Below, piece by piece: positions 1 through 64,000 of a stretch of DNA of 64,000 nt. The stretch covers positions 4,512,001-4,576,000 of the forward strand of contig OZ241986.1 in the NCBI GenBank assembly GCA_965204375.1, written 5' to 3'. This stretch comes from Candidatus Latescibacterota bacterium (lineage in GTDB: Bacteria > Latescibacterota > UBA2968). How positions within the stretch are numbered: position 1 is the stretch's first letter; every line of letters begins with the position of its first letter. The notes beneath the pieces were generated by a model, which searched no databases, was not told where the DNA came from, and saw nothing but the letters and a program-made list of their open reading frames with translations. The position numbers and the translations under genes are program-made.

Positions 1-169
1 GCTCCACATAGTGTATAAGCGCCCATGTCTGATAGACCACACACGCACCAATAATAGCAAGCGTGGCGTAGTATTCACTAAAAAAAAGACAATAAAAGAA
101 AAGACAGGTCGTGATGCACAGAAGGGCCACGCGCAAAATACATATCAGGCGAAAGTGTTTATAAACCAT
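1..169 (-). CDS. N-terminus of probable sensor histidine kinase (partial, runs off window)
   Basis: Not in ORF track. Minus strand reads MVYKHFRLICILRVALLCITTCLFFYCLFFSEYYATLAIIGACVVYQTWALIHYVE, two TM-like helices; its start overlaps the stop of the NtrC-like regulator by 11 nt. Confidence 0.65.
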   Translation of the reverse strand, partial: MVYKHFRLICILRVALLCITTCLFFYCLFFSEYYATLAIIGACVVYQTWALIHYVE

Positions 170-1541
170 GCTTTTCGAGCCTGCGATAAAGCGCGCTACG
201 CGTGAGACCGAGTTCACGCGCTGCGTGACTGATATTGCCGCGGTGCTTCTCAATCGCTTTGCGAATAACGGTTTTCTCCACGTATTCGAGATTGAAGTCG
301 TCAAAATGAATATCGTCACCTGCGGCGGGTTCGGAAACGCTGAGCGGAAAATCCAGCGGTTGAAGGATACCATTTTCATTCATAATCACAGCCCGTTCAA
401 TCGCGTGCTGCAATTCGCGGATATTGCCCGGCCATGTGTAATTTTTGAGATGCTCAAGTGCTGCTGATTGAATGGCAATACCCGGTTTATTGTACTTCTG
501 ACCGTACGTCTCGAGAAACACCTCAACGAGCAAGGGAACATCGTCAAGGCGATCGCGCAGAGGCGGCAGATGGAGTTCGACAGTATTGATGCGATACAGA
601 AGATCTTGCCGAAAATCATTGCGGGCCACCATATCGTGAATCGGCATGTTGGTCGCACAGATCAGGCGCACATCAATATCAATAGGTCGGTTGGTACCCA
701 GGCGAATAACCGTGCGATTTTCAAGTGCCGTGAGCAGCTTTGCCTGGAGCGGCAGCGAAAGATTGCCAATCTCATCCAAAAAAAGCGTACCACCCGACGC
801 GATTTCAAAACGCCCGGCGCGGTCTTCTCTCGCATCTGTAAAAGCACCTTTTTTGTGCCCAAAAAGCTCGCTTTCAAAAAGGCTCTCTGAAACAGCACCG
901 AGATCAACGCGGATAAAAGCCTCTGTAGCACGCCGAGATCGACGGTGCAGGGCGCGGGCAACAGCATCTTTCCCGGTCCCATTCTCTCCAAGGATCAGCA
1001 CATTCGCATCCGTAGCACCCACTTTTTGAATGGTATCAAAAACCTCGCACATCGCGCGCGATGTGCCCACCATATCGGGAAATTGACCGTCGAGATCGGC
1101 GCGTAGCTGTTCTTGTTCGGCGCGCAACTGATTGACCTCGAGCCGCGATCGCCGCAACCGCACAGCAGAAGAAAGGGTCGCGAGCAACTTTTCATTTTGC
1201 CACGGCTTGAGCACAAAATCCGTCGCGCCTTCTTTAATCGCTTGCACAGCCGTTTCAACACCGCCATAAGCCGTAATGAGAATCACCACCGCCGAAGAAT
1301 CAATCTCCAGAATCCGACTCAGCCAGTGAAACCCCTCTTTGCCCGACGTGGCGTCCTGTTCAAAATTCATATCGAGCAAAATCACGTCATAAGTATCATT
1401 TTGCAGCAGACCGGGAATGCGATTGGGATCTGCCTCAGTATCAACGCGTTCGGCATACTGCTTAAGCAAGAGTTGCGCGGCCACCAGAACATCGCGGTCA
1501 TCGTCAACAATGAGAATTTTGTTGAAGGATTTCGATTCCAT
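159..1541 (-). CDS. Sigma-54-dependent response regulator (NtrC/Fis family)
   Basis: REC domain (ILIVDDD, LLDMN), Walker A GENGTGK, GAFTDA loop, FLDEIG, WPGNIREL, C-terminal Fis HTH; start trimmed to MESKSF with GAGG RBS. Confidence 0.95.
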   Translation of the reverse strand: MESKSFNKILIVDDDRDVLVAAQLLLKQYAERVDTEADPNRIPGLLQNDTYDVILLDMNFEQDATSGKEGFHWLSRILEIDSSAVVILITAYGGVETAVQAIKEGATDFVLKPWQNEKLLATLSSAVRLRRSRLEVNQLRAEQEQLRADLDGQFPDMVGTSRAMCEVFDTIQKVGATDANVLILGENGTGKDAVARALHRRSRRATEAFIRVDLGAVSESLFESELFGHKKGAFTDAREDRAGRFEIASGGTLFLDEIGNLSLPLQAKLLTALENRTVIRLGTNRPIDIDVRLICATNMPIHDMVARNDFRQDLLYRINTVELHLPPLRDRLDDVPLLVEVFLETYGQKYNKPGIAIQSAALEHLKNYTWPGNIRELQHAIERAVIMNENGILQPLDFPLSVSEPAAGDDIHFDDFNLEYVEKTVIRKAIEKHRGNISHAARELGLTRSALYRRLEKHGL

Positions 1542-1553
1542 AACAGCCTCAAC

Positions 1554-1618
1554 CGGGCGACCACAGAGGGTCGCCCCTACAAATAACACCACCGTAGGAC
1601 GGCCCCTGTGCCGTCCCG
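1554..1618. repeat. Pair of GTAG-type REP elements in opposite orientation
   Basis: gggcgaccacagagggtcgcccctac (GTAG on minus strand) and gtaggacggcccctgtgccgtccc; related elements at 34701 and 61552. Confidence 0.75.
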
Positions 1619-1636
1619 CTCGCTTCTCGCCCCTTT

Positions 1637-2740
1637 TTAATTTTCGAGCTTGAGAATCATAATCCACATCGGTTGCTCACCCACATGATAGACCTTGAGA
1701 GGTGTGAGACCGCCCGTCTCTTTATCGATGCGATACCCGGCCATCTTGTCTGACTGTTGACCCGCTGCAAAGAGGAAATTGCCTTCGGGATCGAGATTGA
1801 AAGGACGGGGGATAGGCTCCGTAGGCGTTTGCCCCAATGATTCGAGAGAACCGTCGTCCTGCACAGCGTAGCCCGCAATGCTATTGTGCCCGCGATTGGA
1901 TATATACAGAAACTTGCCCGAAGGATGAATATGGATTTGGGCACAGGTATTGCGCTCTGTAAACCCCTCTGGCAGCGTTGAAAGAGTTTGGCGGGGTGCA
2001 AGCGTTCCATTATCCGGGTTAAAATCATACACCGTAACACTGGACCCATTTTCATTCGCAACATAAACCACATCTAAAGACGGGTGAAACTCGTAATGCC
2101 GAGGACCCTCCCCATAAACCGCATCGACTTTCACCACCTCATTAGGAGCCAACTCACCTGTGGTCTCATCAAAGGTAAATTGATAAATAGCATTGACCGG
2201 CATCGTATGCGGTACAAACAAATAACGATTGGAAGGATCGGAAAAAAAACAATGCGCGTGTTCATCCGTGGGAATCCACTGGCGATGCGGCGCAAGCACA
2301 GCCCCATCTTTGTCAATCGCATTGATAGCGACCGCGCCCTCGCCGTAATATGCAGAAAAAAGATACCGTCCAGTTTTATCCGTACTGATATAACAAGAGC
2401 CGCCATCAAAAGGCGCAGTGGCAACATGCTCGAGCGCGCCCGTTCCGGGATCAATTTTGTAAGTAACGAGCTCTTTGGACTGGCGCAAAGCCGCATAGAG
2501 ATATTTTTGTCGCGGATCCGTGCAAAGCGGACCAATGCCGCCTTTGGCGGGAAGTTCTTCAACAAGTGTGAGGTCGCCGGTATCGGAGTCCATATCATAA
2601 CGCAAGAGCTTCTTGTCTTTAGATACAGCGACGTACATATGATACTTCATACTCGGTTCCTTTCTGTTGGATTGTTGGGCAAACAAACTGCCCGTGAACA
2701 TGACAAACGAGATGGTAAGTGCAAAAAAAATTATTTTCAT
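1637..2740 (-). CDS. Lactonase family protein (6-phosphogluconolactonase-like beta-propeller) with signal peptide
   Basis: HAHC, GPRH, LYISNRGHNSI, PRPFNLDP motifs; GGAGG RBS before MKIIFFALTISF. Confidence 0.9.
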   Translation of the reverse strand: MKIIFFALTISFVMFTGSLFAQQSNRKEPSMKYHMYVAVSKDKKLLRYDMDSDTGDLTLVEELPAKGGIGPLCTDPRQKYLYAALRQSKELVTYKIDPGTGALEHVATAPFDGGSCYISTDKTGRYLFSAYYGEGAVAINAIDKDGAVLAPHRQWIPTDEHAHCFFSDPSNRYLFVPHTMPVNAIYQFTFDETTGELAPNEVVKVDAVYGEGPRHYEFHPSLDVVYVANENGSSVTVYDFNPDNGTLAPRQTLSTLPEGFTERNTCAQIHIHPSGKFLYISNRGHNSIAGYAVQDDGSLESLGQTPTEPIPRPFNLDPEGNFLFAAGQQSDKMAGYRIDKETGGLTPLKVYHVGEQPMWIMILKLEN

Positions 2741-2831
2741 GGACATACCTCCGAAAAAGTGGTGATTATTGCCACAATATAGCATTCGATCAGGCGAATA
2801 GAAAGTAGAAAGGGAGACACCATTTTGCAGG

Positions 2832-2848
2832 CTTGACATTGTGTCAAG
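2832..2848. promoter_or_regulatory. Palindrome CTTGACA-TTG-TGTCAAG: divergent -35 boxes or operator
   Basis: Perfect 7-bp arms giving TTGACA on both strands, between divergent lactonase and sulfatase genes; -10 boxes weak. Confidence 0.45.
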
Positions 2849-2870
2849 AGAAGCGTTTATTGCTCGGCAA

Positions 2871-2968
2871 AAGAAGTGTGAAGTGAGAAGGTAGAAGTGA
2901 GAAGTCCACCCAACACCACCCCAGATCGGGTGCTTCTTCACCCTTCACACTTCACCCTTCACACCTTC
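2871..2968. repeat. Inverted heptamer arrays (GAAGTGW / WCACTTC-like) around a ~27-bp spacer
   Basis: gaagtgtgaagtgagaaggtagaagtgagaagt ... cttcttcacccttcacacttcacccttcacacc. Confidence 0.85.
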
Positions 2969-2982
2969 CTCAGGAGAAAAAT

Positions 2983-4377
2983 ATGAGCAAACAAAAACCC
3001 AACATCCTCTTCTTTTTCACCGACGACCAGCGATTTGACACCATTCGCGCGCTGGGCAATACAGATGTGCAAACACCCGTACTGGATCGCCTCGTGGCAG
3101 AAGGCACGACATTTACACACGCGCACATACCCGGTGGAACATCGGGCGCAATATGCATGCCCAGCCGCGCCATGTTGCACACGGGACGCACGCTCTTTCA
3201 CCTCGACGGCGCGGGCCAGGGCATTCCCAATGACCACATAATGTTGGGCGAACATCTGCAAGCCAACGGCTATCGCACATGGGGCACGGGCAAATGGCAC
3301 AATGGACCCGCATCTTTTGCACGCAGCTTTTCAGACGGCGCAGAGATCTTTTTTGGAGGCATGGACGACCACTGGAACGTGCCCGCATTTAATTATGACC
3401 CCACCGGCAAATACGACTCCGTACTCCTGCAGTGCCCGAACCCCAACCAATCAAACACCTTGAAAATACGCAGAGGCGACCACGTAACCGCGGGCAAACA
3501 CTCCAGCGAATTATTTGCCGAAGGCGCAATTGACTGGCTGGAAAAATACGACACCGACAGTCCATTCTTTATGTACATCTCATTCATGGCGCCCCACGAC
3601 CCGCGCACAATGCCGCAAAAATATCTGGACATGTACGACCCCGAAGACATCCCACTCCCCGAGAACTTTATGGGCGGGCATCCATTCGACAACGGCGACC
3701 TGAAAGTCCGCGATGAAGTCCTCGAAGATTTTCCCCGCGACCCCTACAAAGTGCGGCAACACATTGCCGAATACTACGCCATGATCACCCATTTAGACGC
3801 GCAGATGGGACGCGTACTCGACACAATAAGCGCGTGCGGAATGGCGGATAACACCATCGTAGTCTTTGCCGGGGACAATGGACTCGCCGTGGGGCAGCAC
3901 GGGCTTTTCGGCAAACAGAACATGTACGAACACAGCGTGCGCGTACCCCTGATATTTTCCGGACCGGGCGTACCCGCGGATCAAAAACGATCCGCCTATG
4001 TGTATCTGCACGATATTTTCCCAACCCTGTGCGACTTAATCGGCACCAGCACACCGGACTCCGTGGAAGGCACCAGCCTGTTACCCGCACTCAACAACGG
4101 CGATGAACAGGTGCGCGACACCCTGTTCTCTGCATATCGCGAGTGGCAACGCATGGTCAAAGACAAACGGTATAAACTCATTGAATACGCGGTAAATGGG
4201 CGTCGCACAACGCAGCTATTCGATCTGGAAAACGACCCACTGGAACTGCACAATCTCGCAGACGACAAAGCACACGCCAGCAAAGTCGCTGACCTGCGAG
4301 AAACCCTGTTCCAATGGCGCGACGACTGGGATGATGCGAAAAGCGAATGGGGAAAAACATTTTGGGAAGCGTTTTAA
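2983..4377 (+). CDS. Sulfatase (choline-sulfatase-like)
   Basis: PNILFFFTDDQR, CxPxR formylglycine motif CMPSRA, GKWH, GDNG, GKQNMY. Confidence 0.95.
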   Translation: MSKQKPNILFFFTDDQRFDTIRALGNTDVQTPVLDRLVAEGTTFTHAHIPGGTSGAICMPSRAMLHTGRTLFHLDGAGQGIPNDHIMLGEHLQANGYRTWGTGKWHNGPASFARSFSDGAEIFFGGMDDHWNVPAFNYDPTGKYDSVLLQCPNPNQSNTLKIRRGDHVTAGKHSSELFAEGAIDWLEKYDTDSPFFMYISFMAPHDPRTMPQKYLDMYDPEDIPLPENFMGGHPFDNGDLKVRDEVLEDFPRDPYKVRQHIAEYYAMITHLDAQMGRVLDTISACGMADNTIVVFAGDNGLAVGQHGLFGKQNMYEHSVRVPLIFSGPGVPADQKRSAYVYLHDIFPTLCDLIGTSTPDSVEGTSLLPALNNGDEQVRDTLFSAYREWQRMVKDKRYKLIEYAVNGRRTTQLFDLENDPLELHNLADDKAHASKVADLRETLFQWRDDWDDAKSEWGKTFWEAF

Positions 4378-4399
4378 AACAAGCGAAAAGGAGACAGCC

Positions 4400-5245
4400 A
4401 TGAATGCTTCATCTCTGGCGCATAGCCTGACAGAAGAAGAGCGATTGCAGTTTGAACGCGATGGGTATTTAATTGTCGAAAATGCTCTCGACCCCGATCA
4501 CGCCGCACGCCTGTGCGCTGTGGTCGATCGCATAGATGCCGAAATGCGTCCCAAAGAAGGCATAGATAAGCTCGGACGCTTGAGCGTCAGAGACTTCATC
4601 GGCCTCGACTGGGAATTTGTCGAACTGGTAGATTGGCCCAAGACCATCGCAAAAGTGTGGGATATTCTGAGCTGGAACTTGCAAATCTACCACTCGCACC
4701 TCAACGTCACCCCCCCGGTATCAAACGGAAGTGGTGGAAAAAATCTGCGCTGGCATCAAGACAGTGCCCTGCTCAATCAGGAATTAGAAACAGATCCCCG
4801 ACCCCGCATTTCAATCAAAGTAGCCTACTTTTTAACGGATTGCAGCGAAGATGGCCGGGGCAACTTTTACATTATACCGGGCAGTCACCTGACCAACGAC
4901 TACGACTTTCCCAATGGCGACCGCACAACTGAACCCAAAGATGCAATACCCGTACTGGTCAAGCCGGGAACAGCCGTGTTTTTTGACCGCAGACTCTGGC
5001 ACTCGGTCAGTGCAAATTACTGGACAGAAGCGCGTCGGGCACTGTTTTACGGATATAGCTATCGCTGGTTCCGCCCCCGCGACGATGTAACAATGGATCA
5101 CTGGTGGGACCGGTTAGATCCCATTCGCAAACAATTATTTGGCAACGCCCCAACCGGCGGGTATGGATTCACATCTCCAACTGACGAAGACGTACCGCTG
5201 CGCGGATGGCTATCTGAACACCTAGGCGAAGAAGCCATAGCATAA
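4400..5245 (+). CDS. Phytanoyl-CoA dioxygenase (PhyH) family 2OG-Fe(II) oxygenase
   Basis: FERDGYLIV, WHQD, IPGSH, FDRRLWH; AGGAG RBS before ATG 4400. Confidence 0.9.
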   Translation: MNASSLAHSLTEEERLQFERDGYLIVENALDPDHAARLCAVVDRIDAEMRPKEGIDKLGRLSVRDFIGLDWEFVELVDWPKTIAKVWDILSWNLQIYHSHLNVTPPVSNGSGGKNLRWHQDSALLNQELETDPRPRISIKVAYFLTDCSEDGRGNFYIIPGSHLTNDYDFPNGDRTTEPKDAIPVLVKPGTAVFFDRRLWHSVSANYWTEARRALFYGYSYRWFRPRDDVTMDHWWDRLDPIRKQLFGNAPTGGYGFTSPTDEDVPLRGWLSEHLGEEAIA

Positions 5246-5261
5246 CAATGAGGATCGGATT

Positions 5262-6020
5262 ATGGAAAGAGATCCCATCTTTCACGATTTCACATTCGGC
5301 GAATCCGAACGGGAAGAAATGGACCGCGACGGACATATCGCTTTTCCGGGACTGCTGAAAGACGACGCACAGGAAAAATTGACAAAATCCCTGTCCTATA
5401 TCGAATCACTCAGACCACAAGCACAAGAAGGACATGAACCCAATCGGTTCGCAGCCGAATTTGACTGGTATCTCGAAAGCCTGATCGGCCACCCCCAAAT
5501 GCTCAGACTGGCGCGAGATATTCTGGGCGAAAATATTCGGTATGATCACTGCGTCAGCCTGAACCGCCCCGGAGGCAATCGCGGAACACATTGGCACACG
5601 CATGGGTATGGAGAAGAAGACCCCAGCCTGGGATTTATTCGCATCTTCTTTTACGTCAACGGATTTGAACCCGACGACGGTGGGTTAAAAGTCGTACCCG
5701 GCAGCCATCTGTTCCGCGACCGCATCGGACGTATTAACTCGGACAAAACATTGCAAGAACAATGGCTCAGCGGAAAAACCCATCCGAAAACGGGTGAACC
5801 CCTCCAGATACACGCGCTCTCTATGCCGCCTGGAACCGTAATCGCCATGTGGACATTTGCCGCTCACGGCGTAAACCCGCGACAGCCGAGCAGTGATACC
5901 CGTTGGTGCGTAGTATATGCCTATCGCAATCCCGGCCTGCCGTCAAATGCGCGATGGATATCCGAAGAATACGAAAAACGCCGCATTCCCGGCACCGAGG
6001 GATTGTTGAGTCTTTATTAA
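5262..6020 (+). CDS. PhyH family dioxygenase
   Basis: WHTH, GGLKVVPGSH, distal His in AAHG. Confidence 0.85.
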   Translation: MERDPIFHDFTFGESEREEMDRDGHIAFPGLLKDDAQEKLTKSLSYIESLRPQAQEGHEPNRFAAEFDWYLESLIGHPQMLRLARDILGENIRYDHCVSLNRPGGNRGTHWHTHGYGEEDPSLGFIRIFFYVNGFEPDDGGLKVVPGSHLFRDRIGRINSDKTLQEQWLSGKTHPKTGEPLQIHALSMPPGTVIAMWTFAAHGVNPRQPSSDTRWCVVYAYRNPGLPSNARWISEEYEKRRIPGTEGLLSLY

Positions 6021-6319
6021 CCAGAACGGATCGGCCTTTGTATCGATCTCTGTCGTGTACGCGCCAAAGTCCTGCGATAGTCGGCTTCAAGATTGGTCCA
6101 GAACTGCGCGTCAATCCCGAGTACCTTCTCCAGCGCGATTGCTATATCCGGAGTAAGGGCCTTTTTCGCCTTGATAATCTGGTTTATCGCCTGTACAGGC
6201 CAGCCGAGTTTTGCCGCGAATTCCTTCTGGGTCACTCCCCGAGCTTCGAGTTCCTCCGCCAATACTTCGCCGGGGGGGATCGCCATGTCCGAAAATGCAC
6301 GCGGAGTCTTAGTCGTCAT
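6017..6319 (-). CDS. higA: HigA-family HTH antitoxin (orphan)
   Basis: PPGEVLAEELEARGVTQKEFA...TPDIAIALEKVLGIDAQFWTNLE signature; no adjacent higB. Confidence 0.8.
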   Translation of the reverse strand: MTTKTPRAFSDMAIPPGEVLAEELEARGVTQKEFAAKLGWPVQAINQIIKAKKALTPDIAIALEKVLGIDAQFWTNLEADYRRTLARTRQRSIQRPIRSG

Positions 6320-6397
6320 AATGGTTGCTCACCTCTTCTATGGTTCGGTGAATATATTCAAACGAACAAGCACTTGTCAAACAGAAAGGAAAAACAT

Positions 6398-7063
6398 ATG
6401 AACATCTTATTCCTACGACATTCAGCGGGATTTGAACACAGCTATTTGCCCGACGCAGAAGTGGCATTAAAAGCAATTGGCAAAGAAAATGGATGGCGGG
6501 TTTTAACCACGCATCGGTTGGACCGCATCTCTGCTGAGAACCTGGAAAAATTTGACATCCTCGCATTTGCGACAACCGGGAACCTGCCCTTTACTGACGA
6601 ACAAAAAACCGCGATCCTGGATTTTGTCCGCAACGGCAAATCATTCCTCGGCATACACAACGCAACCGACACATGCTATGACTGGCCCGAATACGGCGAA
6701 ATGCTCGGCGGATGGTTCAACGGTCATCCCTGGCACCATGAAGTGGGAATAATAGTCGAAGACACCAATCACCCTGCGACAAAAATGCTGGGCGACTATT
6801 TTCGGGTAACAGATGAAATCTACACCTTTAAAAATTACGACCGCAACAAGACACATGTCTTAATGCGGATCGACAACGAAACCGTAGATCTGGAAAAAGG
6901 CAACCGCGAAGATAACGACTACGCCATGGGCTGGTGCCACGAATACGGCAAAGGCCGCGTCATGTACACCGCCCTGGGACACCCCGATGCCCTGTGGCAC
7001 GAAGACTGGTTCCACGCGCACATCACGGGATGTATCAAATGGGCTGGGAGATTGGAGGATTAA
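6398..7063 (+). CDS. ThuA domain-containing protein
   Basis: GFEHS, FLGIHNATD, GGWFNGHP, DEIY, GKGRVMYTALGH. Confidence 0.88.
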   Translation: MNILFLRHSAGFEHSYLPDAEVALKAIGKENGWRVLTTHRLDRISAENLEKFDILAFATTGNLPFTDEQKTAILDFVRNGKSFLGIHNATDTCYDWPEYGEMLGGWFNGHPWHHEVGIIVEDTNHPATKMLGDYFRVTDEIYTFKNYDRNKTHVLMRIDNETVDLEKGNREDNDYAMGWCHEYGKGRVMYTALGHPDALWHEDWFHAHITGCIKWAGRLED

Positions 7064-7064
7064 A

Positions 7065-8030
7065 ATGCCAAAATTTGTATTCATGCCGCCGCAGGACGAC
7101 CTCAAGCGATCATTCGCCGTCCGCCTGTCGGACGAACTCCCCGAATACGACGTCCTATCGCCCGAAACCGACGAAGACGCCATAGAGGCAATACGCGATG
7201 CCAACGCCGCATTCGGCTGGATACCGCCCGACGCGCTCGCCGTCGCCGAAAAACTCGCCTGGCTACACAATCCAGACGCAGGTCCCTTCTTCGGCTACTA
7301 CTACAAAGAACTGACCGAACACCCGCTAACCATAACAAATCCCCGCGGCATATACTTCGACCACATATCCCACCACATCCTGATGTTCCTGCTCGCACTG
7401 GCGCGCGGGCTACCGTGGTACATGGACGCACAGCGGCGCAGAATATGGGACAAAAACGCGCGCAAATCCCCGTACATAGACCTCGCTGACGCAACAGCCC
7501 TCATCAACGGCGTCGGCGGCATTGGACACGAAACAGCCCGCCTGTGCAATGAACTGGGAATGACCGTCATCGGCATCGAACCGCGACCCGAATACGAACT
7601 GCCCTACGTCGAATTCCACAACCCGGACGAAATTGACGCACACCTGCCACTCGCGGACTTTGTGATCACCACCGTCCCACACACACCCGAAACCGAAGGC
7701 ATGTTCGACGCGCGACGATTCGCCCTGATGAAACCCTCGGCGTACTTCATCAACATCGGCCGCGGCAAAGTGTGCAAAATAGACGACCTCGCCAACGCCA
7801 TCGAATCCGGCACAATAGCTGGCGCCGGACTGGACGTATTCGAACAAGAACCGCTGCCGTCCGACCACAAACTGTGGGGATTGCCCAACGTACTGATGAC
7901 CCCTCACATTGCCGTCAGAGACGCCGGCAACATAAACGAGCGACGTTACGAAATACTCATCGACAACGCCCGACGCTTCCTCGCGGGCGAAGAACTGACC
8001 AACGTCGTGGATAAATCAAAGTGGTACTAA
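7065..8030 (+). CDS. D-2-hydroxyacid dehydrogenase (NAD-binding)
   Basis: GVGGIG Rossmann motif, FINIGRG, GAGLDVFEQEPLP, TPHIA. Confidence 0.93.
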   Translation: MPKFVFMPPQDDLKRSFAVRLSDELPEYDVLSPETDEDAIEAIRDANAAFGWIPPDALAVAEKLAWLHNPDAGPFFGYYYKELTEHPLTITNPRGIYFDHISHHILMFLLALARGLPWYMDAQRRRIWDKNARKSPYIDLADATALINGVGGIGHETARLCNELGMTVIGIEPRPEYELPYVEFHNPDEIDAHLPLADFVITTVPHTPETEGMFDARRFALMKPSAYFINIGRGKVCKIDDLANAIESGTIAGAGLDVFEQEPLPSDHKLWGLPNVLMTPHIAVRDAGNINERRYEILIDNARRFLAGEELTNVVDKSKWY

Positions 8031-8031
8031 T

Positions 8032-8928
8032 CTACCCCAACCCCTTTCGATCGGTACGCGCGCGGTACAAATACCCATCTATAGCCGTGACATAGAGCGA
8101 CTGCAAATCTTCATCGCCAAACGCGCAATTGGTCGGATTAATCGGAAAAGGATGTGCTTCGAGCACCTGTCCGTCGGGCGCAAAAACGTAGATCATCGGA
8201 CCGGGACCGCTATCCGGCCAACCCGCACTCGCGACAATATTGAGATCCTCATCCAACCGCATACCATCTATACCCCGATGGGCACCAAAATCGTGTAGCA
8301 CTTCACAAGCACCCAGCGACCCATCTTCCTCAATCGGATAAGCGCGCAATTCCCGGGCAGTTTCCGGTAGATAATCGCTCTGCGCCACATACAGGGTCTT
8401 CATATCGGGTGTAACAATCAGACCATTGGGCTTTGTCGTATCAAAAGTCGCACGCACAGTCGTGTACGTACCATCGTCCTGGGGATCGGCGCGATACACC
8501 GACTCGTGACCGATATCCATACATGACTTATCATCGCCATATCTCGGATCCGTGAACCACACGCGGCCCTTTGCATCCACCACGAGATCATTGGGGCTGT
8601 TAAACCGGTTCCCCTCAAAATTATCGGAAATCACAGTCGTCGAACCATCGCTCTCGTACCGCGCAATGCGACGCCCGGGCCCATCCACGTATTTGTCACC
8701 CACAGGATTGAATGTCCCCTCTGCGCCATAGACCCGATCCTGTGCATCCGTAGTCAGACCATTTGCCCGATTCGTACCCGTGCGCCACACATCGCAAACA
8801 CCCGTCTTATGATCATAGCGCATCGCGCGATCCCCCGGCATATCTGTAAACAACAGCACATCACCTACCCACACTGGACCTTCCGTAAAACCAAACGGAC
8901 CCGCCACCTGTTCAAAATTCCATTCCAT
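8032..8928 (-). CDS. SMP-30/gluconolactonase/LRE family protein
   Basis: FTEGPVW, NSPNDL, FTDPRYG, PNGL, DGMRLD, PTNCAFG. Confidence 0.92.
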   Translation of the reverse strand: MEWNFEQVAGPFGFTEGPVWVGDVLLFTDMPGDRAMRYDHKTGVCDVWRTGTNRANGLTTDAQDRVYGAEGTFNPVGDKYVDGPGRRIARYESDGSTTVISDNFEGNRFNSPNDLVVDAKGRVWFTDPRYGDDKSCMDIGHESVYRADPQDDGTYTTVRATFDTTKPNGLIVTPDMKTLYVAQSDYLPETARELRAYPIEEDGSLGACEVLHDFGAHRGIDGMRLDEDLNIVASAGWPDSGPGPMIYVFAPDGQVLEAHPFPINPTNCAFGDEDLQSLYVTAIDGYLYRARTDRKGLG

Positions 8929-8993
8929 AAAACGCTCCTTTGCTTCTCGTAAAATTGTGCGATCTCATCCCCAACATACGCGATTGCCAACAC

Positions 8994-9036
8994 GAAGGAA
9001 AGTGAGAAGTGTGAGGTGAGAAGTGTGAAGTGAAAG
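8994..9036 (+). repeat. Heptamer array (purine-rich arm) at left border of defence island
   Basis: aagtgag aagtgtg aggtgag aagtgtg aagtgaa. Confidence 0.8.
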
Positions 9037-9041
9037 GCACT

Positions 9042-9075
9042 CGTCATCGCGGCATGATGTTGAGCCGCGATCCAG
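9042..9075 (+). repeat. REP-like hairpin CGTCATCGCGGC-Nn-AGCCGCGATCCAG, copy 1
   Basis: Further copies at 9231-9263, 27046-27077 (inverted) and 56984-57016. Confidence 0.85.
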
Positions 9076-9146
9076 TTGTGGGGATGTGTGGGGGCGTCTC
9101 ACGTTTTACATCTCACCGCTTTTAACCGCCAATTGCAATATGAAGG

Positions 9147-9176
9147 GTGGCGCGATTTCGCATGATTCAGTACATT
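9147..9176 (+). promoter_or_regulatory. 30-bp recurrent promoter-like motif ending in TACATT
   Basis: gtggcgcgatttcgcatgattcagtacatt; similar copies at 18241-18270 and 20118-20147. Confidence 0.5.
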
Positions 9177-9230
9177 AAATTATCGAAGATACCCGCTGTG
9201 CAATATCGATTACCCTGAGTAAAGGACCAC

Positions 9231-9263
9231 CGTCATCGCGGCAGGCTTAAAGCCGCGATCCAG
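9231..9263 (+). repeat. REP-like hairpin, copy 2
   Basis: cgtcatcgcggcaggcttaaagccgcgatccag. Confidence 0.85.
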
Positions 9264-9279
9264 TAATTATAGATAAACA

Positions 9280-10263
9280 ATGAAAATCGAAAAACCACCA
9301 TACACAATCACGCCGGACATTCTCTTTCGCATCGAAGAAATCGGTGAAGCAATTGGCCGCGCGACGGGCATCTCGCAGGACTTGCGCCTGCGACGAATCA
9401 ATCGCATCCTCACGATTCGCGGATCCCTCGCCATTGAAGGCAATATCCTCAGCGAAGAACAAGTCTCCACAATACTCGACGGCAAGCCCGTTATCGCGCC
9501 ACCCAGAGACATACAGGAAGCCCGCAACGCCATCAAAGCCTACGATCAATACCCGCAGTGGAACCCCGCCAGCGAAGCCGACCTGTTGCGCGCTCACGAA
9601 GTCCTGATGATCGGACTATTGGATGCGCCCGGACAATATCGCCACAAAGACATTGGCGTTATGGGCGGCGGCGAAGTCCATCACATTGGCCCGCCTCCCA
9701 ATCGCGTACCGCAACTCATGGCAAACTTGCTGGCATGGCTGGGCAGCACCGATGAACACCCGCTAATTGCCAGTTCGGTCTTCCATTACGAATTCGAATT
9801 CATTCACCCCTTTGAGGATGGCAACGGACGAATGGGAAGGCTCTGGCAGACCCTGATCCTCACCCGCTGGAAACCCCTGTTCGCCCACATCCCCGTAGAA
9901 AGTCTGGTCCATGCCCGACAAAGCGACTACTACAAAGCCATCAGACAGAGTTCGTCAGAAGGCGAAAGCACGCCATTCATTGCGTTCATGCTGGAAATTA
10001 TTCTGGATGCTCTCCGGACAACCGACCAAGTAACCGATCAAGTAACCGATCAAGTAGCGCGGCTACTCGCCGCCTTGCAGACAGGTCCAAAAACCACCGC
10101 TGAACTCATGGTGGAACTGGGCCTGTCGCACCGTCCCACATTCCGCAACAACTACATTCGTCCGGCACTGTCCGCAGGACTTGTGGAAATGACACGTCCC
10201 GAAACGCCCACCGCAAGAAACCAAAAATATCGCCTCACCGCACGCGGTAGGGAGATGCAATGA
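9280..10263 (+). CDS. Fic family protein with C-terminal winged HTH
   Basis: Catalytic HPFEDGNGRMGR, inhibitory-helix SLAIEGN, TDQV linker repeats, C-terminal QKYRLT module. Confidence 0.93.
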   Translation: MKIEKPPYTITPDILFRIEEIGEAIGRATGISQDLRLRRINRILTIRGSLAIEGNILSEEQVSTILDGKPVIAPPRDIQEARNAIKAYDQYPQWNPASEADLLRAHEVLMIGLLDAPGQYRHKDIGVMGGGEVHHIGPPPNRVPQLMANLLAWLGSTDEHPLIASSVFHYEFEFIHPFEDGNGRMGRLWQTLILTRWKPLFAHIPVESLVHARQSDYYKAIRQSSSEGESTPFIAFMLEIILDALRTTDQVTDQVTDQVARLLAALQTGPKTTAELMVELGLSHRPTFRNNYIRPALSAGLVEMTRPETPTARNQKYRLTARGREMQ

Positions 10264-10311
10264 GGGGCAACATGATGAAGTTGTAGAAGCATCTTACGAC
10301 CAAAGGTCAAT

Positions 10312-11829
10312 ATGAACAAAACATCACTCTCCAACATAATCGCCCTTGGCGAAGGTTTTACCACAGAGTTCAAACGCTCCATGTCCTCCAACCTGGGCCG
10401 TGAAATCTGTGCCTTTGCGAACGCGACCGGCGGCGTCATACTGATCGGCGTAACAGACGACGGCGAGATCATTGATGTTGCGAACCACAACAAGCTGAAA
10501 TCGCAGGTTCAGTCCATCGCACGATCAGCGGATCCTCCCATAGCAGTGGAAATGGACTCTGTCAATGGTGTGCTCTGCATCACAATACCAGAGCAACATG
10601 GCAAGCCCTACTCCTTTGGCGGCAAGTATTACATCCGCGAAGGCGCGAGTTCGCAGCAAATGTCACGAGACGAAATCCGCGAGTTCTTCTTCAAGGAAGG
10701 CCTGATACGATTCGACAAAACACCATGCCATAACTTCAAGGTAGATAGAGACCTGACACCGGAAGCATGGGCACGGTTCGCCAAGCGGGCGTATATCCCC
10801 GACGGAATGGACCCAATCGTGGCATTGGAAAACCTGCACCTGCTCGAAGGTGGGATCATGACCCATGCCGGCGCGTGGCTATTAGCAGAAGACATCACGC
10901 GCTACACATTGACAGCAGGCGTGACATGTGCGGTTCTTCGCGGCGTGACCAATACGCATATCATCGACCTCAAGAACTTCACGGGCGATATATGCTCCAT
11001 CTACGATGACTGTATCGCCTACATGCAGGCGAAATTGAACACAGCACTGATTCCCCATGCTCACGGACGCGACGAACGGCTTGAGTTGCCGGAAGACGCA
11101 CTCCGCGAGGCAATGGTCAACGCCATCGCGCATCGAGACTATCGATCCTCCGCTAAAGTGCAGGTACACATATTCTATGATCGGCTGGAAATCGTCACAC
11201 CGGGCGGGTTGCCAGCGGGAATGCGGGAAGAAGATTTGGGAATCAGAAGCGTACCGCGAAATCCACTCCTGTTCGGAATGTTTCACCGCATGGGAATGGT
11301 AGAGCAGATCGGCAGCGGCATCCGGCGCATTCGACAGGAATGCCGTGACTACGGAGTGGAAGAACCTGTGATTGAGGTCTCGGATAACTGGGTAGTCACG
11401 ACATTCAAACGACAGGTTGAACATGGCGGGCAGATACCCCCACATGTCACCGAGCAAGTTCCCTACAGATACCCTACAATTCCGGAACAAGTCACCGCAC
11501 AAGTCAAAACAAATAAGTCTTTCAACGAAAAATCAAATGATAACAATGATTTAAGAATACTAACAAAGAAAACAAAAGACCTGACCGCACAAGTCACCGC
11601 ACAAGTCATCGCACAAGTTGTCCTATATTGTCGAGAACCACGCGCAACGAAAGAAATCATGGGTATTTTGGAGCTGAAACACTGGAAAACTTTCCGTTCC
11701 AACTACCTGCAACCCCTCCTTGACGATGGATGGCTGGAAATGACCGTTCCCGACAAGCCGACCAGCAGCAAACAGAAATACCAATTGACAGTCAAAGGGC
11801 GAAAACTCCTGGCTGAACTGGTAGATTGA
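10312..11829 (+). CDS. AlbA_2 (Schlafen-like) + HATPase_c_4 + HTH protein
   Basis: GEGFTTEFK, ICAFANATGGVILIGV, ALREAMVNAIAHRDY, PRNPLL, EQIGSGI. Confidence 0.88.
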   Translation: MNKTSLSNIIALGEGFTTEFKRSMSSNLGREICAFANATGGVILIGVTDDGEIIDVANHNKLKSQVQSIARSADPPIAVEMDSVNGVLCITIPEQHGKPYSFGGKYYIREGASSQQMSRDEIREFFFKEGLIRFDKTPCHNFKVDRDLTPEAWARFAKRAYIPDGMDPIVALENLHLLEGGIMTHAGAWLLAEDITRYTLTAGVTCAVLRGVTNTHIIDLKNFTGDICSIYDDCIAYMQAKLNTALIPHAHGRDERLELPEDALREAMVNAIAHRDYRSSAKVQVHIFYDRLEIVTPGGLPAGMREEDLGIRSVPRNPLLFGMFHRMGMVEQIGSGIRRIRQECRDYGVEEPVIEVSDNWVVTTFKRQVEHGGQIPPHVTEQVPYRYPTIPEQVTAQVKTNKSFNEKSNDNNDLRILTKKTKDLTAQVTAQVIAQVVLYCREPRATKEIMGILELKHWKTFRSNYLQPLLDDGWLEMTVPDKPTSSKQKYQLTVKGRKLLAELVD

Positions 11830-11855
11830 AGCCTGTATCAACGGAGACACGAAAA

Positions 11856-13895
11856 ATGGATACTCAGCAAGGCATGATATTCGGCGACGCCAGCGAGAGC
11901 CAGATGTCATTTGGAATAGATGACAGAAGTGGCCTTCGTGTGGTCAGCGCGAAATTCAACTCAGAAAAGAAATTCGACTGGGACGTCTTCGATGGATTCG
12001 ACACCCTGCGGGTATTGACCTATTCAGTGAGCGTGGATGCCATCGTTAGAATGCTCGATAAATACGCTTTCACGACCTTCGAATGCGTATTCGGCTATGA
12101 AGGCATTATCCGCGACATGAAAGACATTCTCGCATTTCAGAAGACAGTAGTCGGCAATACCCGCGCCGCAATCATGGGCCTCAAAGACGAACGGCACATA
12201 CAAATTCTCGAAAAAGTACACGCGGGACAAGCCCACTTCAGAGTCCTGAGAAAGTCCATAGCTCACGCAAAGCTCTACCTGCTGTCTAATTCGGATGGAC
12301 AGAAACGAGTAATAATCGGATCTGCCAACCTCTCGGAACGGGCATTTTCCGGCGACCAACCAGAGACACTGGTCATGTTCGACAATGATGAGAACGCCTA
12401 TGAACACTACAATAATATGTTTAACACCATCCGGGATTCCGCATCAGATGAAATCGAGCTACCCGATGAAAAAATAACGCGAGCGGAAATAGAGATCCAG
12501 GAAACCCCATCTATGAACAACGGACCGACCACACTCATAATTGAGCCACCTGCACCGGATGAAGTCGAAACCTCCTTTCCGGCTCAAGTAGAGCGCGTAG
12601 AGAAGGTACTTGCCTCTCTTGGTCCCGCGCTATCGTCGGTCATGCCTCCCATACGCAATGGCAAGCAACGCATCACCCAGAACATCAAACGACAGATCAA
12701 TCGCGTGGTCCTCGTCAAGTCCGCCGAAGAAGTCGATACGCGCAACTTCCATATCGACAGAACCACGCGCCAGGCCACCCTATCGGGCGAGACATTCCCG
12801 CTGGAATGGGATGATGATTCGGTAAAAACAGATGCGCGTCTGCTCCTGGAATACTTCGAAAACTACGCCGCCTTTGAGGGAGATGTAAAACGGCTGCAAC
12901 GGGATTACTTCACCTTGATGGCGTGGTTGTATTTCTCCCCCTTCATGTGCGACATGCGATCACTTGCCCTGGTGCGGGACAGCGATGTGGTCCGCTTTCC
13001 TTCCTTTGGCATCGTCTTTGGGAAATCCAACTGCGGCAAAACCAGCCTAATTGACACGCTTATGACATCCATGTTCAGTTGTACCAACACAGTGGAAAAA
13101 CGGAGTTTCACAACATCTCGGCTTCGCGGATTGCAGGCGTCTTACAAACGCTTTCCCGTTGTGTTTGATGATATAGGGCAACGCGCCTTCAACCAGTATG
13201 GCAAGGATATGATCAAAGAAGAATTACAACCCCCTGTTTCTGAATATCCGTGCTTCATACTCGCAATGAATGCCGAACCCCAATCATTTCCCGACGAAAT
13301 CGTCAAGCGCAGCCTGATGATATACACCACAACTGCATTACCCTCTCACGAAGAGGAAACCCGGCAGCGTTTGCAAGGCGATGTACAGAAGATACGTAAC
13401 AGCCTGACGGGACATCTCTATAAACGATACCTCGCTGAAATTATGGATCGCATTGACCCCGGACACCTTCCGGATGACTGGCTGGCGATTTCATCTCAAG
13501 TTATAAGCGACATTATATCAGAGGGAACAGACAAAACACCGCCCGAATGGTGCCGCCAGGTAACCTGGCAAAACTATGCGGAAAAGCGATACGACAGAGT
13601 CAAAGCAGCCCTCGAAAGTCTATTGCGTCCGGCGTCCTATGTAAAAAAAGAAGGCGATGCATCCAAAGGATGGACGATTGACGGAGAGAAAATCATCGTC
13701 TGGGAACCACGCGATGCCTTTGGTAGGCGTGCATTCAACTGGGAAGATATTCCCTCTACACTAATTGACCAGGACGCCAGCCACGGCGACACAACGATCT
13801 TGCATAAGACCAGCTTGCAGAAATTTATAGGCCACAGACTTTACCCACCTGGCAAACTGAACACAATAAAGAGGCTGTTCAATTACCGTCCCTGA
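11856..13895 (+). CDS. PLD-family (NgoFVII-like) nuclease domain fused to P-loop NTPase
   Basis: HAKLYLL...IIGSANLS PLD motifs; Walker A GKSNCGKT; Walker B VVFDD. Confidence 0.75.
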   Translation: MDTQQGMIFGDASESQMSFGIDDRSGLRVVSAKFNSEKKFDWDVFDGFDTLRVLTYSVSVDAIVRMLDKYAFTTFECVFGYEGIIRDMKDILAFQKTVVGNTRAAIMGLKDERHIQILEKVHAGQAHFRVLRKSIAHAKLYLLSNSDGQKRVIIGSANLSERAFSGDQPETLVMFDNDENAYEHYNNMFNTIRDSASDEIELPDEKITRAEIEIQETPSMNNGPTTLIIEPPAPDEVETSFPAQVERVEKVLASLGPALSSVMPPIRNGKQRITQNIKRQINRVVLVKSAEEVDTRNFHIDRTTRQATLSGETFPLEWDDDSVKTDARLLLEYFENYAAFEGDVKRLQRDYFTLMAWLYFSPFMCDMRSLALVRDSDVVRFPSFGIVFGKSNCGKTSLIDTLMTSMFSCTNTVEKRSFTTSRLRGLQASYKRFPVVFDDIGQRAFNQYGKDMIKEELQPPVSEYPCFILAMNAEPQSFPDEIVKRSLMIYTTTALPSHEEETRQRLQGDVQKIRNSLTGHLYKRYLAEIMDRIDPGHLPDDWLAISSQVISDIISEGTDKTPPEWCRQVTWQNYAEKRYDRVKAALESLLRPASYVKKEGDASKGWTIDGEKIIVWEPRDAFGRRAFNWEDIPSTLIDQDASHGDTTILHKTSLQKFIGHRLYPPGKLNTIKRLFNYRP

Positions 13896-13942
13896 CATCA
13901 TAGTGTGCGTTGCAAACTTAAAAACAAAAAAGGAAAAGAACC

Positions 13943-16015
13943 TTGCCACAACTCGAACACATTGAAGTCATTGAAAAACGCCTCTGGGGAGCAGCCGATA
14001 ACCTGCGCGCCAACTCCACTTATGCCAGCAACGAATACTTTCTCCCGGTCATGGGCCTGGTATTCCTGCGCTATGCGTACAGCCGCTACCTATCTGTAAA
14101 AGACGCCATTGAAGCCAATCTGCCCACCCGCGGCGGTAAGAAACGAGCACTCACCAAAGAAGACTTCTCGCAGAAAAACGCCATCTACCTCCGGCCCAAC
14201 GCGCAATTTGACCACCTCGTCGCCTTGCCCGACAGCGAGGATCGCGCCAAAGCCGTCATCACAGCAATGGAATCCATTGAAGCCGACTACGAAAGCCTCC
14301 GGGGGGCACTGCCCAAAAGCGAATACCAGGAACTGGACAACGACGTTCTCGGCCAACTCCTCCGCACGCTCAACCCCGACGAACTAAAACAGGTCTCTGG
14401 CGATGTCTTCGGGCGCATCTACGAATACTTTCTCACCCAGTTCGCCGACGAAAAGGCTCACGACGACGGCGAATTCTTCACCCCCGTCTCACTCGTCTCC
14501 CTAATCGCCCATGTACTCGAACCCGACTGCGGCACAGTACTCGACCCGGCCTGCGGGTCTGGCGGCATGTTCGTGCAAAGTGCGCGTACCGTCGAGGAAC
14601 AAGGGCAACATCCCACCGAACAACTCACCTTCCGCGGCATAGAAAAAAACGCCACCACCATCCGCCTTGCCAGAATGAACCTCGCAGTGCATGGCCTTGA
14701 AGGCGACATCCGCCAGGCCATCACCTACTATGAGGACCCACACGAATTACTCGACAAAGCCGACTACGTAATGGCCAATCCGCCCTTCAATGTCGATGAG
14801 ATCGACGCCGACAAAGTCAAAACCGACCCACGCCTACCCTTCGGCCTGCCCGGCGTCAATCAAAACAACAAAGTCAGCAACGGCAACTACGTCTGGATCA
14901 GCTACTTCTATGGCTACCTGAACGAAACGGGCCGCGCAGGCTTTGTCATGTCCTCCCAAGCATCCAGTGCTGGCGGCAGCGAAGCCGAAGTGCGCCGAAA
15001 ACTGGTAGAAACCGACGATGTAGAAGCCATGATCGCCATTCGCTCCAACTTTTTCTACACCCGCACCGTCCCCTGCGAATTGTGGTTTCTCAACCGCGCC
15101 AGACCCGAAGCCCACCGCGACAAAGTACTGATGATCGACGCCCGCAACATCTATCGCCAGGTCACGCGCAAAATATACGACTTCAGCCCCGAACACGAAA
15201 AAAACATCCTCGCCATTGTCCATCTCTATCGCGGCGAAACCGAGCGATTCCGAGACCTGGTATTCAACTACCTGCAGAGCATTCTGGAAGAGAGCCATGC
15301 GTGCTTCAAGATCAACGATGGTGAAACCATCCACCCCCTACCCGACTTCGTCAACGCACTCATCCAATTGCACGACCTGATCGCGCTATCCCTGAAAACC
15401 CTGCCGAAAAACGGACAGCATACCGAAATCCTCACCGAGTACGACAAAGCGCGAACAGCGTTCCCCGAGGCCATTGAACAATTCCGCACCGCCATCACAG
15501 AAACCGCACCCAATACCAGCACCGACCTGAACAACCAGGTGGCAGAATTCGCCCCCCTGGTCGAAATTAGTCGCAACCTATCCGAACGCACTGACAGCCT
15601 CTACAAACTCGCCATCCGCGTAACCGATATCTGCGAAAAGGCAGGCACAACCAATAACAGAAGCGAAATCACCCGCGCCCGCAGAACAGCAGACGAGACG
15701 CGGCAGACCACAGTCGAACAACTCAAACAGGTAAACTACTTCTACCAGCAAGCGCAATGGCTCATTAGACGTTTCCCCGAAGCGAAACTATGCGACGTAG
15801 AAGGCCTGGTCAAACTGGTAGATCGCGCCGAAATCGAAGCCAACGACTGGAGCCTCACCCCTGGCCGCTACGTCGGCGTTGCACCCGAAGAAGAAGACGA
15901 AAATTTCGACTTTGCAGAGACCCTGCGCGAAATCCACGACGAAATAGAAGAACTCAACATCGAGGCCGTATCATTGGCAGCCACGATCAAGCGGAACTTT
16001 GAAACACTACTTTGA
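13943..16015 (+). CDS. hsdM: Type I R-M N6-adenine methyltransferase subunit
   Basis: LWGAADNLRAN, GEFFTP, DPACGSGG, ANPPFN, SLTPGRYVG; TTG start. Confidence 0.95.
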   Translation: MPQLEHIEVIEKRLWGAADNLRANSTYASNEYFLPVMGLVFLRYAYSRYLSVKDAIEANLPTRGGKKRALTKEDFSQKNAIYLRPNAQFDHLVALPDSEDRAKAVITAMESIEADYESLRGALPKSEYQELDNDVLGQLLRTLNPDELKQVSGDVFGRIYEYFLTQFADEKAHDDGEFFTPVSLVSLIAHVLEPDCGTVLDPACGSGGMFVQSARTVEEQGQHPTEQLTFRGIEKNATTIRLARMNLAVHGLEGDIRQAITYYEDPHELLDKADYVMANPPFNVDEIDADKVKTDPRLPFGLPGVNQNNKVSNGNYVWISYFYGYLNETGRAGFVMSSQASSAGGSEAEVRRKLVETDDVEAMIAIRSNFFYTRTVPCELWFLNRARPEAHRDKVLMIDARNIYRQVTRKIYDFSPEHEKNILAIVHLYRGETERFRDLVFNYLQSILEESHACFKINDGETIHPLPDFVNALIQLHDLIALSLKTLPKNGQHTEILTEYDKARTAFPEAIEQFRTAITETAPNTSTDLNNQVAEFAPLVEISRNLSERTDSLYKLAIRVTDICEKAGTTNNRSEITRARRTADETRQTTVEQLKQVNYFYQQAQWLIRRFPEAKLCDVEGLVKLVDRAEIEANDWSLTPGRYVGVAPEEEDENFDFAETLREIHDEIEELNIEAVSLAATIKRNFETLL

Positions 16016-16049
16016 AGTGGGAAGTGGGAAGTAGGAAGTGTGAAATGTG
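16013..16049 (+). repeat. Heptamer array beginning in the hsdM stop codon
   Basis: tgaagtg ggaagtg ggaagta ggaagtg tgaaatg. Confidence 0.8.
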
Positions 16050-16290
16050 CTGCCGCCTGGGATGACCGCCAAATTGTGCAAGAGATACTTGCACAAATCC
16101 CCTGAAATCATTGCTTGATGCGCCATCCCGACGATGCTTTGATGGGTGAAGCGATGTATGAAGGCGAGTAATTCGAGCATGACTGGTTGCCTGCCAAGCC
16201 AACTGTGCAGCAACTCGCTGCACAATTTCCATTGGTCGAATCGCTGTTGACCGTTGAAAAGACAGAGCAGGAGCTAAAGGGCACTGGGGA
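16049..16290 (+). pseudogene. Collapsed remnant of DUF1016/YhcG-like nuclease gene
   Basis: Fragments translate as AAWDDRQIVQEILAQIP, TVQQLAAQFP and SLLTVEKTEQEL, resembling N- and C-terminal YhcG motifs. Confidence 0.55.
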
Positions 16291-16295
16291 GATGC

Positions 16296-16829
16296 ATGAA
16301 CGCCAAGAAAATCATTATTATCGCGGGGCCAAACGGAGCTGGCAAAACGACTTTTGCACAGGAGTATTTGCCCAACGAAGCGGATTGCCCTATTTTCGTT
16401 AATGCCGACCTGATAGCAGCGGGACTATCTCCCTTTCGTCCTGCTGACGCGGCCATCCGCGCCGGGCGGCTGATGCTGGAGGAAATTGACAACCACGCCC
16501 GCGCAGGCAGAACTTTCGCCATTGAAACGACGCTATCTGGACGGGGTTATGTGAGAAGGATCCGTCAATGGCGCGCTGATGGTTACACCGTAAAGCTCAT
16601 ATTTCTGTCTCTTGCAACGCCCGAAGAAGCAATCACGCGCGTAAAATCGCGCGTAAACCAGGGCGGGCATGATGTCCCAGAAGCCGTTATACGTCGTCGT
16701 TTTCACGCGGGCTTGCGGAACTTTCAGGACATTTACCGACATTGCGTTGACGATTGGTTTTTGTATAATAACAGTGGCACAATACCCATCCTTCTGGAGA
16801 AGAAAAACGATGATGAAACAACCGTCTGA
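16296..16829 (+). CDS. Zeta-toxin-like P-loop ATPase (COG4185-like)
   Basis: IIAGPNGAGKTT, FVNADLIA, FAIETTLSG, RVNQGGHDVP. Confidence 0.88.
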   Translation: MNAKKIIIIAGPNGAGKTTFAQEYLPNEADCPIFVNADLIAAGLSPFRPADAAIRAGRLMLEEIDNHARAGRTFAIETTLSGRGYVRRIRQWRADGYTVKLIFLSLATPEEAITRVKSRVNQGGHDVPEAVIRRRFHAGLRNFQDIYRHCVDDWFLYNNSGTIPILLEKKNDDETTV

Positions 16830-17001
16830 AAAAGAGCTAACAAAGCCCGACAATGATGAAGAAGGCATGACTGCCGCGCTTATACGAGCCGCCAAACGCG
16901 CGCACCAAATCGCGCATCAGACCGGCACCAAAGTTGTGGTCATGCGTGATGGCAAAGTCGTGGAAATTGATCCAGATCCAAAGATGTACAACGACATTTG
17001 A
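16810..17001 (+). CDS. Small partner protein of zeta-like ATPase (putative antitoxin)
   Basis: 63 aa, overlaps ATPase 3' end; AALIRAAKRAHQIAHQTGTKVVVMRDGKVVEI pattern. Confidence 0.65.
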   Translation: MMKQPSEKELTKPDNDEEGMTAALIRAAKRAHQIAHQTGTKVVVMRDGKVVEIDPDPKMYNDI

Positions 17002-17006
17002 GATTG

Positions 17007-17110
17007 AAGGGCGAGTATGTAAAAGACAATGCCCACTTCAATTCTATCGAATCGTTGTGGGCACTGGTCAAGCGCGTATATGTCGGGATACACCACCACT
17101 GGAGGCGGTC
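17007..17110 (+). mobile_element. IS1595-family transposase fragment
   Basis: Translates GEYVKDNAHFNSIESLWALVKRVYVGIHHHW, matching the IS1595 GEYV..HTN.IE.FW..LKR...G.YH motif. Confidence 0.7.
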
Positions 17111-17120
17111 CCTTGTTTTT

Positions 17121-17459
17121 TTACGTGCCGTTCAAAGTGCCTAAATAGGTCACTATACTGACTATTACACCAATACCGATAAGAATTATCGTTACAAGTT
17201 TAGTCACGAAGTCTCGCCTGTCTCTGGTGTCATCTTTTATTTCATTTTTATACTCTCTAATGGCTTCTTCTTTTGTTTGAATATCTCTGACTGTTTTTTC
17301 TACCTCATCAATTTTATCGCGTATTTTGTCAACTTTATCTTCAAGTCGGCGCAGCCCCTCCATAATCCAATTCAAAGGCCCCAATTTGTCGCCATCATCT
17401 TTGGGCAAGGCATTTGATTCGTTGGGTATTGTGGAATCATTTTCATGATCAGGCATCAT
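17121..17459 (-). CDS. Small coiled-coil protein with C-terminal TM helix
   Basis: Heptad run LEDKVDKIRDKIDEVEK, hydrophobic C-terminus; overlaps upstream ORF; AT-rich. Confidence 0.65.
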   Translation of the reverse strand: MMPDHENDSTIPNESNALPKDDGDKLGPLNWIMEGLRRLEDKVDKIRDKIDEVEKTVRDIQTKEEAIREYKNEIKDDTRDRRDFVTKLVTIILIGIGVIVSIVTYLGTLNGT

Positions 17460-17751
17460 AAACCTCTAACCATTCCCAAAGGCTTTTCTTGGCATAACCA
17501 AAATGGCTACTAACGCGCATAACCACACCAGAGCCTATCTTGGAGTCCTCTTTGCCATATCCGAGTTTATTGCTTAATTCTCGCGCTGTCCCCTCATAGG
17601 TTAAAAAATAGATGTCCGGGGCATGTTCGTCATACACATGAACAGGGGGAAGCAGAGCCGCACTGTCTCGGTTTAATAATTTTTGCACCTCTTCCTTTAA
17701 TGCCAAAGATTCATCTTCGGTAAGGTGCACGGGCACAATAGCATAAAGCAT
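17449..17751 (-). CDS. Hypothetical protein
   Basis: 100 aa, AAGGA RBS, overlaps the 17121-17459 gene. Confidence 0.6.
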   Translation of the reverse strand: MLYAIVPVHLTEDESLALKEEVQKLLNRDSAALLPPVHVYDEHAPDIYFLTYEGTARELSNKLGYGKEDSKIGSGVVMRVSSHFGYAKKSLWEWLEVYDA

Positions 17752-17976
17752 TTTAATATTCCTTTGATTACTTGACTTTATGGCAGTAACTTTTTTGAAA
17801 ATATACGTACGTGAACAGACAAGGACAACCCAAAAGGACCATGTCCACGTACCTTTTTTGTGCTATTTTCTCCTCGTACAGAGCCAGACGTACCCGTTCA
17901 TCTGTACTACTTTCCTCAGATTCATCGTACATCGGTAAATGAATACCAGAGCATATTATACCCTAAGCAAAACCAA

Positions 17977-18195
17977 AGCAAATATCAGGCCAATATCACA
18001 GCATCGCGTGACAAATTGCATGGATAGCGATCAAATACCTTTATTATGCCTTCAATATGCTGTATTGCCCCCTTTTTTTCAACTCGAATTTACGGATCGC
18101 CTGTTTGGCGCAGAACAATCTCTGTATATTTTGAGCGATACAGGGGCGATAATGTGAAAGATATGTACCACTTGCCTATATGTCCGCTACGGTGT
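17977..18195 (+). repeat. ~220-bp diverged dispersed repeat, copy A (copy B 45736-45974)
   Basis: Shared blocks agcaaatatcaggccaat, cagcatcgcgtgacaaattg, atatgctgtattgc, tgtatattttgagcgat, gtgaaagatatgtacc. Confidence 0.85.
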
Positions 18196-18291
18196 AAAAC
18201 GCTCAAATGAGATAGAGTATTTCTGCCCATATATGCAAAGGTGGCACGATTTCGCATGATTCGCTACATTTATTGCATAGGGAGATCGAAA

Positions 18292-18564
18292 ATGAATGAA
18301 AGAAATAGAAATATCGGTCAAGAGATTCTATCTGGCCTACAGGAAATCAAGCGCGGCGAACACGGTCGTATCATTACAGTACCTGATATTGCCCAAACGA
18401 GAGCGAAAGTGGGTCTTTCTCAAACTCAGTTTGCCCAATTGATGGGTGTATCTGTTCGAACGCTGCAAGATTGGGAGCAGGGTCGCCGTCGTCCATCGGG
18501 TGCTGCCCGGACACTATTGATAATCGCAGACAAAAACCCGCAAGCGATATTAGATGTGATGTGA
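18292..18564 (+). CDS. XRE/HTH antitoxin-like regulator (orphan)
   Basis: RAKVGLSQTQFAQLMGVSVRTLQDWEQGRRRPSGAARTLL. Confidence 0.85.
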   Translation: MNERNRNIGQEILSGLQEIKRGEHGRIITVPDIAQTRAKVGLSQTQFAQLMGVSVRTLQDWEQGRRRPSGAARTLLIIADKNPQAILDVM

Positions 18565-18683
18565 GAACCTGTAATCCCTTTGCTGAGTATCTCCGGGAAT
18601 ATTGGGGGACTGTTGAAATTGAGCACCTATGGTAGAAGTGTGAAGCGGTGTATATTGTTGCCTCGTGGAAAAAAGGAGGATAT

Positions 18684-19178
18684 ATGAAAACTCAACAATT
18701 GAAAGTCTGGAGGTGGACATCAACGGGATTTCGAAGAACAGATGGTGCTTCGGTTATCGCAGAAGGGCAGACCACGACTTATGCGACATCGGCGGGGTGG
18801 CGTTTTCAAAACCGATCTGAAATGATTGCAGCAATAAAAGAAGGATTGCCAGTAGCGACATTTGACGCATTAAAAAATGCTATGGGCATTTCTGAACAAG
18901 CTCTGGCCTCTGTGACTAAAATTGCGATACATACACTGACACGTCGAAAAAAAGAAGGACGGTTGCATATTGATGAATCGGAACGACTGCTGCGTATTGG
19001 TCTGCTGTATGATCGGGCTGTAGAGGTCCTGGGAGGACAGGAAGTTGCTCGTCAATGGTTTGCAACGCCATTAACTGCCCTTGGGCGCGTTTCTCCACTG
19101 GATTATGCAGATACCGAACCAGGTGCTCGAGAAGTTGAAGACCTTCTGGGACGCATTGAGTACGGGGTATTTTCATGA
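18684..19178 (+). CDS. Xre/MbcA/ParS-type antitoxin (DUF2384)
   Basis: TLTRRKKEGRL, ESERLLR, WFATPLTALG, GAREVEDLLGRIEYGVFS; AAGGAGG RBS. Confidence 0.88.
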   Translation: MKTQQLKVWRWTSTGFRRTDGASVIAEGQTTTYATSAGWRFQNRSEMIAAIKEGLPVATFDALKNAMGISEQALASVTKIAIHTLTRRKKEGRLHIDESERLLRIGLLYDRAVEVLGGQEVARQWFATPLTALGRVSPLDYADTEPGAREVEDLLGRIEYGVFS

Positions 19179-19345
19179 TGCTGACAGCGTGGTTCAACAG
19201 TGGTGATTCAGCGATCCTTGCTGTCCCCAGCGTTATTGTACCTGTAGAGACAAATTATTTGATCAATCCTCTTCATCCCGATTTTGAAAAAATAAAGATA
19301 GGAGGACCTGAGCAATTTGAATACGATCTGCGTTTAGTGAAATGA
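19175..19345 (+). pseudogene. RES-domain toxin with large in-frame internal deletion (56 aa)
   Basis: ATGA overlap with antitoxin; MMLTAW joined directly to FNSGDSAILAVPSVIVPVETNYLINPLHPDF. Confidence 0.8.
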
Positions 19346-19415
19346 GTGTTTCGAGACATTGATGATCCGGTGGCATTTCAACGAAATCTTCGGACCAATA
19401 AGGTCGGAAACTGCG

Positions 19416-20024
19416 ATGACAGAAACGATAAACAAAACGCGAATATTCACTGTAGGACACTCGACACATGCATTTGAGGATTTCGTCTCCATCCTGAAAC
19501 AACATGGCGTGGATGCCATTGCAGACGTGAGGTCGGTTCCATATAGCCGTTGGCAACCGCAATTCAATCGCGAACACCTAACGGAAGCCCTGAAGACCCG
19601 GGGTATTGCCTATGTTTTCCTCGGCGAGGAACTCGGCGCACGCAGTGACGATCCAAAGTGTTACGAGAACGGCCGGGTGCAGTATCGCGCGCTCGCCGAA
19701 ACCCCGCTGTTTCAATCCGGAATAAAGCGCGTCCGAGACGGGAGCAAGAGCAGGCGCATTGCCTTGATGTGTGCAGAGAAGGATCCCCTGGATTGCCACC
19801 GCACAATTCTCGTCGCTCGCGAATTGGTGGCAAGTGGCGTAGATGTCGCACACATTCTTGAAGATGGATCACAGGAACCACACGATGAGACCCTGAAACG
19901 CCTGTCTGAGCAGTTGCGATTGCCAGCACAGGATCTGTTTCTTACCCCTAATGAATTGGAAGACCGGGCATACGCGGCACAGGAACAGCGCATTGCGTAT
20001 GTTGAGGAGGAGACTACACAATGA
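19416..20024 (+). CDS. DUF488 family protein
   Basis: IFTVGHS, ADVRSVPYSR, YVFLGEELG, ALMCAEKDPLDCHR. Confidence 0.9.
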   Translation: MTETINKTRIFTVGHSTHAFEDFVSILKQHGVDAIADVRSVPYSRWQPQFNREHLTEALKTRGIAYVFLGEELGARSDDPKCYENGRVQYRALAETPLFQSGIKRVRDGSKSRRIALMCAEKDPLDCHRTILVARELVASGVDVAHILEDGSQEPHDETLKRLSEQLRLPAQDLFLTPNELEDRAYAAQEQRIAYVEEETTQ

Positions 20025-20164
20025 AAATTTTCACCATTGGCTTCACCAAAAAAAGCGCAGAGCAATTCTTCAATAGCTTGCAAACAGCGGGCGTCAAGCG
20101 AGTCGTTGATGTGCGGCGTAGCGCGATTTCGTGTAATTCCGTACATTTATCACATAAGGGATGA
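20021..20164 (+). pseudogene. Truncated second DUF488 gene
   Basis: ATGA overlap; MKIFTIGFTKKSAEQFFNSLQTAGVKRVVDVRR then similarity breaks at the 30-bp motif (20118). Confidence 0.75.
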
Positions 20165-20415
20165 CAACCATGAAATTGATTGAGAAAGAAATCATCATTG
20201 CCAAAGACGGCAAACTTCCTACAGACTTTCGCGAGGCATTTGGTCGAAAGGCTCGTGTTGCTATTTATCTTCAGGAAGACCAAAAAGAAAAAACAGAAGG
20301 TGCAGATATCCTATCGGATCTCGATGGCAAAATTCAAGCGTTTCGAGACATTGATGACCCAGTGACGTTTCAACGAAATCTCCGGGCTGAATGGGATCGG
20401 GGTTGGGAGAAATGA
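20161..20415 (+). CDS. Small antitoxin-like protein (orphan)
   Basis: 84 aa ending DPVTFQRNLRAEWDR, like antitoxins that precede PIN toxins; the following ATG opens only 12 codons. Confidence 0.55.
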   Translation: MTTMKLIEKEIIIAKDGKLPTDFREAFGRKARVAIYLQEDQKEKTEGADILSDLDGKIQAFRDIDDPVTFQRNLRAEWDRGWEK

Positions 20416-20520
20416 ACTCTGAAAACTCGCGCCGCTGGTGCGAGAAATAGGTTGGTCGTATAAGAGAACCAACGTAATAAACTTGTAGAAGAAATTTGAG
20501 ATGAGAAGGAGTTGTGATCT

Positions 20521-21573
20521 ATGAGCTGGACGGAACTTCAATTCAAAGATTTCGTGACACTACAAAGAGGTTTTGATTTACCAAAGGCCCGTATGGTGGA
20601 TGGTGTTGTCCCTGTCCTCGGATCGAAATCCATCATTGGCTTTCACAATGAAGCGAAAGTGGAAGCACCCGGAGTAGTCACAGGCAGATCAGGATCATTA
20701 GGTTTGGTTCAGTATTCGGAGCAACCGTTTTGGCCTCATAACACTGCCCTTTGGGTAAAGGATTTCAAAGGAAACAGTCCTCGGTTTGTTTACTATAAGC
20801 TTCAGACCCTCAATCTGGAGAGATTTAATGGCGGTGTATCCGTCCCGACACTAAATCGAAATGTGTTGGACACACTCCCCGTCAAAATTCCTAAACGTAC
20901 CTTACAAGACCGCATCGCTTCCATCCTCTCCACCTACGACAACCTGATCGAAAACAACCGGCGGCGGATTCAATTGCTGGAACAATCAGCGCAGCTACTC
21001 TATAAGGAATGGTTCGTCCACCTCCGCTTCCCCGGACATGAACACGTCACCATAACCGATGGCGTGCCGGAGGGATGGATGAAAAAGCCATTGGGCGAAA
21101 TTGCTCCCCTAAATTATGGAAAGGCACTCAAAAAAGATGATCGAATACCTGGACCGGTTCCCGTCTTTGGTTCAAGTGGGATAATCGGAACACATGAAAA
21201 ATCACTTGTTCCCGGCCCCGCGATCATAGTGGGCAGAAAAGGCAATGTCGGAACCACTTACTGGAGCCAGGACGACTTCTATCCAATCGACACTGTATAT
21301 TTTATCGAAGCCAGGTATTGTTCTATTCACCTGTATCATGCTTTGCTTAACACGCAGTTCATCAATACAGATGTCGCGGTTCCGGGCCTGAACCGGGACT
21401 TTGCACACAGCCGACTGCTACTCGTGCCAGACAACAAAATCCTCATACTATTTGAACAACACGCCACAGAAATTTATGAGCAGATCAATCGCCTGACAAA
21501 ATACAACCAAACACTCACCCAGGCCCGCGACCTGCTCCTACCGCGGTTGATGAATGGGGAGATTTCAGTATGA
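20521..21573 (+). CDS. hsdS: Type I R-M specificity subunit
   Basis: Two TRDs, central QDRIASILSTYDNLIENNRRRIQLLE...LYKEWF, C-terminal RDLLLPRLMNGEI. Confidence 0.95.
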   Translation: MSWTELQFKDFVTLQRGFDLPKARMVDGVVPVLGSKSIIGFHNEAKVEAPGVVTGRSGSLGLVQYSEQPFWPHNTALWVKDFKGNSPRFVYYKLQTLNLERFNGGVSVPTLNRNVLDTLPVKIPKRTLQDRIASILSTYDNLIENNRRRIQLLEQSAQLLYKEWFVHLRFPGHEHVTITDGVPEGWMKKPLGEIAPLNYGKALKKDDRIPGPVPVFGSSGIIGTHEKSLVPGPAIIVGRKGNVGTTYWSQDDFYPIDTVYFIEARYCSIHLYHALLNTQFINTDVAVPGLNRDFAHSRLLLVPDNKILILFEQHATEIYEQINRLTKYNQTLTQARDLLLPRLMNGEISV

Positions 21574-24500
21574 ATCAATCTGAACTTCGTCAGGAACTCG
21601 ACCGTCTATGTGAACTTCCGCACGAGACAGAATGGCTCGAGTTCAAAGAAGCTCAAAATCAGTATGACTTCGATAAGTTGGGCAAGTATTTCTCTGCCCT
21701 ATCCAACGAGGCCAACTTAAAAAAGCAAGCGTGTGGCTGGTTGATATTGGGCGTAAAAGATGATCGTTCGGTTTGCGGCAGTCAGTGGTTCCACGAAAAT
21801 CCAGCCAAACTTGACAAGTTGAAAGAGGGAGTTTCCAATCATACAACCGGCAACCTCACATTTGATGAGATTTATGTGCTCAATCACCCAGGTGGCCGCG
21901 TTGTCATGTTCAAGATTCCGCCCGCCTTACAAGGCATTCCAACCGCCTGGAAAGGACACTGGTATGGACGCAATAGCGAGTCCCTTGGTGCGCTCAGTTT
22001 GCGAGAAATAGAGACAATTCGATTGCAGTCTTCTGACGAGCATCAAACTAATTCAGACTGGAATCAGCACGAATACGCTTCTGAACTGGCGATTGCCAAC
22101 CTTCTTGGCGCATGGAATGAGCTAAACGAAGCCGATTTAGAAATTGTGTGTCAACTTGTCAATGATGAGGATTACGCAAAGTGGATCCCCAAACTGAGGG
22201 AAATGTTACAACAAGCGATAAGCCCTGTGACGTTCATGAATGGAAGATGGCAGGTCATTGATCGAAAAGGAATGTGGCAGGCATTAGGTGGACGTGTTTT
22301 TGATGATACATTGGATGCCCTGAAACAGTGCGCGGTCACGGTATTGTCCGAGCGCGATCCTCAGTTTGACTTACCCTCCGATGAACGTTATGCCGCCAAT
22401 ATCTATAAAAAGGTATTGAAGTACTCAACCGGGCTTCGGAAAGGATTAGCTGAAACGCTGGTACTGCTCGGCACTAATCCCGATGCTCTGACACATTTCT
22501 CACCACGACATCAGGGTTGGAAACCAAAAAATACGGCAGGTCGTGCAGTTCGCGAAATTCTCGAGAATGCGGATTGGGTATTGTGGGGTAGCCTCAATGA
22601 TTTTCTCCCTGTACTGGCAGAAACAGACCCTCGTGAATTTTTGGATGCTGTAGAAAATGCATTGGACAAATCCCCTTGCCCGTTTGAAGAACTGTTTTCA
22701 CAGGAGGGCAATCCTCCATTGGGGAGCAATTACCTCACTGGCCTACTGTGGGCATTGGAAACCCTCGCTTGGGATACTGAACATCTCGTCCGCGTGTGCG
22801 TAATTCTCGGTGAGCTTGCGGCGCGTGATCCCGGCGGTAACTCGTCGAACCGCCCTGCCAATTCACTGGCAGAAATTATACTCCCCTGGCATCCGCAGAC
22901 TACCGCACCCATAAAAAAGCGGGAAGTTGCCGTAAAAACGCTGATAAATGAGGTCCCGGATGTGGCCTGGAATCTATTGATCAGTCTTTTGCCAAATCAG
23001 CATCAGATGTCCTTTGGAACTCGCAAACCTAAGTGGCGAAATACCATTCCCGATAATTGGAAAGAGCGCGTGACTAAAGTGGATTACTGGAAGCAAGTTG
23101 ACTCTTATGCTGAAATGGCGATTGCTATGGCAAGTAATGACATTGATAAATTAACCGAGTTGGTAGGCGACCTCAATCGCCTGCCAAAACCTTCTCTGGA
23201 CAAACTTATCGAGCATCTGGCATCAGAAGAGATATGCGGAAAACCTGAAGATCAGCGTCTAAAACTCTGGACTCAACTAACTCAGCTTGCCTCAAAACAC
23301 AGACGTTTTTCTGACGCAGAATGGGCTTTAAGCGATAAGACCGTTTCCAAAATCGAAGATGTTGCTGCAAAACTCGCTCCTGAAAATCCATTCCATCTTC
23401 ATCGCAGATTATTTAGCCACAACGATTTGGATCTCTATGAAGGAACTTGGGGAGAGCCTCAACAAGCGCAAAAACTTGATCAACACCGTCAAAAACTCGA
23501 TCAACGCCGTCAGCAAGCGATAAAAGAGATTTTAGCTGGTGGTGGAATGGATATAGTATTTCAATTCGCCGAAAGTGTTGAGTCACCCTGGGATGTTGGC
23601 CGTTCTCTAGGTACTATTGCACAGGCGGAAACTGACAAACACATCCTTCCTGCATTGCTGGAAACAGAGAATACCAAACTCGCGCTACTCACAAGTGCTT
23701 ATGTCAGTTGTCGCCAAAATGTCAATGGATGGGAATGGGTTGATGGCTTTGACACCTCGAACTGGTCAGCCGCACAAATAGGTCAATTCCTATCCTATCT
23801 ACCCTTTACCAAAGAGACCTGGCGTCGCGCAACAGATTGGCTCGGCAAATCCGAAAAGGAGTACTGGCGCAAAACCAGTGCAAATCCCTACGAGACAGAG
23901 AGCGACCTCGGCTTTGCCATTGACAAATTGATTGAGTATGATAGACCCCATGCTGCTATCGCATGTCTGAGTAAAATGATACATAGTAACCAGCCATTGG
24001 ACAAAACCCGAAGTGTAAAAGCTCTTATGGATGCCATTTCTTCTTCAGAATCTCCCCAAGAAATGGATGCACATAACATCATTGAAATCATAGAGGCTTT
24101 ACAGGACGATCCAAACACCGACCCAAATGATCTCTTTCAAATTGAATGGGCCTACCTGCGCTTATTAAATCACCACACATCACCGAAGACATTGGAAAAC
24201 CGCCTATCTTCTAATCCAGAATTTTTCTGTGAAGTCATACGCATTATCTATCGGTCAAAAAAGGAAACGGAACCCGCAAAAGAATTTAGCGAACAGGATA
24301 AAGCCATTGCTGAAAATGCATACAAACTTCTTAATCAATGGAAGACACCTCCAGGAATGCAATCGGATGATCAATTTCTAGCGGAAAAATTTACGGAATG
24401 GCTTAACAAAACAAAAGAAGCGTGTGATGAATCCGGGCATCTTGAAGTCGCCCTTCTGAATATAGGAAAAGTTCTCATTCATGCGCCACTTGATCCAGAC

Positions 24501-24893
24501 GGGCTGTGGATAAATCAAACAGTCGCATCTGCGCTCAATGCAAAAGACGCGGCGAAAATGCGGGATGGTTTCTGGACAGGAATTTTCAACTCTCGCGGAG
24601 TTCAAACAGTTGACCCAACGGGAAAATCCGAGCGAGAGCTTGCCGAAAAATACAAACAAATGGCCGGAGAAGTTGAAAATGAAGGCTATCACCGCTTTGC
24701 TGTTACACTTAGGGAATTAGCAAAAGAATATGAGCGTGAAGCGGAAATATATATTGCTGAGCATGACGCAGAAATGAGAATGCTTCAGAACCAAAAACTA
24801 ATTGAACGGGAGAGTGCCCGAAGATTGGCACAACTCGGCGGAAGCGAGCCACAACTACAAGCTGTCCCGCGCCGTCGGAGTGATCCCGAATGA
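21570..24893 (+). CDS. 1107-aa protein: N-terminal AlbA_2, long helical region, C-terminal VapB-like tail
   Basis: ETEWLEFKEA...GKYFSALSN...LILGVKD (AlbA_2); GLLWALETLAW/NRP helical region; ends LIERESARRLAQLGGSEPQLQAVPRRR. Confidence 0.8.
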   Translation: MNQSELRQELDRLCELPHETEWLEFKEAQNQYDFDKLGKYFSALSNEANLKKQACGWLILGVKDDRSVCGSQWFHENPAKLDKLKEGVSNHTTGNLTFDEIYVLNHPGGRVVMFKIPPALQGIPTAWKGHWYGRNSESLGALSLREIETIRLQSSDEHQTNSDWNQHEYASELAIANLLGAWNELNEADLEIVCQLVNDEDYAKWIPKLREMLQQAISPVTFMNGRWQVIDRKGMWQALGGRVFDDTLDALKQCAVTVLSERDPQFDLPSDERYAANIYKKVLKYSTGLRKGLAETLVLLGTNPDALTHFSPRHQGWKPKNTAGRAVREILENADWVLWGSLNDFLPVLAETDPREFLDAVENALDKSPCPFEELFSQEGNPPLGSNYLTGLLWALETLAWDTEHLVRVCVILGELAARDPGGNSSNRPANSLAEIILPWHPQTTAPIKKREVAVKTLINEVPDVAWNLLISLLPNQHQMSFGTRKPKWRNTIPDNWKERVTKVDYWKQVDSYAEMAIAMASNDIDKLTELVGDLNRLPKPSLDKLIEHLASEEICGKPEDQRLKLWTQLTQLASKHRRFSDAEWALSDKTVSKIEDVAAKLAPENPFHLHRRLFSHNDLDLYEGTWGEPQQAQKLDQHRQKLDQRRQQAIKEILAGGGMDIVFQFAESVESPWDVGRSLGTIAQAETDKHILPALLETENTKLALLTSAYVSCRQNVNGWEWVDGFDTSNWSAAQIGQFLSYLPFTKETWRRATDWLGKSEKEYWRKTSANPYETESDLGFAIDKLIEYDRPHAAIACLSKMIHSNQPLDKTRSVKALMDAISSSESPQEMDAHNIIEIIEALQDDPNTDPNDLFQIEWAYLRLLNHHTSPKTLENRLSSNPEFFCEVIRIIYRSKKETEPAKEFSEQDKAIAENAYKLLNQWKTPPGMQSDDQFLAEKFTEWLNKTKEACDESGHLEVALLNIGKVLIHAPLDPDGLWINQTVASALNAKDAAKMRDGFWTGIFNSRGVQTVDPTGKSERELAEKYKQMAGEVENEGYHRFAVTLRELAKEYEREAEIYIAEHDAEMRMLQNQKLIERESARRLAQLGGSEPQLQAVPRRRSDPE

Positions 24894-25279
24894 TTTTGGT
24901 TGATACCTCAGTCTGGATTAATCATCTCAATCCTAAAGACCCAAGATTTAGTATTCAACATAGTGAACGACTTAAAACCCTGTTAAATGATAACCAGGTA
25001 TTGGGTCATTCTATGGTAATTGGAGAACTGGCCTGCGGCAATTTGAAGGACCGCCAAACAGTGTTGACAGACCTCGAGAACTTGCCCAAGGCATCGGTTG
25101 CCACCGATGACCATGTGCTCTCCTATATTGAGCAAAAACAACTGATGGGTCGTGGTATCGGCTACGTTGATTTTCATTTATTGGCCGCCACAGAACTGAC
25201 TCGGTCAACCGAACTTTGGGCACTCGATGGACGGCTTATGGATGTGGCTACTGAACTAAATCTCGCTTACCAAATTTAA
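24890..25279 (+). CDS. vapC: VapC PIN-domain toxin
   Basis: MILVDTSVWI, GELACG, GRGIGYVD, WALDGRL; acidic residues intact; ATGA overlap with upstream gene. Confidence 0.9.
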   Translation: MILVDTSVWINHLNPKDPRFSIQHSERLKTLLNDNQVLGHSMVIGELACGNLKDRQTVLTDLENLPKASVATDDHVLSYIEQKQLMGRGIGYVDFHLLAATELTRSTELWALDGRLMDVATELNLAYQI

Positions 25280-25364
25280 GGACGAACCTCGGGCTGCACA
25301 GTCTCTTGCTTACGCTTGATAAACATGATAAGAAGGTTTGAAACAATATGTTCGGAGTTGGCGC

Positions 25365-26267
25365 ATGTCTGACGAGTACCCAATTGTTACAGTAGAACCA
25401 GAATGGAGGAGGAGGAGTGACCCCGAGGAAATGGGTACGAGAAAGAAATTCTGGTATAGCAAGCCCAAGCCCAATGACGAAACAAATTGGCTCTTCAAAC
25501 ATCCTCGACCAAACACAGGAGAACACTGGGCTGAGAAGATTGCCGCCGAGGTTGCCTCTGTGATCGGAATTAGACACGCGAATGTAGAACTGGCGAAGTT
25601 TCAAGATGAGCGCGGATCGGTGACAGAATCGTTTGCCCTCGGGGACGGGACGCTATACCATGGCAACCAAATGTTGGAAGTGACCATTGAAGGTTACAAG
25701 CTCCAGAGAAAGTTCCACCAGTCGAGTCATACTTTGGCTAATATCTGGAAGGTAATGGACTCTGTTTTTGTCAAGTCTGAAGATGCACAAGAAGAGAAAC
25801 TCATCATCGCTGAGTACCTGGTTTTGGATGCATTAATTGGCAACATAGATCGCCACCACGAGAATTGGGGCGTACTTCGATGGTGGGTAGATGACAGTTG
25901 GAGGGGTTTCGTAGCACCGTCTTATGACCACGCATCCTCGCTGGGACGAGAACTTTTGGATGCAAGACGTAATATGCTACTAACAGAGAATCGCGTAGGA
26001 GACTATGTGGAAAAAGGACGCGGTGCCATTTACTGGTCAGAGGACGAGCGATACGGCCCCAGTCCACTGGAATTGGTTCGAAGTGCAGCGGACATCTATC
26101 CAGAACTTTTTCATCCAGCGAGCCTGAAACTCGCAAAGATAGATGAAGAAGTTTTTAGTCAAATAGTCAATCGGATTCCTTCCGATTGGATGACTTCTTC
26201 AGCACGAATGTTCGCGATTGAGTTCATGCGCTATACTTATGAAAAATTACGGGAGATTTTTCGATGA
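25365..26267 (+). CDS. HipA-like Ser/Thr kinase
   Basis: MGTRKKFW, WLFK, GEHWAEK, DALIGNIDRHHENWG, APSYDHASSLG. Confidence 0.87.
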   Translation: MSDEYPIVTVEPEWRRRSDPEEMGTRKKFWYSKPKPNDETNWLFKHPRPNTGEHWAEKIAAEVASVIGIRHANVELAKFQDERGSVTESFALGDGTLYHGNQMLEVTIEGYKLQRKFHQSSHTLANIWKVMDSVFVKSEDAQEEKLIIAEYLVLDALIGNIDRHHENWGVLRWWVDDSWRGFVAPSYDHASSLGRELLDARRNMLLTENRVGDYVEKGRGAIYWSEDERYGPSPLELVRSAADIYPELFHPASLKLAKIDEEVFSQIVNRIPSDWMTSSARMFAIEFMRYTYEKLREIFR

Positions 26268-27016
26268 ATACAAAGACTTTATTCCTGGCGTGGCAGGATA
26301 AAAGAGGAGAAGTGAGCCGTCCTTGGTTTCCAGTGGGCAGGCTGGATGTCGAGCCGTCGTTTTATCGCTTTCGTTATATCCGCGGTGCGAAACGAGCCGA
26401 AAAGGAGCAAGGATTTCTTCCATTGCTCGATTTCCCCATTTTAACCTCAGAGTACCAATCCTCAGAACTCTTTCCGCTATTCAGAAATCGGATTATTGCG
26501 CCGGGGAGGCCGGATCGTTCGGACTATCTGAACAACCTCGGCCTTCCTGAGAATGCAGATCCGGTGGAGATCCTATCGGTAAGCGGTGGCTATCGGGTAA
26601 CTGATGCTTATGAGGTGTTTCCGAAGCTCGAGATGGATACTGACGGAAGTTTTATTTGTCGCTTCTTTCTCCATGGCTACCGTCATGTTAGTGAAACCGC
26701 TCTAAATAGAATTGAAGACTTAAAACCGGAAGAACAACTTTATTTAACACTGGAACTTACCAATCCAGCGACCGGCTTGGCGGTGCAAATCCAGACAACA
26801 GACTACCATATGATTGGTTGGACGCCGCGTTATCTCGTATCCGACCTCGCGAGGGCAATGGCCGATTGGCCAGACAAATACACGGCACAGGTGGTACAGG
26901 TCAATCCCCAATCAGCACCGATGAAACAGCGCGTTTTGATTGAGATGCGTGGCTACTGGGACCCACAGCATGAACCGATGAAAGGCAAGGATTTTCAACC
27001 TCTGGTTGGTGATTGA
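26264..27016 (+). CDS. HipA-N/HipS-like + HIRAN domain protein
   Basis: LFLAWQD...WFPVGRL...FRY...LFPLFRNRI, then FFLHGYRH, ELTNP, IGWTPRYL; ATGA overlap with kinase. Confidence 0.78.
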   Translation: MNTKTLFLAWQDKRGEVSRPWFPVGRLDVEPSFYRFRYIRGAKRAEKEQGFLPLLDFPILTSEYQSSELFPLFRNRIIAPGRPDRSDYLNNLGLPENADPVEILSVSGGYRVTDAYEVFPKLEMDTDGSFICRFFLHGYRHVSETALNRIEDLKPEEQLYLTLELTNPATGLAVQIQTTDYHMIGWTPRYLVSDLARAMADWPDKYTAQVVQVNPQSAPMKQRVLIEMRGYWDPQHEPMKGKDFQPLVGD

Positions 27017-27045
27017 TCGTTTATTTATTACAAGTATTGATTTTA

Positions 27046-27077
27046 CTGGATCGCGGCTAAAACCCTACCGCGATGAC
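27046..27077 (-). repeat. REP-like hairpin, copy 3 (inverted)
   Basis: ctggatcgcggctaaaaccctaccgcgatgac. Confidence 0.8.
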
Positions 27078-27129
27078 AGACCATAGTCAAGGCCAGAGTG
27101 AGAGCCAGAGTCACAGCCAGAGTCGCAAA

Positions 27130-30100
27130 ATGAACCCAACCCCCTACACCGAAGACACCCTCGTTCAACAGACCACAGCCGAGTACCTCGAACAGCAACT
27201 CGGCTGGGAATCCGTCTATGCCTACAACAGCGAGGACTTTGGGCCGGACAGTCTGCTCGGTCGCGCCTCTGACCGCGAAGTCGTACTCACGCGCTATCTA
27301 CTCACCGCGCTGCGAACGCTGAACCCCGGCCTGCCCGAAGACGCCTACAACGACGCAATCCGACAAATCACATCCACCACTGCTTCACAGAGCATCGTCG
27401 CAACCAACCGCGAAAAGTACGATTTCATCCGCAACGGCGTACCCATCAAATTTCGCAACGCCAATGGCGAATGGGTGCAGGAACGCCTCCGAATCTTCGA
27501 TTTTGAAACCCCGGGAAACAACCACTTCCTCTGCGTACGCGAACTATGGATAAAAGGCGACCTCTACCGCAGACGAGCAGACATCATCGGCTTTGTCAAC
27601 GGCCTGCCCCTCCTCTTCATCGAATGCAAAAACATCCACCGGGACCTGAAAGCCGCGTACAACGGCAACTACTCGGACTACCGCGACACCATCCCCCACA
27701 TCTTCCACCACAACGCCATCGTCCTGTTTGGCAACGGCGAAAAAGCAAAACTCGGCTCCATCACCAGCGAATGGGACCACTTCCACGAATGGAAACGCCT
27801 ATCCGAAGAAGAACCCGGCGTCGTCGATATGGAAACCCTCCTCAAAGGCGTCTGCAACAAACGCGACTTCATGGACATCATAGAAAACTTCATCCTCTTC
27901 GACGACACATCGGGTGAAACAAAGAAAATCCTCGCCCGCAACCACCAGTTCCTCGGCGTAAACCGCGCAATTGAAGCCGTGCGCGACCGCAAAGTACGCC
28001 AGGGCAAACTCGGCGTCTTCTGGCACACACAGGGCGCTGGCAAAAGCTACTCCATGGTACTCTTCACCCGCAAAGTACACCGCAAACTCGGCGGCAACTT
28101 CACCTTCCTCGTCCTCACAGACCGCACAGACCTCGACACGCAAATCTACAAAACCTTCGCTGGCTGCGGCGTCGTAGATCACGACCGAGACCCCTGCCGC
28201 GCAGCAGACGGGCCACACCTGAACCAGCTATTGACCGAACACAAATCGCACATCTTCTCCCTCATCCAGAAATTCAACCAGGAAGACATAGATCCCAAAA
28301 AAGGCTACACCCAGCGCGACGACATCATCGTCATCACCGACGAAGCGCACCGCACCCAATACGGCAAGTTAGCAGATAATCTGCGCGTCGCCCTGCCCAA
28401 CGCAGCCTACATCGGCTTCACCGGCACACCCCTGTTCAAAGACGACCAGATCACGCGCCGCGTCTTCGGCGAATACGTCTCCACCTACGACTTCCAGCGG
28501 GCAGTAGAAGACAAAGCCACACTACCCCTCTACTACGACGCGCGCGGCGACAAACTGGGCGTAGCCATTGATAATTTAAACGAACGCATCGCCGAAAAAT
28601 TGGAAGAAGCCGAAATCAGCGACATCGACGAGGAACAGCACCTCGAACGAGAACTCAAACGCGCCTACCACATCATCACCGCAGGCAAACGCCTCGACCA
28701 ACTGGCGCGGGACTTCACGCGACACTACTCAGCCGCCTGGGAAACCGGCAAAGCCATGCTGGTATGCATCGACAAAATAACCTGTGTGCGAATGCACAGA
28801 TTGATTGAATTCTACTGGCAAGAACACATCGGAAAACTGGAAACAAGGCTATCGCGAATAACGGACGAAGAGGAGAAAACAGACCTTCAGCGGAAGATCG
28901 AATGGATGCGCGAGACCCGCGCAGCAGTCGTAATCAGCGAAGAACAGGGCGAAATCGAAAAATTCAACAAATGGGAACTGGACATCCTCCCGCACCGCAA
29001 ACTCATCAAAGAAGGCATAGACTTGCCCGAAACCATGAGAAACAAACCGCAGTATCGCAACAAGCAACGCATGGAACTGGACGAAGCCTTCAAAGACGAA
29101 GAACACCCATTCCGCATCGCCATAGTCTGCGCCATGTGGCTAACGGGTTTCGATGTCCCGTGCCTATCAACACTCTACCTCGACAAACCACTCAAAGCAC
29201 ACACCCTCATGCAAGCCATTGCCCGCGCCAACCGCGTGAACGAAAACAAAAACAACGGCCTGATCGTAGATTACTGCGGCGTCCTCGTACACCTGCGCCA
29301 GGCACTCGCAACCTTCGCTGGCACGCAACCGGATGGAGATAACGCACCGACCGACCCCGCAAAACCCGAAGAAGAACTCCTATCAGACCTCGCCGAAGCC
29401 ATCGCCCTATTGCGAGACTTCCTCGACAAACGCAACGCACCACTGGATGACATCATTGAAAAAACGGGCTTCCTCCGCAATGCGGCTATCGTAGCCTGCA
29501 AAGAAGCCGTCAACGAAAACGACGAAACCCGCAAACGCTTCGAAGTCATGTGCCGCGAAGTATTCAAAAAGTACAAAGCCTGCGTCAACGTGCCAAACGT
29601 CAACATCCATCGCGAAGATCGCGACGCCATTGACATCGTGTACAAAAGCCTCCAGCAAGACCGTGTTCAGGCTGACATCTCAGAAATCATAATGGAATTA
29701 CAGCGGGTAGTAGATGCGGCCATTGAACCGAGGCTCAGTAATGTGGCTGAAAATCCGCATCCTGATGAAGATCGACGTCCTTACGACATCAGCCAGATAG
29801 ACTTCGAGCGTCTGAAGCGAGAATTCGCGCGTATCCAGGAAAAAAACACCACCGTTCAGAACCTCAGACAAGCAGTAGAACAAAAATTGCAACGACTATT
29901 GAAGCAAAACCCATTACGCACGGACTTTCAGCACCACTACGAAGAAATCGTCGCAGCGTACAACCGCGAAAAGGACCAGATAACAATAGAGCGCACCTTC
30001 GAAGCATTGCTCAAACTGGTGCAGGAATTGGATGAAGAAGAAAACCGGGCTGTTCGTGAGGGACTCGACGAAGAATCTCTCGCAATCTTCGACCTCTTAA

Positions 30101-30390
30101 AAAAACCCAACCTGAACGCGGGCGAAATCGCACAAATCAAAAAAGTGGCCGTCAGCCTGCTCAAAAAACTAAAAGTTAGCAAACTGCGCGTTCACCAATG
30201 GTGCGAAAAAGAAGCGACCCGGGACGCCGTGCGGACATCCATCTATGACTTTCTCTTCAGCGACGAAACCGGCCTCCCTCACAAATACACAGAAAAGGAC
30301 ATAAAAACAAAAACCGAAGACGTCTTCCGCCACATCTACCGAGCCTACCCCAAATTACCATCGCCATATTACGACAATGCTGCCGCTTGA
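27130..30390 (+). CDS. hsdR: Type I R-M restriction subunit
   Basis: RADIIGFVNGLPLLFIECK nuclease, WHTQGAGKS, DRTDLDTQI, DEAHRTQ, GFTGTP, MWLTGFDVP, QAIARANR. Confidence 0.96.
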   Translation: MNPTPYTEDTLVQQTTAEYLEQQLGWESVYAYNSEDFGPDSLLGRASDREVVLTRYLLTALRTLNPGLPEDAYNDAIRQITSTTASQSIVATNREKYDFIRNGVPIKFRNANGEWVQERLRIFDFETPGNNHFLCVRELWIKGDLYRRRADIIGFVNGLPLLFIECKNIHRDLKAAYNGNYSDYRDTIPHIFHHNAIVLFGNGEKAKLGSITSEWDHFHEWKRLSEEEPGVVDMETLLKGVCNKRDFMDIIENFILFDDTSGETKKILARNHQFLGVNRAIEAVRDRKVRQGKLGVFWHTQGAGKSYSMVLFTRKVHRKLGGNFTFLVLTDRTDLDTQIYKTFAGCGVVDHDRDPCRAADGPHLNQLLTEHKSHIFSLIQKFNQEDIDPKKGYTQRDDIIVITDEAHRTQYGKLADNLRVALPNAAYIGFTGTPLFKDDQITRRVFGEYVSTYDFQRAVEDKATLPLYYDARGDKLGVAIDNLNERIAEKLEEAEISDIDEEQHLERELKRAYHIITAGKRLDQLARDFTRHYSAAWETGKAMLVCIDKITCVRMHRLIEFYWQEHIGKLETRLSRITDEEEKTDLQRKIEWMRETRAAVVISEEQGEIEKFNKWELDILPHRKLIKEGIDLPETMRNKPQYRNKQRMELDEAFKDEEHPFRIAIVCAMWLTGFDVPCLSTLYLDKPLKAHTLMQAIARANRVNENKNNGLIVDYCGVLVHLRQALATFAGTQPDGDNAPTDPAKPEEELLSDLAEAIALLRDFLDKRNAPLDDIIEKTGFLRNAAIVACKEAVNENDETRKRFEVMCREVFKKYKACVNVPNVNIHREDRDAIDIVYKSLQQDRVQADISEIIMELQRVVDAAIEPRLSNVAENPHPDEDRRPYDISQIDFERLKREFARIQEKNTTVQNLRQAVEQKLQRLLKQNPLRTDFQHHYEEIVAAYNREKDQITIERTFEALLKLVQELDEEENRAVREGLDEESLAIFDLLKKPNLNAGEIAQIKKVAVSLLKKLKVSKLRVHQWCEKEATRDAVRTSIYDFLFSDETGLPHKYTEKDIKTKTEDVFRHIYRAYPKLPSPYYDNAAA

Positions 30391-30441
30391 AGTGTGAAGG
30401 TAGAAGTTAGAAGTTAGAAAAAGGAAAGAGAAAGGAAGAAT
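30388..30441 (+). repeat. Heptamer array (left arm) starting in the hsdR stop codon
   Basis: tgaagtg tgaaggt agaagtt agaagtt agaaaaa ggaaaga, degenerating toward the ORF. Confidence 0.8.
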
Positions 30442-30798
30442 TTGAAATCGGATCTGCCAGAACGATCATTTGAGTTTGCAAAACGCATCGTAAAACTATG
30501 CCAATACCTGGATAAAAAACCAGGCGTTTCTCGAACGCTGGGGAACCAGCTATTGCGTTCGGGCACCTCAATTGGCGCAAATGTCGAAGAAGGGCAGGCC
30601 GCACAAAGCCAAGCAGACTTCATCAACAAATACAGCATCGCCTGTAAAGAAGCACGCGAAACACACTACTGGCTACGCATCCTAACCGCAACCAACCTGC
30701 TGCCATCAGACCGAATGGCTAAAATAGAACAAGAATGCAATGAACTCATCGCCATACTGACCAGCATCATAAAAAAAATGAAAAGCAAACAACCCTGA
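30442..30798 (+). CDS. Four-helix-bundle protein (23S rRNA IVS protein / Avd-like fold)
   Basis: RSFEFA, QLLRSGTSIGANVEEG, SQADFINK, KEARETHYWL motifs; TTG start. Confidence 0.92.
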   Translation: MKSDLPERSFEFAKRIVKLCQYLDKKPGVSRTLGNQLLRSGTSIGANVEEGQAAQSQADFINKYSIACKEARETHYWLRILTATNLLPSDRMAKIEQECNELIAILTSIIKKMKSKQP

Positions 30799-30940
30799 CT
30801 TTTCACTTCACCCTTTCACACTTCACACTTCCTACTTCACACTTCTCACTTCACACTTCCTACTTCACACTTCTCACTTCACACTTCTCACTTCACCCTT
30901 TCACACTTCACACTTCTCACTTCTCACTTCCCACTTCACC
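30798..30940 (-). repeat. ~20-unit heptamer array (ACTTCAC/ACTTCTC/ACTTCCT), inverted right arm
   Basis: Continuous 7-bp periodicity from the four-helix-bundle stop up to the next ATG. Confidence 0.95.
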
Positions 30941-32356
30941 ATGCCCAAAACCACCAACCGAAAAACCATCATCTCGTGGATGATGTATGACTTTGCGAAC
31001 TCGTCCTTTGCCAACAACGTCACCACATTTATCTACGCGGCGTTCTTCACCAAAGTCATTGCTGAAAATGAAATCATCGGCACGGCTTTATGGTCTCGCG
31101 GCGTCGGCATCATCATGCTCGTCGTCGCACTGCTATCGCCACCCCTCGGCGCGCTATCTGACCAGGGCGGCTATCGCAAACGCTTTTTAATATTCTTCAC
31201 ATTCCTCGCCGTCATCTTCACCGCACTCCTCTATTTCCCGCAAAAAGGGCAGGCCATCTATGCAATGACCCTGTACATCATCGCCTGTATCTGTTTTGAA
31301 ATGGGCATCGTATTTTACAACGCCTTCTTGCCCGACATTGCCCCGCCCGAACGCATCGGCCGCATATCGGGACAGGCCTGGGGCGTGGGATATTTCGGGG
31401 GCCTGCTCTCAATGGCCGTCCTCATGGTCGGCTTTGTATCCGCAGAAACCCCGTGGTTTGGCCTCACCAAAGAAACCCATGAACACATCCGGGCGACAAA
31501 CATCGGCGTTGCAATCTGGTTTGCCATCTTCAGTCTCCCAGCCCTCTTCTATTTACCCCAAACACCTGCGCGACAAACCGGCGACAAACTCAGTTTGGCT
31601 ACATCCTACCGACGCATCCTGCAAACCTTCCGCGAACTCCAGCGCTACCGGGAAATCTTCAAACTCCTGCTCGCGCGCTTGGTCTATAACGACGGCCTGA
31701 TCACCGTCTTTGCTTTCGGCGGCATTTACGCGGCAGGCACATTCGGATTCACATTTGAAGAAGTCCTCTTCTTCGGCATCATCGTCAACATCGCAGCAGG
31801 CATCGGCGCATGGTGTTTTGGGTACCTGGACGACCGTCTCGGCGGCAAACTCACCATCCAGATCACCCTCGTCGGATTCGTCATCGCAGCAATCATCGCC
31901 GTCCTCCCTCCTGAACTCTTCCGGATCTGGATTGAATTTGCATTATGGGATACAGGCCGTTTGATCGGCCTTTTTGTCGATCCAAACCAATCCGCCAGCC
32001 TATCGGCCATCCAATCATTCATTTTCGACAAAAAATTCCAATTCTGGATCGCGGGCATTCTCGTCGGCTTATTCGCCGGTCCCAACCAATCGGCCAGCCG
32101 CTCCCTCATGGGACGTTTTGTCCCCCCAAACAAAGAAACCGAATTTTACGGCTTCTACGCCTTCTCGGGAAAAGCCACCGCATTTCTCGGCCCCCTCCTC
32201 ATGGGCATCATCACACAAGCCTTTGGATCCCAGCGCTTCGGCATGGCAACCGTGGGCCTGTTCTTCATCATAGGCGGTCTCCTCTTGCGCACCGTTGACG
32301 AACAAAAAGGCATCCGCATGGCGCGTGAAAAAACGCCAACGGAAACAGACGCCTGA
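30941..32356 (+). CDS. MFS transporter (UMF1/ATG22-like)
   Basis: WMMYDFANS, FYNAFLPDIA, GRISG, YNDG, QSASRS, EFYGFY; ~12 TM. Confidence 0.9.
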   Translation: MPKTTNRKTIISWMMYDFANSSFANNVTTFIYAAFFTKVIAENEIIGTALWSRGVGIIMLVVALLSPPLGALSDQGGYRKRFLIFFTFLAVIFTALLYFPQKGQAIYAMTLYIIACICFEMGIVFYNAFLPDIAPPERIGRISGQAWGVGYFGGLLSMAVLMVGFVSAETPWFGLTKETHEHIRATNIGVAIWFAIFSLPALFYLPQTPARQTGDKLSLATSYRRILQTFRELQRYREIFKLLLARLVYNDGLITVFAFGGIYAAGTFGFTFEEVLFFGIIVNIAAGIGAWCFGYLDDRLGGKLTIQITLVGFVIAAIIAVLPPELFRIWIEFALWDTGRLIGLFVDPNQSASLSAIQSFIFDKKFQFWIAGILVGLFAGPNQSASRSLMGRFVPPNKETEFYGFYAFSGKATAFLGPLLMGIITQAFGSQRFGMATVGLFFIIGGLLLRTVDEQKGIRMAREKTPTETDA

Positions 32357-32399
32357 CACTGGATCACCCTACCGAAATACTTCAAAATAGAAATTCCCC

Positions 32400-32456
32400 T
32401 TGACAATTATTTGTAATATTGTCATATTTTACTATGACAATAGGACGATATGACAA
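32400..32456 (+). promoter_or_regulatory. -35 TTGACA plus palindromic operator TATTGTCATA-N6-TATGACAATA
   Basis: Perfect 10-bp inverted repeat at 32417-32442 and an extra half-site at 32449-32456, upstream of GntR. Confidence 0.7.
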
Positions 32457-32488
32457 GCGTATTCTAAAACATAAGGTATAATCCCAAG

Positions 32489-32872
32489 ATGAATTTTGAA
32501 TTAGATCCCAAAAGCGGTATCCCTTTCTATCGCCAGATCATTGACCAGATTCGTTATGGCATTGCTGCGGGCAGATTGAAAGTAGGAGACCAATTACCCA
32601 CCGTTCGCGCTCTGGCCGTAGAACTCAAGGTCAATCTCAACACCATCAGCAAAGCCTATAGGGAACTGGAAATTAAAAACATTCTGGAGACCCAGCAGGG
32701 TTCAGGAACGTTTATCGCGCCAGTAAAAGTAGAGATCCCCGACAACGAAAGGGAAAAAAAACTGGCGGGTATATGCAATGAATTCCAGAGCATTGCTGCA
32801 GCCTACGGATTCAATCTTGAAGACTTAATCAAAGAACTGAAACAACGAAAAGGAGCAGATCATGAACGATAA
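32489..32872 (+). CDS. GntR family regulator (YtrA subfamily)
   Basis: PFYRQIIDQI, GDQLPTVRALA, NLNTISKAYREL, GSGTF; short C-domain. Confidence 0.93.
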   Translation: MNFELDPKSGIPFYRQIIDQIRYGIAAGRLKVGDQLPTVRALAVELKVNLNTISKAYRELEIKNILETQQGSGTFIAPVKVEIPDNEREKKLAGICNEFQSIAAAYGFNLEDLIKELKQRKGADHER

Positions 32873-33773
32873 AATTCCTCTGAACAAGCATGTCAATCTC
32901 GTCTCGATCTTCATTTTCGTCATCCTCACGCTGGCAAACGCAATCCTATTCTATTCGGAACTGATCTCTCTAACCATCGCCCTGATCGGACTGGCTGCTA
33001 CGCTATTCATCGCCGCCACATTGAAAATCTCTGACCAGTGGGAAAAGGCCGTGGTCTTGCGTATGGGAAAATTTATTGGATTAAAAGGTCCGGGTTGGTT
33101 TCTCATCATTCCCATCATCGACCGGGTCGATAAATATATCGACCAGCGAGTCCGGGTTACTGACATTAGAGCCGACTCTACCCTGACAAAAGACACTGTC
33201 CCGGTCAACGTCGATGCCGTCGTCTATTGGACCGTTTGGGATGCTGAAAAAGCCGCCCTCGAAGTTCAAGAATACGAATACGCCGTTTCACTCGTCTCCC
33301 GGACTGGTCTGCGCGACATCATCGGCAAACACGAATTGGCAGATCTCCTGCAAAATCGAGAAAAAATCGCCGAAGCCCTGCAACAGACCCTCGACGAAAC
33401 GACCAGTTCCTGGGGCATAACCTGTCAGACTGTAGGCATCAAAGACATCGTTATACCACCCGACCTTGCAGACGCCATGAGCAAACAAGCCCAGGCAGAA
33501 AGGGAACGCCAGGCCCGGATCATCCTGGGCACAGCCGAAACCGAAATCTCAGAAAAATTCTCCCAGGCCAGCGAAAACTATCACAATAACCCCGTTGCCC
33601 TTCAACTGCGCGGTATGAACATGCTCTTTGAAGGACTAAAAGAAAAAGGCTCTCTGGTAATCGTACCGAGTTCCGCCCTGGAATCGATGAACCTGGGGGC
33701 TATTGGGGGACTGACCGCCCTTGCTGAGAACAACACAGACCAAACACCCGACCCGACTGAAAAGACGGCTTAA
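32862..33773 (+). CDS. SPFH/stomatin (slipin) family membrane protein
   Basis: WEKAVVLRMG, TKDTVPVNVDAVVY, AMSKQAQAERERQAR. Confidence 0.92.
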   Translation: MNDKIPLNKHVNLVSIFIFVILTLANAILFYSELISLTIALIGLAATLFIAATLKISDQWEKAVVLRMGKFIGLKGPGWFLIIPIIDRVDKYIDQRVRVTDIRADSTLTKDTVPVNVDAVVYWTVWDAEKAALEVQEYEYAVSLVSRTGLRDIIGKHELADLLQNREKIAEALQQTLDETTSSWGITCQTVGIKDIVIPPDLADAMSKQAQAERERQARIILGTAETEISEKFSQASENYHNNPVALQLRGMNMLFEGLKEKGSLVIVPSSALESMNLGAIGGLTALAENNTDQTPDPTEKTA

Positions 33774-33792
33774 ACACCACCGGGAAAGACAC

Positions 33793-33823
33793 AAAAAAAG
33801 CCGCTCAAACGAGCGGCTTTTGC
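33793..33823. terminator. Bidirectional intrinsic terminator (copy 1 of 3)
   Basis: aaaaaaagccgctc-aaac-gagcggcttttg between convergent genes; near-identical copies at 40573 and 46012. Confidence 0.85.
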
Positions 33824-33838
33824 GTAAAGAACACAGGA

Positions 33839-34669
33839 TCACTCCACCCGAAAAACCACAGAATCCGCGGCCATAGAAGCGAACAACCCAATCCCCCCCT
33901 TCACATGGAACTGCGGCTCATCTAACGCCGCTTCATCTTGCGCGCTCGAAATCAAATAATCGCCGTAATTCTCATCCAGCGCATAGACCAGAAATGAGTA
34001 TATGCCATAATACGAAAACTGTCTCGAATTTAAGGTCAACGCGCGCCCCTGCAAAAAACGCCATTGATCTGCCCGGGCAATACTATCCCGCAACGCGCCC
34101 AGCCCTGTGGTATCCACTGCGCCGCCAAACCCCCCACCAAATCTTCCAAACTGAGTCGCCAGCGGAATTTGCTCCAATAGCTCCACAGACTTGCGCGTCG
34201 TAACATATCCACCCTTTGTCTCACCCTCCCATGTGACCCGATACGCATCACCCCCAATCAGCAACGTAGATGTGCCCGAAACATGCGGCGCAACCGGCAC
34301 CGTCGTCTGCGCCGTCGCTGTACCCAACCCCGTCGTAACAGACAAGTAATAGGTCTTACCCGATTCAACAATCAGATCCGATTGCGCGTAATAACCCGGC
34401 CTATCCACCACAGGTGACAACTCGTACGACACCCCATCCACCTCAATCGTCACCAGCGCATCCGACAGCGCACTCGCCTCCCGATCATACACGCTGGAAA
34501 GCGGCATCGTTGTACCCACAAACAAATCGGACACAGGACTCCCCGCCCGCAAATAACCCTCGACATAAACCGTCTCTCGAAACTCCCCCAACGACTCAGT
34601 CGGCGCCGTGCTACAACCCCCAGCACCAAGACCGAGAACAAAACAAAATATCCATTGTATTTTTTTCAT
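33839..34669 (-). CDS. DUF4249-like lipoprotein, TonB receptor partner
   Basis: Lipobox-like LGAGGC, VYVEGYL, GKTYYLSV, GGIGLF; directly downstream of TBDR. Confidence 0.78.
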   Translation of the reverse strand: MKKIQWIFCFVLGLGAGGCSTAPTESLGEFRETVYVEGYLRAGSPVSDLFVGTTMPLSSVYDREASALSDALVTIEVDGVSYELSPVVDRPGYYAQSDLIVESGKTYYLSVTTGLGTATAQTTVPVAPHVSGTSTLLIGGDAYRVTWEGETKGGYVTTRKSVELLEQIPLATQFGRFGGGFGGAVDTTGLGALRDSIARADQWRFLQGRALTLNSRQFSYYGIYSFLVYALDENYGDYLISSAQDEAALDEPQFHVKGGIGLFASMAADSVVFRVE

Positions 34670-34700
34670 CCCAAATTCCTCTGCATTAATATCGCAATGA

Positions 34701-34761
34701 CGGGTAACCACGGGCGGTGTACAACTGGTCGCAGTCCAGACCAGTTCACGGTTGCCCCTAC
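34701..34761 (-). repeat. GTAG REP interrupted by a nested hairpin insert
   Basis: gtaggggcaACCG-tgaactggtctggactgcgaccagttgtac-ACCGcccgtggttaccc. Confidence 0.65.
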
Positions 34762-34789
34762 AATCAGACGAATGATTTTTCACCCTATG

Positions 34790-34848
34790 TTTCATCTGTG
34801 TCCATCTGCGTAAAACGCTCGAATTACTCGCGTTTTTTCTGCGGATCA
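34790..34848 (-). repeat. ~60-bp TGATCCGCAGA...ACGCAGAT repeat with GCGAGTAATTCGAGC core
   Basis: Matches 56884-56941; core-less copy at 51157-51194; core alone at 16164. Confidence 0.8.
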
Positions 34849-37299
34849 CATATTAAAACGAAAACCAACACTCGGCAAAATCGGCTGAAGAAGCACATCC
34901 TGCACCTGAATCTCAGCCTCTGTCGCATCAAACGAGCGATACCACACATTGCGCCGATTATAGACATTGAACACACTGAACACCAGCTGCCCCCCAACGC
35001 CACCCCACCTGAAATCGCGCGTAATACCCAGATCCATGCGGTGATACGCCGGCAACCGATAGGCATTCTTCTCCGACACATGGACATAGGGAATAGACTG
35101 CCCCGTTGGCTGCTGCACCTCATAACGCGCCTCGGGAAGCGTATATGCCTGCCCCGTACCATAAACCCAATTGGCATTCAGATTCCAGCCCCTGCCCAGA
35201 TAATAATCCGTCACAACAGAAACATCGTGGCGCCGGTCGTACTTTGGCGGAAACGGATTGCCCTGGTTCAAAGCGGCAAAAGTATGCTCTGTCTTACTCA
35301 ACGTATATCCAATCCAACCCTTCAAACGCCCCTCAGTCTTCCGAAGCAAAAACTCCCCACCATAAGATCTTCCCGAACCAGTCGCGAACAAATCGGACAG
35401 CGGCGTCGAATCGCTCAGACGAACCTGGGACTGAAACGCCACAAGATCATCCATCTCCTTGTGATAAAATTCCAGATCAACCTGCCAGCTTTCACCCGGC
35501 GTCAACATAAGGCCAAACGCATTGTGAACAGCTTTCCCCGGCGTCAAAGTCTCATCCACCGGCAGCCACATATCCGTCGTATAAGTATTGGCCTCAATCG
35601 AAATCAAATTGACAAACTGGTGATAAATGCCCCAACCGCCCTTAAACGCGATCCTATCATCCAGTTGAAACAAACCCGCCACCCGCGGAGACCAGCGGGT
35701 ATAATTGCCACTCTGGAAATGACTCACGCGCACCCCAGGCGTCAACTCCAGACGCCCCCAGCGCATCGTATGCTCGAGAAAACCCGTCTGATAAAAAGAC
35801 GACGTATTAATCTGTGACCGGGTCGAATCGCCCACGCCCTGCTTGTAAAAAGCGTCATACGATGTAAATTGGGCACCCACGCGCGTCGTGTGAAAAGGAC
35901 CCGAATAAAGATCAAACGTCAACTTTGCCGTCAAATCGTTCAACTCATTATTGCGATTCAATGCAAAGCCACGCCGTCCGCCTCCACCTTGTCCCGCCTG
36001 ATCACTATTGACAGCCTCGTTTTGATTGGTCGCAACATCAAAATTGGACAGATATCGACTCGCCGAAACCTGCACATTGCCGATCAAATTATCCGTGTAA
36101 ATATGCAACCACTTAAACCGCGCAATCCGATTGCCCCAATCCATGAGCTGATCGCGCGTCTGCTCTCGAAAAGACGGCAGCGACAGATTCAGCGCATCAT
36201 TGCCCATATATCCACTCACCGAAACCCGGTCATTGTCAGACACATCTAAATTGAGCTTGAAATTCGTATCGTAGAACCCATAATCCTGTCCAAAATCGCT
36301 CGTCTGCTGCTGAAAATTGAACCGCGCCTGCCCAAAGCGTCCCCCACCTTGCCGTCTCCCAAAGCCGCCACCTCCCAATCCCCCCGGCCCACCGCCAGTA
36401 ACTGGAGCCGTGCCAATGGTGCCAATGCGCGTACTGAACATTTCATCCACGATATGATCAAACAGCGGCGAATTTAAAACCTCTTGATATGTGCGCCGCC
36501 CCGAAAACATCCACGAACCGCGATCACCCACTGGCCCACCAACCGTCAACCCCGCACTGATCAAATCCATGGACGCCCGCGCATCAAAAGACTTCCGGTT
36601 ACCATCCAAATTTGTAATATCCAGCACACTCGACAGGCGGTCGCCATACCGCGCGGGAAACGTCCCCTTAATCAGAGTGACATCCTTCAACGCATCGGGA
36701 TTAAACGTACTAAAAAACCCAAACAAATGATTCGGATTATAGACCACCACATCATCTAACAGAATCAAATTTTGTCCCGGCGTGCCCCCGCGCACATACA
36801 AACCCGCAGAATTTTCACTCGCGGCCTGCACGCCCGGAAGCAATTGAATCCCGCGCATCAAATCGGGCTGCCCCACCGTCGGAATACGCGCCAACTCCGT
36901 CACCCGTGTGCCAAACGCACTCACAGGCGTCACCTCAGTCGGTGCCACGCGCTCGCCTATGGCCTCGATCTCCTCACCCATCAACTCCGCAGGCTCCAAC
37001 TCAATCACAATCCGCGCGGTCTCACCCTGTATAACCACGACCTGAACAGACCGGCTCTCATAGCCGATATAACTCGCCGAAACCCTGTGCAAACCCGGCG
37101 ACAGATTCCCAATGACAAAATAACCGGCCTTATCTGTCGCCACACCAATGTGCAAACTGTCAATCACAACATTGGCATTCGGCAGAGTCTCGCCATTGGA
37201 AGCATCGCGCACCGTACCCCGTACCGCACCCTGACCATACGCCTGTGTACTGATGGCAAGACATACAACGCACAAAAACAACTGCACAATCCTCTTCAT
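34846..37299 (-). CDS. TonB-dependent receptor
   Basis: Signal peptide, carboxypeptidase-regulatory-like N-domain, plug LPGVQ...YVRGG...NPNHLFG, barrel, FNVYNRRN, C-terminal GFRFNM. Confidence 0.93.
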   Translation of the reverse strand: MKRIVQLFLCVVCLAISTQAYGQGAVRGTVRDASNGETLPNANVVIDSLHIGVATDKAGYFVIGNLSPGLHRVSASYIGYESRSVQVVVIQGETARIVIELEPAELMGEEIEAIGERVAPTEVTPVSAFGTRVTELARIPTVGQPDLMRGIQLLPGVQAASENSAGLYVRGGTPGQNLILLDDVVVYNPNHLFGFFSTFNPDALKDVTLIKGTFPARYGDRLSSVLDITNLDGNRKSFDARASMDLISAGLTVGGPVGDRGSWMFSGRRTYQEVLNSPLFDHIVDEMFSTRIGTIGTAPVTGGGPGGLGGGGFGRRQGGGRFGQARFNFQQQTSDFGQDYGFYDTNFKLNLDVSDNDRVSVSGYMGNDALNLSLPSFREQTRDQLMDWGNRIARFKWLHIYTDNLIGNVQVSASRYLSNFDVATNQNEAVNSDQAGQGGGGRRGFALNRNNELNDLTAKLTFDLYSGPFHTTRVGAQFTSYDAFYKQGVGDSTRSQINTSSFYQTGFLEHTMRWGRLELTPGVRVSHFQSGNYTRWSPRVAGLFQLDDRIAFKGGWGIYHQFVNLISIEANTYTTDMWLPVDETLTPGKAVHNAFGLMLTPGESWQVDLEFYHKEMDDLVAFQSQVRLSDSTPLSDLFATGSGRSYGGEFLLRKTEGRLKGWIGYTLSKTEHTFAALNQGNPFPPKYDRRHDVSVVTDYYLGRGWNLNANWVYGTGQAYTLPEARYEVQQPTGQSIPYVHVSEKNAYRLPAYHRMDLGITRDFRWGGVGGQLVFSVFNVYNRRNVWYRSFDATEAEIQVQDVLLQPILPSVGFRFNM

Positions 37300-37430
37300 G
37301 GTCTCTCCTTTTCCCCTCCCAAGGACGGTTTTGAAATAATCCTCCCTTCTGACATTTCTTAGATTCACAGAATGACTTTTCCGTTCCCCATTTTCTGTAC
37401 AAAAATTGTTAAGATTCTGTTAAAATCCGT

Positions 37431-37468
37431 AAAAAAAACGCGCCCATTTCTCAATGGACGCGCTTTAT
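37431..37468 (-). terminator. Terminator hairpin (duplicated at 40445-40478)
   Basis: aaaacgcgcccatt-tctc-aatggacgcgcttt with T-run on minus strand. Confidence 0.75.
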
Positions 37469-37504
37469 ACTTCGATTCGACGGGTTAGGTACAGAAAAAG
37501 GTGG

Positions 37505-40237
37505 TCAATTGACAATCACAAACAGACCCTTCTGGGTCTGCCCCAAACTCTCGGGATGGTGTGACTCAATCACCCAGATATACGTACCGGCATTGAGACG
37601 ACCCCGCGTATTGGCATTCAAGCCCACCGTATGCGTATCCCACTCGACCTCGCCCTGCACCACCGGGCTACCCCGCTGCGGATCGAGTGAATCAAAGGTA
37701 TCACGCCAGGCCAGATCGCCCGTCAGCGTGTAAATGTACAGCGTACACCTGCTCGGCACATTGATCCACCGGATGCGAGGCGCGCCATAGCTGTGCTCAT
37801 CCATGCCCTGTACCCAGGGATTGGGCACCACCCTGATCGGCAGTGACATGGACTCATTTTCATGATTGAGCAAGGCAGAGGTCAAGCGCGGCACAAGGCC
37901 ATTGGGGGGATTCAGATACTGATTGCGCTCATCCGAGTGCCCGGTTTCCAGACCCTGCTCATCAAAAGCGCGTACCGAATAGTGGTAAACAAATCCCTGG
38001 CTGGGCTCTGGATCAGTAAACATATAGGTACCCCAGCGGAAAGGACCATCAACCTCGGCTTCGGCAGGCTCCTCCTCGCCTTCTGCCCAGGGCTGATTGA
38101 TAAAAGAAGCACCCGGGGGCGCATCTGAGGGCAACTGCCGTTCGCCCTCAGGTCCCACAGCCTTGGGAATCGTCGCCAGCAATTTCCACGGACCAGCCCG
38201 CATAAAATCAGAGCGATAGATCCGATAACCCAGCACATCGGGACGACCCAGATCCGGATCAATCGCCGTATCGGCAATACCCGACCAGTTCAGTTCGACT
38301 TTCCCTTCCAGATTCGTCATCCCATTGACCTTCACATCGGGTGGTTGGTTAAGCCCGTCAAAACCCAGATCATACAGCTTTTGAGCCTCATTGCCGTGGG
38401 CATAAATCGCTTCGAGACCCAGTTCCAATTCGTCAACCAGACTCTGCTGCTGCCAGTTCCACTCGTAGGGACGCGCATAATTCCCGCTATCCATGCGATA
38501 TTTGGCTGAATTGGCCGCCATACCCGCCACATACGCGATCACGACTTTTGCTTTGTCGCCGGGACCCAGGGTATAGGGACCGTAAATCTGTGCATCGATC
38601 CACGCACCCAATTCCTCATTGTCGTGGTGCTGCACCATCCGATCGGTCTCATGATCTCCGAGCACGCCAGCAGCATCGCTATAGATGTCAAACAATTGAT
38701 TCTCGCCGTGCGTACCGCCATGCGGATCATCGCCTAATGCCGAAGAATACATCCGCCATCTGAACACAGTGTGGGGCTGTGGACCTTGCGGCTTCACATA
38801 ACCGCCTTTTCTATCCAGAGCATTAAAGGGATGCTCAGATGTACCCGTCGCAATCGGCATCATCCCGATGTACTGCGGAGAAAGCAACGTATCATCCTTA
38901 AAATTGGACGTTGATACGTATTGATGCTGTGCGCGGGATCGGGTATAAGGCTCACCCAAGTCATTCCACAGGCGGGCAACGGCATCGCCATCATACACAT
39001 ACGTCAGGTGCATCGGCGCACCCTTGTAGTTGTAGGCATATTCCGGATGATCGTAATTATCCGCCTGTGTATAGCGCCAGTGATCGTCTTGCGTGGAAGG
39101 CTGCACAAGGTTCCACGCATTCGAGTTCGATCCGCCAGCCGGCACCCACTCAGCACCGGTCTTGCTGGCGATAAACCCGTTCTTGACCACGATATAGACT
39201 TCGTCGAGTTGTTTGGGATATCCGGCATCTGCTTTGCCATCGCCATCTGTATCGCCGTTATTCCAGAACTCGATCTCCGTGATCAAAAAGTCGTCGTAAT
39301 CACCCCGGGTCATGATCGAAGACTGCTTGCCTTTAGGAGTTGGCACGGGGATCATCACGTCGTTATCAGTACCGGGTGTGGAATACGCATGGATCATCCG
39401 CTTCACCGTAATACCCGAAGCCTGTGTCCAGCCGGTCACCAGCAGATTCTCACCGAACAACTCGGGCGACAAACGCGGATCATTGGTCTTCACCCCATTC
39501 GATCGCATCTGATTCAATCCGGCGCGCACCCTTTTGTAGGATGACTCCAGCATCTGCTTGAACGACTCATTGTTCAGGGGATAAAATCCATAGCCCCAGT
39601 TGTAATAATCCATTGGCTCTACTTTTTCCGGTCCCGGCGGAAAAGCGCGTTGTCCCAAACCGCCGTAGGTACTGAAATCATACTGGTATTCCACAGCCTC
39701 GCCATTCACAAAATGGTGTGTGATCTTCATATCTCTCATGCGGGGCCAATAAAGCGCAGCATTCTGCCCGTAATTGAACAGATTAAAAGGGCGACCACCA
39801 GACCGCCACACAGACCGCCAGATCGATGCAATGCTTTCGACATTATTGCGCGGATTGTGCTGGATAGAAAAAATGTCTGCGGTTGGCTGGCGGGGACCTC
39901 CCTGAGATACAAACTTGCGACCATCATTTGTGCGCGCCATCACCCACACGCCATTGCCACGCGAATTGTCCTGCCGGTTCACGCGGTTCACAATACCCGA
40001 CGAATAGGTCGAAGTCCACCGTCCGGGATAAGACATGCCCACCTCAGCACCAATGATGGTACCGCCATCCAGCGAGTGCCCCAAGGTGCCGTTGTTGCGC
40101 ATCGACACCCAGAGCTTCGCGCGATTGGTCGTACGGCGGCGCGTGCGCTGCTGCGCCTCGACATCAATCGCCATATACAACTCCGACACACCCAACACAC
40201 CAATTAGAATTAGACAAAACAATAAAAACTTGCGCAT
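37505..40237 (-). CDS. Large secreted protein with FN3-like region and C-terminal sorting-like domain
   Basis: Signal peptide MRKFLLFCLILIG; VELNW...GYRIYRS...YHYSVRAFD; C-terminal IRVVPNP...IYTLTGDL...GTYIW. Confidence 0.8.
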   Translation of the reverse strand: MRKFLLFCLILIGVLGVSELYMAIDVEAQQRTRRRTTNRAKLWVSMRNNGTLGHSLDGGTIIGAEVGMSYPGRWTSTYSSGIVNRVNRQDNSRGNGVWVMARTNDGRKFVSQGGPRQPTADIFSIQHNPRNNVESIASIWRSVWRSGGRPFNLFNYGQNAALYWPRMRDMKITHHFVNGEAVEYQYDFSTYGGLGQRAFPPGPEKVEPMDYYNWGYGFYPLNNESFKQMLESSYKRVRAGLNQMRSNGVKTNDPRLSPELFGENLLVTGWTQASGITVKRMIHAYSTPGTDNDVMIPVPTPKGKQSSIMTRGDYDDFLITEIEFWNNGDTDGDGKADAGYPKQLDEVYIVVKNGFIASKTGAEWVPAGGSNSNAWNLVQPSTQDDHWRYTQADNYDHPEYAYNYKGAPMHLTYVYDGDAVARLWNDLGEPYTRSRAQHQYVSTSNFKDDTLLSPQYIGMMPIATGTSEHPFNALDRKGGYVKPQGPQPHTVFRWRMYSSALGDDPHGGTHGENQLFDIYSDAAGVLGDHETDRMVQHHDNEELGAWIDAQIYGPYTLGPGDKAKVVIAYVAGMAANSAKYRMDSGNYARPYEWNWQQQSLVDELELGLEAIYAHGNEAQKLYDLGFDGLNQPPDVKVNGMTNLEGKVELNWSGIADTAIDPDLGRPDVLGYRIYRSDFMRAGPWKLLATIPKAVGPEGERQLPSDAPPGASFINQPWAEGEEEPAEAEVDGPFRWGTYMFTDPEPSQGFVYHYSVRAFDEQGLETGHSDERNQYLNPPNGLVPRLTSALLNHENESMSLPIRVVPNPWVQGMDEHSYGAPRIRWINVPSRCTLYIYTLTGDLAWRDTFDSLDPQRGSPVVQGEVEWDTHTVGLNANTRGRLNAGTYIWVIESHHPESLGQTQKGLFVIVN

Positions 40238-40252
40238 CGTGTGATTCCTCCT

Positions 40253-40478
40253 ATTTTGCCCCGGCGTGCCTCCGCGCACCTACAAGTCCGCGGAATTTTC
40301 ACTCCTCTTCAGAGTCCTCCTTTCCCCTCCCAAGGACAATATTGAAAGAACCCACTCTTTTAATATTTATTAAACTCACTTATTGATTCTCTTGTTCCCC
40401 ATTTTTTGTACGAAATTGTAAGACTATGTTAAGCTATGTAAAACAAAACGCGCCCATTTCTCAATGGACGCGTTTTAT
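40253..40478 (-). pseudogene. Decayed duplicate of the TBDR leader and 5' coding fragments
   Basis: 40304-40478 resembles 37291-37468; 40253-40303 resembles 36769-36820 (SENSADL*VRGGTPGQN vs SENSAGLYVRGGTPGQN). Confidence 0.85.
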
Positions 40479-40487
40479 CGTATCTGA

Positions 40488-40555
40488 ACAGGCGGAAAGC
40501 CAACCAATACTATATCAATACGCCGATGTTAGAGTTATTTTTACAACTATCGGAT
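40488..40555. repeat. Left direct repeat of the 6-kb island (right copy 46535-46602)
   Basis: 42-bp identical core caaccaatactatatcaatacgccgatgttagagttattttt. Confidence 0.9.
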
Positions 40556-40572
40556 AGAGGAATTAATCGCCC

Positions 40573-40604
40573 AAAAAAAAGCCGCTCAAACAAGCGGCTT
40601 TTGC
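40573..40604 (-). terminator. Intrinsic terminator (copy 2) after the four-gene operon
   Basis: aaaaaaaagccgctcaaacaagcggcttttgc. Confidence 0.8.
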
Positions 40605-40672
40605 ATTAGGGGCGCTGAATCACTTCATCCCAAAAATCACGGCATCCCATTGGGACCAGCATTTCATCCAAT

Positions 40673-41527
40673 TTAGGGATCTATGGATAATGTCTCAGGA
40701 GTGAGAAATGCGAGCCAGTTCTGTACCGTTTCCATGTCCCTTCTTGCCTCGGTAACATTGAGGTTATAGGTCTCAGCGATTGAGCGAGATGCTCTTGGGA
40801 TTTCGATGTTATGCAACCGTATCACGGTGTTAGTGAAGGGGGCGGCGAGCAAACAAGCCGATGCCCACATTCGAACCTGCTCATCGGTCAACCCTGGAGG
40901 GATTCGGAGAGCTTGGATGTCGTGCTGCGCCGCTCGTTGCTCGTCGAATGAAGCTATCTCATCTTCTCTGTCTTGATATGAGAGTTCTAAATTCCTAAAA
41001 TCACGAGTCGCTGGTCGCCAAGTATCAAGCTGGGGTTGGTCGCCAGTAATTACGCTGTTACTCTGCGTACTGATCTCAGTTATGGCTTCCCAACGTGCGA
41101 ATTCGTCATCGCCTATTTCTCTCGATCCTTCCAGAAGTCCCTGCTGAAAGGCGTATGCATCAAAGTCGTCTCCCGGACGACAAAGGATCTCCAAGTTAGG
41201 TTGGCGCGACCATCCCATCGCGGACGATGTCAGGTTGGCAGATCCGATGAGGACCACACTATCGACTCGGTAGTATTTGGCATGAAGTGAGGGATGGAGC
41301 CTGAATGAGCCACCACGCTCAGTGACAATAGTGCGGCATTCAGTGTCGGACGCCCCTACAGCGAGGTCGTGCAAATTCCACCTCGTGATACAAATGAGGG
41401 ATGCGACTGGACTCACGTCTGCCAGAACTCTGGTAAGAGCATCCGTCTTAATATACGGTGCTGCCAAGATGAGATCCTGAGCACCTGAACAGAGCTGGCT
41501 CAACAAATCTCCTGGCCCAATAGACAT
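40673..41527 (-). CDS. Phospholipase D-family nuclease-like protein
   Basis: LAAPYIK, HxKxxxxD (HAKYYRVD), GSANLT, NLE. Confidence 0.85.
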   Translation of the reverse strand: MSIGPGDLLSQLCSGAQDLILAAPYIKTDALTRVLADVSPVASLICITRWNLHDLAVGASDTECRTIVTERGGSFRLHPSLHAKYYRVDSVVLIGSANLTSSAMGWSRQPNLEILCRPGDDFDAYAFQQGLLEGSREIGDDEFARWEAITEISTQSNSVITGDQPQLDTWRPATRDFRNLELSYQDREDEIASFDEQRAAQHDIQALRIPPGLTDEQVRMWASACLLAAPFTNTVIRLHNIEIPRASRSIAETYNLNVTEARRDMETVQNWLAFLTPETLSIDP

Positions 41528-41529
41528 AT

Positions 41530-43386
41530 TTATTCGTCCCTATCACGCAGTTGATTGATGACCTTATCTACTTGGCGCCCCCAATTCATACTGATGTTTT
41601 GGATATGCATTCGTTCTTCCCGTGATTCGGTCTGGTCTTCCATTCGTGCCCATGACGACAGTAATAATCGGATAGCGACACTGGCCTCAAATAAAGGATG
41701 GCTCTCGTCAATATTTTCGTCAAGACGACCTTCGATGTGCTTGAGCAGATTGTAGATTGGATGGTCAGTATTAAGATTGATATGCAGGACTCCTTGATTC
41801 GAGCGCACATTAAACATCTGATATCCGTCAAGTTGAGCTGGATTGAATTGATATGAGAGACCTTGCTCTACCAGCATCTTTGCGAGTTTTTGGGCTTCCT
41901 GACCGTCCTGACCAGATTCAATGAACTGTTCCGTAAGACCGGCTTCTCGCTCTTCGGATGGAATTTGCTCACGGTCTTTATCAGTGTTGGTTGGTGTCTC
42001 TATACCGGCCGTTATAGCGTCTCGGTCTGCATCAGTGGCAGTCTCTACAGCCTTAATTTCTGGGCTTCTACTGCCACCCCCATTCTGTGGGTTTCGTTTC
42101 TGATTAAACATCTGCCTTATGTCGCGCATCATGGAACGCGTTCGATCCCGGATGTCTCCCACGATATCGTATATGGGATCTTCGTCTATCCCCATCTCGT
42201 CAAGTATGACTTGATTAGGACGGTCATCACGAGCGAGGGTCTTAGCGGCCTGTGTAAAGTTTGCAACCATCTGTTTATTGTGGTCCACACCAAACAACTC
42301 ATCGCAGTTGCGAAAGAAGAGAACTTCACAGCCCCACCAGCGGTTCTGCGGATTCTCATCACTACCACCTTCTCTGAGGAAGGCATCTTCAAGAACGATC
42401 TCTCTATCTTCCCGGACGACTGATACACCAATGTTGTGTCTGGCGTGCTTACCATAATCGGTAGTGCCTGGATTCTGTGAGACTCTATCTGTTTTCAGGG
42501 CCTCAGGCGTCACAATTGAATATTTTACTTCAATAGTTACCTCCCGACCATCCACAATAGGTGTATAGTATTTCGTATCGCCGTATTGGGTAAACATCGG
42601 TTTACTATTCCATGGCTCAGGAGTAGATGTGGGATTCATCAAGTATAGAGGATCATTCGCGACAAATCGCGTCTCATCAAGTTCGGTAGGACGGATATCA
42701 AGGAAAGATACCGCTTTTATTCTATGTATTTCAGCATCAATGAAATGCCGATGGATGCGCCCAACTTATCGAGAAGTATTGTCGATTATCGTGCGAGCGG
42801 TTTTCCATTGAATCTTGTCCAATTTGCTCCACACTACAAGAGTGCCTGAGCGATTTCGATAGATCTCGTCGCTGCCAGCCGTTCTCCACACCTCAGGTAT
42901 AGGCGTGTCTTGGTCAGGAATCGGCACAAGGTGGTCACCTTGTGCTATGATATCAGCATCAATGCTGGAGTGCCATACTGAGTCCACACCGTCTTGCCAC
43001 GTCCACACATCTACTCTCTTGCATTGGGACATTGATGATGTGGGTAGGCCCATGCCATACTTTCCTATTCCCTTTTGAGAATTATGCCTGGTGCCCCCGC
43101 CAAACTTCAAGGCATCCAAAAGGGTCTGCCAGTCCATCCCTGTACCATTATCCAAGACAGCCATTTTAGATATTCGCCGCTGTCGCCTCTGCGACTCCGT
43201 CCTATGGACTTTCTCCATGCAAAGAAGTTCGATTTGTTCGGCATCGGCCTCTATCGAGTTGTCTATGAGTTCTGCTATGGCATAGGCGGTATTATGATAC
43301 CGACTGTCCCGAAGAGCTCGTATCGTGAAGCTGCTGGGAAATAGGCTGCGATCTGCGTCTTTTAGGTCGTTGAGTTGTTCGACCAT
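41530..43386 (-). pseudogene. MORC-like GHKL ATPase (618 codons) with one in-frame TAA at 42766-42768
   Basis: AIAELIDNS, DNGTGM, GIGKYGMGL, SGTLVVW; frame continues through the stop (TSR*VGRIHRHF) into GVSVVREDREI and NRWWGCEV. Confidence 0.85.
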
Positions 43387-44609
43387 AGTTCCTCCCAATT
43401 CGTGAATGCATCTGTCACAGACCCGAAACCCGGAAGGTTCGTATCTGCAACGGTGAATATCTCGGCTTTTGGATTTCCGCCTGACCGGGGCCCGCGCATC
43501 GCTCGACCTGCCATTTGTGAGTAGAGTACCAGTGATGTGGTAGGCCGGGCGATAATGACGCAACGAGTCCTGGGCGCGTCAAAACCGGCGGTAAGCACGC
43601 CGTAGTTGAACACCACTTTATGCTCCCTGCTGTCGCTCCTAAAGTCATCAACAATAGATCGGCGATCTTCACCTGGTGTATTCGCTGTTACCACTGCACT
43701 TGCAACTCCTTTACTGCGGAGAAGTCTGTTGCATTCCACAGCACTTTCAACAGAAGGGCAAAAAACAATTGTACGAAGGTGGCGTCTAACTGCATCCTCT
43801 GTGAGTTCGACTATTTTTATTGTCCGCTCGTGGTTGCGACCCAGATCGTCCAACTCATGAGTGCTGTAATCCATACCAGGTTGAGGATCTGTAATTACGA
43901 TATCGGAGTCGAAGCTGATCGGCACAAAGCGGGGATCGGCGAGGTAGCGATTCTGGATTAGATAGGTAACGGGGCTATCGTAACCTCTTGGATCTATCGA
44001 AACCTTGTTGTGATTGAACATGTCGGCAAGTCGATAGTCCTCATCCGTTAGATTCGCTGTGCGTCCTGGCGTAGCCGTAAGACCAAGGAGGGGCGGCCTA
44101 ACACTGCATAGCTGCTCAGTTATAAAAGAGTAAGTTTCCGCAACTGCCTGATGAGCCTCGTCAAAAATGACGGCAGCAGCACAGTTCGCAAGGTGTGCAA
44201 GGAGAGTGTTGTCTTGGAATGCAGCAGAGCGCAGTTTGGCAAGACCTGTCACCAAGAACCCGGATGGAAGACGCCGTAGATCAAGTGACCGGCTTCCCCA
44301 GTTTCGATGAATGGAGGCATCCCACCGTCCCAGATATGTCCAGGCGTCTGCGAGTTGGTTTGCCGCTTGTTCGCAAAGTTCCTCAGTAGCAGCCAACCAG
44401 ATGACCAAGGAATTATCGGTGTCTTTTTCGTTGAGCAAGTGACATGCCGTGTGGGCTGCGATTCTGGTCTTTCCCGCACCGGTAGGAAGATGAGCCACGG
44501 CTCGACGTTCAGGAGATGATAGGGCATGAAGGATGTCAGTCAACACCTGCCGCTGGTAGGGATATAGCGGGAACTTCGGCCTGACCGTTTCCACCTCTGT
44601 TTCAGACAC
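43362..44609 (-). CDS. SF2 DEAH-box helicase (ResIII/SSL2-like)
   Basis: HLPTGAGKT, WLAATEELCEQA, FDEAH, GLTATP, VLTAGFDAP, YSQMAGRAMRG; likely GTG start overlapping upstream TGA. Confidence 0.9.
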   Translation of the reverse strand: MSETEVETVRPKFPLYPYQRQVLTDILHALSSPERRAVAHLPTGAGKTRIAAHTACHLLNEKDTDNSLVIWLAATEELCEQAANQLADAWTYLGRWDASIHRNWGSRSLDLRRLPSGFLVTGLAKLRSAAFQDNTLLAHLANCAAAVIFDEAHQAVAETYSFITEQLCSVRPPLLGLTATPGRTANLTDEDYRLADMFNHNKVSIDPRGYDSPVTYLIQNRYLADPRFVPISFDSDIVITDPQPGMDYSTHELDDLGRNHERTIKIVELTEDAVRRHLRTIVFCPSVESAVECNRLLRSKGVASAVVTANTPGEDRRSIVDDFRSDSREHKVVFNYGVLTAGFDAPRTRCVIIARPTTSLVLYSQMAGRAMRGPRSGGNPKAEIFTVADTNLPGFGSVTDAFTNWEELWSNNSTT

Positions 44610-45471
44610 CGCAAAGGCCTTCGCATTCGTTTTCAAAGTGATTGATCCCTTCCCCTCCCTCTGTTTCTTGCTCATCAATAACGCTGTCAAGGGGACGACG
44701 TGCAGAATGTAGATATGGCCGACCGTGTAGCAATTCCCTTACAGGATTCTTTGTACTATGGCGGAGCCATCGATCAAAATGCACAGCCTCCTCGTAGCTA
44801 TCTGGTTCAGACTGCTTTAGTTCCAACCAATGTTCGTCTGACCGATAAGGACAGATGACGCAAGCTGACCGGGGCAGGTGGCGACCTGGATATTCCGAGT
44901 TAAACCATTCAACACAATCTTGGCGTGTCATACCAATATCCACTAGTGGCCAGCGATGTTCGACCCACCGTTCTCGGCTCGGCTTCATGCGGCCCACTTC
45001 ATCCAGCGAAATTCCGATCCACATTTCGGCGTGGGTGTTCTTGGGAAATGGTCGGCCGCGCTGTCCTCCCGCGAGTTCCCTAACCCGTCGATAAATAGGC
45101 TTAATCTTGTAGTGAGTGGTGCATTGCCGCCGCAACATGCCCTTCTTCCCATCCCCATTGACAGTGAATAAGGGAACATCAACAAAGTTGTGACCCGACA
45201 CCGTGCGGGCTTTTTTAAGATTAGTTTTTAGATCGCCTTCAGACACGCGAATCAGTGGATATTGGAGTTGCTCTTCAAGCCAGTCCAAATGTTGATATAC
45301 ATAAGCTGGCTCCCATCCAGTATCAGCGAAGACGGCGACGTCAGGTTTAGGATAGCCCAACTCAATCAAACGAGGGTGGGACCTCGATAGGAGGAGTGCT
45401 AAAACAGAACTCTGTACGCCAGCCCCCAAGCTCAGGGCACGATAGGTTACGGTGCTCGTCTTCACGACCAT
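44602..45471 (-). CDS. PP-loop/PAPS-reductase-like Cys-rich enzyme (phage-type family)
   Basis: LSLGAGVQSS, FADTGWEP, RRQCTTHYKIKPI, WIGISLDE, RWPL, RSACVICPY, C-terminal ECEGLCGV; AAGGAGG RBS. Confidence 0.78.
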   Translation of the reverse strand: MVVKTSTVTYRALSLGAGVQSSVLALLLSRSHPRLIELGYPKPDVAVFADTGWEPAYVYQHLDWLEEQLQYPLIRVSEGDLKTNLKKARTVSGHNFVDVPLFTVNGDGKKGMLRRQCTTHYKIKPIYRRVRELAGGQRGRPFPKNTHAEMWIGISLDEVGRMKPSRERWVEHRWPLVDIGMTRQDCVEWFNSEYPGRHLPRSACVICPYRSDEHWLELKQSEPDSYEEAVHFDRWLRHSTKNPVRELLHGRPYLHSARRPLDSVIDEQETEGGEGINHFENECEGLCGV

Positions 45472-45533
45472 TTCGAAAGCCTCCTTGATTCAGTTGCATG
45501 AATGTCTGCTCAGGACAGATAAAAATATGAGAT

Positions 45534-45562
45534 ATTATAGTCAGTAGCGGTAAAAGGGTCAA
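45534..45562 (-). promoter_or_regulatory. Sigma70 promoter for the four-gene operon
   Basis: Minus strand TTGACC-17 bp-TATAAT, about 60 bp upstream of ATG 45471. Confidence 0.8.
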
Positions 45563-45735
45563 GGGAGAGGATGGAAAATTTTTGATATCGTTAAATGGCG
45601 GTAAGCAGTTTTTATAGACTGCTTACCAAACGAGTTTTCGCTATAGATTACAGGCTGACTGATGTTACGCGATGTCCCTGTATTTCGTCCTGCATTGGGA
45701 ACTCACGTCACGCATCTAACGTCGCTCAGAATCTC

Positions 45736-45974
45736 AGCAAATATCAGGCCAATGTCACAGCATCGCGTGACAAATTGTATGGACAGCATCAAAAACCCTT
45801 ATTATGTCTTCGATATGCTGTATTGCGCCCTTGTTCACGACCTGAATTTTAAGGATCGTCTGTTGAAAAGAAAGCGGCACAGAACAATTTCGGATGCGAA
45901 AGTGTATATTTTGAGCGATGAATGAGTGGTCAGGTGAAAGATATGTACCGCTTGACCATGTAGCTGCCGCGGTG
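45736..45974 (+). repeat. ~220-bp diverged dispersed repeat, copy B
   Basis: Homologous to 17977-18195. Confidence 0.85.
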
Positions 45975-46011
45975 GTTATCTGTGTGTGCTTGCGTAACGC
46001 GAGAGGCTAAC

Positions 46012-46042
46012 AAAAAAAGCCGCTCAAAAGAGCGGCTTTTGC
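46012..46042 (-). terminator. Intrinsic terminator (copy 3)
   Basis: aaaaaaagccgctcaaaagagcggcttttgc. Confidence 0.8.
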
Positions 46043-46055
46043 AATCGCACTACCA

Positions 46056-46113
46056 TCAGACCGTCGCCTGCAGATCCTTCAGATAACTCAACGTATCGCG
46101 GATACTCGCCTCT
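46056..46113 (-). pseudogene. Duplicate of the sugar-isomerase gene 3' end (copy 1)
   Basis: EASIRDTLSYLKDLQATV* vs EASIRDTLSYLKELQATV* at 48981-49038. Confidence 0.85.
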
Positions 46114-46115
46114 TT

Positions 46116-46376
46116 TTAGCGTTGATATACGTCTCCCGTTTCACGAAGCAAATCGCGCAAAGGCCGTGTCTCGCTATTCTCCTCGTTCGCTTCTTCCATT
46201 AACATGGTATCAACAGCATCCTGCAAGTGAGGAGGAAGCGTCTCCCAATCTGTTTCCCGAGCCACCTTTTGAATTAAAGTCTTGAAATCGTCATATCCAA
46301 GTATCACCTCTATGACCTCACCTGAATCATCATATACCCATTTTGGAGAACGAGATTTTTCGAGAATGCGTGTCAT
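46116..46376 (-). CDS. Small antitoxin-like hypothetical protein
   Basis: 86 aa, PKWVYDDSGEVIEVILGYDDF pattern; no toxin downstream. Confidence 0.55.
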   Translation of the reverse strand: MTRILEKSRSPKWVYDDSGEVIEVILGYDDFKTLIQKVARETDWETLPPHLQDAVDTMLMEEANEENSETRPLRDLLRETGDVYQR

Positions 46377-46440
46377 ATTACCCTCAATAGTATTGATCAA
46401 GTTAAATCTGAAAATAAGTTGAATTTCTATTGATGTCAAT

Positions 46441-46536
46441 TCAGGACTGTCGCTTATAGCTCTTTCAAATACCTCAGCGTATCGCGGATGCTTGCCTCAG
46501 TCGTATCCGACGTCCCTTTCTCTACACACAGCGGAC
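46441..46536 (-). pseudogene. Duplicate of the sugar-isomerase gene 3' end (copy 2)
   Basis: PLCVEKGTSDTTEASIRDTLRYLKEL*ATV vs PLCVEKGASETTEASIRDTLSYLKELQATV. Confidence 0.85.
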
Positions 46537-46589
46537 AGGTGGAAAATCAACCAATACTATATCAATACGCCGATGTTAGAGTTATTTTT

Positions 46590-48944
46590 TCAACCATCGG
46601 ATCGGAAGCGCACTTCGCGTTCGACGCTCTTGCCACTGACCAGGTCGGTTACAATGACCTCGAGTGCGTTGACCCCGGGTCTGACTTTGTTGAGTACGAT
46701 TTCGACGTATTCCCGTTCGTCGGCGTCGCGTCCCGTGAGCTCGTTAGTGATGGCCACCTGGGGTTTGCTGGTTCTAAAGATGGTGCGCAACCCCGTAGCC
46801 ACTGCGCCAAATACACCAACAGCGGGCATAGCACTGGAACGAATGCGGTATTCGGTTTTGTAACGGGTTTGTCCAAAGGTGTCTTTGGTCAGGTTGTAGA
46901 TTTCAAAGTAGGCATAGACATTTTGCGTTGCGGCATAACTGCGCGTGGGAATGGGGATGATCCACACATCTTCTTTTTGGAATTTTGTCGCGCCTTCTTC
47001 CGCAATGCTCGAGGCCAGTTGAATTTCACTGACTTGAAGCTCTGGGATCTGATAGTCTCTGACTTCGAGTTCTTGCCGGTAGAGTCCGGTGCGTCCAGAG
47101 ATGAGGTCTTTCATTTGCACTTGAAGTTCGTATTTGCCGGGCGGTACCTGTGTTTTGATGATTTCAGGCACAAAAGCACCCTGTTCGATTGTGCTGGGTA
47201 CTTGCGCGCCGCGATACGCGAACTCATCGGTTGTGCGATAGATGGATGTATGACCCTCATTTGCCAGCGCAACGGCCAATTGTACGTGTATGAAACTCGA
47301 ATCGGCTTCTTGCTCAATTTCGACCTGCTCGGGCGGGATGCCGTAATAAATCTCGAGATTGGTTTGCCCGTCGGGTCCGCGGAAGTGCGCCAGATCATAG
47401 TAGAAATTGAGTATATCGCCGGGAAGACCAGGGCGGTAAAAATCGGGTGAAGTCGATACGGCTTGCTGGTAGATGACTTCGGGCATGTATTCGGTCATGC
47501 GGGCGATATAAGCGATGGCTTCGGGATCTGCAATGCTTGTGGCTTCGGGTAATGGGGCAAAGTCATAGCGTCCATTGCCCATTTCGTCGGTAAAGGTAAT
47601 CTCTATGCCCCCATTGATCTGAATATAGGTCCAGGTTTCCCAGGGCACAGTATCAATTTCACTGCCAATGGTAACAGGCGAAAAGCGGCCAAATTGTAAG
47701 CGGGTGTTGAGTTGTCCCGTTTGCTCATCGAGAACGCTTTCGATGGTGCCATCGCCCTCAAATGGATTATCCTCAACGAGTTCGAAACTTATGTCGCGGT
47801 TGGTGCGAATGGGAAAGACGGGACCTGTGAAGGTGAAATGGGCAGCTTCAGGACCGTAGATGTCAACGGCCATCTGCGTGCGCACGCGCTCTACTTCGGC
47901 GGTTTGAAAAAAGTTGCGATCATTGGAGCGCGACCGATAGTCGGGTTCGCCATATCGAATATAAACAGCACCTCGCTCATCCCAGGGATAGACATTGGAC
48001 GAAAAATAGGTGCGCGCATACCAGGTGCGGCGGTAGTGTTCGATGACGCGCTCGTTGAGTTTGGTGAGAATATCGGGGTCGCGCCGTGCCCAGAATTGCT
48101 CGCGATATGCCTGTTGTTCGGGCCCCGGTGTGGCGGCGTGGTATTCCTGGAGTTCTGTATCTGAGGCAACATAGGCAATATCGGTGTAGTGTGCGCGTTC
48201 ACTGCTTTTGATGTTGGCGAGATAACGCTCGAAGAGTTCAAGGGCTTTTTGCGCCTCGTCGTTGTAAAAATGACCCTGTGCAACAATGGGCAAGAGCTGA
48301 ACCACATCGGGGTGTGCGGAGAGATAGGGAGCAATATGTTCGAGAATGGTGTCAAATGCTTTGGCCTGTACACAGGCTAAGCCGTAATAATAAAGATTAT
48401 CGGGATTATCGGGTTCGAGTTCGACGTATTTCTGATAGTACTGCATAGCCCTATTGTGGTCTTCTTCAAATCGCTCATAGACTTCGCCGAGCAGACGATA
48501 GGCCGGACCGTAATTGGGATCGAGTTTGGTGGCGCGCTTGGCTTCGCCAATAGCTCTGTGAAAATTGTAATAAGATTGCAGGCCCCGCGTGGGTACTTTG
48601 GCATACGTAAGGCCAAGCCCGACATAGGCCTCGACGAGGCTTTTGTCGAATTTTTTGGCTGTTTTGAAGGCGCCTTCAGCTTCTTTGTATTCTTTCCGTT
48701 TGAGATAGATATAACCCAGTTGAGAATACACATGGGCGTCTTCGGGAAAGTTTTTTAAAATGCGTTGGAGAGTCGCCATGGCCTCGTTGATTTCACCCGC
48801 TTGAATCTGACGCTGGCTCAGGGCAAACAGCGTATTTCGGACGATCTTGTCTTGTTGAGGTGCTTCATCTTCTTCTGCAAGAAGAGGCAGCGCAATGCAA
48901 GAGGCACAGCAGACAACCATCCAGAACTGCAATCCAATTTTCAT
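46590..48944 (-). CDS. GWxTD domain protein with N-terminal TPR repeats
   Basis: Signal peptide, TPRs, FWARRDP...NERVIEHYRR...WDERGAVYIRYGEPD. Confidence 0.88.
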   Translation of the reverse strand: MKIGLQFWMVVCCASCIALPLLAEEDEAPQQDKIVRNTLFALSQRQIQAGEINEAMATLQRILKNFPEDAHVYSQLGYIYLKRKEYKEAEGAFKTAKKFDKSLVEAYVGLGLTYAKVPTRGLQSYYNFHRAIGEAKRATKLDPNYGPAYRLLGEVYERFEEDHNRAMQYYQKYVELEPDNPDNLYYYGLACVQAKAFDTILEHIAPYLSAHPDVVQLLPIVAQGHFYNDEAQKALELFERYLANIKSSERAHYTDIAYVASDTELQEYHAATPGPEQQAYREQFWARRDPDILTKLNERVIEHYRRTWYARTYFSSNVYPWDERGAVYIRYGEPDYRSRSNDRNFFQTAEVERVRTQMAVDIYGPEAAHFTFTGPVFPIRTNRDISFELVEDNPFEGDGTIESVLDEQTGQLNTRLQFGRFSPVTIGSEIDTVPWETWTYIQINGGIEITFTDEMGNGRYDFAPLPEATSIADPEAIAYIARMTEYMPEVIYQQAVSTSPDFYRPGLPGDILNFYYDLAHFRGPDGQTNLEIYYGIPPEQVEIEQEADSSFIHVQLAVALANEGHTSIYRTTDEFAYRGAQVPSTIEQGAFVPEIIKTQVPPGKYELQVQMKDLISGRTGLYRQELEVRDYQIPELQVSEIQLASSIAEEGATKFQKEDVWIIPIPTRSYAATQNVYAYFEIYNLTKDTFGQTRYKTEYRIRSSAMPAVGVFGAVATGLRTIFRTSKPQVAITNELTGRDADEREYVEIVLNKVRPGVNALEVIVTDLVSGKSVEREVRFRSDG

Positions 48945-48980
48945 GGTGTTCTCCCGATTGATCAAGATGTAAAACTGCTC

Positions 48981-49790
48981 TTAGACCGTCGCTTGCAGCT
49001 CTTTCAAATAACTCAGCGTATCGCGGATACTCGCCTCTGTCGTCTCCGACGCACCCTTCTCCACACACAGTGGACCCGCGTAATCTGCCGCATTTAAAAT
49101 TTCCAAACACGTCTTCAAATCATATCCCATAGCTTTGCCATCCCGCTCCCACGCCTGCACGCCGTCATCACTGTAATTAAACACCTTCACATGACACGAA
49201 AACGCGCGCGGTGCCAGCACGCGCATGCCCGCCTCCCAATCGCCATCGGGAAAATTCGCCGTATCTGGACAGGTGCCAAACCAATCGGAACCCACCCCAT
49301 CCAAAATCCGCTGCAAATTATCAGAAGAAGACGACACCCCCCCGTGATTCTCCACCAGCAGCTTCACACCCGCCTGCTCGCCCACAGCCACCAATTCCCG
49401 ATACCCCTCAATCACCCGGCTCATCGCCCCATCGTCATCCGCGTGCCCCGTATTAATCCGTATCGCCTCGGACCCCACAGCCGACGCCGTGTAAAACCAC
49501 TGCTTCAGCGCCTCCAGATCCGTGCGCCGCACAGCCGCATCAGCACCCGCAATATTGCCCATATCCACCGCGATATTGCGCACCGAAAGTCCATTGTCAG
49601 CCAACCGATTCCGAAGCTCATTCAAATACCTCGCATCCTGAGACTCAAAAAACCGCGAACACAACTCCACTGTCTCCACGCCATGGGAGGCACACACCTC
49701 GGGAAATTCCAGCAAAGTCAGCGACTTCTCCCGCAAAATTTCACCGCTAAGCACCCATCCGGCAATACCGAGTTCGAGATCCATACTCAT
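48981..49790 (-). CDS. Sugar phosphate isomerase/epimerase (xylose isomerase-like TIM barrel)
   Basis: IRINTG, LLVENHGG, CPDTANF, CHVK, LCVE. Confidence 0.88.
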   Translation of the reverse strand: MSMDLELGIAGWVLSGEILREKSLTLLEFPEVCASHGVETVELCSRFFESQDARYLNELRNRLADNGLSVRNIAVDMGNIAGADAAVRRTDLEALKQWFYTASAVGSEAIRINTGHADDDGAMSRVIEGYRELVAVGEQAGVKLLVENHGGVSSSSDNLQRILDGVGSDWFGTCPDTANFPDGDWEAGMRVLAPRAFSCHVKVFNYSDDGVQAWERDGKAMGYDLKTCLEILNAADYAGPLCVEKGASETTEASIRDTLSYLKELQATV

Positions 49791-49880
49791 TTCTCCTTTT
49801 ACTGAATTTATCGACAGATTTGACCACCACTCCTATATTTATATTATATTACACTCCCCCACAACACAAGGAGGTTTTGC

Positions 49881-51146
49881 GTGGAATCCGTTATCGGCAT
49901 CATCTTAGGAGGCGGAGCAGGGTCGCGCCTCTATCCCCTGACCAAATACCGCTCCAAACCCGCCGTCCCTATCGGCGGCAAATACCGCCTCATCGACATA
50001 CCCATCAGCAACTGCCTGCACTCGGGCCTCACACGCATCTACGCACTCACCCAATTCAACTCCGCCTCTCTCAACCGCCACATCGCCCAAACCTATCGCT
50101 TCGACGCCTTTTCAAACGGCTTTGTCGAAATCCTCGCCGCCGAACAAACCGAAGACCGCCTCGACTGGTATCAGGGCACAGCCGACGCGGTTCGCCAGCA
50201 ACTCCGCCACTTCATGTCCTACCAGATAGATCAATACCTCATCCTCTCCGGTGACCACCTCTACCGCATGAACTACCGGAACTTTATCGCCGAACACCGC
50301 GAAAAAGGCGCAGACCTCACCATCGCCGTCAAACCCGTCAGCCGAGAAATCGCGCCCGAACTCGGTATCCTCAAACTCGATGACACCGGACGCATCATCG
50401 ACTTCGTAGAAAAACCGCAAACCGACGCCGAACTGGACGACCTCAAACTCGATCCCGCACCCGGCAGCAACCCCGACGAAGCGTACATGGCCTCCATGGG
50501 CATCTACGTCTTTGAAAAAGACAAACTGAGAACACTCCTCGCAGAAAACAAAGGCGACGACTTTGGCAAACACATCATCCCCGCCGCCATCCACAGCCAC
50601 AAAGTCTATGCCCACCGGTTCGAAGGCTACTGGGAAGACATCGGCACCATCCGCGCCTTCTACGAAGCCAACCTCGCGCTCACAACCCCGGCACCCCCCT
50701 TCACCTTTTATCAACCCGGCGCCCCCATCTACACCCACCCGCGCTACCTCGCCGCGGCCAAATTGGACGGATGCCACCTCAAACAATGCAAAATCGGCGA
50801 CGGCTCCGACATCCTGGACGCAGAAATCGAACACGCCGTCATCGGCATACGCAGCATCGTTGGTCCCCGCGTCAAACTCACCAACACCGTCATGATGGGC
50901 GCCGACTTTTACGAAACACCCGAAGACAAAAAACGCAACAAACAAAAAGGCATCCCAAACGTCGGCATCGGTCCGGGATGCGTAATCGACAGCGCAATCA
51001 TCGACAAAAACGCGCGCATTGGGGAAAACGTCACCATCCAAAACGCAAAAAACATCCGCGAAACAGAACGCGACGCCTACGCCATCCGAGACGGCATCGT
51101 CGTCATCACCAAAGACGCTATTATTCCCGCGGGTACGGTGATTTAA
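49881..51146 (+). CDS. glgC: Glucose-1-phosphate adenylyltransferase
   Basis: GGGAGSRLYPLTKYRSKPAVPIGG, WYQGTADAV, LSGDHLY, FVEKP, ASMGIY, YWEDIGT. Confidence 0.97.
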   Translation: MESVIGIILGGGAGSRLYPLTKYRSKPAVPIGGKYRLIDIPISNCLHSGLTRIYALTQFNSASLNRHIAQTYRFDAFSNGFVEILAAEQTEDRLDWYQGTADAVRQQLRHFMSYQIDQYLILSGDHLYRMNYRNFIAEHREKGADLTIAVKPVSREIAPELGILKLDDTGRIIDFVEKPQTDAELDDLKLDPAPGSNPDEAYMASMGIYVFEKDKLRTLLAENKGDDFGKHIIPAAIHSHKVYAHRFEGYWEDIGTIRAFYEANLALTTPAPPFTFYQPGAPIYTHPRYLAAAKLDGCHLKQCKIGDGSDILDAEIEHAVIGIRSIVGPRVKLTNTVMMGADFYETPEDKKRNKQKGIPNVGIGPGCVIDSAIIDKNARIGENVTIQNAKNIRETERDAYAIRDGIVVITKDAIIPAGTVI

Positions 51147-51156
51147 CCAGTCCCTC

Positions 51157-51194
51157 TTTTTCATCTGCGTCTATCTGCGTTCATCTGCGGATCA
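51157..51194 (-). repeat. ACGCAGAT-type short tandem repeat (core-less member of the ~60-bp family)
   Basis: tcatctgcgt ctatctgcgt tcatctgcgg atca. Confidence 0.75.
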
Positions 51195-51203
51195 CACGTC
51201 CTA

Positions 51204-52031
51204 TCACCCGCGCTTTTGTGCAAATAGCCAGTCCCATACATTCTCGGTTTTGTCGCATTGATCGCTGGCAAAATGCGTGATAAATCCGCGTTGTGGATCA
51301 TCGCCAGTGTACGCAAAACCGTAGGCACTCGCATTGTGTCCCACATCTTTTAATTCGGTGTATTTGGTATTGGCATCTATCGCGTCTAACTGGCGAAAAG
51401 CGTCCCGGGTTAATTCCACGGGCACAGTTGCATCGGCATCGCCGTGAAATGTCCAGATGGGAACTTCTACAATGCGGCTGACATCATTCCACGGCTCGCA
51501 TCCGCCAGCAGAGGGCATCGCGGCGGCGAAACGATCGGGTTGTGCGCAAACGGCGTTCCATGTACCGAATCCACCCATTGAATGCCCCAGCACATAGATA
51601 CGGTCTTGATCAATTGGAAACTCATCGCATATTGTATCCAGCAGATCAAAGGCTCTGCCCAGGTCGCCCTTTGAGAGATCGTCGCCTCGATCCAGCAATC
51701 GCTTAACGCGCGCTTGCCAGATGTCGGAGAGCGAGTCGATATATTCCTGTGTGATCTCGGGCATGGAATTGGGCACCAGCCAGCGCAGGGGCGTTTGAGG
51801 AGCAAGCACAAAACAGGGATAGTTGCGGCGGTGTGTTTCATCTGCCAGTGGTGATTCATTCCAGTGGCGCAGATTTTTGATATTATCTGTGCCTTTGCCT
51901 CCTGCCCCATGCAAGCTAAAGATAAGTGGATATACTTTATCGGGATGGTCTGCAATATCAATAGGTCTGAGCAGGCGATAGGGCATGGTGCCGTAGTTTC
52001 GTTCTTCGTAAATATCCATCCAGTCGTTCAT
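51204..52031 (-). CDS. Alpha/beta hydrolase (phospholipase/peptidase-like)
   Basis: LHGAG, VLAPQ, GHSMGG nucleophile elbow, FHGDAD, GH. Confidence 0.88.
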   Translation of the reverse strand: MNDWMDIYEERNYGTMPYRLLRPIDIADHPDKVYPLIFSLHGAGGKGTDNIKNLRHWNESPLADETHRRNYPCFVLAPQTPLRWLVPNSMPEITQEYIDSLSDIWQARVKRLLDRGDDLSKGDLGRAFDLLDTICDEFPIDQDRIYVLGHSMGGFGTWNAVCAQPDRFAAAMPSAGGCEPWNDVSRIVEVPIWTFHGDADATVPVELTRDAFRQLDAIDANTKYTELKDVGHNASAYGFAYTGDDPQRGFITHFASDQCDKTENVWDWLFAQKRG

Positions 52032-52047
52032 ATTGTCTCCTTATGGA

Positions 52048-52494
52048 TCAACTTTTACACAGATAAAGACCCAGGTCTTTCTCAGCCTCTCCCTCTAACA
52101 GACCGACCTGCACGGGAATATCCGCGTCTTTGAGAATTTGGATGCCGCGCCCGCGATTTTTGGGATGCGGGTCGATGAGTGCGACAAAAACATCTCGGAT
52201 TTTTCTTTTAACAAGTGCTTGCGCACACGAAGGCGTGCGTCCGTAAAAAGAGCACGGCTCCAGAGTGACAAATGCCGTAACATCTTCCAGTGAATCCGCC
52301 ACTTGCGCCAGTGCCATCGCCTCTGCGTGAAATTGACCCGGAGGATTGGTATAACCCCGGGCAATAATTTTGCCTTCTCGCACCAGCACACACCCAACCG
52401 GAGGATTGGGCAAACATTCGGGAAGCGCTTTTCTCCCCTCGACGAGCGCGGCGGTCATGAAGTGCTGTAGTTCGGTTTGAGAATATTTAGACAT
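52048..52494 (-). CDS. Stand-alone RibD-type deaminase domain
   Basis: PNPPVGCVLV, HAE, VTLEPCSFYGRTPSC, DPHP; no reductase domain. Confidence 0.85.
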   Translation of the reverse strand: MSKYSQTELQHFMTAALVEGRKALPECLPNPPVGCVLVREGKIIARGYTNPPGQFHAEAMALAQVADSLEDVTAFVTLEPCSFYGRTPSCAQALVKRKIRDVFVALIDPHPKNRGRGIQILKDADIPVQVGLLEGEAEKDLGLYLCKS

Positions 52495-52518
52495 TGGATA
52501 AGAGATTACTTGGCGCGA

Positions 52519-52558
52519 AAAACGCCCCGGCACAACGATGCTGGGGCGTTCTCTTTTT
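52519..52558. terminator. Putative terminator hairpin
   Basis: aaaaacgccccggca-caacga-tgctggggcgttctcttttt. Confidence 0.55.
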
Positions 52559-52613
52559 GTCCTGTTGCACTTAAAGAGGTGTGACAGGCTATTGTTTGAG
52601 GAGGATTGTTGCA

Positions 52614-52841
52614 CTATTTGGAAAGCAGATTCAACAAAGCAATGGATGTAGCGATATTGGTTGCCAGAATCGTAAACAACAAACCGATAATCCATTTGAT
52701 CATACTGGTAACGCGGGTATCCATATTGTTCAGGCGGGTATCAATGCCATTGAGTCTTTCGTTGATCTGCGTGTTGATGCCTTCCAACATTGCAATACGG
52801 GTTTCGTGGTCAGCAACGCGGGTTTCCAGTGTAGGCAACAT
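52614..52841 (-). CDS. Small coiled-coil + C-terminal TM protein
   Basis: RLNGIDTRLNNMDTR heptads then KWIIGLLFTIL; AAGGA RBS. Confidence 0.65.
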   Translation of the reverse strand: MLPTLETRVADHETRIAMLEGINTQINERLNGIDTRLNNMDTRVTSMIKWIIGLLFTILATNIATSIALLNLLSK

Positions 52842-53001
52842 TTGTGGAGGTTCCTTTCTTTAATCTGTGCTTGAGAATCCTGGCAAGAAGCGTTCTCTAA
52901 TTGCCTCAAGTTCAAGATTCTCGCGAATCATCGTTGCGCCCTCCGCCTATCTCTAAAAAATAACACCATGCCCTTTTGAGTGCAAGGCTAAATCACTCCG
53001 T

Positions 53002-54303
53002 TTACTCCTCATCATACCCAATACAATACAAATGCGTCGCCGTCCGAATAAAAAGCTGTGACCCGGATGACACGGGCGAAGACAGCGTGTACGTCCCATC
53101 CAGTTCATTCGTACCCAAAACCTCAAATTTGGGACCAGTGGCCAGAACAGTCGTCACGGCGTATTCATTCAGCAAAAACAACTTCCCATCCGCCAGATGA
53201 GGGGACGCGCTCACAATACCCTGCGTCGTCCGCTCAGGACCCCACACCACAGCACCGGTCTTCGCGTCCAGACACATCGCCCGCCCGCGATCATCAACCA
53301 TATAAAAATACTTCCCATCACTCGTCGGCGTAGGCACATCCGGCGCAGCAGCCCCCTCCCACCTCCACACCACATTGCCGGAAACATCGCCAGTACCACC
53401 AGCCGCCAGCGCCAGCAAGGGCCGTTGCCGGGTCGGTGCATAAATCATATCCCCAACCACCAGAGGAGACGCAACAATCCGATAATTGCCCCTCCGACCG
53501 GGATTCAATCCATTTGCTCGCCAGACCTCACGTCCCGTCTCTGGATCGTGCCCCGTCACACAATCCCCACCCGTAATAACAATCTGAGTCTCTCCATCGC
53601 GCTTCAACAGCACAGGCGTCGTGTACGAATCCGGAGACTCCCGAATAGCATCTGTTGGCCGCTCCTTGCGCCAAGCCTCCTTCCCACTCCCGGCGTCCAG
53701 TGCCATAACATACGAAGGATCGTCCGTCCGCATCCCGTGAAGCACCTGAAGAATGAGCTTGCCATCGTACAGAATCGGCGAAGACGCATACCCGAAAAGC
53801 AGACCAAATCTGCCGTAATCCTTTTGAATACTCCGCGACCAGATTGCCTTCCCCTCCATATCCAGACACGTCACAACCCCATTGCCCGTAACCACCCACA
53901 CATGCGCCCCATCCGTAATAGGAGACGGCGACGTCATATTGTGTTTGCGCCGCAGCTCATTACCCTCATCCAGCTTATGCCGCCAGAGTTCACTCCCGTC
54001 TTTCTTCGACAAACACAAAATATAAATCTCTGGACCGCCCGGTTCCTGTTCCTCTGGCCTTTGGGCAGGTGACGGCGAAGTCAGAAAAATGCGATCACCC
54101 CAGATAACAGGCGTACTCCCGCTCCACGAAGGCAACTCGGCCTTCCAGATAATATTCTTTTCCAAACTCCAGGACGCGGGCAGATTTTTGGCCGTACTCA
54201 CCCCATCTTGCTGCGGACCGCGCCACTGCGGCCAATTATCTGCTTGAACGCCCAGCGGAACAAGTACCAGAATACAAACCATGCGAACAATTCGACCAAC
54301 CAT
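53002..54303 (-). CDS. PQQ-binding-like beta-propeller repeat protein
   Basis: Signal peptide, NWPQWRGP, repeated SSP/SP..W motifs, LFIRT..LYCIG. Confidence 0.92.
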   Translation of the reverse strand: MVGRIVRMVCILVLVPLGVQADNWPQWRGPQQDGVSTAKNLPASWSLEKNIIWKAELPSWSGSTPVIWGDRIFLTSPSPAQRPEEQEPGGPEIYILCLSKKDGSELWRHKLDEGNELRRKHNMTSPSPITDGAHVWVVTGNGVVTCLDMEGKAIWSRSIQKDYGRFGLLFGYASSPILYDGKLILQVLHGMRTDDPSYVMALDAGSGKEAWRKERPTDAIRESPDSYTTPVLLKRDGETQIVITGGDCVTGHDPETGREVWRANGLNPGRRGNYRIVASPLVVGDMIYAPTRQRPLLALAAGGTGDVSGNVVWRWEGAAAPDVPTPTSDGKYFYMVDDRGRAMCLDAKTGAVVWGPERTTQGIVSASPHLADGKLFLLNEYAVTTVLATGPKFEVLGTNELDGTYTLSSPVSSGSQLFIRTATHLYCIGYDEE

Positions 54304-54413
54304 AGAAACTCCTCCTCAATAGTGTGATTTTCAACTTGTTTTTCACCCAATTTGACAGATATTTCCCCTTGATTGTTCCTGCCATCCTTCAGCGTCAAGA
54401 TAGAAAGGCTCAC

Positions 54414-55835
54414 ATGAAACGGCAACCCAATATTTTACTATTCATCACCGATCAACAGCGCTCCGACACCATGGCGTGTTACGGCAACGACTGGATCCAA
54501 GCACCGAATATGAACGCCCTCGCCAGCGAAAGCTTTGTCTTTGAAAACCCCTATTGCACGCAACCCGTCTGCACGCCATCGCGCGCCACCCTCATAACGG
54601 GACTGTATCCACACGCTGCCGGAATGACCAAAAACAACATCCTGCTCGATCCAGCAATCAAATCCATCGCAGAAATGACATCAGACACCTATCACAAAGC
54701 CTACTACGGCAAATGGCACCTGGGCAAAGAAACAACGCGACAACACGGATTTGACGAATGGCTACCCGTCTTTGAACTGCCCTGGGTCATCGACCATCCG
54801 GACACACCGTATCACCAGTTCCTCGTAGAAAACGGAATCGAACCAGACAAAACAACAGAAGCCGGACACCGCGTATTCTCCGGACAACTGCGCGCAAACC
54901 TGCCCGAACACCTGTCCATGGTATCCTTTCTATGCGACGAAGCTGCCCGCTTTCTGATGGCCGAACGCGACAAACCCTTCATGCTACAGGTCCACTGCCC
55001 CGAGCCACACCCCCCTGTCTCCGGACCCATGAAACATATACACGACCCCAACAAAATGCCCGTAGGTCCCGCATTCACGCGCTATCCCGCAGGTGCATCG
55101 CTATTCAACAGACTGAGGGCAGAACGCAATATACAACCCAATGCAACTCCTGAAGAACAACACACCGCAGAAGCAAAACTGAGAAAATTCCGCGCCGAAT
55201 ACTACGGCACAGTCACCCTCGTAGATCGGGCACTGGGCAGACTGATGGACGCCCTTGAAAAATCCGACCACGCCGACAACACCATAGTCGTATTCAGCTC
55301 TGACCACGGCGAAATGGCAGGCGACCAGGGCATGCGGGAAAAACGCGCATTCTACGAACCCTCCGCCAAAGTACCGCTCCTCATGCGGATCCCCCATCTC
55401 GGCCGCGAACACCGAATGATCCCCGGCAACATCGGCCATATCGACCTCGTCCCCACCTTATTAGACCTCATGGGACAACCCGTGCCCGACCACCTGCAAG
55501 GCACCAGCCGGGTACCCGTCCTCGAACACAGAGCAACACTCGACGATAATGACGTCTTCATCCAGTGGAACGGACTGGGAGATCGCAGCCTCGGCTCACC
55601 GCAGATCAACTTAATCGCCACCCTCCCCTGGCGCTCAATCGTAACAGCCGACCGATGGAAACTCAACCTGTGCGCAGGCGACCAATGCGAATTATTCGAC
55701 CTGAACAGAGACCCCCATGAACTCACCAACCTATTCGATGAACCTGAACACAGAGATCGCATCCGCAAAATGGCGGCAAAAATTCGCCTCTGGCAACATG
55801 AAACAGGCGATAACGCGCCATTACCAACAGTTTAA
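54414..55835 (+). CDS. Sulfatase
   Basis: PNILLFITDQQR, CTPSRA, GKWHLG, SDHG, KRAFYE. Confidence 0.94.
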   Translation: MKRQPNILLFITDQQRSDTMACYGNDWIQAPNMNALASESFVFENPYCTQPVCTPSRATLITGLYPHAAGMTKNNILLDPAIKSIAEMTSDTYHKAYYGKWHLGKETTRQHGFDEWLPVFELPWVIDHPDTPYHQFLVENGIEPDKTTEAGHRVFSGQLRANLPEHLSMVSFLCDEAARFLMAERDKPFMLQVHCPEPHPPVSGPMKHIHDPNKMPVGPAFTRYPAGASLFNRLRAERNIQPNATPEEQHTAEAKLRKFRAEYYGTVTLVDRALGRLMDALEKSDHADNTIVVFSSDHGEMAGDQGMREKRAFYEPSAKVPLLMRIPHLGREHRMIPGNIGHIDLVPTLLDLMGQPVPDHLQGTSRVPVLEHRATLDDNDVFIQWNGLGDRSLGSPQINLIATLPWRSIVTADRWKLNLCAGDQCELFDLNRDPHELTNLFDEPEHRDRIRKMAAKIRLWQHETGDNAPLPTV

Positions 55836-55854
55836 CACGCAGGAGAAATACCTC

Positions 55855-56886
55855 ATGAACACAATCAAAACGCGAACAGTAGGGCGAACAGGCCTCGAAG
55901 TAACCGAAATGGGCATGGGCGGCGCGCCCATAGGTGATCTATTCGAACTCGTAAGCGAAACACAGGCGCAAAACACATTGCAAGCCGCATGGGATGCGGG
56001 CATCCGATACTTCGACACAGCCCCCTTTTACGGCTATGGCAAAAGCGAACACCGCCTCGGCCATTTTCTGCGCCAACAGAACAGAGAAGAATTTGCCATC
56101 TCCACCAAAGTCGGACGCGTATTAAAAGCCACGCGCGACCTCAAAACTTATGACAAAGACATGTGGATTGGCGGCTTGCCCTTTGAGTACGCCTTTGACT
56201 ACAGCTATGACGGCATCATGCGATCTTATGAAGACAGCCTCCACCGACTGAGCTTGCACGCCGTAGAACTCCTCCTCATACACGACCCCGACTACTTCTT
56301 TCACACCTCCGAAGACATGGTAACCGCCACCCTCGCCCAAATCTACACAAGCGGCTGGCGCGCCCTAAGCGAACTGCGCTCAAGCGGACAAATCAAAGGC
56401 ATTGGCGTGGGACTCAACATGCTGGGACTCATCCCCCGATTCTTAGACATGGTCGATATCGACTTCTTCATCGTCGCCATGCCCTATACCCTCCTCGACC
56501 AGGACCCATTGGACGATGAATTTCCAAAATGCGCCGAACACGGTGCCGACATCGTCATCGGCTCCGTATTTGCCTCGGGCATCCTCGCCACAGGACCCGT
56601 TGAAGGCGCATTATACGCGTACGACACCGCAACCTCAGAAATCCTTGAAAAAACCCGAAAAATAGAAACAATATGCAATGCATACAACGTACCGCTCCCC
56701 GCAGCAGCCATCCAATTCCCACTCGCACACCCCATTGTCGCCGCCATCATCCCCGGCGCACTCAAACCCGAATACATCCATGCAAACATCAAAAACTACC
56801 AGCACCCCATACCCTCAGACCTCTGGGCAGAACTAAAATCCGAAGGCTTGCTGCGAGAAGACGCGCCGACACCAGGAGAAGTTTGA
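55855..56886 (+). CDS. Aldo/keto reductase (D-threo-aldose dehydrogenase-like)
   Basis: FDTAPFYG, STKVGR, FDYSYDG, LLIHD, AAIQFPLAHP. Confidence 0.92.
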   Translation: MNTIKTRTVGRTGLEVTEMGMGGAPIGDLFELVSETQAQNTLQAAWDAGIRYFDTAPFYGYGKSEHRLGHFLRQQNREEFAISTKVGRVLKATRDLKTYDKDMWIGGLPFEYAFDYSYDGIMRSYEDSLHRLSLHAVELLLIHDPDYFFHTSEDMVTATLAQIYTSGWRALSELRSSGQIKGIGVGLNMLGLIPRFLDMVDIDFFIVAMPYTLLDQDPLDDEFPKCAEHGADIVIGSVFASGILATGPVEGALYAYDTATSEILEKTRKIETICNAYNVPLPAAAIQFPLAHPIVAAIIPGALKPEYIHANIKNYQHPIPSDLWAELKSEGLLREDAPTPGEV

Positions 56887-57016
56887 TCCGCAGAATGAAG
56901 GCGAGTAATTCGAGCATGAACGCAGATAGACACAGATAAAAGGCAAAATACAAGAGAAATGGGAAGTAGAAAGAGACGACAATCGTCATCGCGGCAGGGT
57001 GTAAGCCGCGATCCAG
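56884..57016 (+). repeat. Composite repeat block: ~60-bp element, degenerate heptamers and REP-like copy 4
   Basis: tgatccgcagaatgaaggcgagtaattcgagcatgaacgcagatagacacagat; agaaatgggaagtagaaag; cgtcatcgcggc...agccgcgatccag. Confidence 0.8.
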
Positions 57017-57052
57017 CCGCACGCGCTTGAAAACACAGAACGGAGACGGTCC

Positions 57053-57583
57053 ATGATCCATTCACACGCGCTTATTAAAGTCGCCTGCAAAATTTTCGGA
57101 TTGGTATTTTTGGTAAATGCAGCGATTATGCTTGGATTACTACCTCAGGGGCTTATGATACGCCACACCGAGTTGGAAAGCGCGATTTATGGACATTTTG
57201 CTCTGCCGCTTCTCTACTTCATCTTCGCTTATGTATTCTTGAAACATGCCGACGCAATTGCGCAAAAATTGGACCCTGTTGAACGGGAAATTGAAATTTC
57301 TCCCGACAACAACTGGCCCCAGGTGCTTTACAACGTGGGCGTTCGGCTCATCGGGGTCTATATGGTCGTCACAGGTGTGCCCAAAGTGATCAATCAGGGC
57401 ATTATCTTTCTGTTTCTTCTCCAAACTGAAACCATCTGGGAACTCTGGAACGATAACCTGTCCTCGCATATCTGGTCGGAGGGAATCGCCGCTATAATTT
57501 ATCTCGCCTTGGGAATCTATCTACTCGCAGGCGGCTCCCTCCTGTCAAAGTTACAGAATGTTATGGATCGAAATAAGGATTGA
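57053..57583 (+). CDS. Hypothetical 4-TM membrane protein
   Basis: Four hydrophobic segments in two similar halves; GGAG RBS. Confidence 0.7.
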   Translation: MIHSHALIKVACKIFGLVFLVNAAIMLGLLPQGLMIRHTELESAIYGHFALPLLYFIFAYVFLKHADAIAQKLDPVEREIEISPDNNWPQVLYNVGVRLIGVYMVVTGVPKVINQGIIFLFLLQTETIWELWNDNLSSHIWSEGIAAIIYLALGIYLLAGGSLLSKLQNVMDRNKD

Positions 57584-57605
57584 ATTTGATAGAAAGGAAA
57601 ACCAA

Positions 57606-58112
57606 ATGCCATTTTTTTTGTCAGAAAGTGAAAAGCAGGAGCGGGCCCGTAAGAAGCAGGAAGAAAAAAAGAAAAAGTTAGAAGCCCGACAGAAGGAGCA
57701 AGAAAAAAAAGAAAGTCTTAAGCGCGAGCGAGCAGAACAAAGACGATTGCAACAAGAGCGAGAGCGCAAGCGTAGGGAAGAGGAAGCATTCCGAAGAACG
57801 CCCAAAGGATTGGCTCGAACAGCGAAAGAGAAGGAAGATACAATATTCCGATATGTCGAGGAACTATCTACGACAGTTGGTAAGACTGAGGCGATGGTTG
57901 GTGCGTTTACCCATGGAATACAAACCGAAGGTACTATTGACTCATCATCCGTTGAAGATATAGAGTCCGAAGGGTGGATATTGATCAACGACAACTACAT
58001 TTTTCAAGTGACAGGATCAGTCAGTCGTGACAAATTCTTGAGCAGCGGACAACAAGAAGCCGTCAGTGGACAACTGATTGGAATTTATACGTTTCGAGCG
58101 GTTGATGAATGA
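57606..58112 (+). CDS. Hypothetical protein with charged coiled-coil N-terminus
   Basis: GAAAGGA RBS; EKR-rich helix then globular domain. Confidence 0.65.
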   Translation: MPFFLSESEKQERARKKQEEKKKKLEARQKEQEKKESLKRERAEQRRLQQERERKRREEEAFRRTPKGLARTAKEKEDTIFRYVEELSTTVGKTEAMVGAFTHGIQTEGTIDSSSVEDIESEGWILINDNYIFQVTGSVSRDKFLSSGQQEAVSGQLIGIYTFRAVDE

Positions 58113-58113
58113 T

Positions 58114-58500
58114 CTACTTCTTCTGATAAGGCGTGATGATCTCCTTTAACATGGGGAAGTGTTTTCGGTTCAACGTCACCAGTTTTGTCTGGCGGACATC
58201 CGCCGTAGCCGCAATCAGAGCATCTGCCAGACCTGTGTTATGGCTCTTCACATAATCCCGGCGATATGTACCGCCTTTAATTGCTATCTCCCGATCAACA
58301 GGTACGATCTCAAAGGCTTTCAAGAAAGTTTCTAAGGCTTCACGCTCTAATTCGTCGCGAACGCCAGAATAGAGTTCGGCTACCGCAATAGAAGAAATCA
58401 ACAATTCTTCTGGGCGATTTTCGAGATATTGTACTGCATCTGTTTGATCACGCAGATAGTCAATTACAACATCTGTATCCAATAAAAGTCGGAGAGCCAT
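58114..58500 (-). CDS. vapC: VapC PIN-domain toxin
   Basis: LLLDTDVVID, AELYSG, ADALIAATA, TLNRKHF. Confidence 0.93.
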   Translation of the reverse strand: MALRLLLDTDVVIDYLRDQTDAVQYLENRPEELLISSIAVAELYSGVRDELEREALETFLKAFEIVPVDREIAIKGGTYRRDYVKSHNTGLADALIAATADVRQTKLVTLNRKHFPMLKEIITPYQKK

Positions 58501-58503
58501 ATT

Positions 58504-58737
58504 TTACAATCTGTCCCATTCGCGCCGGAGTTCCTCTGCAGAAGGTAGATCTGTACGATCTTTCCACATTCCGCGGGCACTCTGAAGCAAGGCGCGTCGG
58601 TCTGACTGCTGAAATTGCGAAATCATAAGATGGATAGCATCGCGCAGTAACTCATCCTGGCTCTTGCCAGTCTCGCGTGCAATTGTCAAAAGACAATCAT
58701 TTTCGCGGTCTGTCAGATCAATGTGAACGATAGCCAT
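58504..58737 (-). CDS. vapB: CopG/RHH antitoxin
   Basis: ARETGKSQDELLRDAI, ARGMWKDRTD; immediately upstream of vapC. Confidence 0.87.
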   Translation of the reverse strand: MAIVHIDLTDRENDCLLTIARETGKSQDELLRDAIHLMISQFQQSDRRALLQSARGMWKDRTDLPSAEELRREWDRL

Positions 58738-58903
58738 AACATTTCCTTTTTAATCATTTTGAGGCAATATAACGCTCATAATAGCTGTCTATAATCAATG
58801 AATAGTAAAGAAAATCAACCCTTGCCTGTCAAGCCAATTCTGTCAAAGTTACAGAATCTTGTGAATCGAGATAATGACTGAATCTTATCGAAAGGACCTT
58901 CCC

Positions 58904-59875
58904 ATGCAAACAGTAAAATGGGGCATCATCGGTTGTGGTGACGTATGCGAAGTCAAAAGCGGCCCGGGATTTTACAAAGCGGATCACTCAGAACTCGTCA
59001 TCGTCATGCGCCGGGATGCTGAAAAAGCCGCGGACTTCGCCAAACGCCACGGCATATCCCAATCCACCGACAACGCCGACGAAGTCATCCACCACCCCGA
59101 CGTCAACGCCGTGTACATCGCCACACCGCCCTCCTCGCACTGCGACTACGCCCTGCGCGTCGCCGAAGCGGGCAAACCCTGTTACGTCGAAAAACCCATG
59201 GCCATGAACCACCGCGAATGCGTACAAATGGTCGAAACCTTCAAAGCCAAAAACCTCCCCCTCTTCGTCGCCTATTACCGCCGCGGACTCCCGCGCTTCA
59301 CAAAAGTCCGCGAACTCCTCCGCGAAGGCACCATAGGAACCCTCACCTCTGTACACATCGTCCAATACGGCAAACTCGACACAAACCCCAACAACTGGCG
59401 ATTCGACCCATCCATTGCCGGCGCGGGCAAATTCCTCGACCTCGCATCACACGGCATCGACATCCTCGACTTCCTCGTCAGCCCCATCACCCGCGCCAGC
59501 GGGTACGCACTCAACACAGGCGGAACGTACGAAGCCGAAGACGTAACAACCGCTGCATTTGAATTTGAAAGCGGCGTCGCTGGCACAGGCATCTGGAACT
59601 TCCACGCCGACCACGCCGACAACCGCATCACATTCACGGGATCCGAAGGCGAAATCCAAACACCCGTCTTCGCAGACACCGACATCATCCTCAAACGCAA
59701 CGGCACAGAAGAACACATCTCCGCACCCAATCCCCCACACGTCCAACAGCCCCTGATACAAACCATCGTCAACGAACTGCGCGGCGAAGGCCAATGCGTA
59801 TCCACTGGCGAAAGCGGCGCCCGTGCATCCTGGGTCATGGACCAGTGCTTGATCACCTATTACGGAGAGCGATAG
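58904..59875 (+). CDS. Gfo/Idh/MocA oxidoreductase
   Basis: WGIIGCG, VYIATPP, YVEKP, AYYRR, DLASH. Confidence 0.93.
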   Translation: MQTVKWGIIGCGDVCEVKSGPGFYKADHSELVIVMRRDAEKAADFAKRHGISQSTDNADEVIHHPDVNAVYIATPPSSHCDYALRVAEAGKPCYVEKPMAMNHRECVQMVETFKAKNLPLFVAYYRRGLPRFTKVRELLREGTIGTLTSVHIVQYGKLDTNPNNWRFDPSIAGAGKFLDLASHGIDILDFLVSPITRASGYALNTGGTYEAEDVTTAAFEFESGVAGTGIWNFHADHADNRITFTGSEGEIQTPVFADTDIILKRNGTEEHISAPNPPHVQQPLIQTIVNELRGEGQCVSTGESGARASWVMDQCLITYYGER

Positions 59876-59955
59876 ACGAATCAACGAATCAACGAATCAA
59901 CGAATCAACGGAACGGGGTACAACTGCGTCAGCAGTTCATCAACGAATAGACGAA
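59876..59955 (+). repeat. 8-mer tandem repeat (ACGAATCA)x4 plus distal units
   Basis: acgaatcaacgaatcaacgaatcaacgaatcaacg right after the stop codon. Confidence 0.85.
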
Positions 59956-59993
59956 CCCTGCCCAACCACTCAACTGCTACCAAGGAGAAAACC

Positions 59994-60941
59994 ATGAAAT
60001 CCGTACGACTTCTCAGTATCTCATTCCCCAGAGGGGGATACAAAAACGTAGAACAAAACGTAGAACACATGGTGCGCCACCTCGAAGAAACAGCCCCTTA
60101 TTGTCCCGACTTTGTATGCTTCACCGAAGTCGCCCGAGAACTCGGCTGTCCCCAGGACAGCGATGCCTGGATGGGCGAACCCATACCCGGTCCCACAACC
60201 GAAGCCATTGGCAAAGCAGCCGCGGAAATCGGCACCCACGTCATCGTGGGCATGCAAGAGCGGTGGGAAGACCAGACCTTCAACGCAGCCGTCCTCATCG
60301 GTCGAGATGGAAACGTCATGGGGCGCTACCACAAAGTGCAACCCACAGTCAACGAAATGGAACGCGGCACCCTGCCGGGCACACAGGCCAACACGTTCGC
60401 CACAGACCGCGGTCGCGTGGGCATGTGCATCTGCTTTGACCTCAAATTCCCCGAAGTTGCCATGATGCTCGCCCGCTCGGGTGCGCGCATGGTCTTCTTC
60501 CCCAGCATGTTCAACGGCGGCATGCGACACGCCGCCTGGGCGCGCGATTACGGCGTCTTCCTCATCGTAAGCCAATCTCAGGAAAGCTCCATCACCGACA
60601 TGTGCGGCCACCGCCTCGCGTGGCAAGGCTATAGTGAACCCCTCGTAGAACAGGGCAAACTCCCGCCCTTTGCATTTGCCGAAATCAACGCAGACACCAA
60701 AGCGTATCACCTCGACTTCAACCAGAACAAACTCGGCGACATACACAGCACCTATGGCGCGGGGGTCCGCATCCACATCATGCGCCCCGAAGCCACATTC
60801 GTACTCGAATCCCTCATGGAAGATATATCCGTAGAAGACATCGAAGCAGAATTTGAACTCGAAGACCTGTGGACCTATTACGACCGCTCGCGCGCCATGC
60901 GCGGCGAATATCTCACAGAACCCGTCGCAATCACACATTAA
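59994..60941 (+). CDS. Carbon-nitrogen hydrolase family protein
   Basis: Glu-Lys-Cys triad: FTE, YHK, ICFD. Confidence 0.9.
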   Translation: MKSVRLLSISFPRGGYKNVEQNVEHMVRHLEETAPYCPDFVCFTEVARELGCPQDSDAWMGEPIPGPTTEAIGKAAAEIGTHVIVGMQERWEDQTFNAAVLIGRDGNVMGRYHKVQPTVNEMERGTLPGTQANTFATDRGRVGMCICFDLKFPEVAMMLARSGARMVFFPSMFNGGMRHAAWARDYGVFLIVSQSQESSITDMCGHRLAWQGYSEPLVEQGKLPPFAFAEINADTKAYHLDFNQNKLGDIHSTYGAGVRIHIMRPEATFVLESLMEDISVEDIEAEFELEDLWTYYDRSRAMRGEYLTEPVAITH

Positions 60942-60953
60942 CAAGGAGGCTAC

Positions 60954-61532
60954 ATGCAACTCTTCGACGGCAAAACCCTCAACGGCTGGGCAGCCACTGG
61001 CAATCCCGACGGCTGGATTGTGGATCACGGCTGCCTCTTCTGCACCGCAGAACAAGGGAAATACCTGTACTACACAGAAGACCAGTTCAAAAACTTTGAA
61101 CTCTCGCTCGAATTCAAACATCCCCCCAGAACCAACAGCGGCGTCTTCTTCCGCTGGACCGATCTGGACAACCCCGTGCAAACCGGCATTGAAATCCAAA
61201 TCCTGGACACACACGGACACGAACCCGCAACCACCAAATGCTGCGGCGCAGTCTATGATTTGCAAGCCCCTACGCACAACACCTGCAAACCCGCGGGCGA
61301 ATGGAATCACATGATCCTCTACACCATGGACAACATCATCCGCGTCACCTTAAACGGCGAACAAATCACCGACATGGACCTCAACCGCTGGACCACGCCG
61401 AACCAGAACCCCGACGGCACGCGCAACAAATTCAACCGCGCATTCCGCGAAATGACCGAACCCGGGTACATCGGCCTTCAAGACCACGGCAACCAGATCT
61501 GGTTCCGCAACATAGAAATCGAAAAACTCTAA
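60954..61532 (+). CDS. DUF1080 (3-keto-disaccharide hydrolase-like) protein
   Basis: LFDGKTLNGW, NSGVF, EIQILD, GEWN, GYIGLQDHG, FRNI. Confidence 0.93.
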   Translation: MQLFDGKTLNGWAATGNPDGWIVDHGCLFCTAEQGKYLYYTEDQFKNFELSLEFKHPPRTNSGVFFRWTDLDNPVQTGIEIQILDTHGHEPATTKCCGAVYDLQAPTHNTCKPAGEWNHMILYTMDNIIRVTLNGEQITDMDLNRWTTPNQNPDGTRNKFNRAFREMTEPGYIGLQDHGNQIWFRNIEIEKL

Positions 61533-61551
61533 CACACGACGCGATAACAAA

Positions 61552-61579
61552 CAGGCGCGACCAGGCCGGTCGCGCCTAC
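61552..61579 (-). repeat. GTAG-type REP
   Basis: aggcgcgaccaggccggtcgcgcctac. Confidence 0.75.
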
Positions 61580-61587
61580 TTTCCGAT

Positions 61588-63099
61588 ATGAAGCACTACG
61601 CATACATCACGATCCTTGCCTGTCTCTTGCCGTGTACCTGCACGGCCTACGAACTTATCGGCACAGCGACATTATCTGAAACTCTCGTCGCACAGCACTA
61701 CACCATCAACCCCAGGCTCAATGCCGTCATCGTCGTCGATCGCACCATCCCGTCCTTTGAATACCAGACCTTTTACTGCGCGGGTTCCGCAGATGAAGCC
61801 GAAGGCGAACAAGGGCGGCTCCACTTTTTAGAGCATATTATGATGGGCAGAGGAAGCTATGAACCGGGCGAACTCAAACAAATTATCGCCGAGAACAGCG
61901 GGCAAAGTCACGCCGCGACGTATTATCATTTTACCCGCTTTACACTGAGATTTCCGAAGGACAAGTTCGACCTCGCCGTCGAGATAGACCGCAACATATA
62001 TTACGATACAGTAATTGATGAAGAAGTCGTGCAAAAAGAAAAAAAGATCGTACTCACAGAAAGAAGCCAAAGACTGGCACGACCAACACTCCAATCTACA
62101 AATTATTTTTACGGTTTAATCTATGGAAAGAAAAATTTTAATGGCCTTGGCACGGAGACATTTATTCGACAACTCGAACCCGTTGGTCTGAAAGATTACT
62201 ACGAAAATTTCCTGTGCGAGCAAAAAAGACTCATCGTCATTATCGGCGATGTGGATATTGACCATGTCCTCACCAAACTCGACGAGGCTTATGGCAATGA
62301 TATAACGCCGGCCAAATTGTACGCGTGGCCATCCCCCGACCGGGACGTGCTTGGAAAAAGATTAAAAAACTCTTCAAACGAGCTCCCTTTTACCATATTC
62401 AGAAAGGGCTGGTACACCCCCAATTTAGGCCATCGCGACTATGCGGGTCTGCTCATTGTAGAACGTCTATTGGAAAAGCCCTCAAATTCTCTGGGTGCTT
62501 CTCTGGTCAATTCTCGGCTCGCAAAATCTTTCAGAGTCTCAGTAGGCAGCTATAAGGGATTCGGCTTGATGACTTGCTATGCAGAACTGCCCCATAATAC
62601 ATCTCGAAATACGATCCAGGACATGATCTATGTGACATTGGAGAATCTGAAAACCATTTCTGAAGCAGAACTCAATGCCGCCCGAAACCAGAAGTTGACC
62701 ACAATGTATTCCACATTTTACAACCGATCGAGCATGGCGAATTTATTTGGTAGAGCATTTGCCCACGCCGATGATCCCCTTCTCTATCCCAAATTGATAC
62801 AAGACCTTAAATCCATCCGCACAGAAGATATTCCGCGCCTCATCGACGAATATCTGAAAGATGACAATTCGATCACCCACTCCCTCACAGAGCCAGAAAA
62901 AAAAGAACCAGCTCCGCGAAGATCCCTGCACTTTGGGCACTATACAGCTATAGTACTGACATTGATCGGAGCTCTAACCCTTTTAGGCGGTATTGTCACA
63001 CTATTTGTAAGGGGAATAAAAAAATGGCGGAGCAAGACCGAGACGATCATTTCTCCAAAGGTGATACTCAATGATGCGATTTTTAACCCCGATATTTAG
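61588..63099 (+). CDS. M16 (insulinase) family peptidase with signal peptide and C-terminal TM
   Basis: AGSADE, HFLEH (HxxEH), EKKIVLTE, IIGDVD. Confidence 0.87.
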   Translation: MKHYAYITILACLLPCTCTAYELIGTATLSETLVAQHYTINPRLNAVIVVDRTIPSFEYQTFYCAGSADEAEGEQGRLHFLEHIMMGRGSYEPGELKQIIAENSGQSHAATYYHFTRFTLRFPKDKFDLAVEIDRNIYYDTVIDEEVVQKEKKIVLTERSQRLARPTLQSTNYFYGLIYGKKNFNGLGTETFIRQLEPVGLKDYYENFLCEQKRLIVIIGDVDIDHVLTKLDEAYGNDITPAKLYAWPSPDRDVLGKRLKNSSNELPFTIFRKGWYTPNLGHRDYAGLLIVERLLEKPSNSLGASLVNSRLAKSFRVSVGSYKGFGLMTCYAELPHNTSRNTIQDMIYVTLENLKTISEAELNAARNQKLTTMYSTFYNRSSMANLFGRAFAHADDPLLYPKLIQDLKSIRTEDIPRLIDEYLKDDNSITHSLTEPEKKEPAPRRSLHFGHYTAIVLTLIGALTLLGGIVTLFVRGIKKWRSKTETIISPKVILNDAIFNPDI

Positions 63100-64000
63100 C
63101 TTTGTTCTACTTGGTACTCTATCTGCGTTTGCCGAAATCCCCAACCACCACATCTTTTATCGCATCGACAAACGCGCCCCCCTCACCAAAATTGAGATTG
63201 TCTTTCTCGGCGCGGGAACCGGTGTGGACGTCCCTTCGCAGATTGGCCGTGCACAAACAGTCTCAAAATTGATTCGGGAGACGGCAAAAAAACAGGGGCA
63301 CACGGATCAACTCGAAGCATTGGGCATCAGTCTGAGTGTCGCGACCTACACCGAATACCAGACCATCTCCATTTACGGCTTATCCGAGAACATTGGCAAA
63401 GCAATAGAAATAGTCCGCAACCTGATATATAACCTCGCGTTTTCCGAGTATGATCTGAAATATGTAAAATCACAACTCAGTGCCGATTACAAAGATAGGG
63501 TCAAAAGCGGAACCAATATCTATACACTAATGAGAAACCTGGCACTGTCACAGACCTTTGACATCCTGAAAATGCGCTCATTAAAAACGCTGAATAATCT
63601 CTCACTATATGAAATCAAACTATACGCCGATCGGCTCCTGAAGACAGACGTGGTATTCTTTAAGGTCATCTCAGACCGCGATTCCACTGAAATTGCGGAC
63701 TTACTTCGTCCCCTCACAGAAGAAAGGAAGATGCGCGGGCAGGTGGGCGGCTTTGTACATTCATTGAATTTCCCATCAAAAAATGCCAAAGGTGGTCCTG
63801 CTGCTTTTATTTTTGAGGGTTATTCACATTTAAAAAATGTATTCTGCTATTGGGTGATCCCATGCGGCCACATAGGTGAAGAAAATTATATTCCAAACCT
63901 GTTATCGGACACGCTTGGTCAATCGCCTGAGTCCAGGTTGCTCTATGAATATTTCAGAGAAGAATTGAAATTAATCTATACGACTTATGTCAGGTATCTA
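63071..64000 (+). CDS. M16 family partner subunit (partial, runs off window)
   Basis: MMRFLTPIFSFVLLGTLSAFA signal peptide then IVFLGAG...DQLEALGISLSV; lacks HxxEH; absent from ORF track because no stop in window. Confidence 0.7.
   Translation, partial: MMRFLTPIFSFVLLGTLSAFAEIPNHHIFYRIDKRAPLTKIEIVFLGAGTGVDVPSQIGRAQTVSKLIRETAKKQGHTDQLEALGISLSVATYTEYQTISIYGLSENIGKAIEIVRNLIYNLAFSEYDLKYVKSQLSADYKDRVKSGTNIYTLMRNLALSQTFDILKMRSLKTLNNLSLYEIKLYADRLLKTDVVFFKVISDRDSTEIADLLRPLTEERKMRGQVGGFVHSLNFPSKNAKGGPAAFIFEGYSHLKNVFCYWVIPCGHIGEENYIPNLLSDTLGQSPESRLLYEYFREELKLIYTTYVRYL

Follow-up and report, generated by a model that had tools for sequence, protein, structure and literature searches.

The 1107-aa protein encoded in this region of a Latescibacterota genome ends in part of a VapB antitoxin, and the gene that follows encodes a VapC toxin. 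The locus raises the question of whether a large candidate defence protein has become the antitoxin of its neighbour. Type II antitoxins are usually viewed as small repressors in which a DNA-binding domain is joined to a short neutralising segment. The reading that we favour, with a probability of about 0.6, is that one deletion grafted half of a VapB onto the large protein, which now serves as the sole antitoxin of VapC within an accessory or addiction module.

The window, by which we mean the whole 64,000-nucleotide stretch that was analysed, contains a type I restriction-modification (RM) system, and the fusion gene lies between hsdS and hsdR (Table 1). The hsdS stop codon and the large ORF's start codon share an ATGA at positions 21570-21573, and the stop codon of the large ORF overlaps the vapC start in the same way at 24890-24893, the latter as an earlier sequence-only reading of this DNA had pointed out. 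That reading also made coupling to hsdS part of the mechanism. This proposal is so far unsupported: the hsdS link was kept in only five of the nine genomes that carry the fusion (this one, L001, L002, L011 and L012), and the fused loci L009 and L014 lie outside any type I RM system. Within 12 kb of the fusion we found the defence genes hsdM, hsdS, hsdR, PDC-M03A/B, a PLD nuclease gene, a Fic gene and a second Schlafen gene. The PDC-M03A/B pair is separate from the fusion but occupies the same hsdS-hsdR interval. The window also contains an intact Xre/ParS antitoxin gene (18648-19345) followed by a 56-aa RES remnant that corresponds to profile positions 110-155 of 157. The remnant bears out in part the earlier claim that other orphaned toxins in the window had been deleted; our check covered part of that claim. 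An Rfam scan of positions 16000-31000 matched no family, a promoter scan around the locus gave no signal above shuffled sequences, and a repeat search found no repeats flanking a cassette.

Table 1. Features of the fusion locus and its neighbours (window positions)
Feature	Position	Strand	Evidence
hsdM, type I methyltransferase of the same RM system	13943..16015	+	PADLOC MTase_I, E 4.5e-250
hsdS, type I RM specificity subunit	20521..21573	+	Pfam Methylase_S, E 2.9e-25; PADLOC Specificity_I, E 3.3e-87
ORF of the 1107-aa fusion protein (Schlafen/AlbA_2 N-domain, ~900-aa body, linker, VapB-derived tail)	21570..24893	+	
Schlafen/AlbA_2 nuclease domain, aa 19-138	21624..21983	+	Pfam PF04326, E 5.5e-13
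Conserved body, about aa 160-1065, common to the whole family	22047..24764	+	Alignments A1, A5
Linker, 12 aa, D1066-L1077	24765..24800	+	Indel relative to short-form homologues
VapB-derived tail, I1078-E1107	24801..24890	+	Homology to free PF09957 VapB C-termini
vapC, PIN-domain toxin ORF, 129 aa	24890..25279	+	Pfam PIN
PDC-M03A (HipA_C-like) and PDC-M03B (HIRAN), two-gene candidate defence pair	25338..27016	+	PADLOC, E 3e-84 and 6.3e-80; Pfam
hsdR, type I restriction subunit, end of the hsdS-hsdR interval	27073..30390	+	PADLOC REase_I, E 2.7e-160

The tail was identical at 28 of 30 positions to the C-terminus of a free PF09957-type VapB (P0350; E 1e-17), and it aligned without gaps to the C-terminal halves of 19 free VapBs, in which alignment it has each of the seven invariant residues. 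When a 5.8-billion-protein database was searched with the tail, PF09957 proteins were matched at E values as low as 9.1e-8. The tail also matched the VapB genes of G106 (E 2e-7) and G107 (E 3e-7), and over a 28-aa core it was 75% identical to the VapBs of L086 and L087. Judged from these comparisons the likeness is far above chance, in agreement with the earlier observation that the last ~30 aa are VapB-like. An ERESARRLAxL segment, which by analogy is predicted to be helical, is followed by a GG turn and an extended Arg-rich end (PRRR), and 14 tail positions were invariant among 24 fused homologues. The Pfam PF09957 model covers aa 1-46 of the free VapBs, mostly their ribbon-helix-helix (RHH) part, and the alignment with the tail begins where the model ends. 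No Pfam family, PF09957 included, matched the last 80 or 46 residues at E ≤ 10, and NCBIfam had no match for the tail or for the entire 1107-aa protein. The homology of the tail is with the portion of VapB at and beyond the end of the PF09957 model, and the RHH half is absent from the fusion protein, in which a large conserved body lies upstream of the tail instead. By homology to cognate VapBs, the tail corresponds to the toxin-binding region of the antitoxin.

Each of the 25 homologues of this VapC in the phylum that stand without a fused tail is preceded by a free VapB of ~65 aa with the same end motif. At the fused locus no separate vapB was found 5′ of vapC, and in the whole 6.34-Mb genome the tail itself was the only significant match for a VapB of this family (E 6.5e-9), confirming that no separate vapB accompanies the toxin. 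A weak match at 855 kb of the genome was rejected as spurious. The genome contains a single VapC, whose ORF is intact, as had been stated, with the acidic residues D5, E46, D94 and D113 all present. In an alignment of 23 VapC homologues (A2), D5 and E46 were invariant and D94 was found in at least 90%. The Pfam PIN match was just above its cut-off (E 1.7e-5; 25.8 bits versus 23.6) and the match to the NCBIfam VapC model was below its own (E 3.8e-7; 30.2 bits versus 80); a search of PDB sequences with VapC found no match. Homologues of this VapC occurred in 35 of the 168 genomes of the phylum. In each of the five fused loci that retain vapC, the tail lies directly 5′ of the toxin gene and is joined to it by an ATGA overlap. 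The large protein is probably the only restraint on the neighbouring VapC RNase.

The sole Pfam match of the 1107-aa protein was SLFN_AlbA_2. Its translation contains an intact Ex4ExK motif (E19, E24 and K26; nucleotides 21624-21647), a form of the Ex4(E/D)xK motif that defines prokaryotic Schlafen (pSlfn) proteins in PMC13056530. The three residues were nearly invariant among 24 tail-bearing homologues, and Ex4ExK was found in 53 of 56 tail-bearing clusters. The protein has 1365 relatives and belongs to a large family, represented in the genomes of 368 species and also on plasmids, in which a conserved ~900-aa body including a WALETLAW motif is preceded by a variable N-terminal module: Schlafen, TIR or one of two further types. 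Sequence searches of Pfam, PADLOC and PDB found no match to the body, and a PDB profile search of the whole family was likewise empty. PADLOC 2.0 had no model for the 1107-aa protein, nor for relatives of ~1180 and ~1270 aa, and the two further N-terminal modules were without a match in PDB sequence and profile searches. For the large protein the ESM Atlas returned only hypothetical clusters (0.86-0.87). We regard this protein as a candidate phage-defence protein of the Schlafen type. The 12-aa linker, which is missing in short-form homologues, probably marks the fusion joint; the tail-less close relatives P0061, P0063 and P0069 end inside it.

The fusion was found in nine genomes, all of one Latescibacterota genus, so that counts among them are not independent, and of the 120 protein clusters closest to the large protein, 56 had the tail. 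The five VapCs encoded behind fused tails formed one clade (98/96), with the VapCs that accompany the most tail-like free VapBs as its sister group (98/93), and the tree of the large protein had the same deep split as the VapC tree. These trees indicate that the fusion arose once. The retained pair has diverged to ~62% identity in the large protein and ~60% in VapC and occurs in three contexts, namely in a type I RM operon, beside CBASS-like genes and beside a DNA methylase, a pattern indicating that tail and VapC have diverged together. A point against the favoured reading is that, across 23 free pairs, likeness of VapB to the tail did not correlate significantly with likeness in VapC (rank correlation, rho 0.15, p 0.5). 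In all 36 pairwise comparisons pN was smaller than pS in the tail, with ratios similar to those of the body (0.19-0.36), indicating purifying selection on the tail. Since synonymous changes accrue and replacements do not, the constraint acts on the protein.

We also searched for other large proteins with a VapB end, since a search for independent fusions had been suggested as a check. With the tail as query, each match of at least 900 aa among the best 120 of 138 belonged to this one family. A free VapB as query gave 71 matches, all of 342 aa or less and mostly N-extended ORFs or VapB-PIN read-throughs; this search missed even the known fused family and is thus insensitive. A profile of the VapB C-terminal half, searched against 1.84 billion representatives, gave 1118 clusters at E ≤ 1e-3, and since the best 150 were all 40-155 aa long, long fusions were not visible in it. 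A scan of JGI metagenomes yielded four loci, none of them a close relative with the tail, and no description of a VapB tail on a large protein was found in the open-access literature searched.

The history of vapC is informative about what the tail does. In four of the nine fused genomes vapC had been removed, by two different deletions, with the tail retained, and in the five loci with an intact vapC the tail was present every time. From this pattern it is most likely that the tail neutralises VapC and that VapC is an accessory. Loss of the toxin first, with the tail kept, is the order expected of a toxin-antitoxin pair. An invariant Leu of VapB (L1089 here) was Arg in three of the four genomes lacking vapC and in none of the five that have it, a contrast that could be due to phylogeny or recombination. 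Arg was found at this position in 19 of the 56 tail clusters (mean other differences 0.68 versus 0.53). The tail was otherwise nearly unchanged both in the genomes lacking vapC and in these 19 clusters, which is unexpected if holding VapC were its only job, unless the losses are recent.

A mechanism consistent with these findings would begin with a vapBC cassette, its VapB of the PF09957 RHH type, situated just 3′ of a candidate defence gene that already combined the Schlafen domain with the large body. A single deletion would have fused the native C-terminus of the large protein, with the frame preserved, to the latter half of vapB, removing the DNA-binding half and sparing the toxin-binding half. 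From then on the 1107-aa protein would have been the only antitoxin for the VapC PIN RNase of the overlapping gene. By analogy with VapBC complexes of solved structure, the tail helix would pack against the side of VapC and the Arg-rich end would lie in the active-site groove; PMC5389673 describes inhibition of VapC by the C-terminal helix and an extended Arg-bearing segment of VapB. That such a motif could work on a foreign carrier has a precedent in PMC10440598, which reports in vivo neutralisation of a toxin by its linear neutralising motif when this is placed on the unrelated protein SUMO. Because of the ATGA overlaps, vapC would depend on the upstream operon for both its transcription and its translation, and VapB autoregulation would presumably be lost. 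An intact, toxic vapC would make loss or truncation of the large gene costly, the pair could be shed toxin-first, and the large protein would have a function of its own that is independent of the pair.

A possible but doubtful alternative is that VapC is a guarded effector. The body would sense a phage cue, or would be attacked by an anti-defence factor, VapC would be freed, and abortive infection would follow, with this second RNase firing alongside or instead of the Schlafen nuclease. We consider it unlikely that VapC is tethered in the specific manner of a dead-man switch, in which a sensor that is activated, degraded or blocked releases the toxin and the PIN RNase stops translation. The carrier family does resemble a defence sensor with swappable N-terminal modules, and the TIR-headed relative P0074 carries the same VapB tail. 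Family members lie in defence islands, with type I RM subunits within 6 kb in 30 of 80 loci, and Schlafen fusions with fused sensors are proven phage defences according to PMC13056530. PrrC-EcoprrI and PARIS offer precedents for an RNase that is held and released, and the pair has been retained across ~38% protein divergence. Against a guard stand the loss of vapC from genomes that keep the large gene and tail, and the existence of tail-less close relatives. Outside the phylum, moreover, the tail was absent from all 72 family loci (the C-terminus was visible in 67), and no PIN gene lay directly 3′ of the large gene in the 63 loci with a downstream ORF scanned. These tail-less, PIN-less loci show that the large-protein family works without VapC. 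Because vapC is dispensable and tail-less relatives occur, an accessory or addiction role fits no less well than that of an effector that is integral and released. The sequence-only reading had proposed a working tail within a guard linked to hsdS; purifying selection, co-divergence and the loss pattern fit the working tail, and the guard logic is so far unsupported. If a dead-man arrangement were nevertheless real, it would be a natural case in which the grafting of a linear neutralising motif has wired a toxin-antitoxin pair directly to a defence protein, and the tail of the TIR-headed relative would show that such wiring can be moved from one effector to another.

It is improbable that the tail is an inert remnant that no longer binds, next to a VapC that is inactive, weakly expressed or harmless. 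The tail would then be conserved by unrelated constraints, such as a structural role in the large protein or the vapC ribosome-binding site inside its codons, and a GGAG does lie within the tail codons, 9 nt 5′ of the vapC start. Conservation of the tail without vapC and the modest VapC family scores also fit this explanation. However, the constraint on the tail is at the protein level, VapC has kept its conserved acidic residues, the tail retains every residue invariant among the free VapBs, and loss of the toxin first is what an active pair would show. We judge it very improbable that an internal start in the large ORF produces a separate small antitoxin, leaving the large protein irrelevant to VapC. 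Long-linker forms have two in-frame ATGs, 39 and 37 codons before the stop, but these are missing from four of the five vapC-bearing loci, and no start is common to all five. In three of these four the sole in-frame start of the tail is a TTG; it has no conserved SD-like sequence, and starting there would truncate the helix. In the fourth, L119, the sole start is a GTG located 38 codons ahead of the stop and accompanied by an SD-like sequence. An assembly or annotation artefact, or an accidental deletion unique to this single-contig metagenome-assembled genome, is refuted for practical purposes by the same fusion in eight other genomes and in the 56 clusters, and by contigs from three runs of one study, possibly the source, that cross it (21000-25566 or 21000-27200) with zero differences. 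Joints seen in run X4 at 90% likeness were distrusted, and none of the sequencing runs listed as containing this DNA was an RNA run.

A neutralising segment has here been transferred to a candidate immune protein of 1075 aa and retained through substantial divergence. If the tail works, this is a clean natural test of whether a linear neutralising motif suffices on any carrier. The fusion would then also connect a toxin-antitoxin pair physically and directly to a defence protein, so that the debated release trigger could be approached with a two-gene construct. It further highlights a widespread family, absent from PADLOC 2.0, whose members combine a large conserved body with Schlafen, TIR or other heads.

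The closest known systems are the PF09957 VapBC cassettes, including the free cassettes L086 and L087, whose VapCs are sister to the fused-tail VapC, and Mycobacterium tuberculosis VapBC15 (PDB 4CHG). In these, as here, a PIN toxin gene overlaps and directly follows a gene carrying the VapB segment. The similarity to VapB15 of 4CHG is weak (E 0.045) and confined to the RHH part. In the fusion the DNA-binding and dimerising RHH half is replaced by ~1075 aa of unrelated protein, which rules out both the hetero-octamer architecture and the repressor function of the classical systems. The pSlfn proteins of PMC13056530 share the N-terminal PF04326 domain with Ex4(E/D)xK, a large non-catalytic fused domain and a location among defence genes, all of which the 1107-aa protein has, but its body is one that matches none of the models or structures searched; neither an antitoxin tail nor a PIN partner is described for the tested pSlfn proteins in the main text and part of the supplementary files of that report.

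Short C-terminal neutralising elements on foreign carriers are known from PanA with Phd-C and from SUMO-Phd-C, the other domain being a proposed sensor (PMC10440598). The carriers there (Panacea and SUMO) are small and the toxins are Doc and toxSAS, whereas here the carrier has 1075 aa and bears a nuclease and the toxin is a PIN protein. In PARIS the AriA scaffold holds AriB, a Toprim tRNase, and the shared idea is a large sensor that sequesters and releases a tRNA-cutting toxin. Neither the AriA-type ABC ATPase nor a Toprim nuclease is present here, neither protein matched a PADLOC PARIS model, and release would be purely hypothetical. PrrC, an anticodon nuclease (ACNase) fused to an ABC-ATPase, is kept inactive by EcoprrI, a type Ic RM enzyme. 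The present locus resembles that system in having an RNase gene within a type I RM cluster whose product would be kept latent by a protein partner, and PrrC supplies a conceptual model for release by phage. VapC differs from PrrC in being a 129-aa PIN domain alone, two of the fused loci have no RM system, and the likely silencer is the fused VapB tail.

Pfam recognized a single domain in the 1107-aa protein, SLFN_AlbA_2 at residues 19-138, and PADLOC and NCBIfam gave no match to this protein. A search with VapC identified homologues in 35 of the 168 genomes of the phylum, and 30 VapC-homologue loci were fetched. The gene 5′ of vapC encoded the large tail-bearing protein in five of these loci and a free VapB of ~65 aa in the other 25; the free VapB starts with MRTTLNIDD and has the same end motif as the tail. 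Two free VapBs matched Pfam model PF09957 over residues 1-46 with E values of about 1e-17. An ungapped alignment placed the tail against the C-terminal ~35 residues of 19 free VapBs; all seven positions that are invariant in that alignment are retained in the tail. One free VapB in the protein database was identical to the tail at 28 of 30 residues (E = 1e-17). When the tail alone was used as the query against a database of 5.8 billion proteins, PF09957 proteins were matched with E values down to 9.1e-8. Because the ribbon-helix-helix half of VapB is absent from the fusion protein, the PF09957 model is blind to the tail. At the level of sequence, the tail corresponds to one half of a VapB, in line with the sequence-only reading, which had likened these residues to the C-terminal part of VapB antitoxins. 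That reading had also seen no separate vapB, which extends to the whole source genome, where neither another VapB of the tail's family nor a second VapC was found, and the ATGA overlaps that it described between hsdS and the large ORF and between the large ORF and vapC are both present. A conserved internal start codon able to make the tail separately was not found. Five database proteins (P0128, P0148, P0170, P0171 and P0173) are single ORFs of 164-223 aa that each contain PF09957 and PIN and represent VapB-VapC read-through fusions or else artefacts of gene calling.

Among the closest 120 clusters of the large protein (90% identity), 56 contained the full tail, 4 a partial tail and 60 no tail. 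In one tail-bearing relative (P0074), a TIR domain replaces the Schlafen domain. The nearest public loci of the large protein are from the phylum Latescibacterota, and a scan of the phylum found tail-bearing orthologues confined to one genus, in 9 of its 21 genomes including the source genome; all of the fused genomes are metagenome-assembled. Contigs from three sequencing runs, which belong to one study and possibly to the source sample, span the junction without differences. An accidental deletion fusion had been offered as an alternative; as an event unique to this assembly it is refuted. The occurrence of the fusion in these nine genomes and 56 clusters, together with the contigs of three runs that span the junction, excludes both an artefact of assembly and a private deletion. 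In a sponge metagenome from another study (run X4), compared over 21000-27200, we observed pieces 90-95% similar to the tail and vapC and a contig joint that would leave out 21576-25344, containing the large ORF and vapC. Joints at such likeness are unreliable, and this one hints that the large ORF and vapC constitute an insertion/deletion unit.

The VapCs encoded 3′ of fused tails form one clade (98/96). Its sister group (98/93) comprises the VapCs from genomes G106 and G107, in which the free VapB resembles the tail more closely than any other (75% over a 28-aa core). Within the fused clade the window's group is split from that of genomes G084 and G091, and the same split is the deepest supported one in the large-protein tree (100/100). 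The single VapC clade and the matching deep split indicate that the large gene and vapC have travelled together since a single fusion. Divergence within the fused pair has reached ~62% identity for the large protein and 60% for VapC. Three settings were found across the nine genomes: directly 3′ of hsdS in five of them, beside CBASS-like and IrrE/HTH genes at one locus (L009) and beside a 918-aa DNA methylase at another (L014). The fusion joint is just past the native C-terminus of the family. More distant relatives end a few residues past a conserved AEH, some close relatives end within the 12-residue linker, and short forms are without the linker; the basal branches of the clade form a polytomy in the large-protein tree, which gives no order for these three states.

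In all 36 pairwise codon comparisons among the nine genomes, pN was lower than pS in the tail, with ratios similar to those of the body (body dN/dS 0.19-0.36). The vapC gene, noted as intact beside the fusion in the sequence-only reading, is intact in five of the nine genomes. Two genomes contain only the first ~13 vapC codons, and two more have an in-frame junction between the tail and the final four vapC codons; the two deletion types sit in different subclades. No other VapC of the same family was found in the four vapC-less genomes, and none of the nine has an intact vapC without the tail. All of the aligned free VapBs have Leu at the position preceding GGSEP, which corresponds to L1089 of the 1107-aa protein. 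This position is Arg in three of the four vapC-less genomes (loci L112, L115 and L117) and in none of the five vapC-bearing genomes (loci L111, L114, L116, L118 and L119), counts that, like those of vapC loss, are drawn from a single genus and are non-independent; Arg is also present in 19 of the 56 tail-bearing clusters. Elsewhere in the tail, the Arg group shows hardly more variation (0.68 vs 0.53 differences), which counts against simple decay of the tail. Across 23 free pairs, tail likeness and VapC likeness showed no significant rank correlation.

The conserved body (21570-24764; loci L003-L080) defines a large unnamed family, in which relatives of the ~900-aa body occur in the genomes of 368 species of Bacteria and Archaea and on 75 plasmid records. 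PADLOC 2.0 has no model for this family, and no PDB sequence match to it was found. Its N-terminus is exchangeable, with Schlafen/AlbA_2 and TIR versions, modules of ~283 aa and ~370 aa to which no sequence method gives an identity, and HTH-regulator-annotated proteins on rhizobial plasmids. Genes for one or more type I RM subunits occur within 6 kb in 30 of 80 loci. The gene 3′ of tail-less members is variable, and an adjacent PIN gene was never seen there. The Schlafen domain in the window has the catalytic Ex4ExK motif (E19, E24 and K26) that defines prokaryotic Schlafen tRNases, for which the cited report describes phage defence upon fusion to sensor domains (PMC13056530). The source genome contains a second, tail-less paralogue of the large-body family (L139, G000:C1:4484174-4485241), some 28 kb 5′ of the window; its open frame is ~1285 aa, with 42% identity over the C-terminal part.

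The fusion gene and vapC are part of a defence island that spans ~9.3 to 30.8 kb of the window, with its genes in the order tabulated here. The Fic, AlbA_2/HATPase_c_4 Schlafen and PLD nuclease genes (9280-13895) constitute a further defence cluster. The PDC-M03A/B pair is kept at the same place in three other loci (L002, L011 and L013). The translationally coupled hsdS/large ORF (21557-21575) and M03A/M03B (26251-26269) junctions have a common 19-nt GGGAGATTT..ATGAAT string (79% identity), a likeness that may reflect nothing beyond similar ribosome-binding sites.

Features of the defence island, in order along the window
Feature	Coordinates	Remark
Fic	9280-10263	in cluster directly 5′ of hsdM
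Schlafen protein besides the 1107-aa ORF	10312-11829	common AlbA_2 + HATPase_c_4 + Fic-like_C/wHTH type
PLD-family nuclease	11826-13895	
hsdM	13943-16015	
Zeta-toxin/AAA_33-like kinase ORF	16296-16829	just 3′ of hsdM; no antitoxin identified beside it
Toxin-antitoxin debris	18241-20415	comprises the next five rows
MqsA-like HTH antitoxin	18241-18564	without visible toxin
Xre/ParS antitoxin	18648-19178	intact; then RES remnant
RES remnant	19175-19345	56 aa
DUF488	19359-20024	
84-aa ORF	20161-20415	no family match
hsdS	20521-21573	
1107-aa ORF (large protein)	21570-24893	
vapC	24890-25279	129-aa PIN ORF
PDC-M03A (HipA_C-like kinase) + PDC-M03B (HIRAN)	25338-27016	candidate defence pair between vapC and hsdR
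hsdR	27073-30390	then 23S_rRNA_IVP gene

VapB inhibits VapC by packing a helix against the side of the toxin while an extended segment that bears Arg occupies the active-site groove (PMC5389673), and a linear neutralising element still works on an unrelated carrier (PMC10440598). By analogy, the tail has both VapB elements, the helix and the extended Arg-bearing segment. Since both are present and linear elements work on foreign carriers, the large protein most likely neutralises VapC through its tail (probability about 0.75). An accessory or addiction role of the VapC pair, in which cells would be penalised for losing or truncating the big gene while vapC is present, ranks first because VapC is easily shed and the carrier family works without it. 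The same two observations weigh against the guard proposed in the sequence-only reading, in which a sensor would trigger release of VapC; we rank this second and consider it unlikely, although it has precedents. The window locus differs from these precedents in that it contains the defining domains of neither PrrC-EcoprrI nor PARIS, the families in which RNases are reported to be held and then freed by phage factors.

Follow-up and report, generated by a model that had tools for sequence, protein, structure and literature searches.

The locus described here raises the question of why a small four-helix-bundle gene should lie between two complementary arrays of heptamer repeats. It was found in a window of 64,000 nucleotides (the whole stretch of DNA analysed) from a Candidatus Latescibacterota bacterium. 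The gene and its arms form a cassette of ~550 bp that fits without spacer between two genes, its ends adjoining the hsdR stop codon on one side and the start codon of an MFS transporter on the other.

A small gene between complementary heptamer arms

The locus consists of the following features:

27073..30390, + strand: hsdR, type I restriction R subunit (Pfam SWI2_SNF2, HSDR_N, T1RH-like_C)
30389..30419, + strand: purine arm, GAAGTGT GAAGGTA GAAGTTA GAAGTTA GAA (sequence, Tandem Repeats Finder, chain count)
30420..30441, + strand: purine-rich leader with a Shine-Dalgarno-like AAGGAAG immediately 5' of the TTG start (sequence)
30442..30798, + strand: four-helix-bundle gene, TTG start, 118 aa, pI 9.4 (ORF list, Pfam, TIGR02436)
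30798..30939, + strand: pyrimidine arm, ~19-20 CACTTCW units, stopping 1 nt short of the MFS ATG
30941..32356, + strand: MFS / ATG22-like transporter (Pfam), no upstream Shine-Dalgarno-like sequence

Read directly, a purine arm of 4 units and a CACTTCW array of ~19-20 units bracket the ORF at 30442-30798, and the hsdR stop codon (TGA, 30388-30390) overlaps the first purine-arm unit. Tandem Repeats Finder reports 3.4 copies for the upstream arm (30396-30419) and, for the pyrimidine array (30804-30939), a period of 7 with 19.1 copies, 80% matches and a score of 170. The array terminates in ...CACTTCACC, immediately 5' of the ATG at 30941, and the final 14 nt upstream of this start codon contain no purine-rich Shine-Dalgarno-like stretch. 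Sequence and repeat finder hence confirm the layout given in the original prediction, namely an ORF between a purine heptamer arm and a ~20-unit complementary arm that runs up to an MFS start codon devoid of a Shine-Dalgarno sequence. The arms are imperfect complements: in each unit GAAGU pairs with ACUUC, and the two variable bases are frequently unpaired. In a predicted RNA fold of 30370-30960 a stem encloses the ORF, formed by the purine arm and the nearest units of the pyrimidine arm (MFE -127.5 kcal/mol; z -3.05, with none of 100 shuffles equally good). hsdR itself is the last large gene in a variable defence island.

The product of 30442-30798 matches PF05635 (E 9.6e-26, 90.5 bits versus a cut-off of 33.8) and TIGR02436 (E 6.5e-32, 110 bits versus a cut-off of 24), and the 118-aa protein also matches PDB entry 2RLD (E 1.3e-24). 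Both family scores exceed the curated cut-offs, in agreement with the proposed identity as an IVS/Avd-like four-helix bundle. The gene is the sole PF05635 gene of the 6.34-Mb genome, and its homologues begin with M-K-S-D-(L/I)-P-E at the position equivalent to the TTG start. The conserved motif GxxRxxxSxxxNxxE, quoted for the PF05635 family in the accessible part of PMC3936711, is present as R39-x3-S43-x3-N47-x2-E50, its first position being Q36 and not G. Q36, R39, N47, E50 and E73 are invariant or nearly so among 13 relatives, and a basic character (pI >8) is shared by 63 of 80 relatives. The PF05635/TIGR02436 family is very large and structures of it have been solved; we know of no function for it outside diversity-generating retroelements (DGRs).

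Arrays beside the gene family across phyla

The design of a gene set within heptamer arms accompanies the protein subfamily across phyla. The homologous loci considered here are the best 80 of 597 relatives of the same subfamily, which are not independent of each other, and derive from Desulfobacterota, Gammaproteobacteria, Acidobacteriota, Chloroflexota, Planctomycetota, Cyanobacteria, Bacteroidota, Bacillota and others. Across these 80 loci, period-7 arrays occur at 41.1 per 10 kb within 100 bp of the gene, at 3.35 between 100 and 300 bp, 1.29 between 300 and 1000 bp, 0.93 between 1 and 3 kb and 0.70 between 3 and 10 kb (65, 10, 13, 24 and 50 arrays, respectively), that is, ~59 times more densely within 100 bp than at 3-10 kb. 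Other periods (5, 6 and 8-12) are not enriched at the same loci, with 0-4 arrays per bin. An array is located upstream in 48 of the 80 loci, downstream in 57 and on both sides in 39; 16 have none on either side at the threshold used, several of them with short flanks. The nearest arms are reverse-complementary (at least 6/7) in 35 of the 39 loci, 25 of them perfectly, compared with 9.6% of cross-locus pairs. Polarity is likewise kept, with at least 4 purines in the upstream units of 38 of 48 loci and at most 3 in the downstream units of 51 of 57. The check proposed beforehand, whether homologues carry flanking inverted 7-mer arrays, thus has a strongly positive outcome within this subfamily. 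In relatives, 30 loci from mixed PF05635 subfamilies show a far weaker pattern (upstream 10, downstream 17, both 9, inverted 2, direct 5).

The heptamer word differs between loci while the arms stay complementary, and it tracks the relatedness of the proteins. The same word is found in 80% of locus pairs whose proteins are at least 80% identical (n=5), in 40% at 70-80% (n=25), in 25% at 60-70% (n=154) and in ~5% below. The closest homologues among the best 80, from three other phyla and with 69-76% identity, have GAAGTTT arms, to be compared with the GAAGTTA units here. Where an array lies over 1 kb away from the gene, its word is identical (7/7) to the local arm word in 15 of 89 cases, compared with an expected 1%.

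The genes are inserted into operons unrelated to one another, for instance between NuoE and NuoF, E1alpha and E1beta, or hemY and hemB. Most of 59 loci lie in housekeeping operons (NADH dehydrogenase, haem synthesis, Der, SelB, DnaX, ABC permeases), at least 15 of the 59 have defence or restriction-modification (R-M) neighbours, and 8 of the 59 abut R-M genes. The gene is co-oriented with both neighbours in 43 of 65 loci, and at many loci the downstream arm ends a few bases from the next start codon. No 23S rRNA match was found among the homologous loci examined.

Filled, empty and remnant sites, and gene-less hairpins

Within the genus, the purine arm occurs only together with the gene (in the present genome, G000, and in G002) or with a gene remnant (G009). 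The pyrimidine array at the hsdR-MFS site consists of 19-20 units in G000, 8 units in G002 and 2-6 units in congeners that lack the gene, at least 8 in number; the parts of the 'cassette' therefore need not have arrived together. hsdR is found without an adjoining four-helix-bundle gene in G013, G012, G018 and G014, and run X21 includes one contig without the gene. The site is thus polymorphic for the insertion, as the original prediction had supposed, with purine arm and gene in two genomes, a remnant in a third and neither in the other congeners. In one congener a DNA methylase gene is interrupted by the cassette. A second genus, g6, provides a further comparison: with G032 (L184) left out of the count, 5 genomes have neither arrays nor gene at the site, and 9 have the gene or deletion remnants of it, always with both arms. 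Both arms are thus present in g6 only where there is a gene or its remnants, and AATTCNN arrays are found in exactly those 9 of the 15 g6 genomes, almost solely at that site. Array length varies among species, and the gene decays via internal deletion, leaving arm-remnant-arm hairpins.

The heptamer is not confined to the cassette. The genome holds ~199 arrays and 64-65 gene-less hairpins, in which the same heptamer surrounds a conserved ~30-nt core. GAAG-type chains of at least 3 units number 97 on the + strand and 103 on the - strand genome-wide, which is above chance because a permuted word yields 3. The arrays lie mostly outside crude ORF calls (136 of 199) and are dense in the region 4.0-4.6 Mb. 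Purine-then-pyrimidine pairs within 500 bp number 55, and the closest pair in the opposite order is 743 bp or more apart. Three members are found elsewhere in the window:

2873..2968, + strand: gene-less hairpin of purine arm, core CCACCCAACACCACCCCAGATCGGGTG and pyrimidine arm
9000..9033, + strand: solo purine array of the same heptamer family (Tandem Repeats Finder, chain count)
16014..16048, + strand: solo purine array beginning in the hsdM stop codon (TGAAGTGG...; Tandem Repeats Finder, chain count)

Related arms had been pointed out at 2871, 8994 and 16013. They are real, lying at 2872-2905 (with the complement at 2936-2968), 9000-9033 and 16014-16044, but they are not satellites of the gene: they belong to a genome-wide family that is also present in congeners lacking PF05635. 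The hairpin at 2873-2968 is located immediately 5' of a sulfatase gene. The same site is empty in 8 congeners and occupied by other hairpins in G016, G009 and G011. A MITE would combine terminal inverted repeats and a target-site duplication with such insertion polymorphism; no target duplication is evident, and the empty sites already carry one pyrimidine-arm-like unit (CTCTCAC).

Simple IUPAC core patterns were too insensitive, and a covariance model (R1) was built for the hairpin search, which scored 131 candidates per genome; the per-genome counts may be lower bounds. The heptamer hairpin family is specific to the genus (18 of 20 genomes inside, 0 of 20 outside). G000 bears the highest load, with 65 hairpins versus 0-33 in the other genomes of the genus and 595 pattern hits versus 0-150. 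Congeners without a PF05635 match have at least 30 (G010), 16 (G015), 14 (G016) and 14 (G005) hairpins, and G002, which has the orthologous gene, at least 6. No similarity was found between the core and the interior of the cassette (a score as good is reached by 296 of 1000 shuffles), and so the hairpins cannot be recognised as products of deletion from this cassette. They have no preferred orientation relative to flanking genes (15/15/15/12). RNAalifold returned no consensus structure for a MAFFT alignment of 43 hairpins because the alignment is gappy; in folds of single hairpins the outer arm stem is visible and the inner stem inconsistent. An Rfam gathering scan of the window gave 0 matches. 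Other inverted array pairs of G000, with loops of 1-3 kb, were considered as carriers of cargo and rejected, as they contain ordinary genes.

A probable intervening-sequence-type cassette and its alternatives

A natural point of comparison is the intervening sequence (IVS) of 23S rRNA. In Coxiella burnetii the IVS comprises an S23p ORF, a terminal stem of 28 bp and, 5' of the ORF, tandem heptamers in a strain-dependent number (2-3), and it is excised by RNase III; the ORF-bearing IVS of C. burnetii and Leptospira is described as a ~0.4-kb insert and a horizontally acquired selfish element (both from the accessible part of PMC4990558). The present cassette likewise has an S23p/PF05635 protein in the loop, terminal inverted repeats that form a predicted stem, and upstream tandem heptamers, and the terminal complementarity around the ORF recurs in the 35 of 39 homologous loci given above. 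It differs in lying between the hsdR stop and the MFS start and not in rRNA (the 23S gene of the genome, at C1:5412338-5415368, is far from the window), in having long tandem heptamer arms (4 and ~20 units) in place of a unique 28-bp stem, and in an arm word common to dozens of gene-less hairpins. PF05635 also resembles Avd, the accessory protein of DGRs, with which it shares a related four-helix-bundle fold and family and a small, basic protein; Avd works with nucleic acid (PMC10053308, accessible part). Unlike the setting of Avd, a Pfam scan of selected ORFs between 11826 and 33773 revealed no reverse-transcriptase family.

The locus is probably a gene cassette of the IVS type located outside rRNA and consisting of purine arm, leader, PF05635 ORF and complementary pyrimidine arm. 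By analogy with the IVS cut by RNase III, the arms would pair in the transcript and loop out the ORF, and cutting of the stem would uncouple the cassette from the operon that hosts it. The protein, which is basic and by homology forms rings, may recognise its own heptamer arms as RNA or DNA, and such putative recognition could serve autoregulation and/or the keeping or copying of the arms. Cassette and arms would spread horizontally as one unit. The GAAGTGW hairpin family may either descend from the arms of such a cassette or have supplied the homology for its settling here.

The original interpretation, a small RNA-structured element that may be an mRNA intervening sequence or a repeat-templated mobile unit, is partly supported, namely by the arrays of the homologues, the insertion polymorphism and the Coxiella parallel (PMC4990558, accessible part). 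A G-U wobble test for a stem at the RNA level gave no signal: there is no sense-strand excess (44 vs 35, p 0.37), and the arms are only 86% complementary in the same count. The stem may thus be functional at the DNA level, or the inversion may simply reflect the origin of the arms. One 693-nt contig from an RNA library runs from the end of hsdR through the gene into the first part of the array, and indicates neither cleavage nor transcription. The joints 30420>30900 and 30419>30815, candidates for excision products, were rejected, since the core-like letters between them stem from other hairpins of the family that map onto the arms.

The relation between one gene and many hairpins invites comparison with REPIN-RAYT systems, in which a single-copy gene for a Y1/HUH (IS200-like) transposase is flanked by inverted short repeats that are dispersed as intergenic hairpin doublets. 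By this account the four-helix-bundle gene, sitting between copies of its own substrate, would encode a factor that acts in trans to generate, maintain or move the hairpins. Its single copy flanked by inverted copies of a genome-wide repeat, the 64-65 hairpins and ~199 arrays with the same word, the top hairpin load of G000, the restriction of the hairpins to the genus and their insertion polymorphism between species agree with such a role, as do a word that tracks the protein across phyla and the sharing of the local word by distant arrays. However, gene and repeats do not co-occur as they should: G010, G015, G016 and G005 have many hairpins (14-30, possibly lower bounds) and no PF05635 gene, whereas the gene-bearing G002 has just 6 or more. 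In g6 the cassette word hardly occurs away from the cassette site, the hairpin core is unlike the cassette interior, the repeats are tandem heptamer arrays, and the 118-aa protein matches only PF05635 and has no known nuclease or transposase fold. We therefore regard this account as unlikely, if worth keeping in mind. The plainest alternative, an ordinary small gene that happens to lie between two copies of an intergenic repeat unrelated to it, can draw on the abundance of the arrays at 4.0-4.6 Mb, on the pyrimidine array at the site in gene-less congeners and on arrays that bracket other genes of the genome at 1-3 kb. It is contradicted by the ~59-fold enrichment and the within-locus complementarity of the homologues, by the purine arm that occurs solely with gene or remnant, and by the filled and empty sites of g6, and is in our judgement highly improbable.

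Two further explanations assign the arrays a role for the neighbours. The gene could be an accessory of the type I R-M system or its defence island, such as a regulator or anti-restriction safeguard, with the arrays as its regulatory sites. It lies directly 3' of hsdR in an island with hsdM, hsdS, TA pairs and a PDC-M03B candidate, some homologous loci have R-M or other defence neighbours as counted above, and PF05635 genes are reported within cas loci (PMC3936711, accessible part). Yet most homologous loci are in housekeeping operons, none of the PADLOC models matches the four-helix-bundle protein, and four congeners have the same hsdR without the gene, which makes a dedicated defence role very unlikely. 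Alternatively, the arrays may chiefly be translational or transcript-stability elements for adjacent genes, with the four-helix-bundle protein as their regulator. Here the pyrimidine array takes the place of a Shine-Dalgarno sequence, downstream arms end near the next start codon at many loci, and MacGregor 2015 (PMC4679880, accessible part) reports heptamer repeats immediately 5' of start codons that lack canonical ribosome-binding sites. The balanced orientation of the hairpins and the persistence of arrays in genomes without the protein argue against this being their main function, and we hold it to be quite unlikely.

The IVS-type cassette also bears on dispersed heptamer repeats in general, of which the STRR of cyanobacteria are an example. 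Convergent heptamer pairs are described for Xanthomonas (GGGAATC) and Nostoc (GGGGAYT) (PMC4692102), and TAACTGA repeats next to start codons for Beggiatoaceae, Cyanobacteria and Bacteroidetes (PMC4679880). The arrays reported here resemble them as intergenic tandem 7-nt units, often in close convergent pairs capable of forming hairpins, often abutting start codons and differing in length between related genomes. They differ in that one member loops out a PF05635 gene, and in that this gene family carries such arms across phyla. In the accessible text of both papers, 'intervening' and 'helix bundle' each have 0 occurrences, and there is no mention of IVS or four-helix-bundle proteins. Subscription journals aside, and within the accessible parts of the sources, we found no link between the PF05635 family and heptamer arrays beyond the Coxiella IVS (PMC4990558).

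The present window contributes a genome with proliferation of the same word as gene-less hairpins, two natural series of filled, empty and remnant sites, and the congener with a split methylase. We know of no origin or way of moving proposed for ORF-bearing rRNA intervening sequences, and bacterial heptamer repeats, although repeatedly described, have to our knowledge always been without a partner protein. As a speculative extension, to which we attach a low probability, the IVS/Avd-family four-helix-bundle proteins could be sequence-specific readers of tandem heptamers that together with their arms constitute a selfish protein-repeat system seeding dispersed heptamer hairpins. If true, the hairpins of Xanthomonas, cyanobacteria, Beggiatoaceae and the whole genus considered here would have been seeded by that system, and a single account would cover where rRNA intervening sequences come from, what PF05635 does and why bacteria have an excess of heptamer repeats. 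A gene-in-heptamer-stem package across phyla, with a word that follows the protein, joins PF05635, rRNA intervening sequences and heptamer repeats in one picture, and this picture leads to testable questions about binding specificity, processing by RNase III and the effect on neighbouring genes.

The cassette and its defence island

The four-helix-bundle gene is the final gene of a defence island (window 11.8-30.8 kb) and stands, enclosed by heptamer arms, between hsdR and an MFS gene.

Features of the cassette and of the defence island, in window coordinates
13943-16015, hsdM
20521-21573, hsdS
25338-26267, HipA_C-like ORF, between hsdS and hsdR
26264-27016, HIRAN-domain ORF, between hsdS and hsdR (PADLOC candidate PDC-M03B, E 6e-80)
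27073-30390, type I restriction R subunit gene (hsdR), upstream neighbour of the cassette gene (profile match)
30442-30798, four-helix-bundle gene, TTG start, 118 aa (PF05635, E 9.6e-26; TIGR02436, E 6.5e-32)
~30798 to 30939, CACTTCW array of 19.1 copies, after the stop of the four-helix-bundle gene
within 11.8-30.8 kb, PLD nuclease
within 11.8-30.8 kb, zeta-toxin-like ORF, toxin-antitoxin/HTH pairs and DUF488
within 11.8-30.8 kb, Schlafen/AlbA_2 protein, 1107 aa
within 11.8-30.8 kb, PIN ORF

The purine arm (GAAGTGT GAAGGTA GAAGTTA GAAGTTA GAA) begins in the TGA stop of hsdR. Downstream, a single base separates the CACTTCW array from the ATG of the MFS/ATG22-like gene, and a purine-rich ribosome-binding motif is absent from the 14 nt upstream of this ATG. 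In the predicted RNA fold of 30370-30960, the purine arm and the proximal pyrimidine units pair around the ORF (MFE -127.5 kcal/mol, z -3.05; none of 100 shuffles as good). Because the sequence, array, upstream-motif and RNA-fold checks all agree, the layout of the original prediction, namely an ORF between a purine heptamer arm and a complementary array that runs to the MFS start codon without a Shine-Dalgarno sequence, is correct in every detail. The closest solved structure to the 118-aa protein is 2RLD (E 1.3e-24), an entry with five chains; the protein matches none of the PADLOC models.

The type I restriction-modification operon (13943-30390) is spread over 16 kb by inserted genes, comprising zeta-toxin-like and MqsA/Xre antitoxin-like ORFs, DUF488, the Schlafen/AlbA_2 gene and PIN. 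The N-terminus of hsdR (27076-27124) opens with a 12-nt repeat, ACAGCCAGAGTC, that encodes an S/Q-rich stretch; in the congener G020, akin units, CAGCCAGAGTC, lie in noncoding DNA ahead of the MFS gene.

Heptamer arms across the protein subfamily

A search of a species-representative genome collection with an alignment of the subfamily yielded 597 relatives; the best 80 loci, which come from many phyla and include flanks of up to 10 kb, were used. Period-7 arrays are concentrated next to the gene, and arrays of periods 5, 6 and 8-12 number 0-4 in any distance bin around it.

Density of period-7 arrays by distance from the gene (best 80 of 597 loci)
<100 bp: 41.1 per 10 kb
100-300 bp: 3.35 per 10 kb
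300-1000 bp: 1.29 per 10 kb
1-3 kb: 0.93 per 10 kb
3-10 kb: 0.70 per 10 kb

Among these best 80 loci, an array is found upstream in 48, downstream in 57 and on both sides in 39; from these counts, 16 have none on either side at the threshold used. The upstream array ends a few bases 5' of the start codon, and the downstream array begins at or in the stop codon. In 35 of the 39 loci with both arrays, the two nearest ones match as reverse complements in at least 6 of 7 positions (25 perfectly), compared with 9.6% for arms of different loci. The words themselves vary widely (AAGTTTG, AAGGGTG, AAAAGGT, AATTCGT, AATTGAG, AACGCAG, AAATGCT and others), and their sharing follows protein relatedness: a word is common to 80% of locus pairs at 80% protein identity or more, 40% at 70-80%, 25% at 60-70% and about 5% below. 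The closest homologues of the 118-aa protein among the best 80, at 69-76% identity and from Desulfosarcina, Thiohalocapsa and Terriglobia records, have GAAGTTT arms. In mixed PF05635 subfamilies (30 loci from 40 relatives) arrays are found upstream in 10, downstream in 17 and on both sides in 9, the latter including 2 inverted and 5 direct pairs. The expectation that homologues carry flanking inverted 7-mer arrays thus holds for this subfamily and is weakly reflected in the mixed loci; the clean arm design is therefore a property of the subfamily and need not extend to the whole of PF05635. At two loci, L026 and L028 (genomes G033 and G038), the 3' end of the four-helix-bundle gene is partly duplicated in tandem, with an AATTCTT array after each duplicate, which suggests recombination or slippage between arrays.

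On the sense strand of the gene, the upstream unit is purine-rich in 38 of 48 loci and the downstream unit pyrimidine-rich in 51 of 57. This polarity argues that the arms may act at the level of the transcript or of a single DNA strand. The arms are 86% complementary, and their mismatches have no sense-strand G-U excess (44 vs 35, p 0.37). Among the contigs of public runs, one of 693 nt from an RNA library, about 95% identical, reaches from the end of hsdR through arm and gene into the first part of the array; it is evidence of neither transcription nor processing.

Filled, empty and remnant sites

The site upstream of the MFS gene was compared in 20 congeners. A lactonase-like gene directly adjoins the MFS gene in four distant species, with neither island nor arrays; the remaining congeners harbor variable islands. 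In at least eight species that lack the four-helix-bundle gene, the MFS ATG is nevertheless preceded directly by a short array of 2-6 CACTTCW units. The purine arm occurs at this site only in the genome of the window (G000), in G002, which has an orthologous gene and 8 pyrimidine units, and in G009, where a deletion has left the arm plus the initial ~30 nt of the four-helix-bundle gene fused to the MFS gene. One contig of the RNA-library set X21 has hsdR and the MFS gene separated by 137 nt of other sequence, an allele without the gene. A second genus has a PF05635 cassette site of its own, which is empty and without arrays in 5 genomes; 9 genomes contain the gene or internally deleted remnants, in all 9 cases flanked on either side by AATTCTT-type arms, of which the purine arm rewrites the final codons of the upstream gene. 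Arrays of this word are found in exactly the 9 of 15 genomes with gene or remnant, almost only at the cassette site. The predicted insertion polymorphism at orthologous sites is borne out among the congeners, by the X21 allele and in the second genus.

Of the 65 loci for which the genes on both sides could be called, 43 have them running in the same direction as the cassette gene. A Pfam scan of 101 of 134 neighbour proteins (59 loci) revealed cassettes that split housekeeping operons between subunit genes (NuoE|NuoF, E1alpha|E1beta, protoporphyrinogen oxidase|ALAD, two ABC permeases) and others that adjoin genes such as those for Der, SelB, DnaX and AspRS. Defence contexts account for at least 15 of the 59 loci (8 restriction-modification, plus Cas1, Cas2, DndE, AbiEii, NACHT, RhuM and WYL). 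An insertable unit that favours variable islands fits these contexts better than a dedicated partner of type I enzymes. In the congener G001, a PF05635 cassette with GGCCACT/AGTGRCC arms (L013:1100-3290) interrupts a DNA methyltransferase gene; the N-part aligns with residues 386-858 and the C-part with residues 867-972 of an intact 973-aa homologue (L035:10435-13356). The split costs only ~8 codons, and the cassette arm provides the new stop.

Gene-less hairpins of the same word

At a strict threshold, the genome of the window (one contig, 6.34 Mb) has 116 tracts of period 7, and 91 of these are of GAAG type. A chain search for GAAG-type arrays of at least 3 units gives 97 on the plus and 103 on the minus strand, against 3 for a permuted word; merging leaves 199 arrays, and for 136 of them most of the length falls outside crude ORF calls. 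Pairs in which a pyrimidine array follows a purine array within 500 bp number 55, and the opposite order is never closer than 743 bp. The spacer is mostly a conserved core of 24-52 nt (e.g. CCACCCAACACCACCCCAGAGCGGGTGCTTC), and these hairpins number 64 by nhmmer and 65 by covariance model, with random orientation relative to flanking genes (15/15/15/12). The sole pair with a 403-nt spacer encloses the genome's only PF05635 gene, which stands where the core would be. The related arms reported at 2871, 8994 and 16013 are real and belong to this genome-wide family, as a complete hairpin and two solo arrays. The site of the hairpin at 2873-2968 is empty in 8 congeners, holds hairpins with other words (GAGACGT / AAGAGGT) in G016, G009 and G011, and other repeats in G012, G010 and G015.

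Further repeat families were observed. Units of 12 nt (AACCGATCAAGT / ACCGACCAAGTA) lie at 10020-10056 and 11584-11618 and also adjoin the MFS gene in G008, G020 and G006 (L116, L126, L127). The repeat TTTTATC.GTGTT.ATCTGTGTTCATCTGTGGTTGC occupies two intergenic sites in G012/G013, the hsdR-MFS spacer (L112, L124) and a sulfatase site (L138); related tandem CATCTGCGTC units are found at 51162-51189 and beside two hairpins in G000. A palindromic element (…CTGGATCGCGGC…GCCGCGATGAC…) at 9035-9090 and 9225-9245 (also L113, L115, L117, L120, L123) recurs between genes across the genus, often adjoining heptamer arrays.

The core-bearing hairpin is specific to the genus (18 of 20 genomes, none of 20 outside) and numbers 0 to 65 per genome. 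With 131 candidates scored per genome, the counts may be lower bounds: 65 in G000, 33 in G012, 30 in G010, 29 in G009, 16 in G015, 14 each in G016 and G005, and 6 in G002. The data do not support hairpins that strictly require a resident gene, because G010, G015, G016 and G005 bear hairpins without a PF05635 match, the GAAG-pattern load (595 hits in G000 vs 0-150 in other genomes) is unrelated to gene presence, and the core has no similarity to the cassette interior. The hairpins may have depended on the gene in the past, since gene loss is repeatedly documented (G009 retains a remnant, and in G018 an internal stop interrupts the PF05635 match).

Warrier et al. (2016; PMC4990558) describe the Coxiella 23S rRNA intervening sequence (IVS) as a selfish element of 428 nt that occupies helix 45 and encodes S23p. 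RNase III cuts its terminal stem of 28 bp, and the start codon of the ORF is preceded by GACAGAT heptamers in tandem, two or three depending on the strain; Xanthomonas S23p is cited there as a homopentameric ring. Heptamer repeats are reported, in the text available, from Xanthomonas (~186 GGGAATC repeats, 70-75 convergent pairs; Rehm et al. 2015, PMC4692102) and as TAACTGA repeats adjoining start codons (MacGregor 2015, PMC4679880); the available text of these two papers does not mention the PF05635 family. Excerpts of two further papers place PF05635 genes within cas loci (PMC3936711) and liken the family to Avd, the DGR accessory protein (PMC10053308). A literature search, with supplements and subscription journals outside its reach, returned no paper stating a family-wide link between protein and heptamers.

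The locus can be classed as a PF05635 cassette of IVS type that lies outside rRNA and has arms of tandem heptamers. For the IVS-like reading put forward originally, the architecture stands, as does its generality across the best 80 subfamily loci from many phyla; the mechanism, by which the protein would bind the heptamer RNA, stays a proposal. New from the window is that the arm word also builds gene-less hairpins, a proliferating family confined to the genus.
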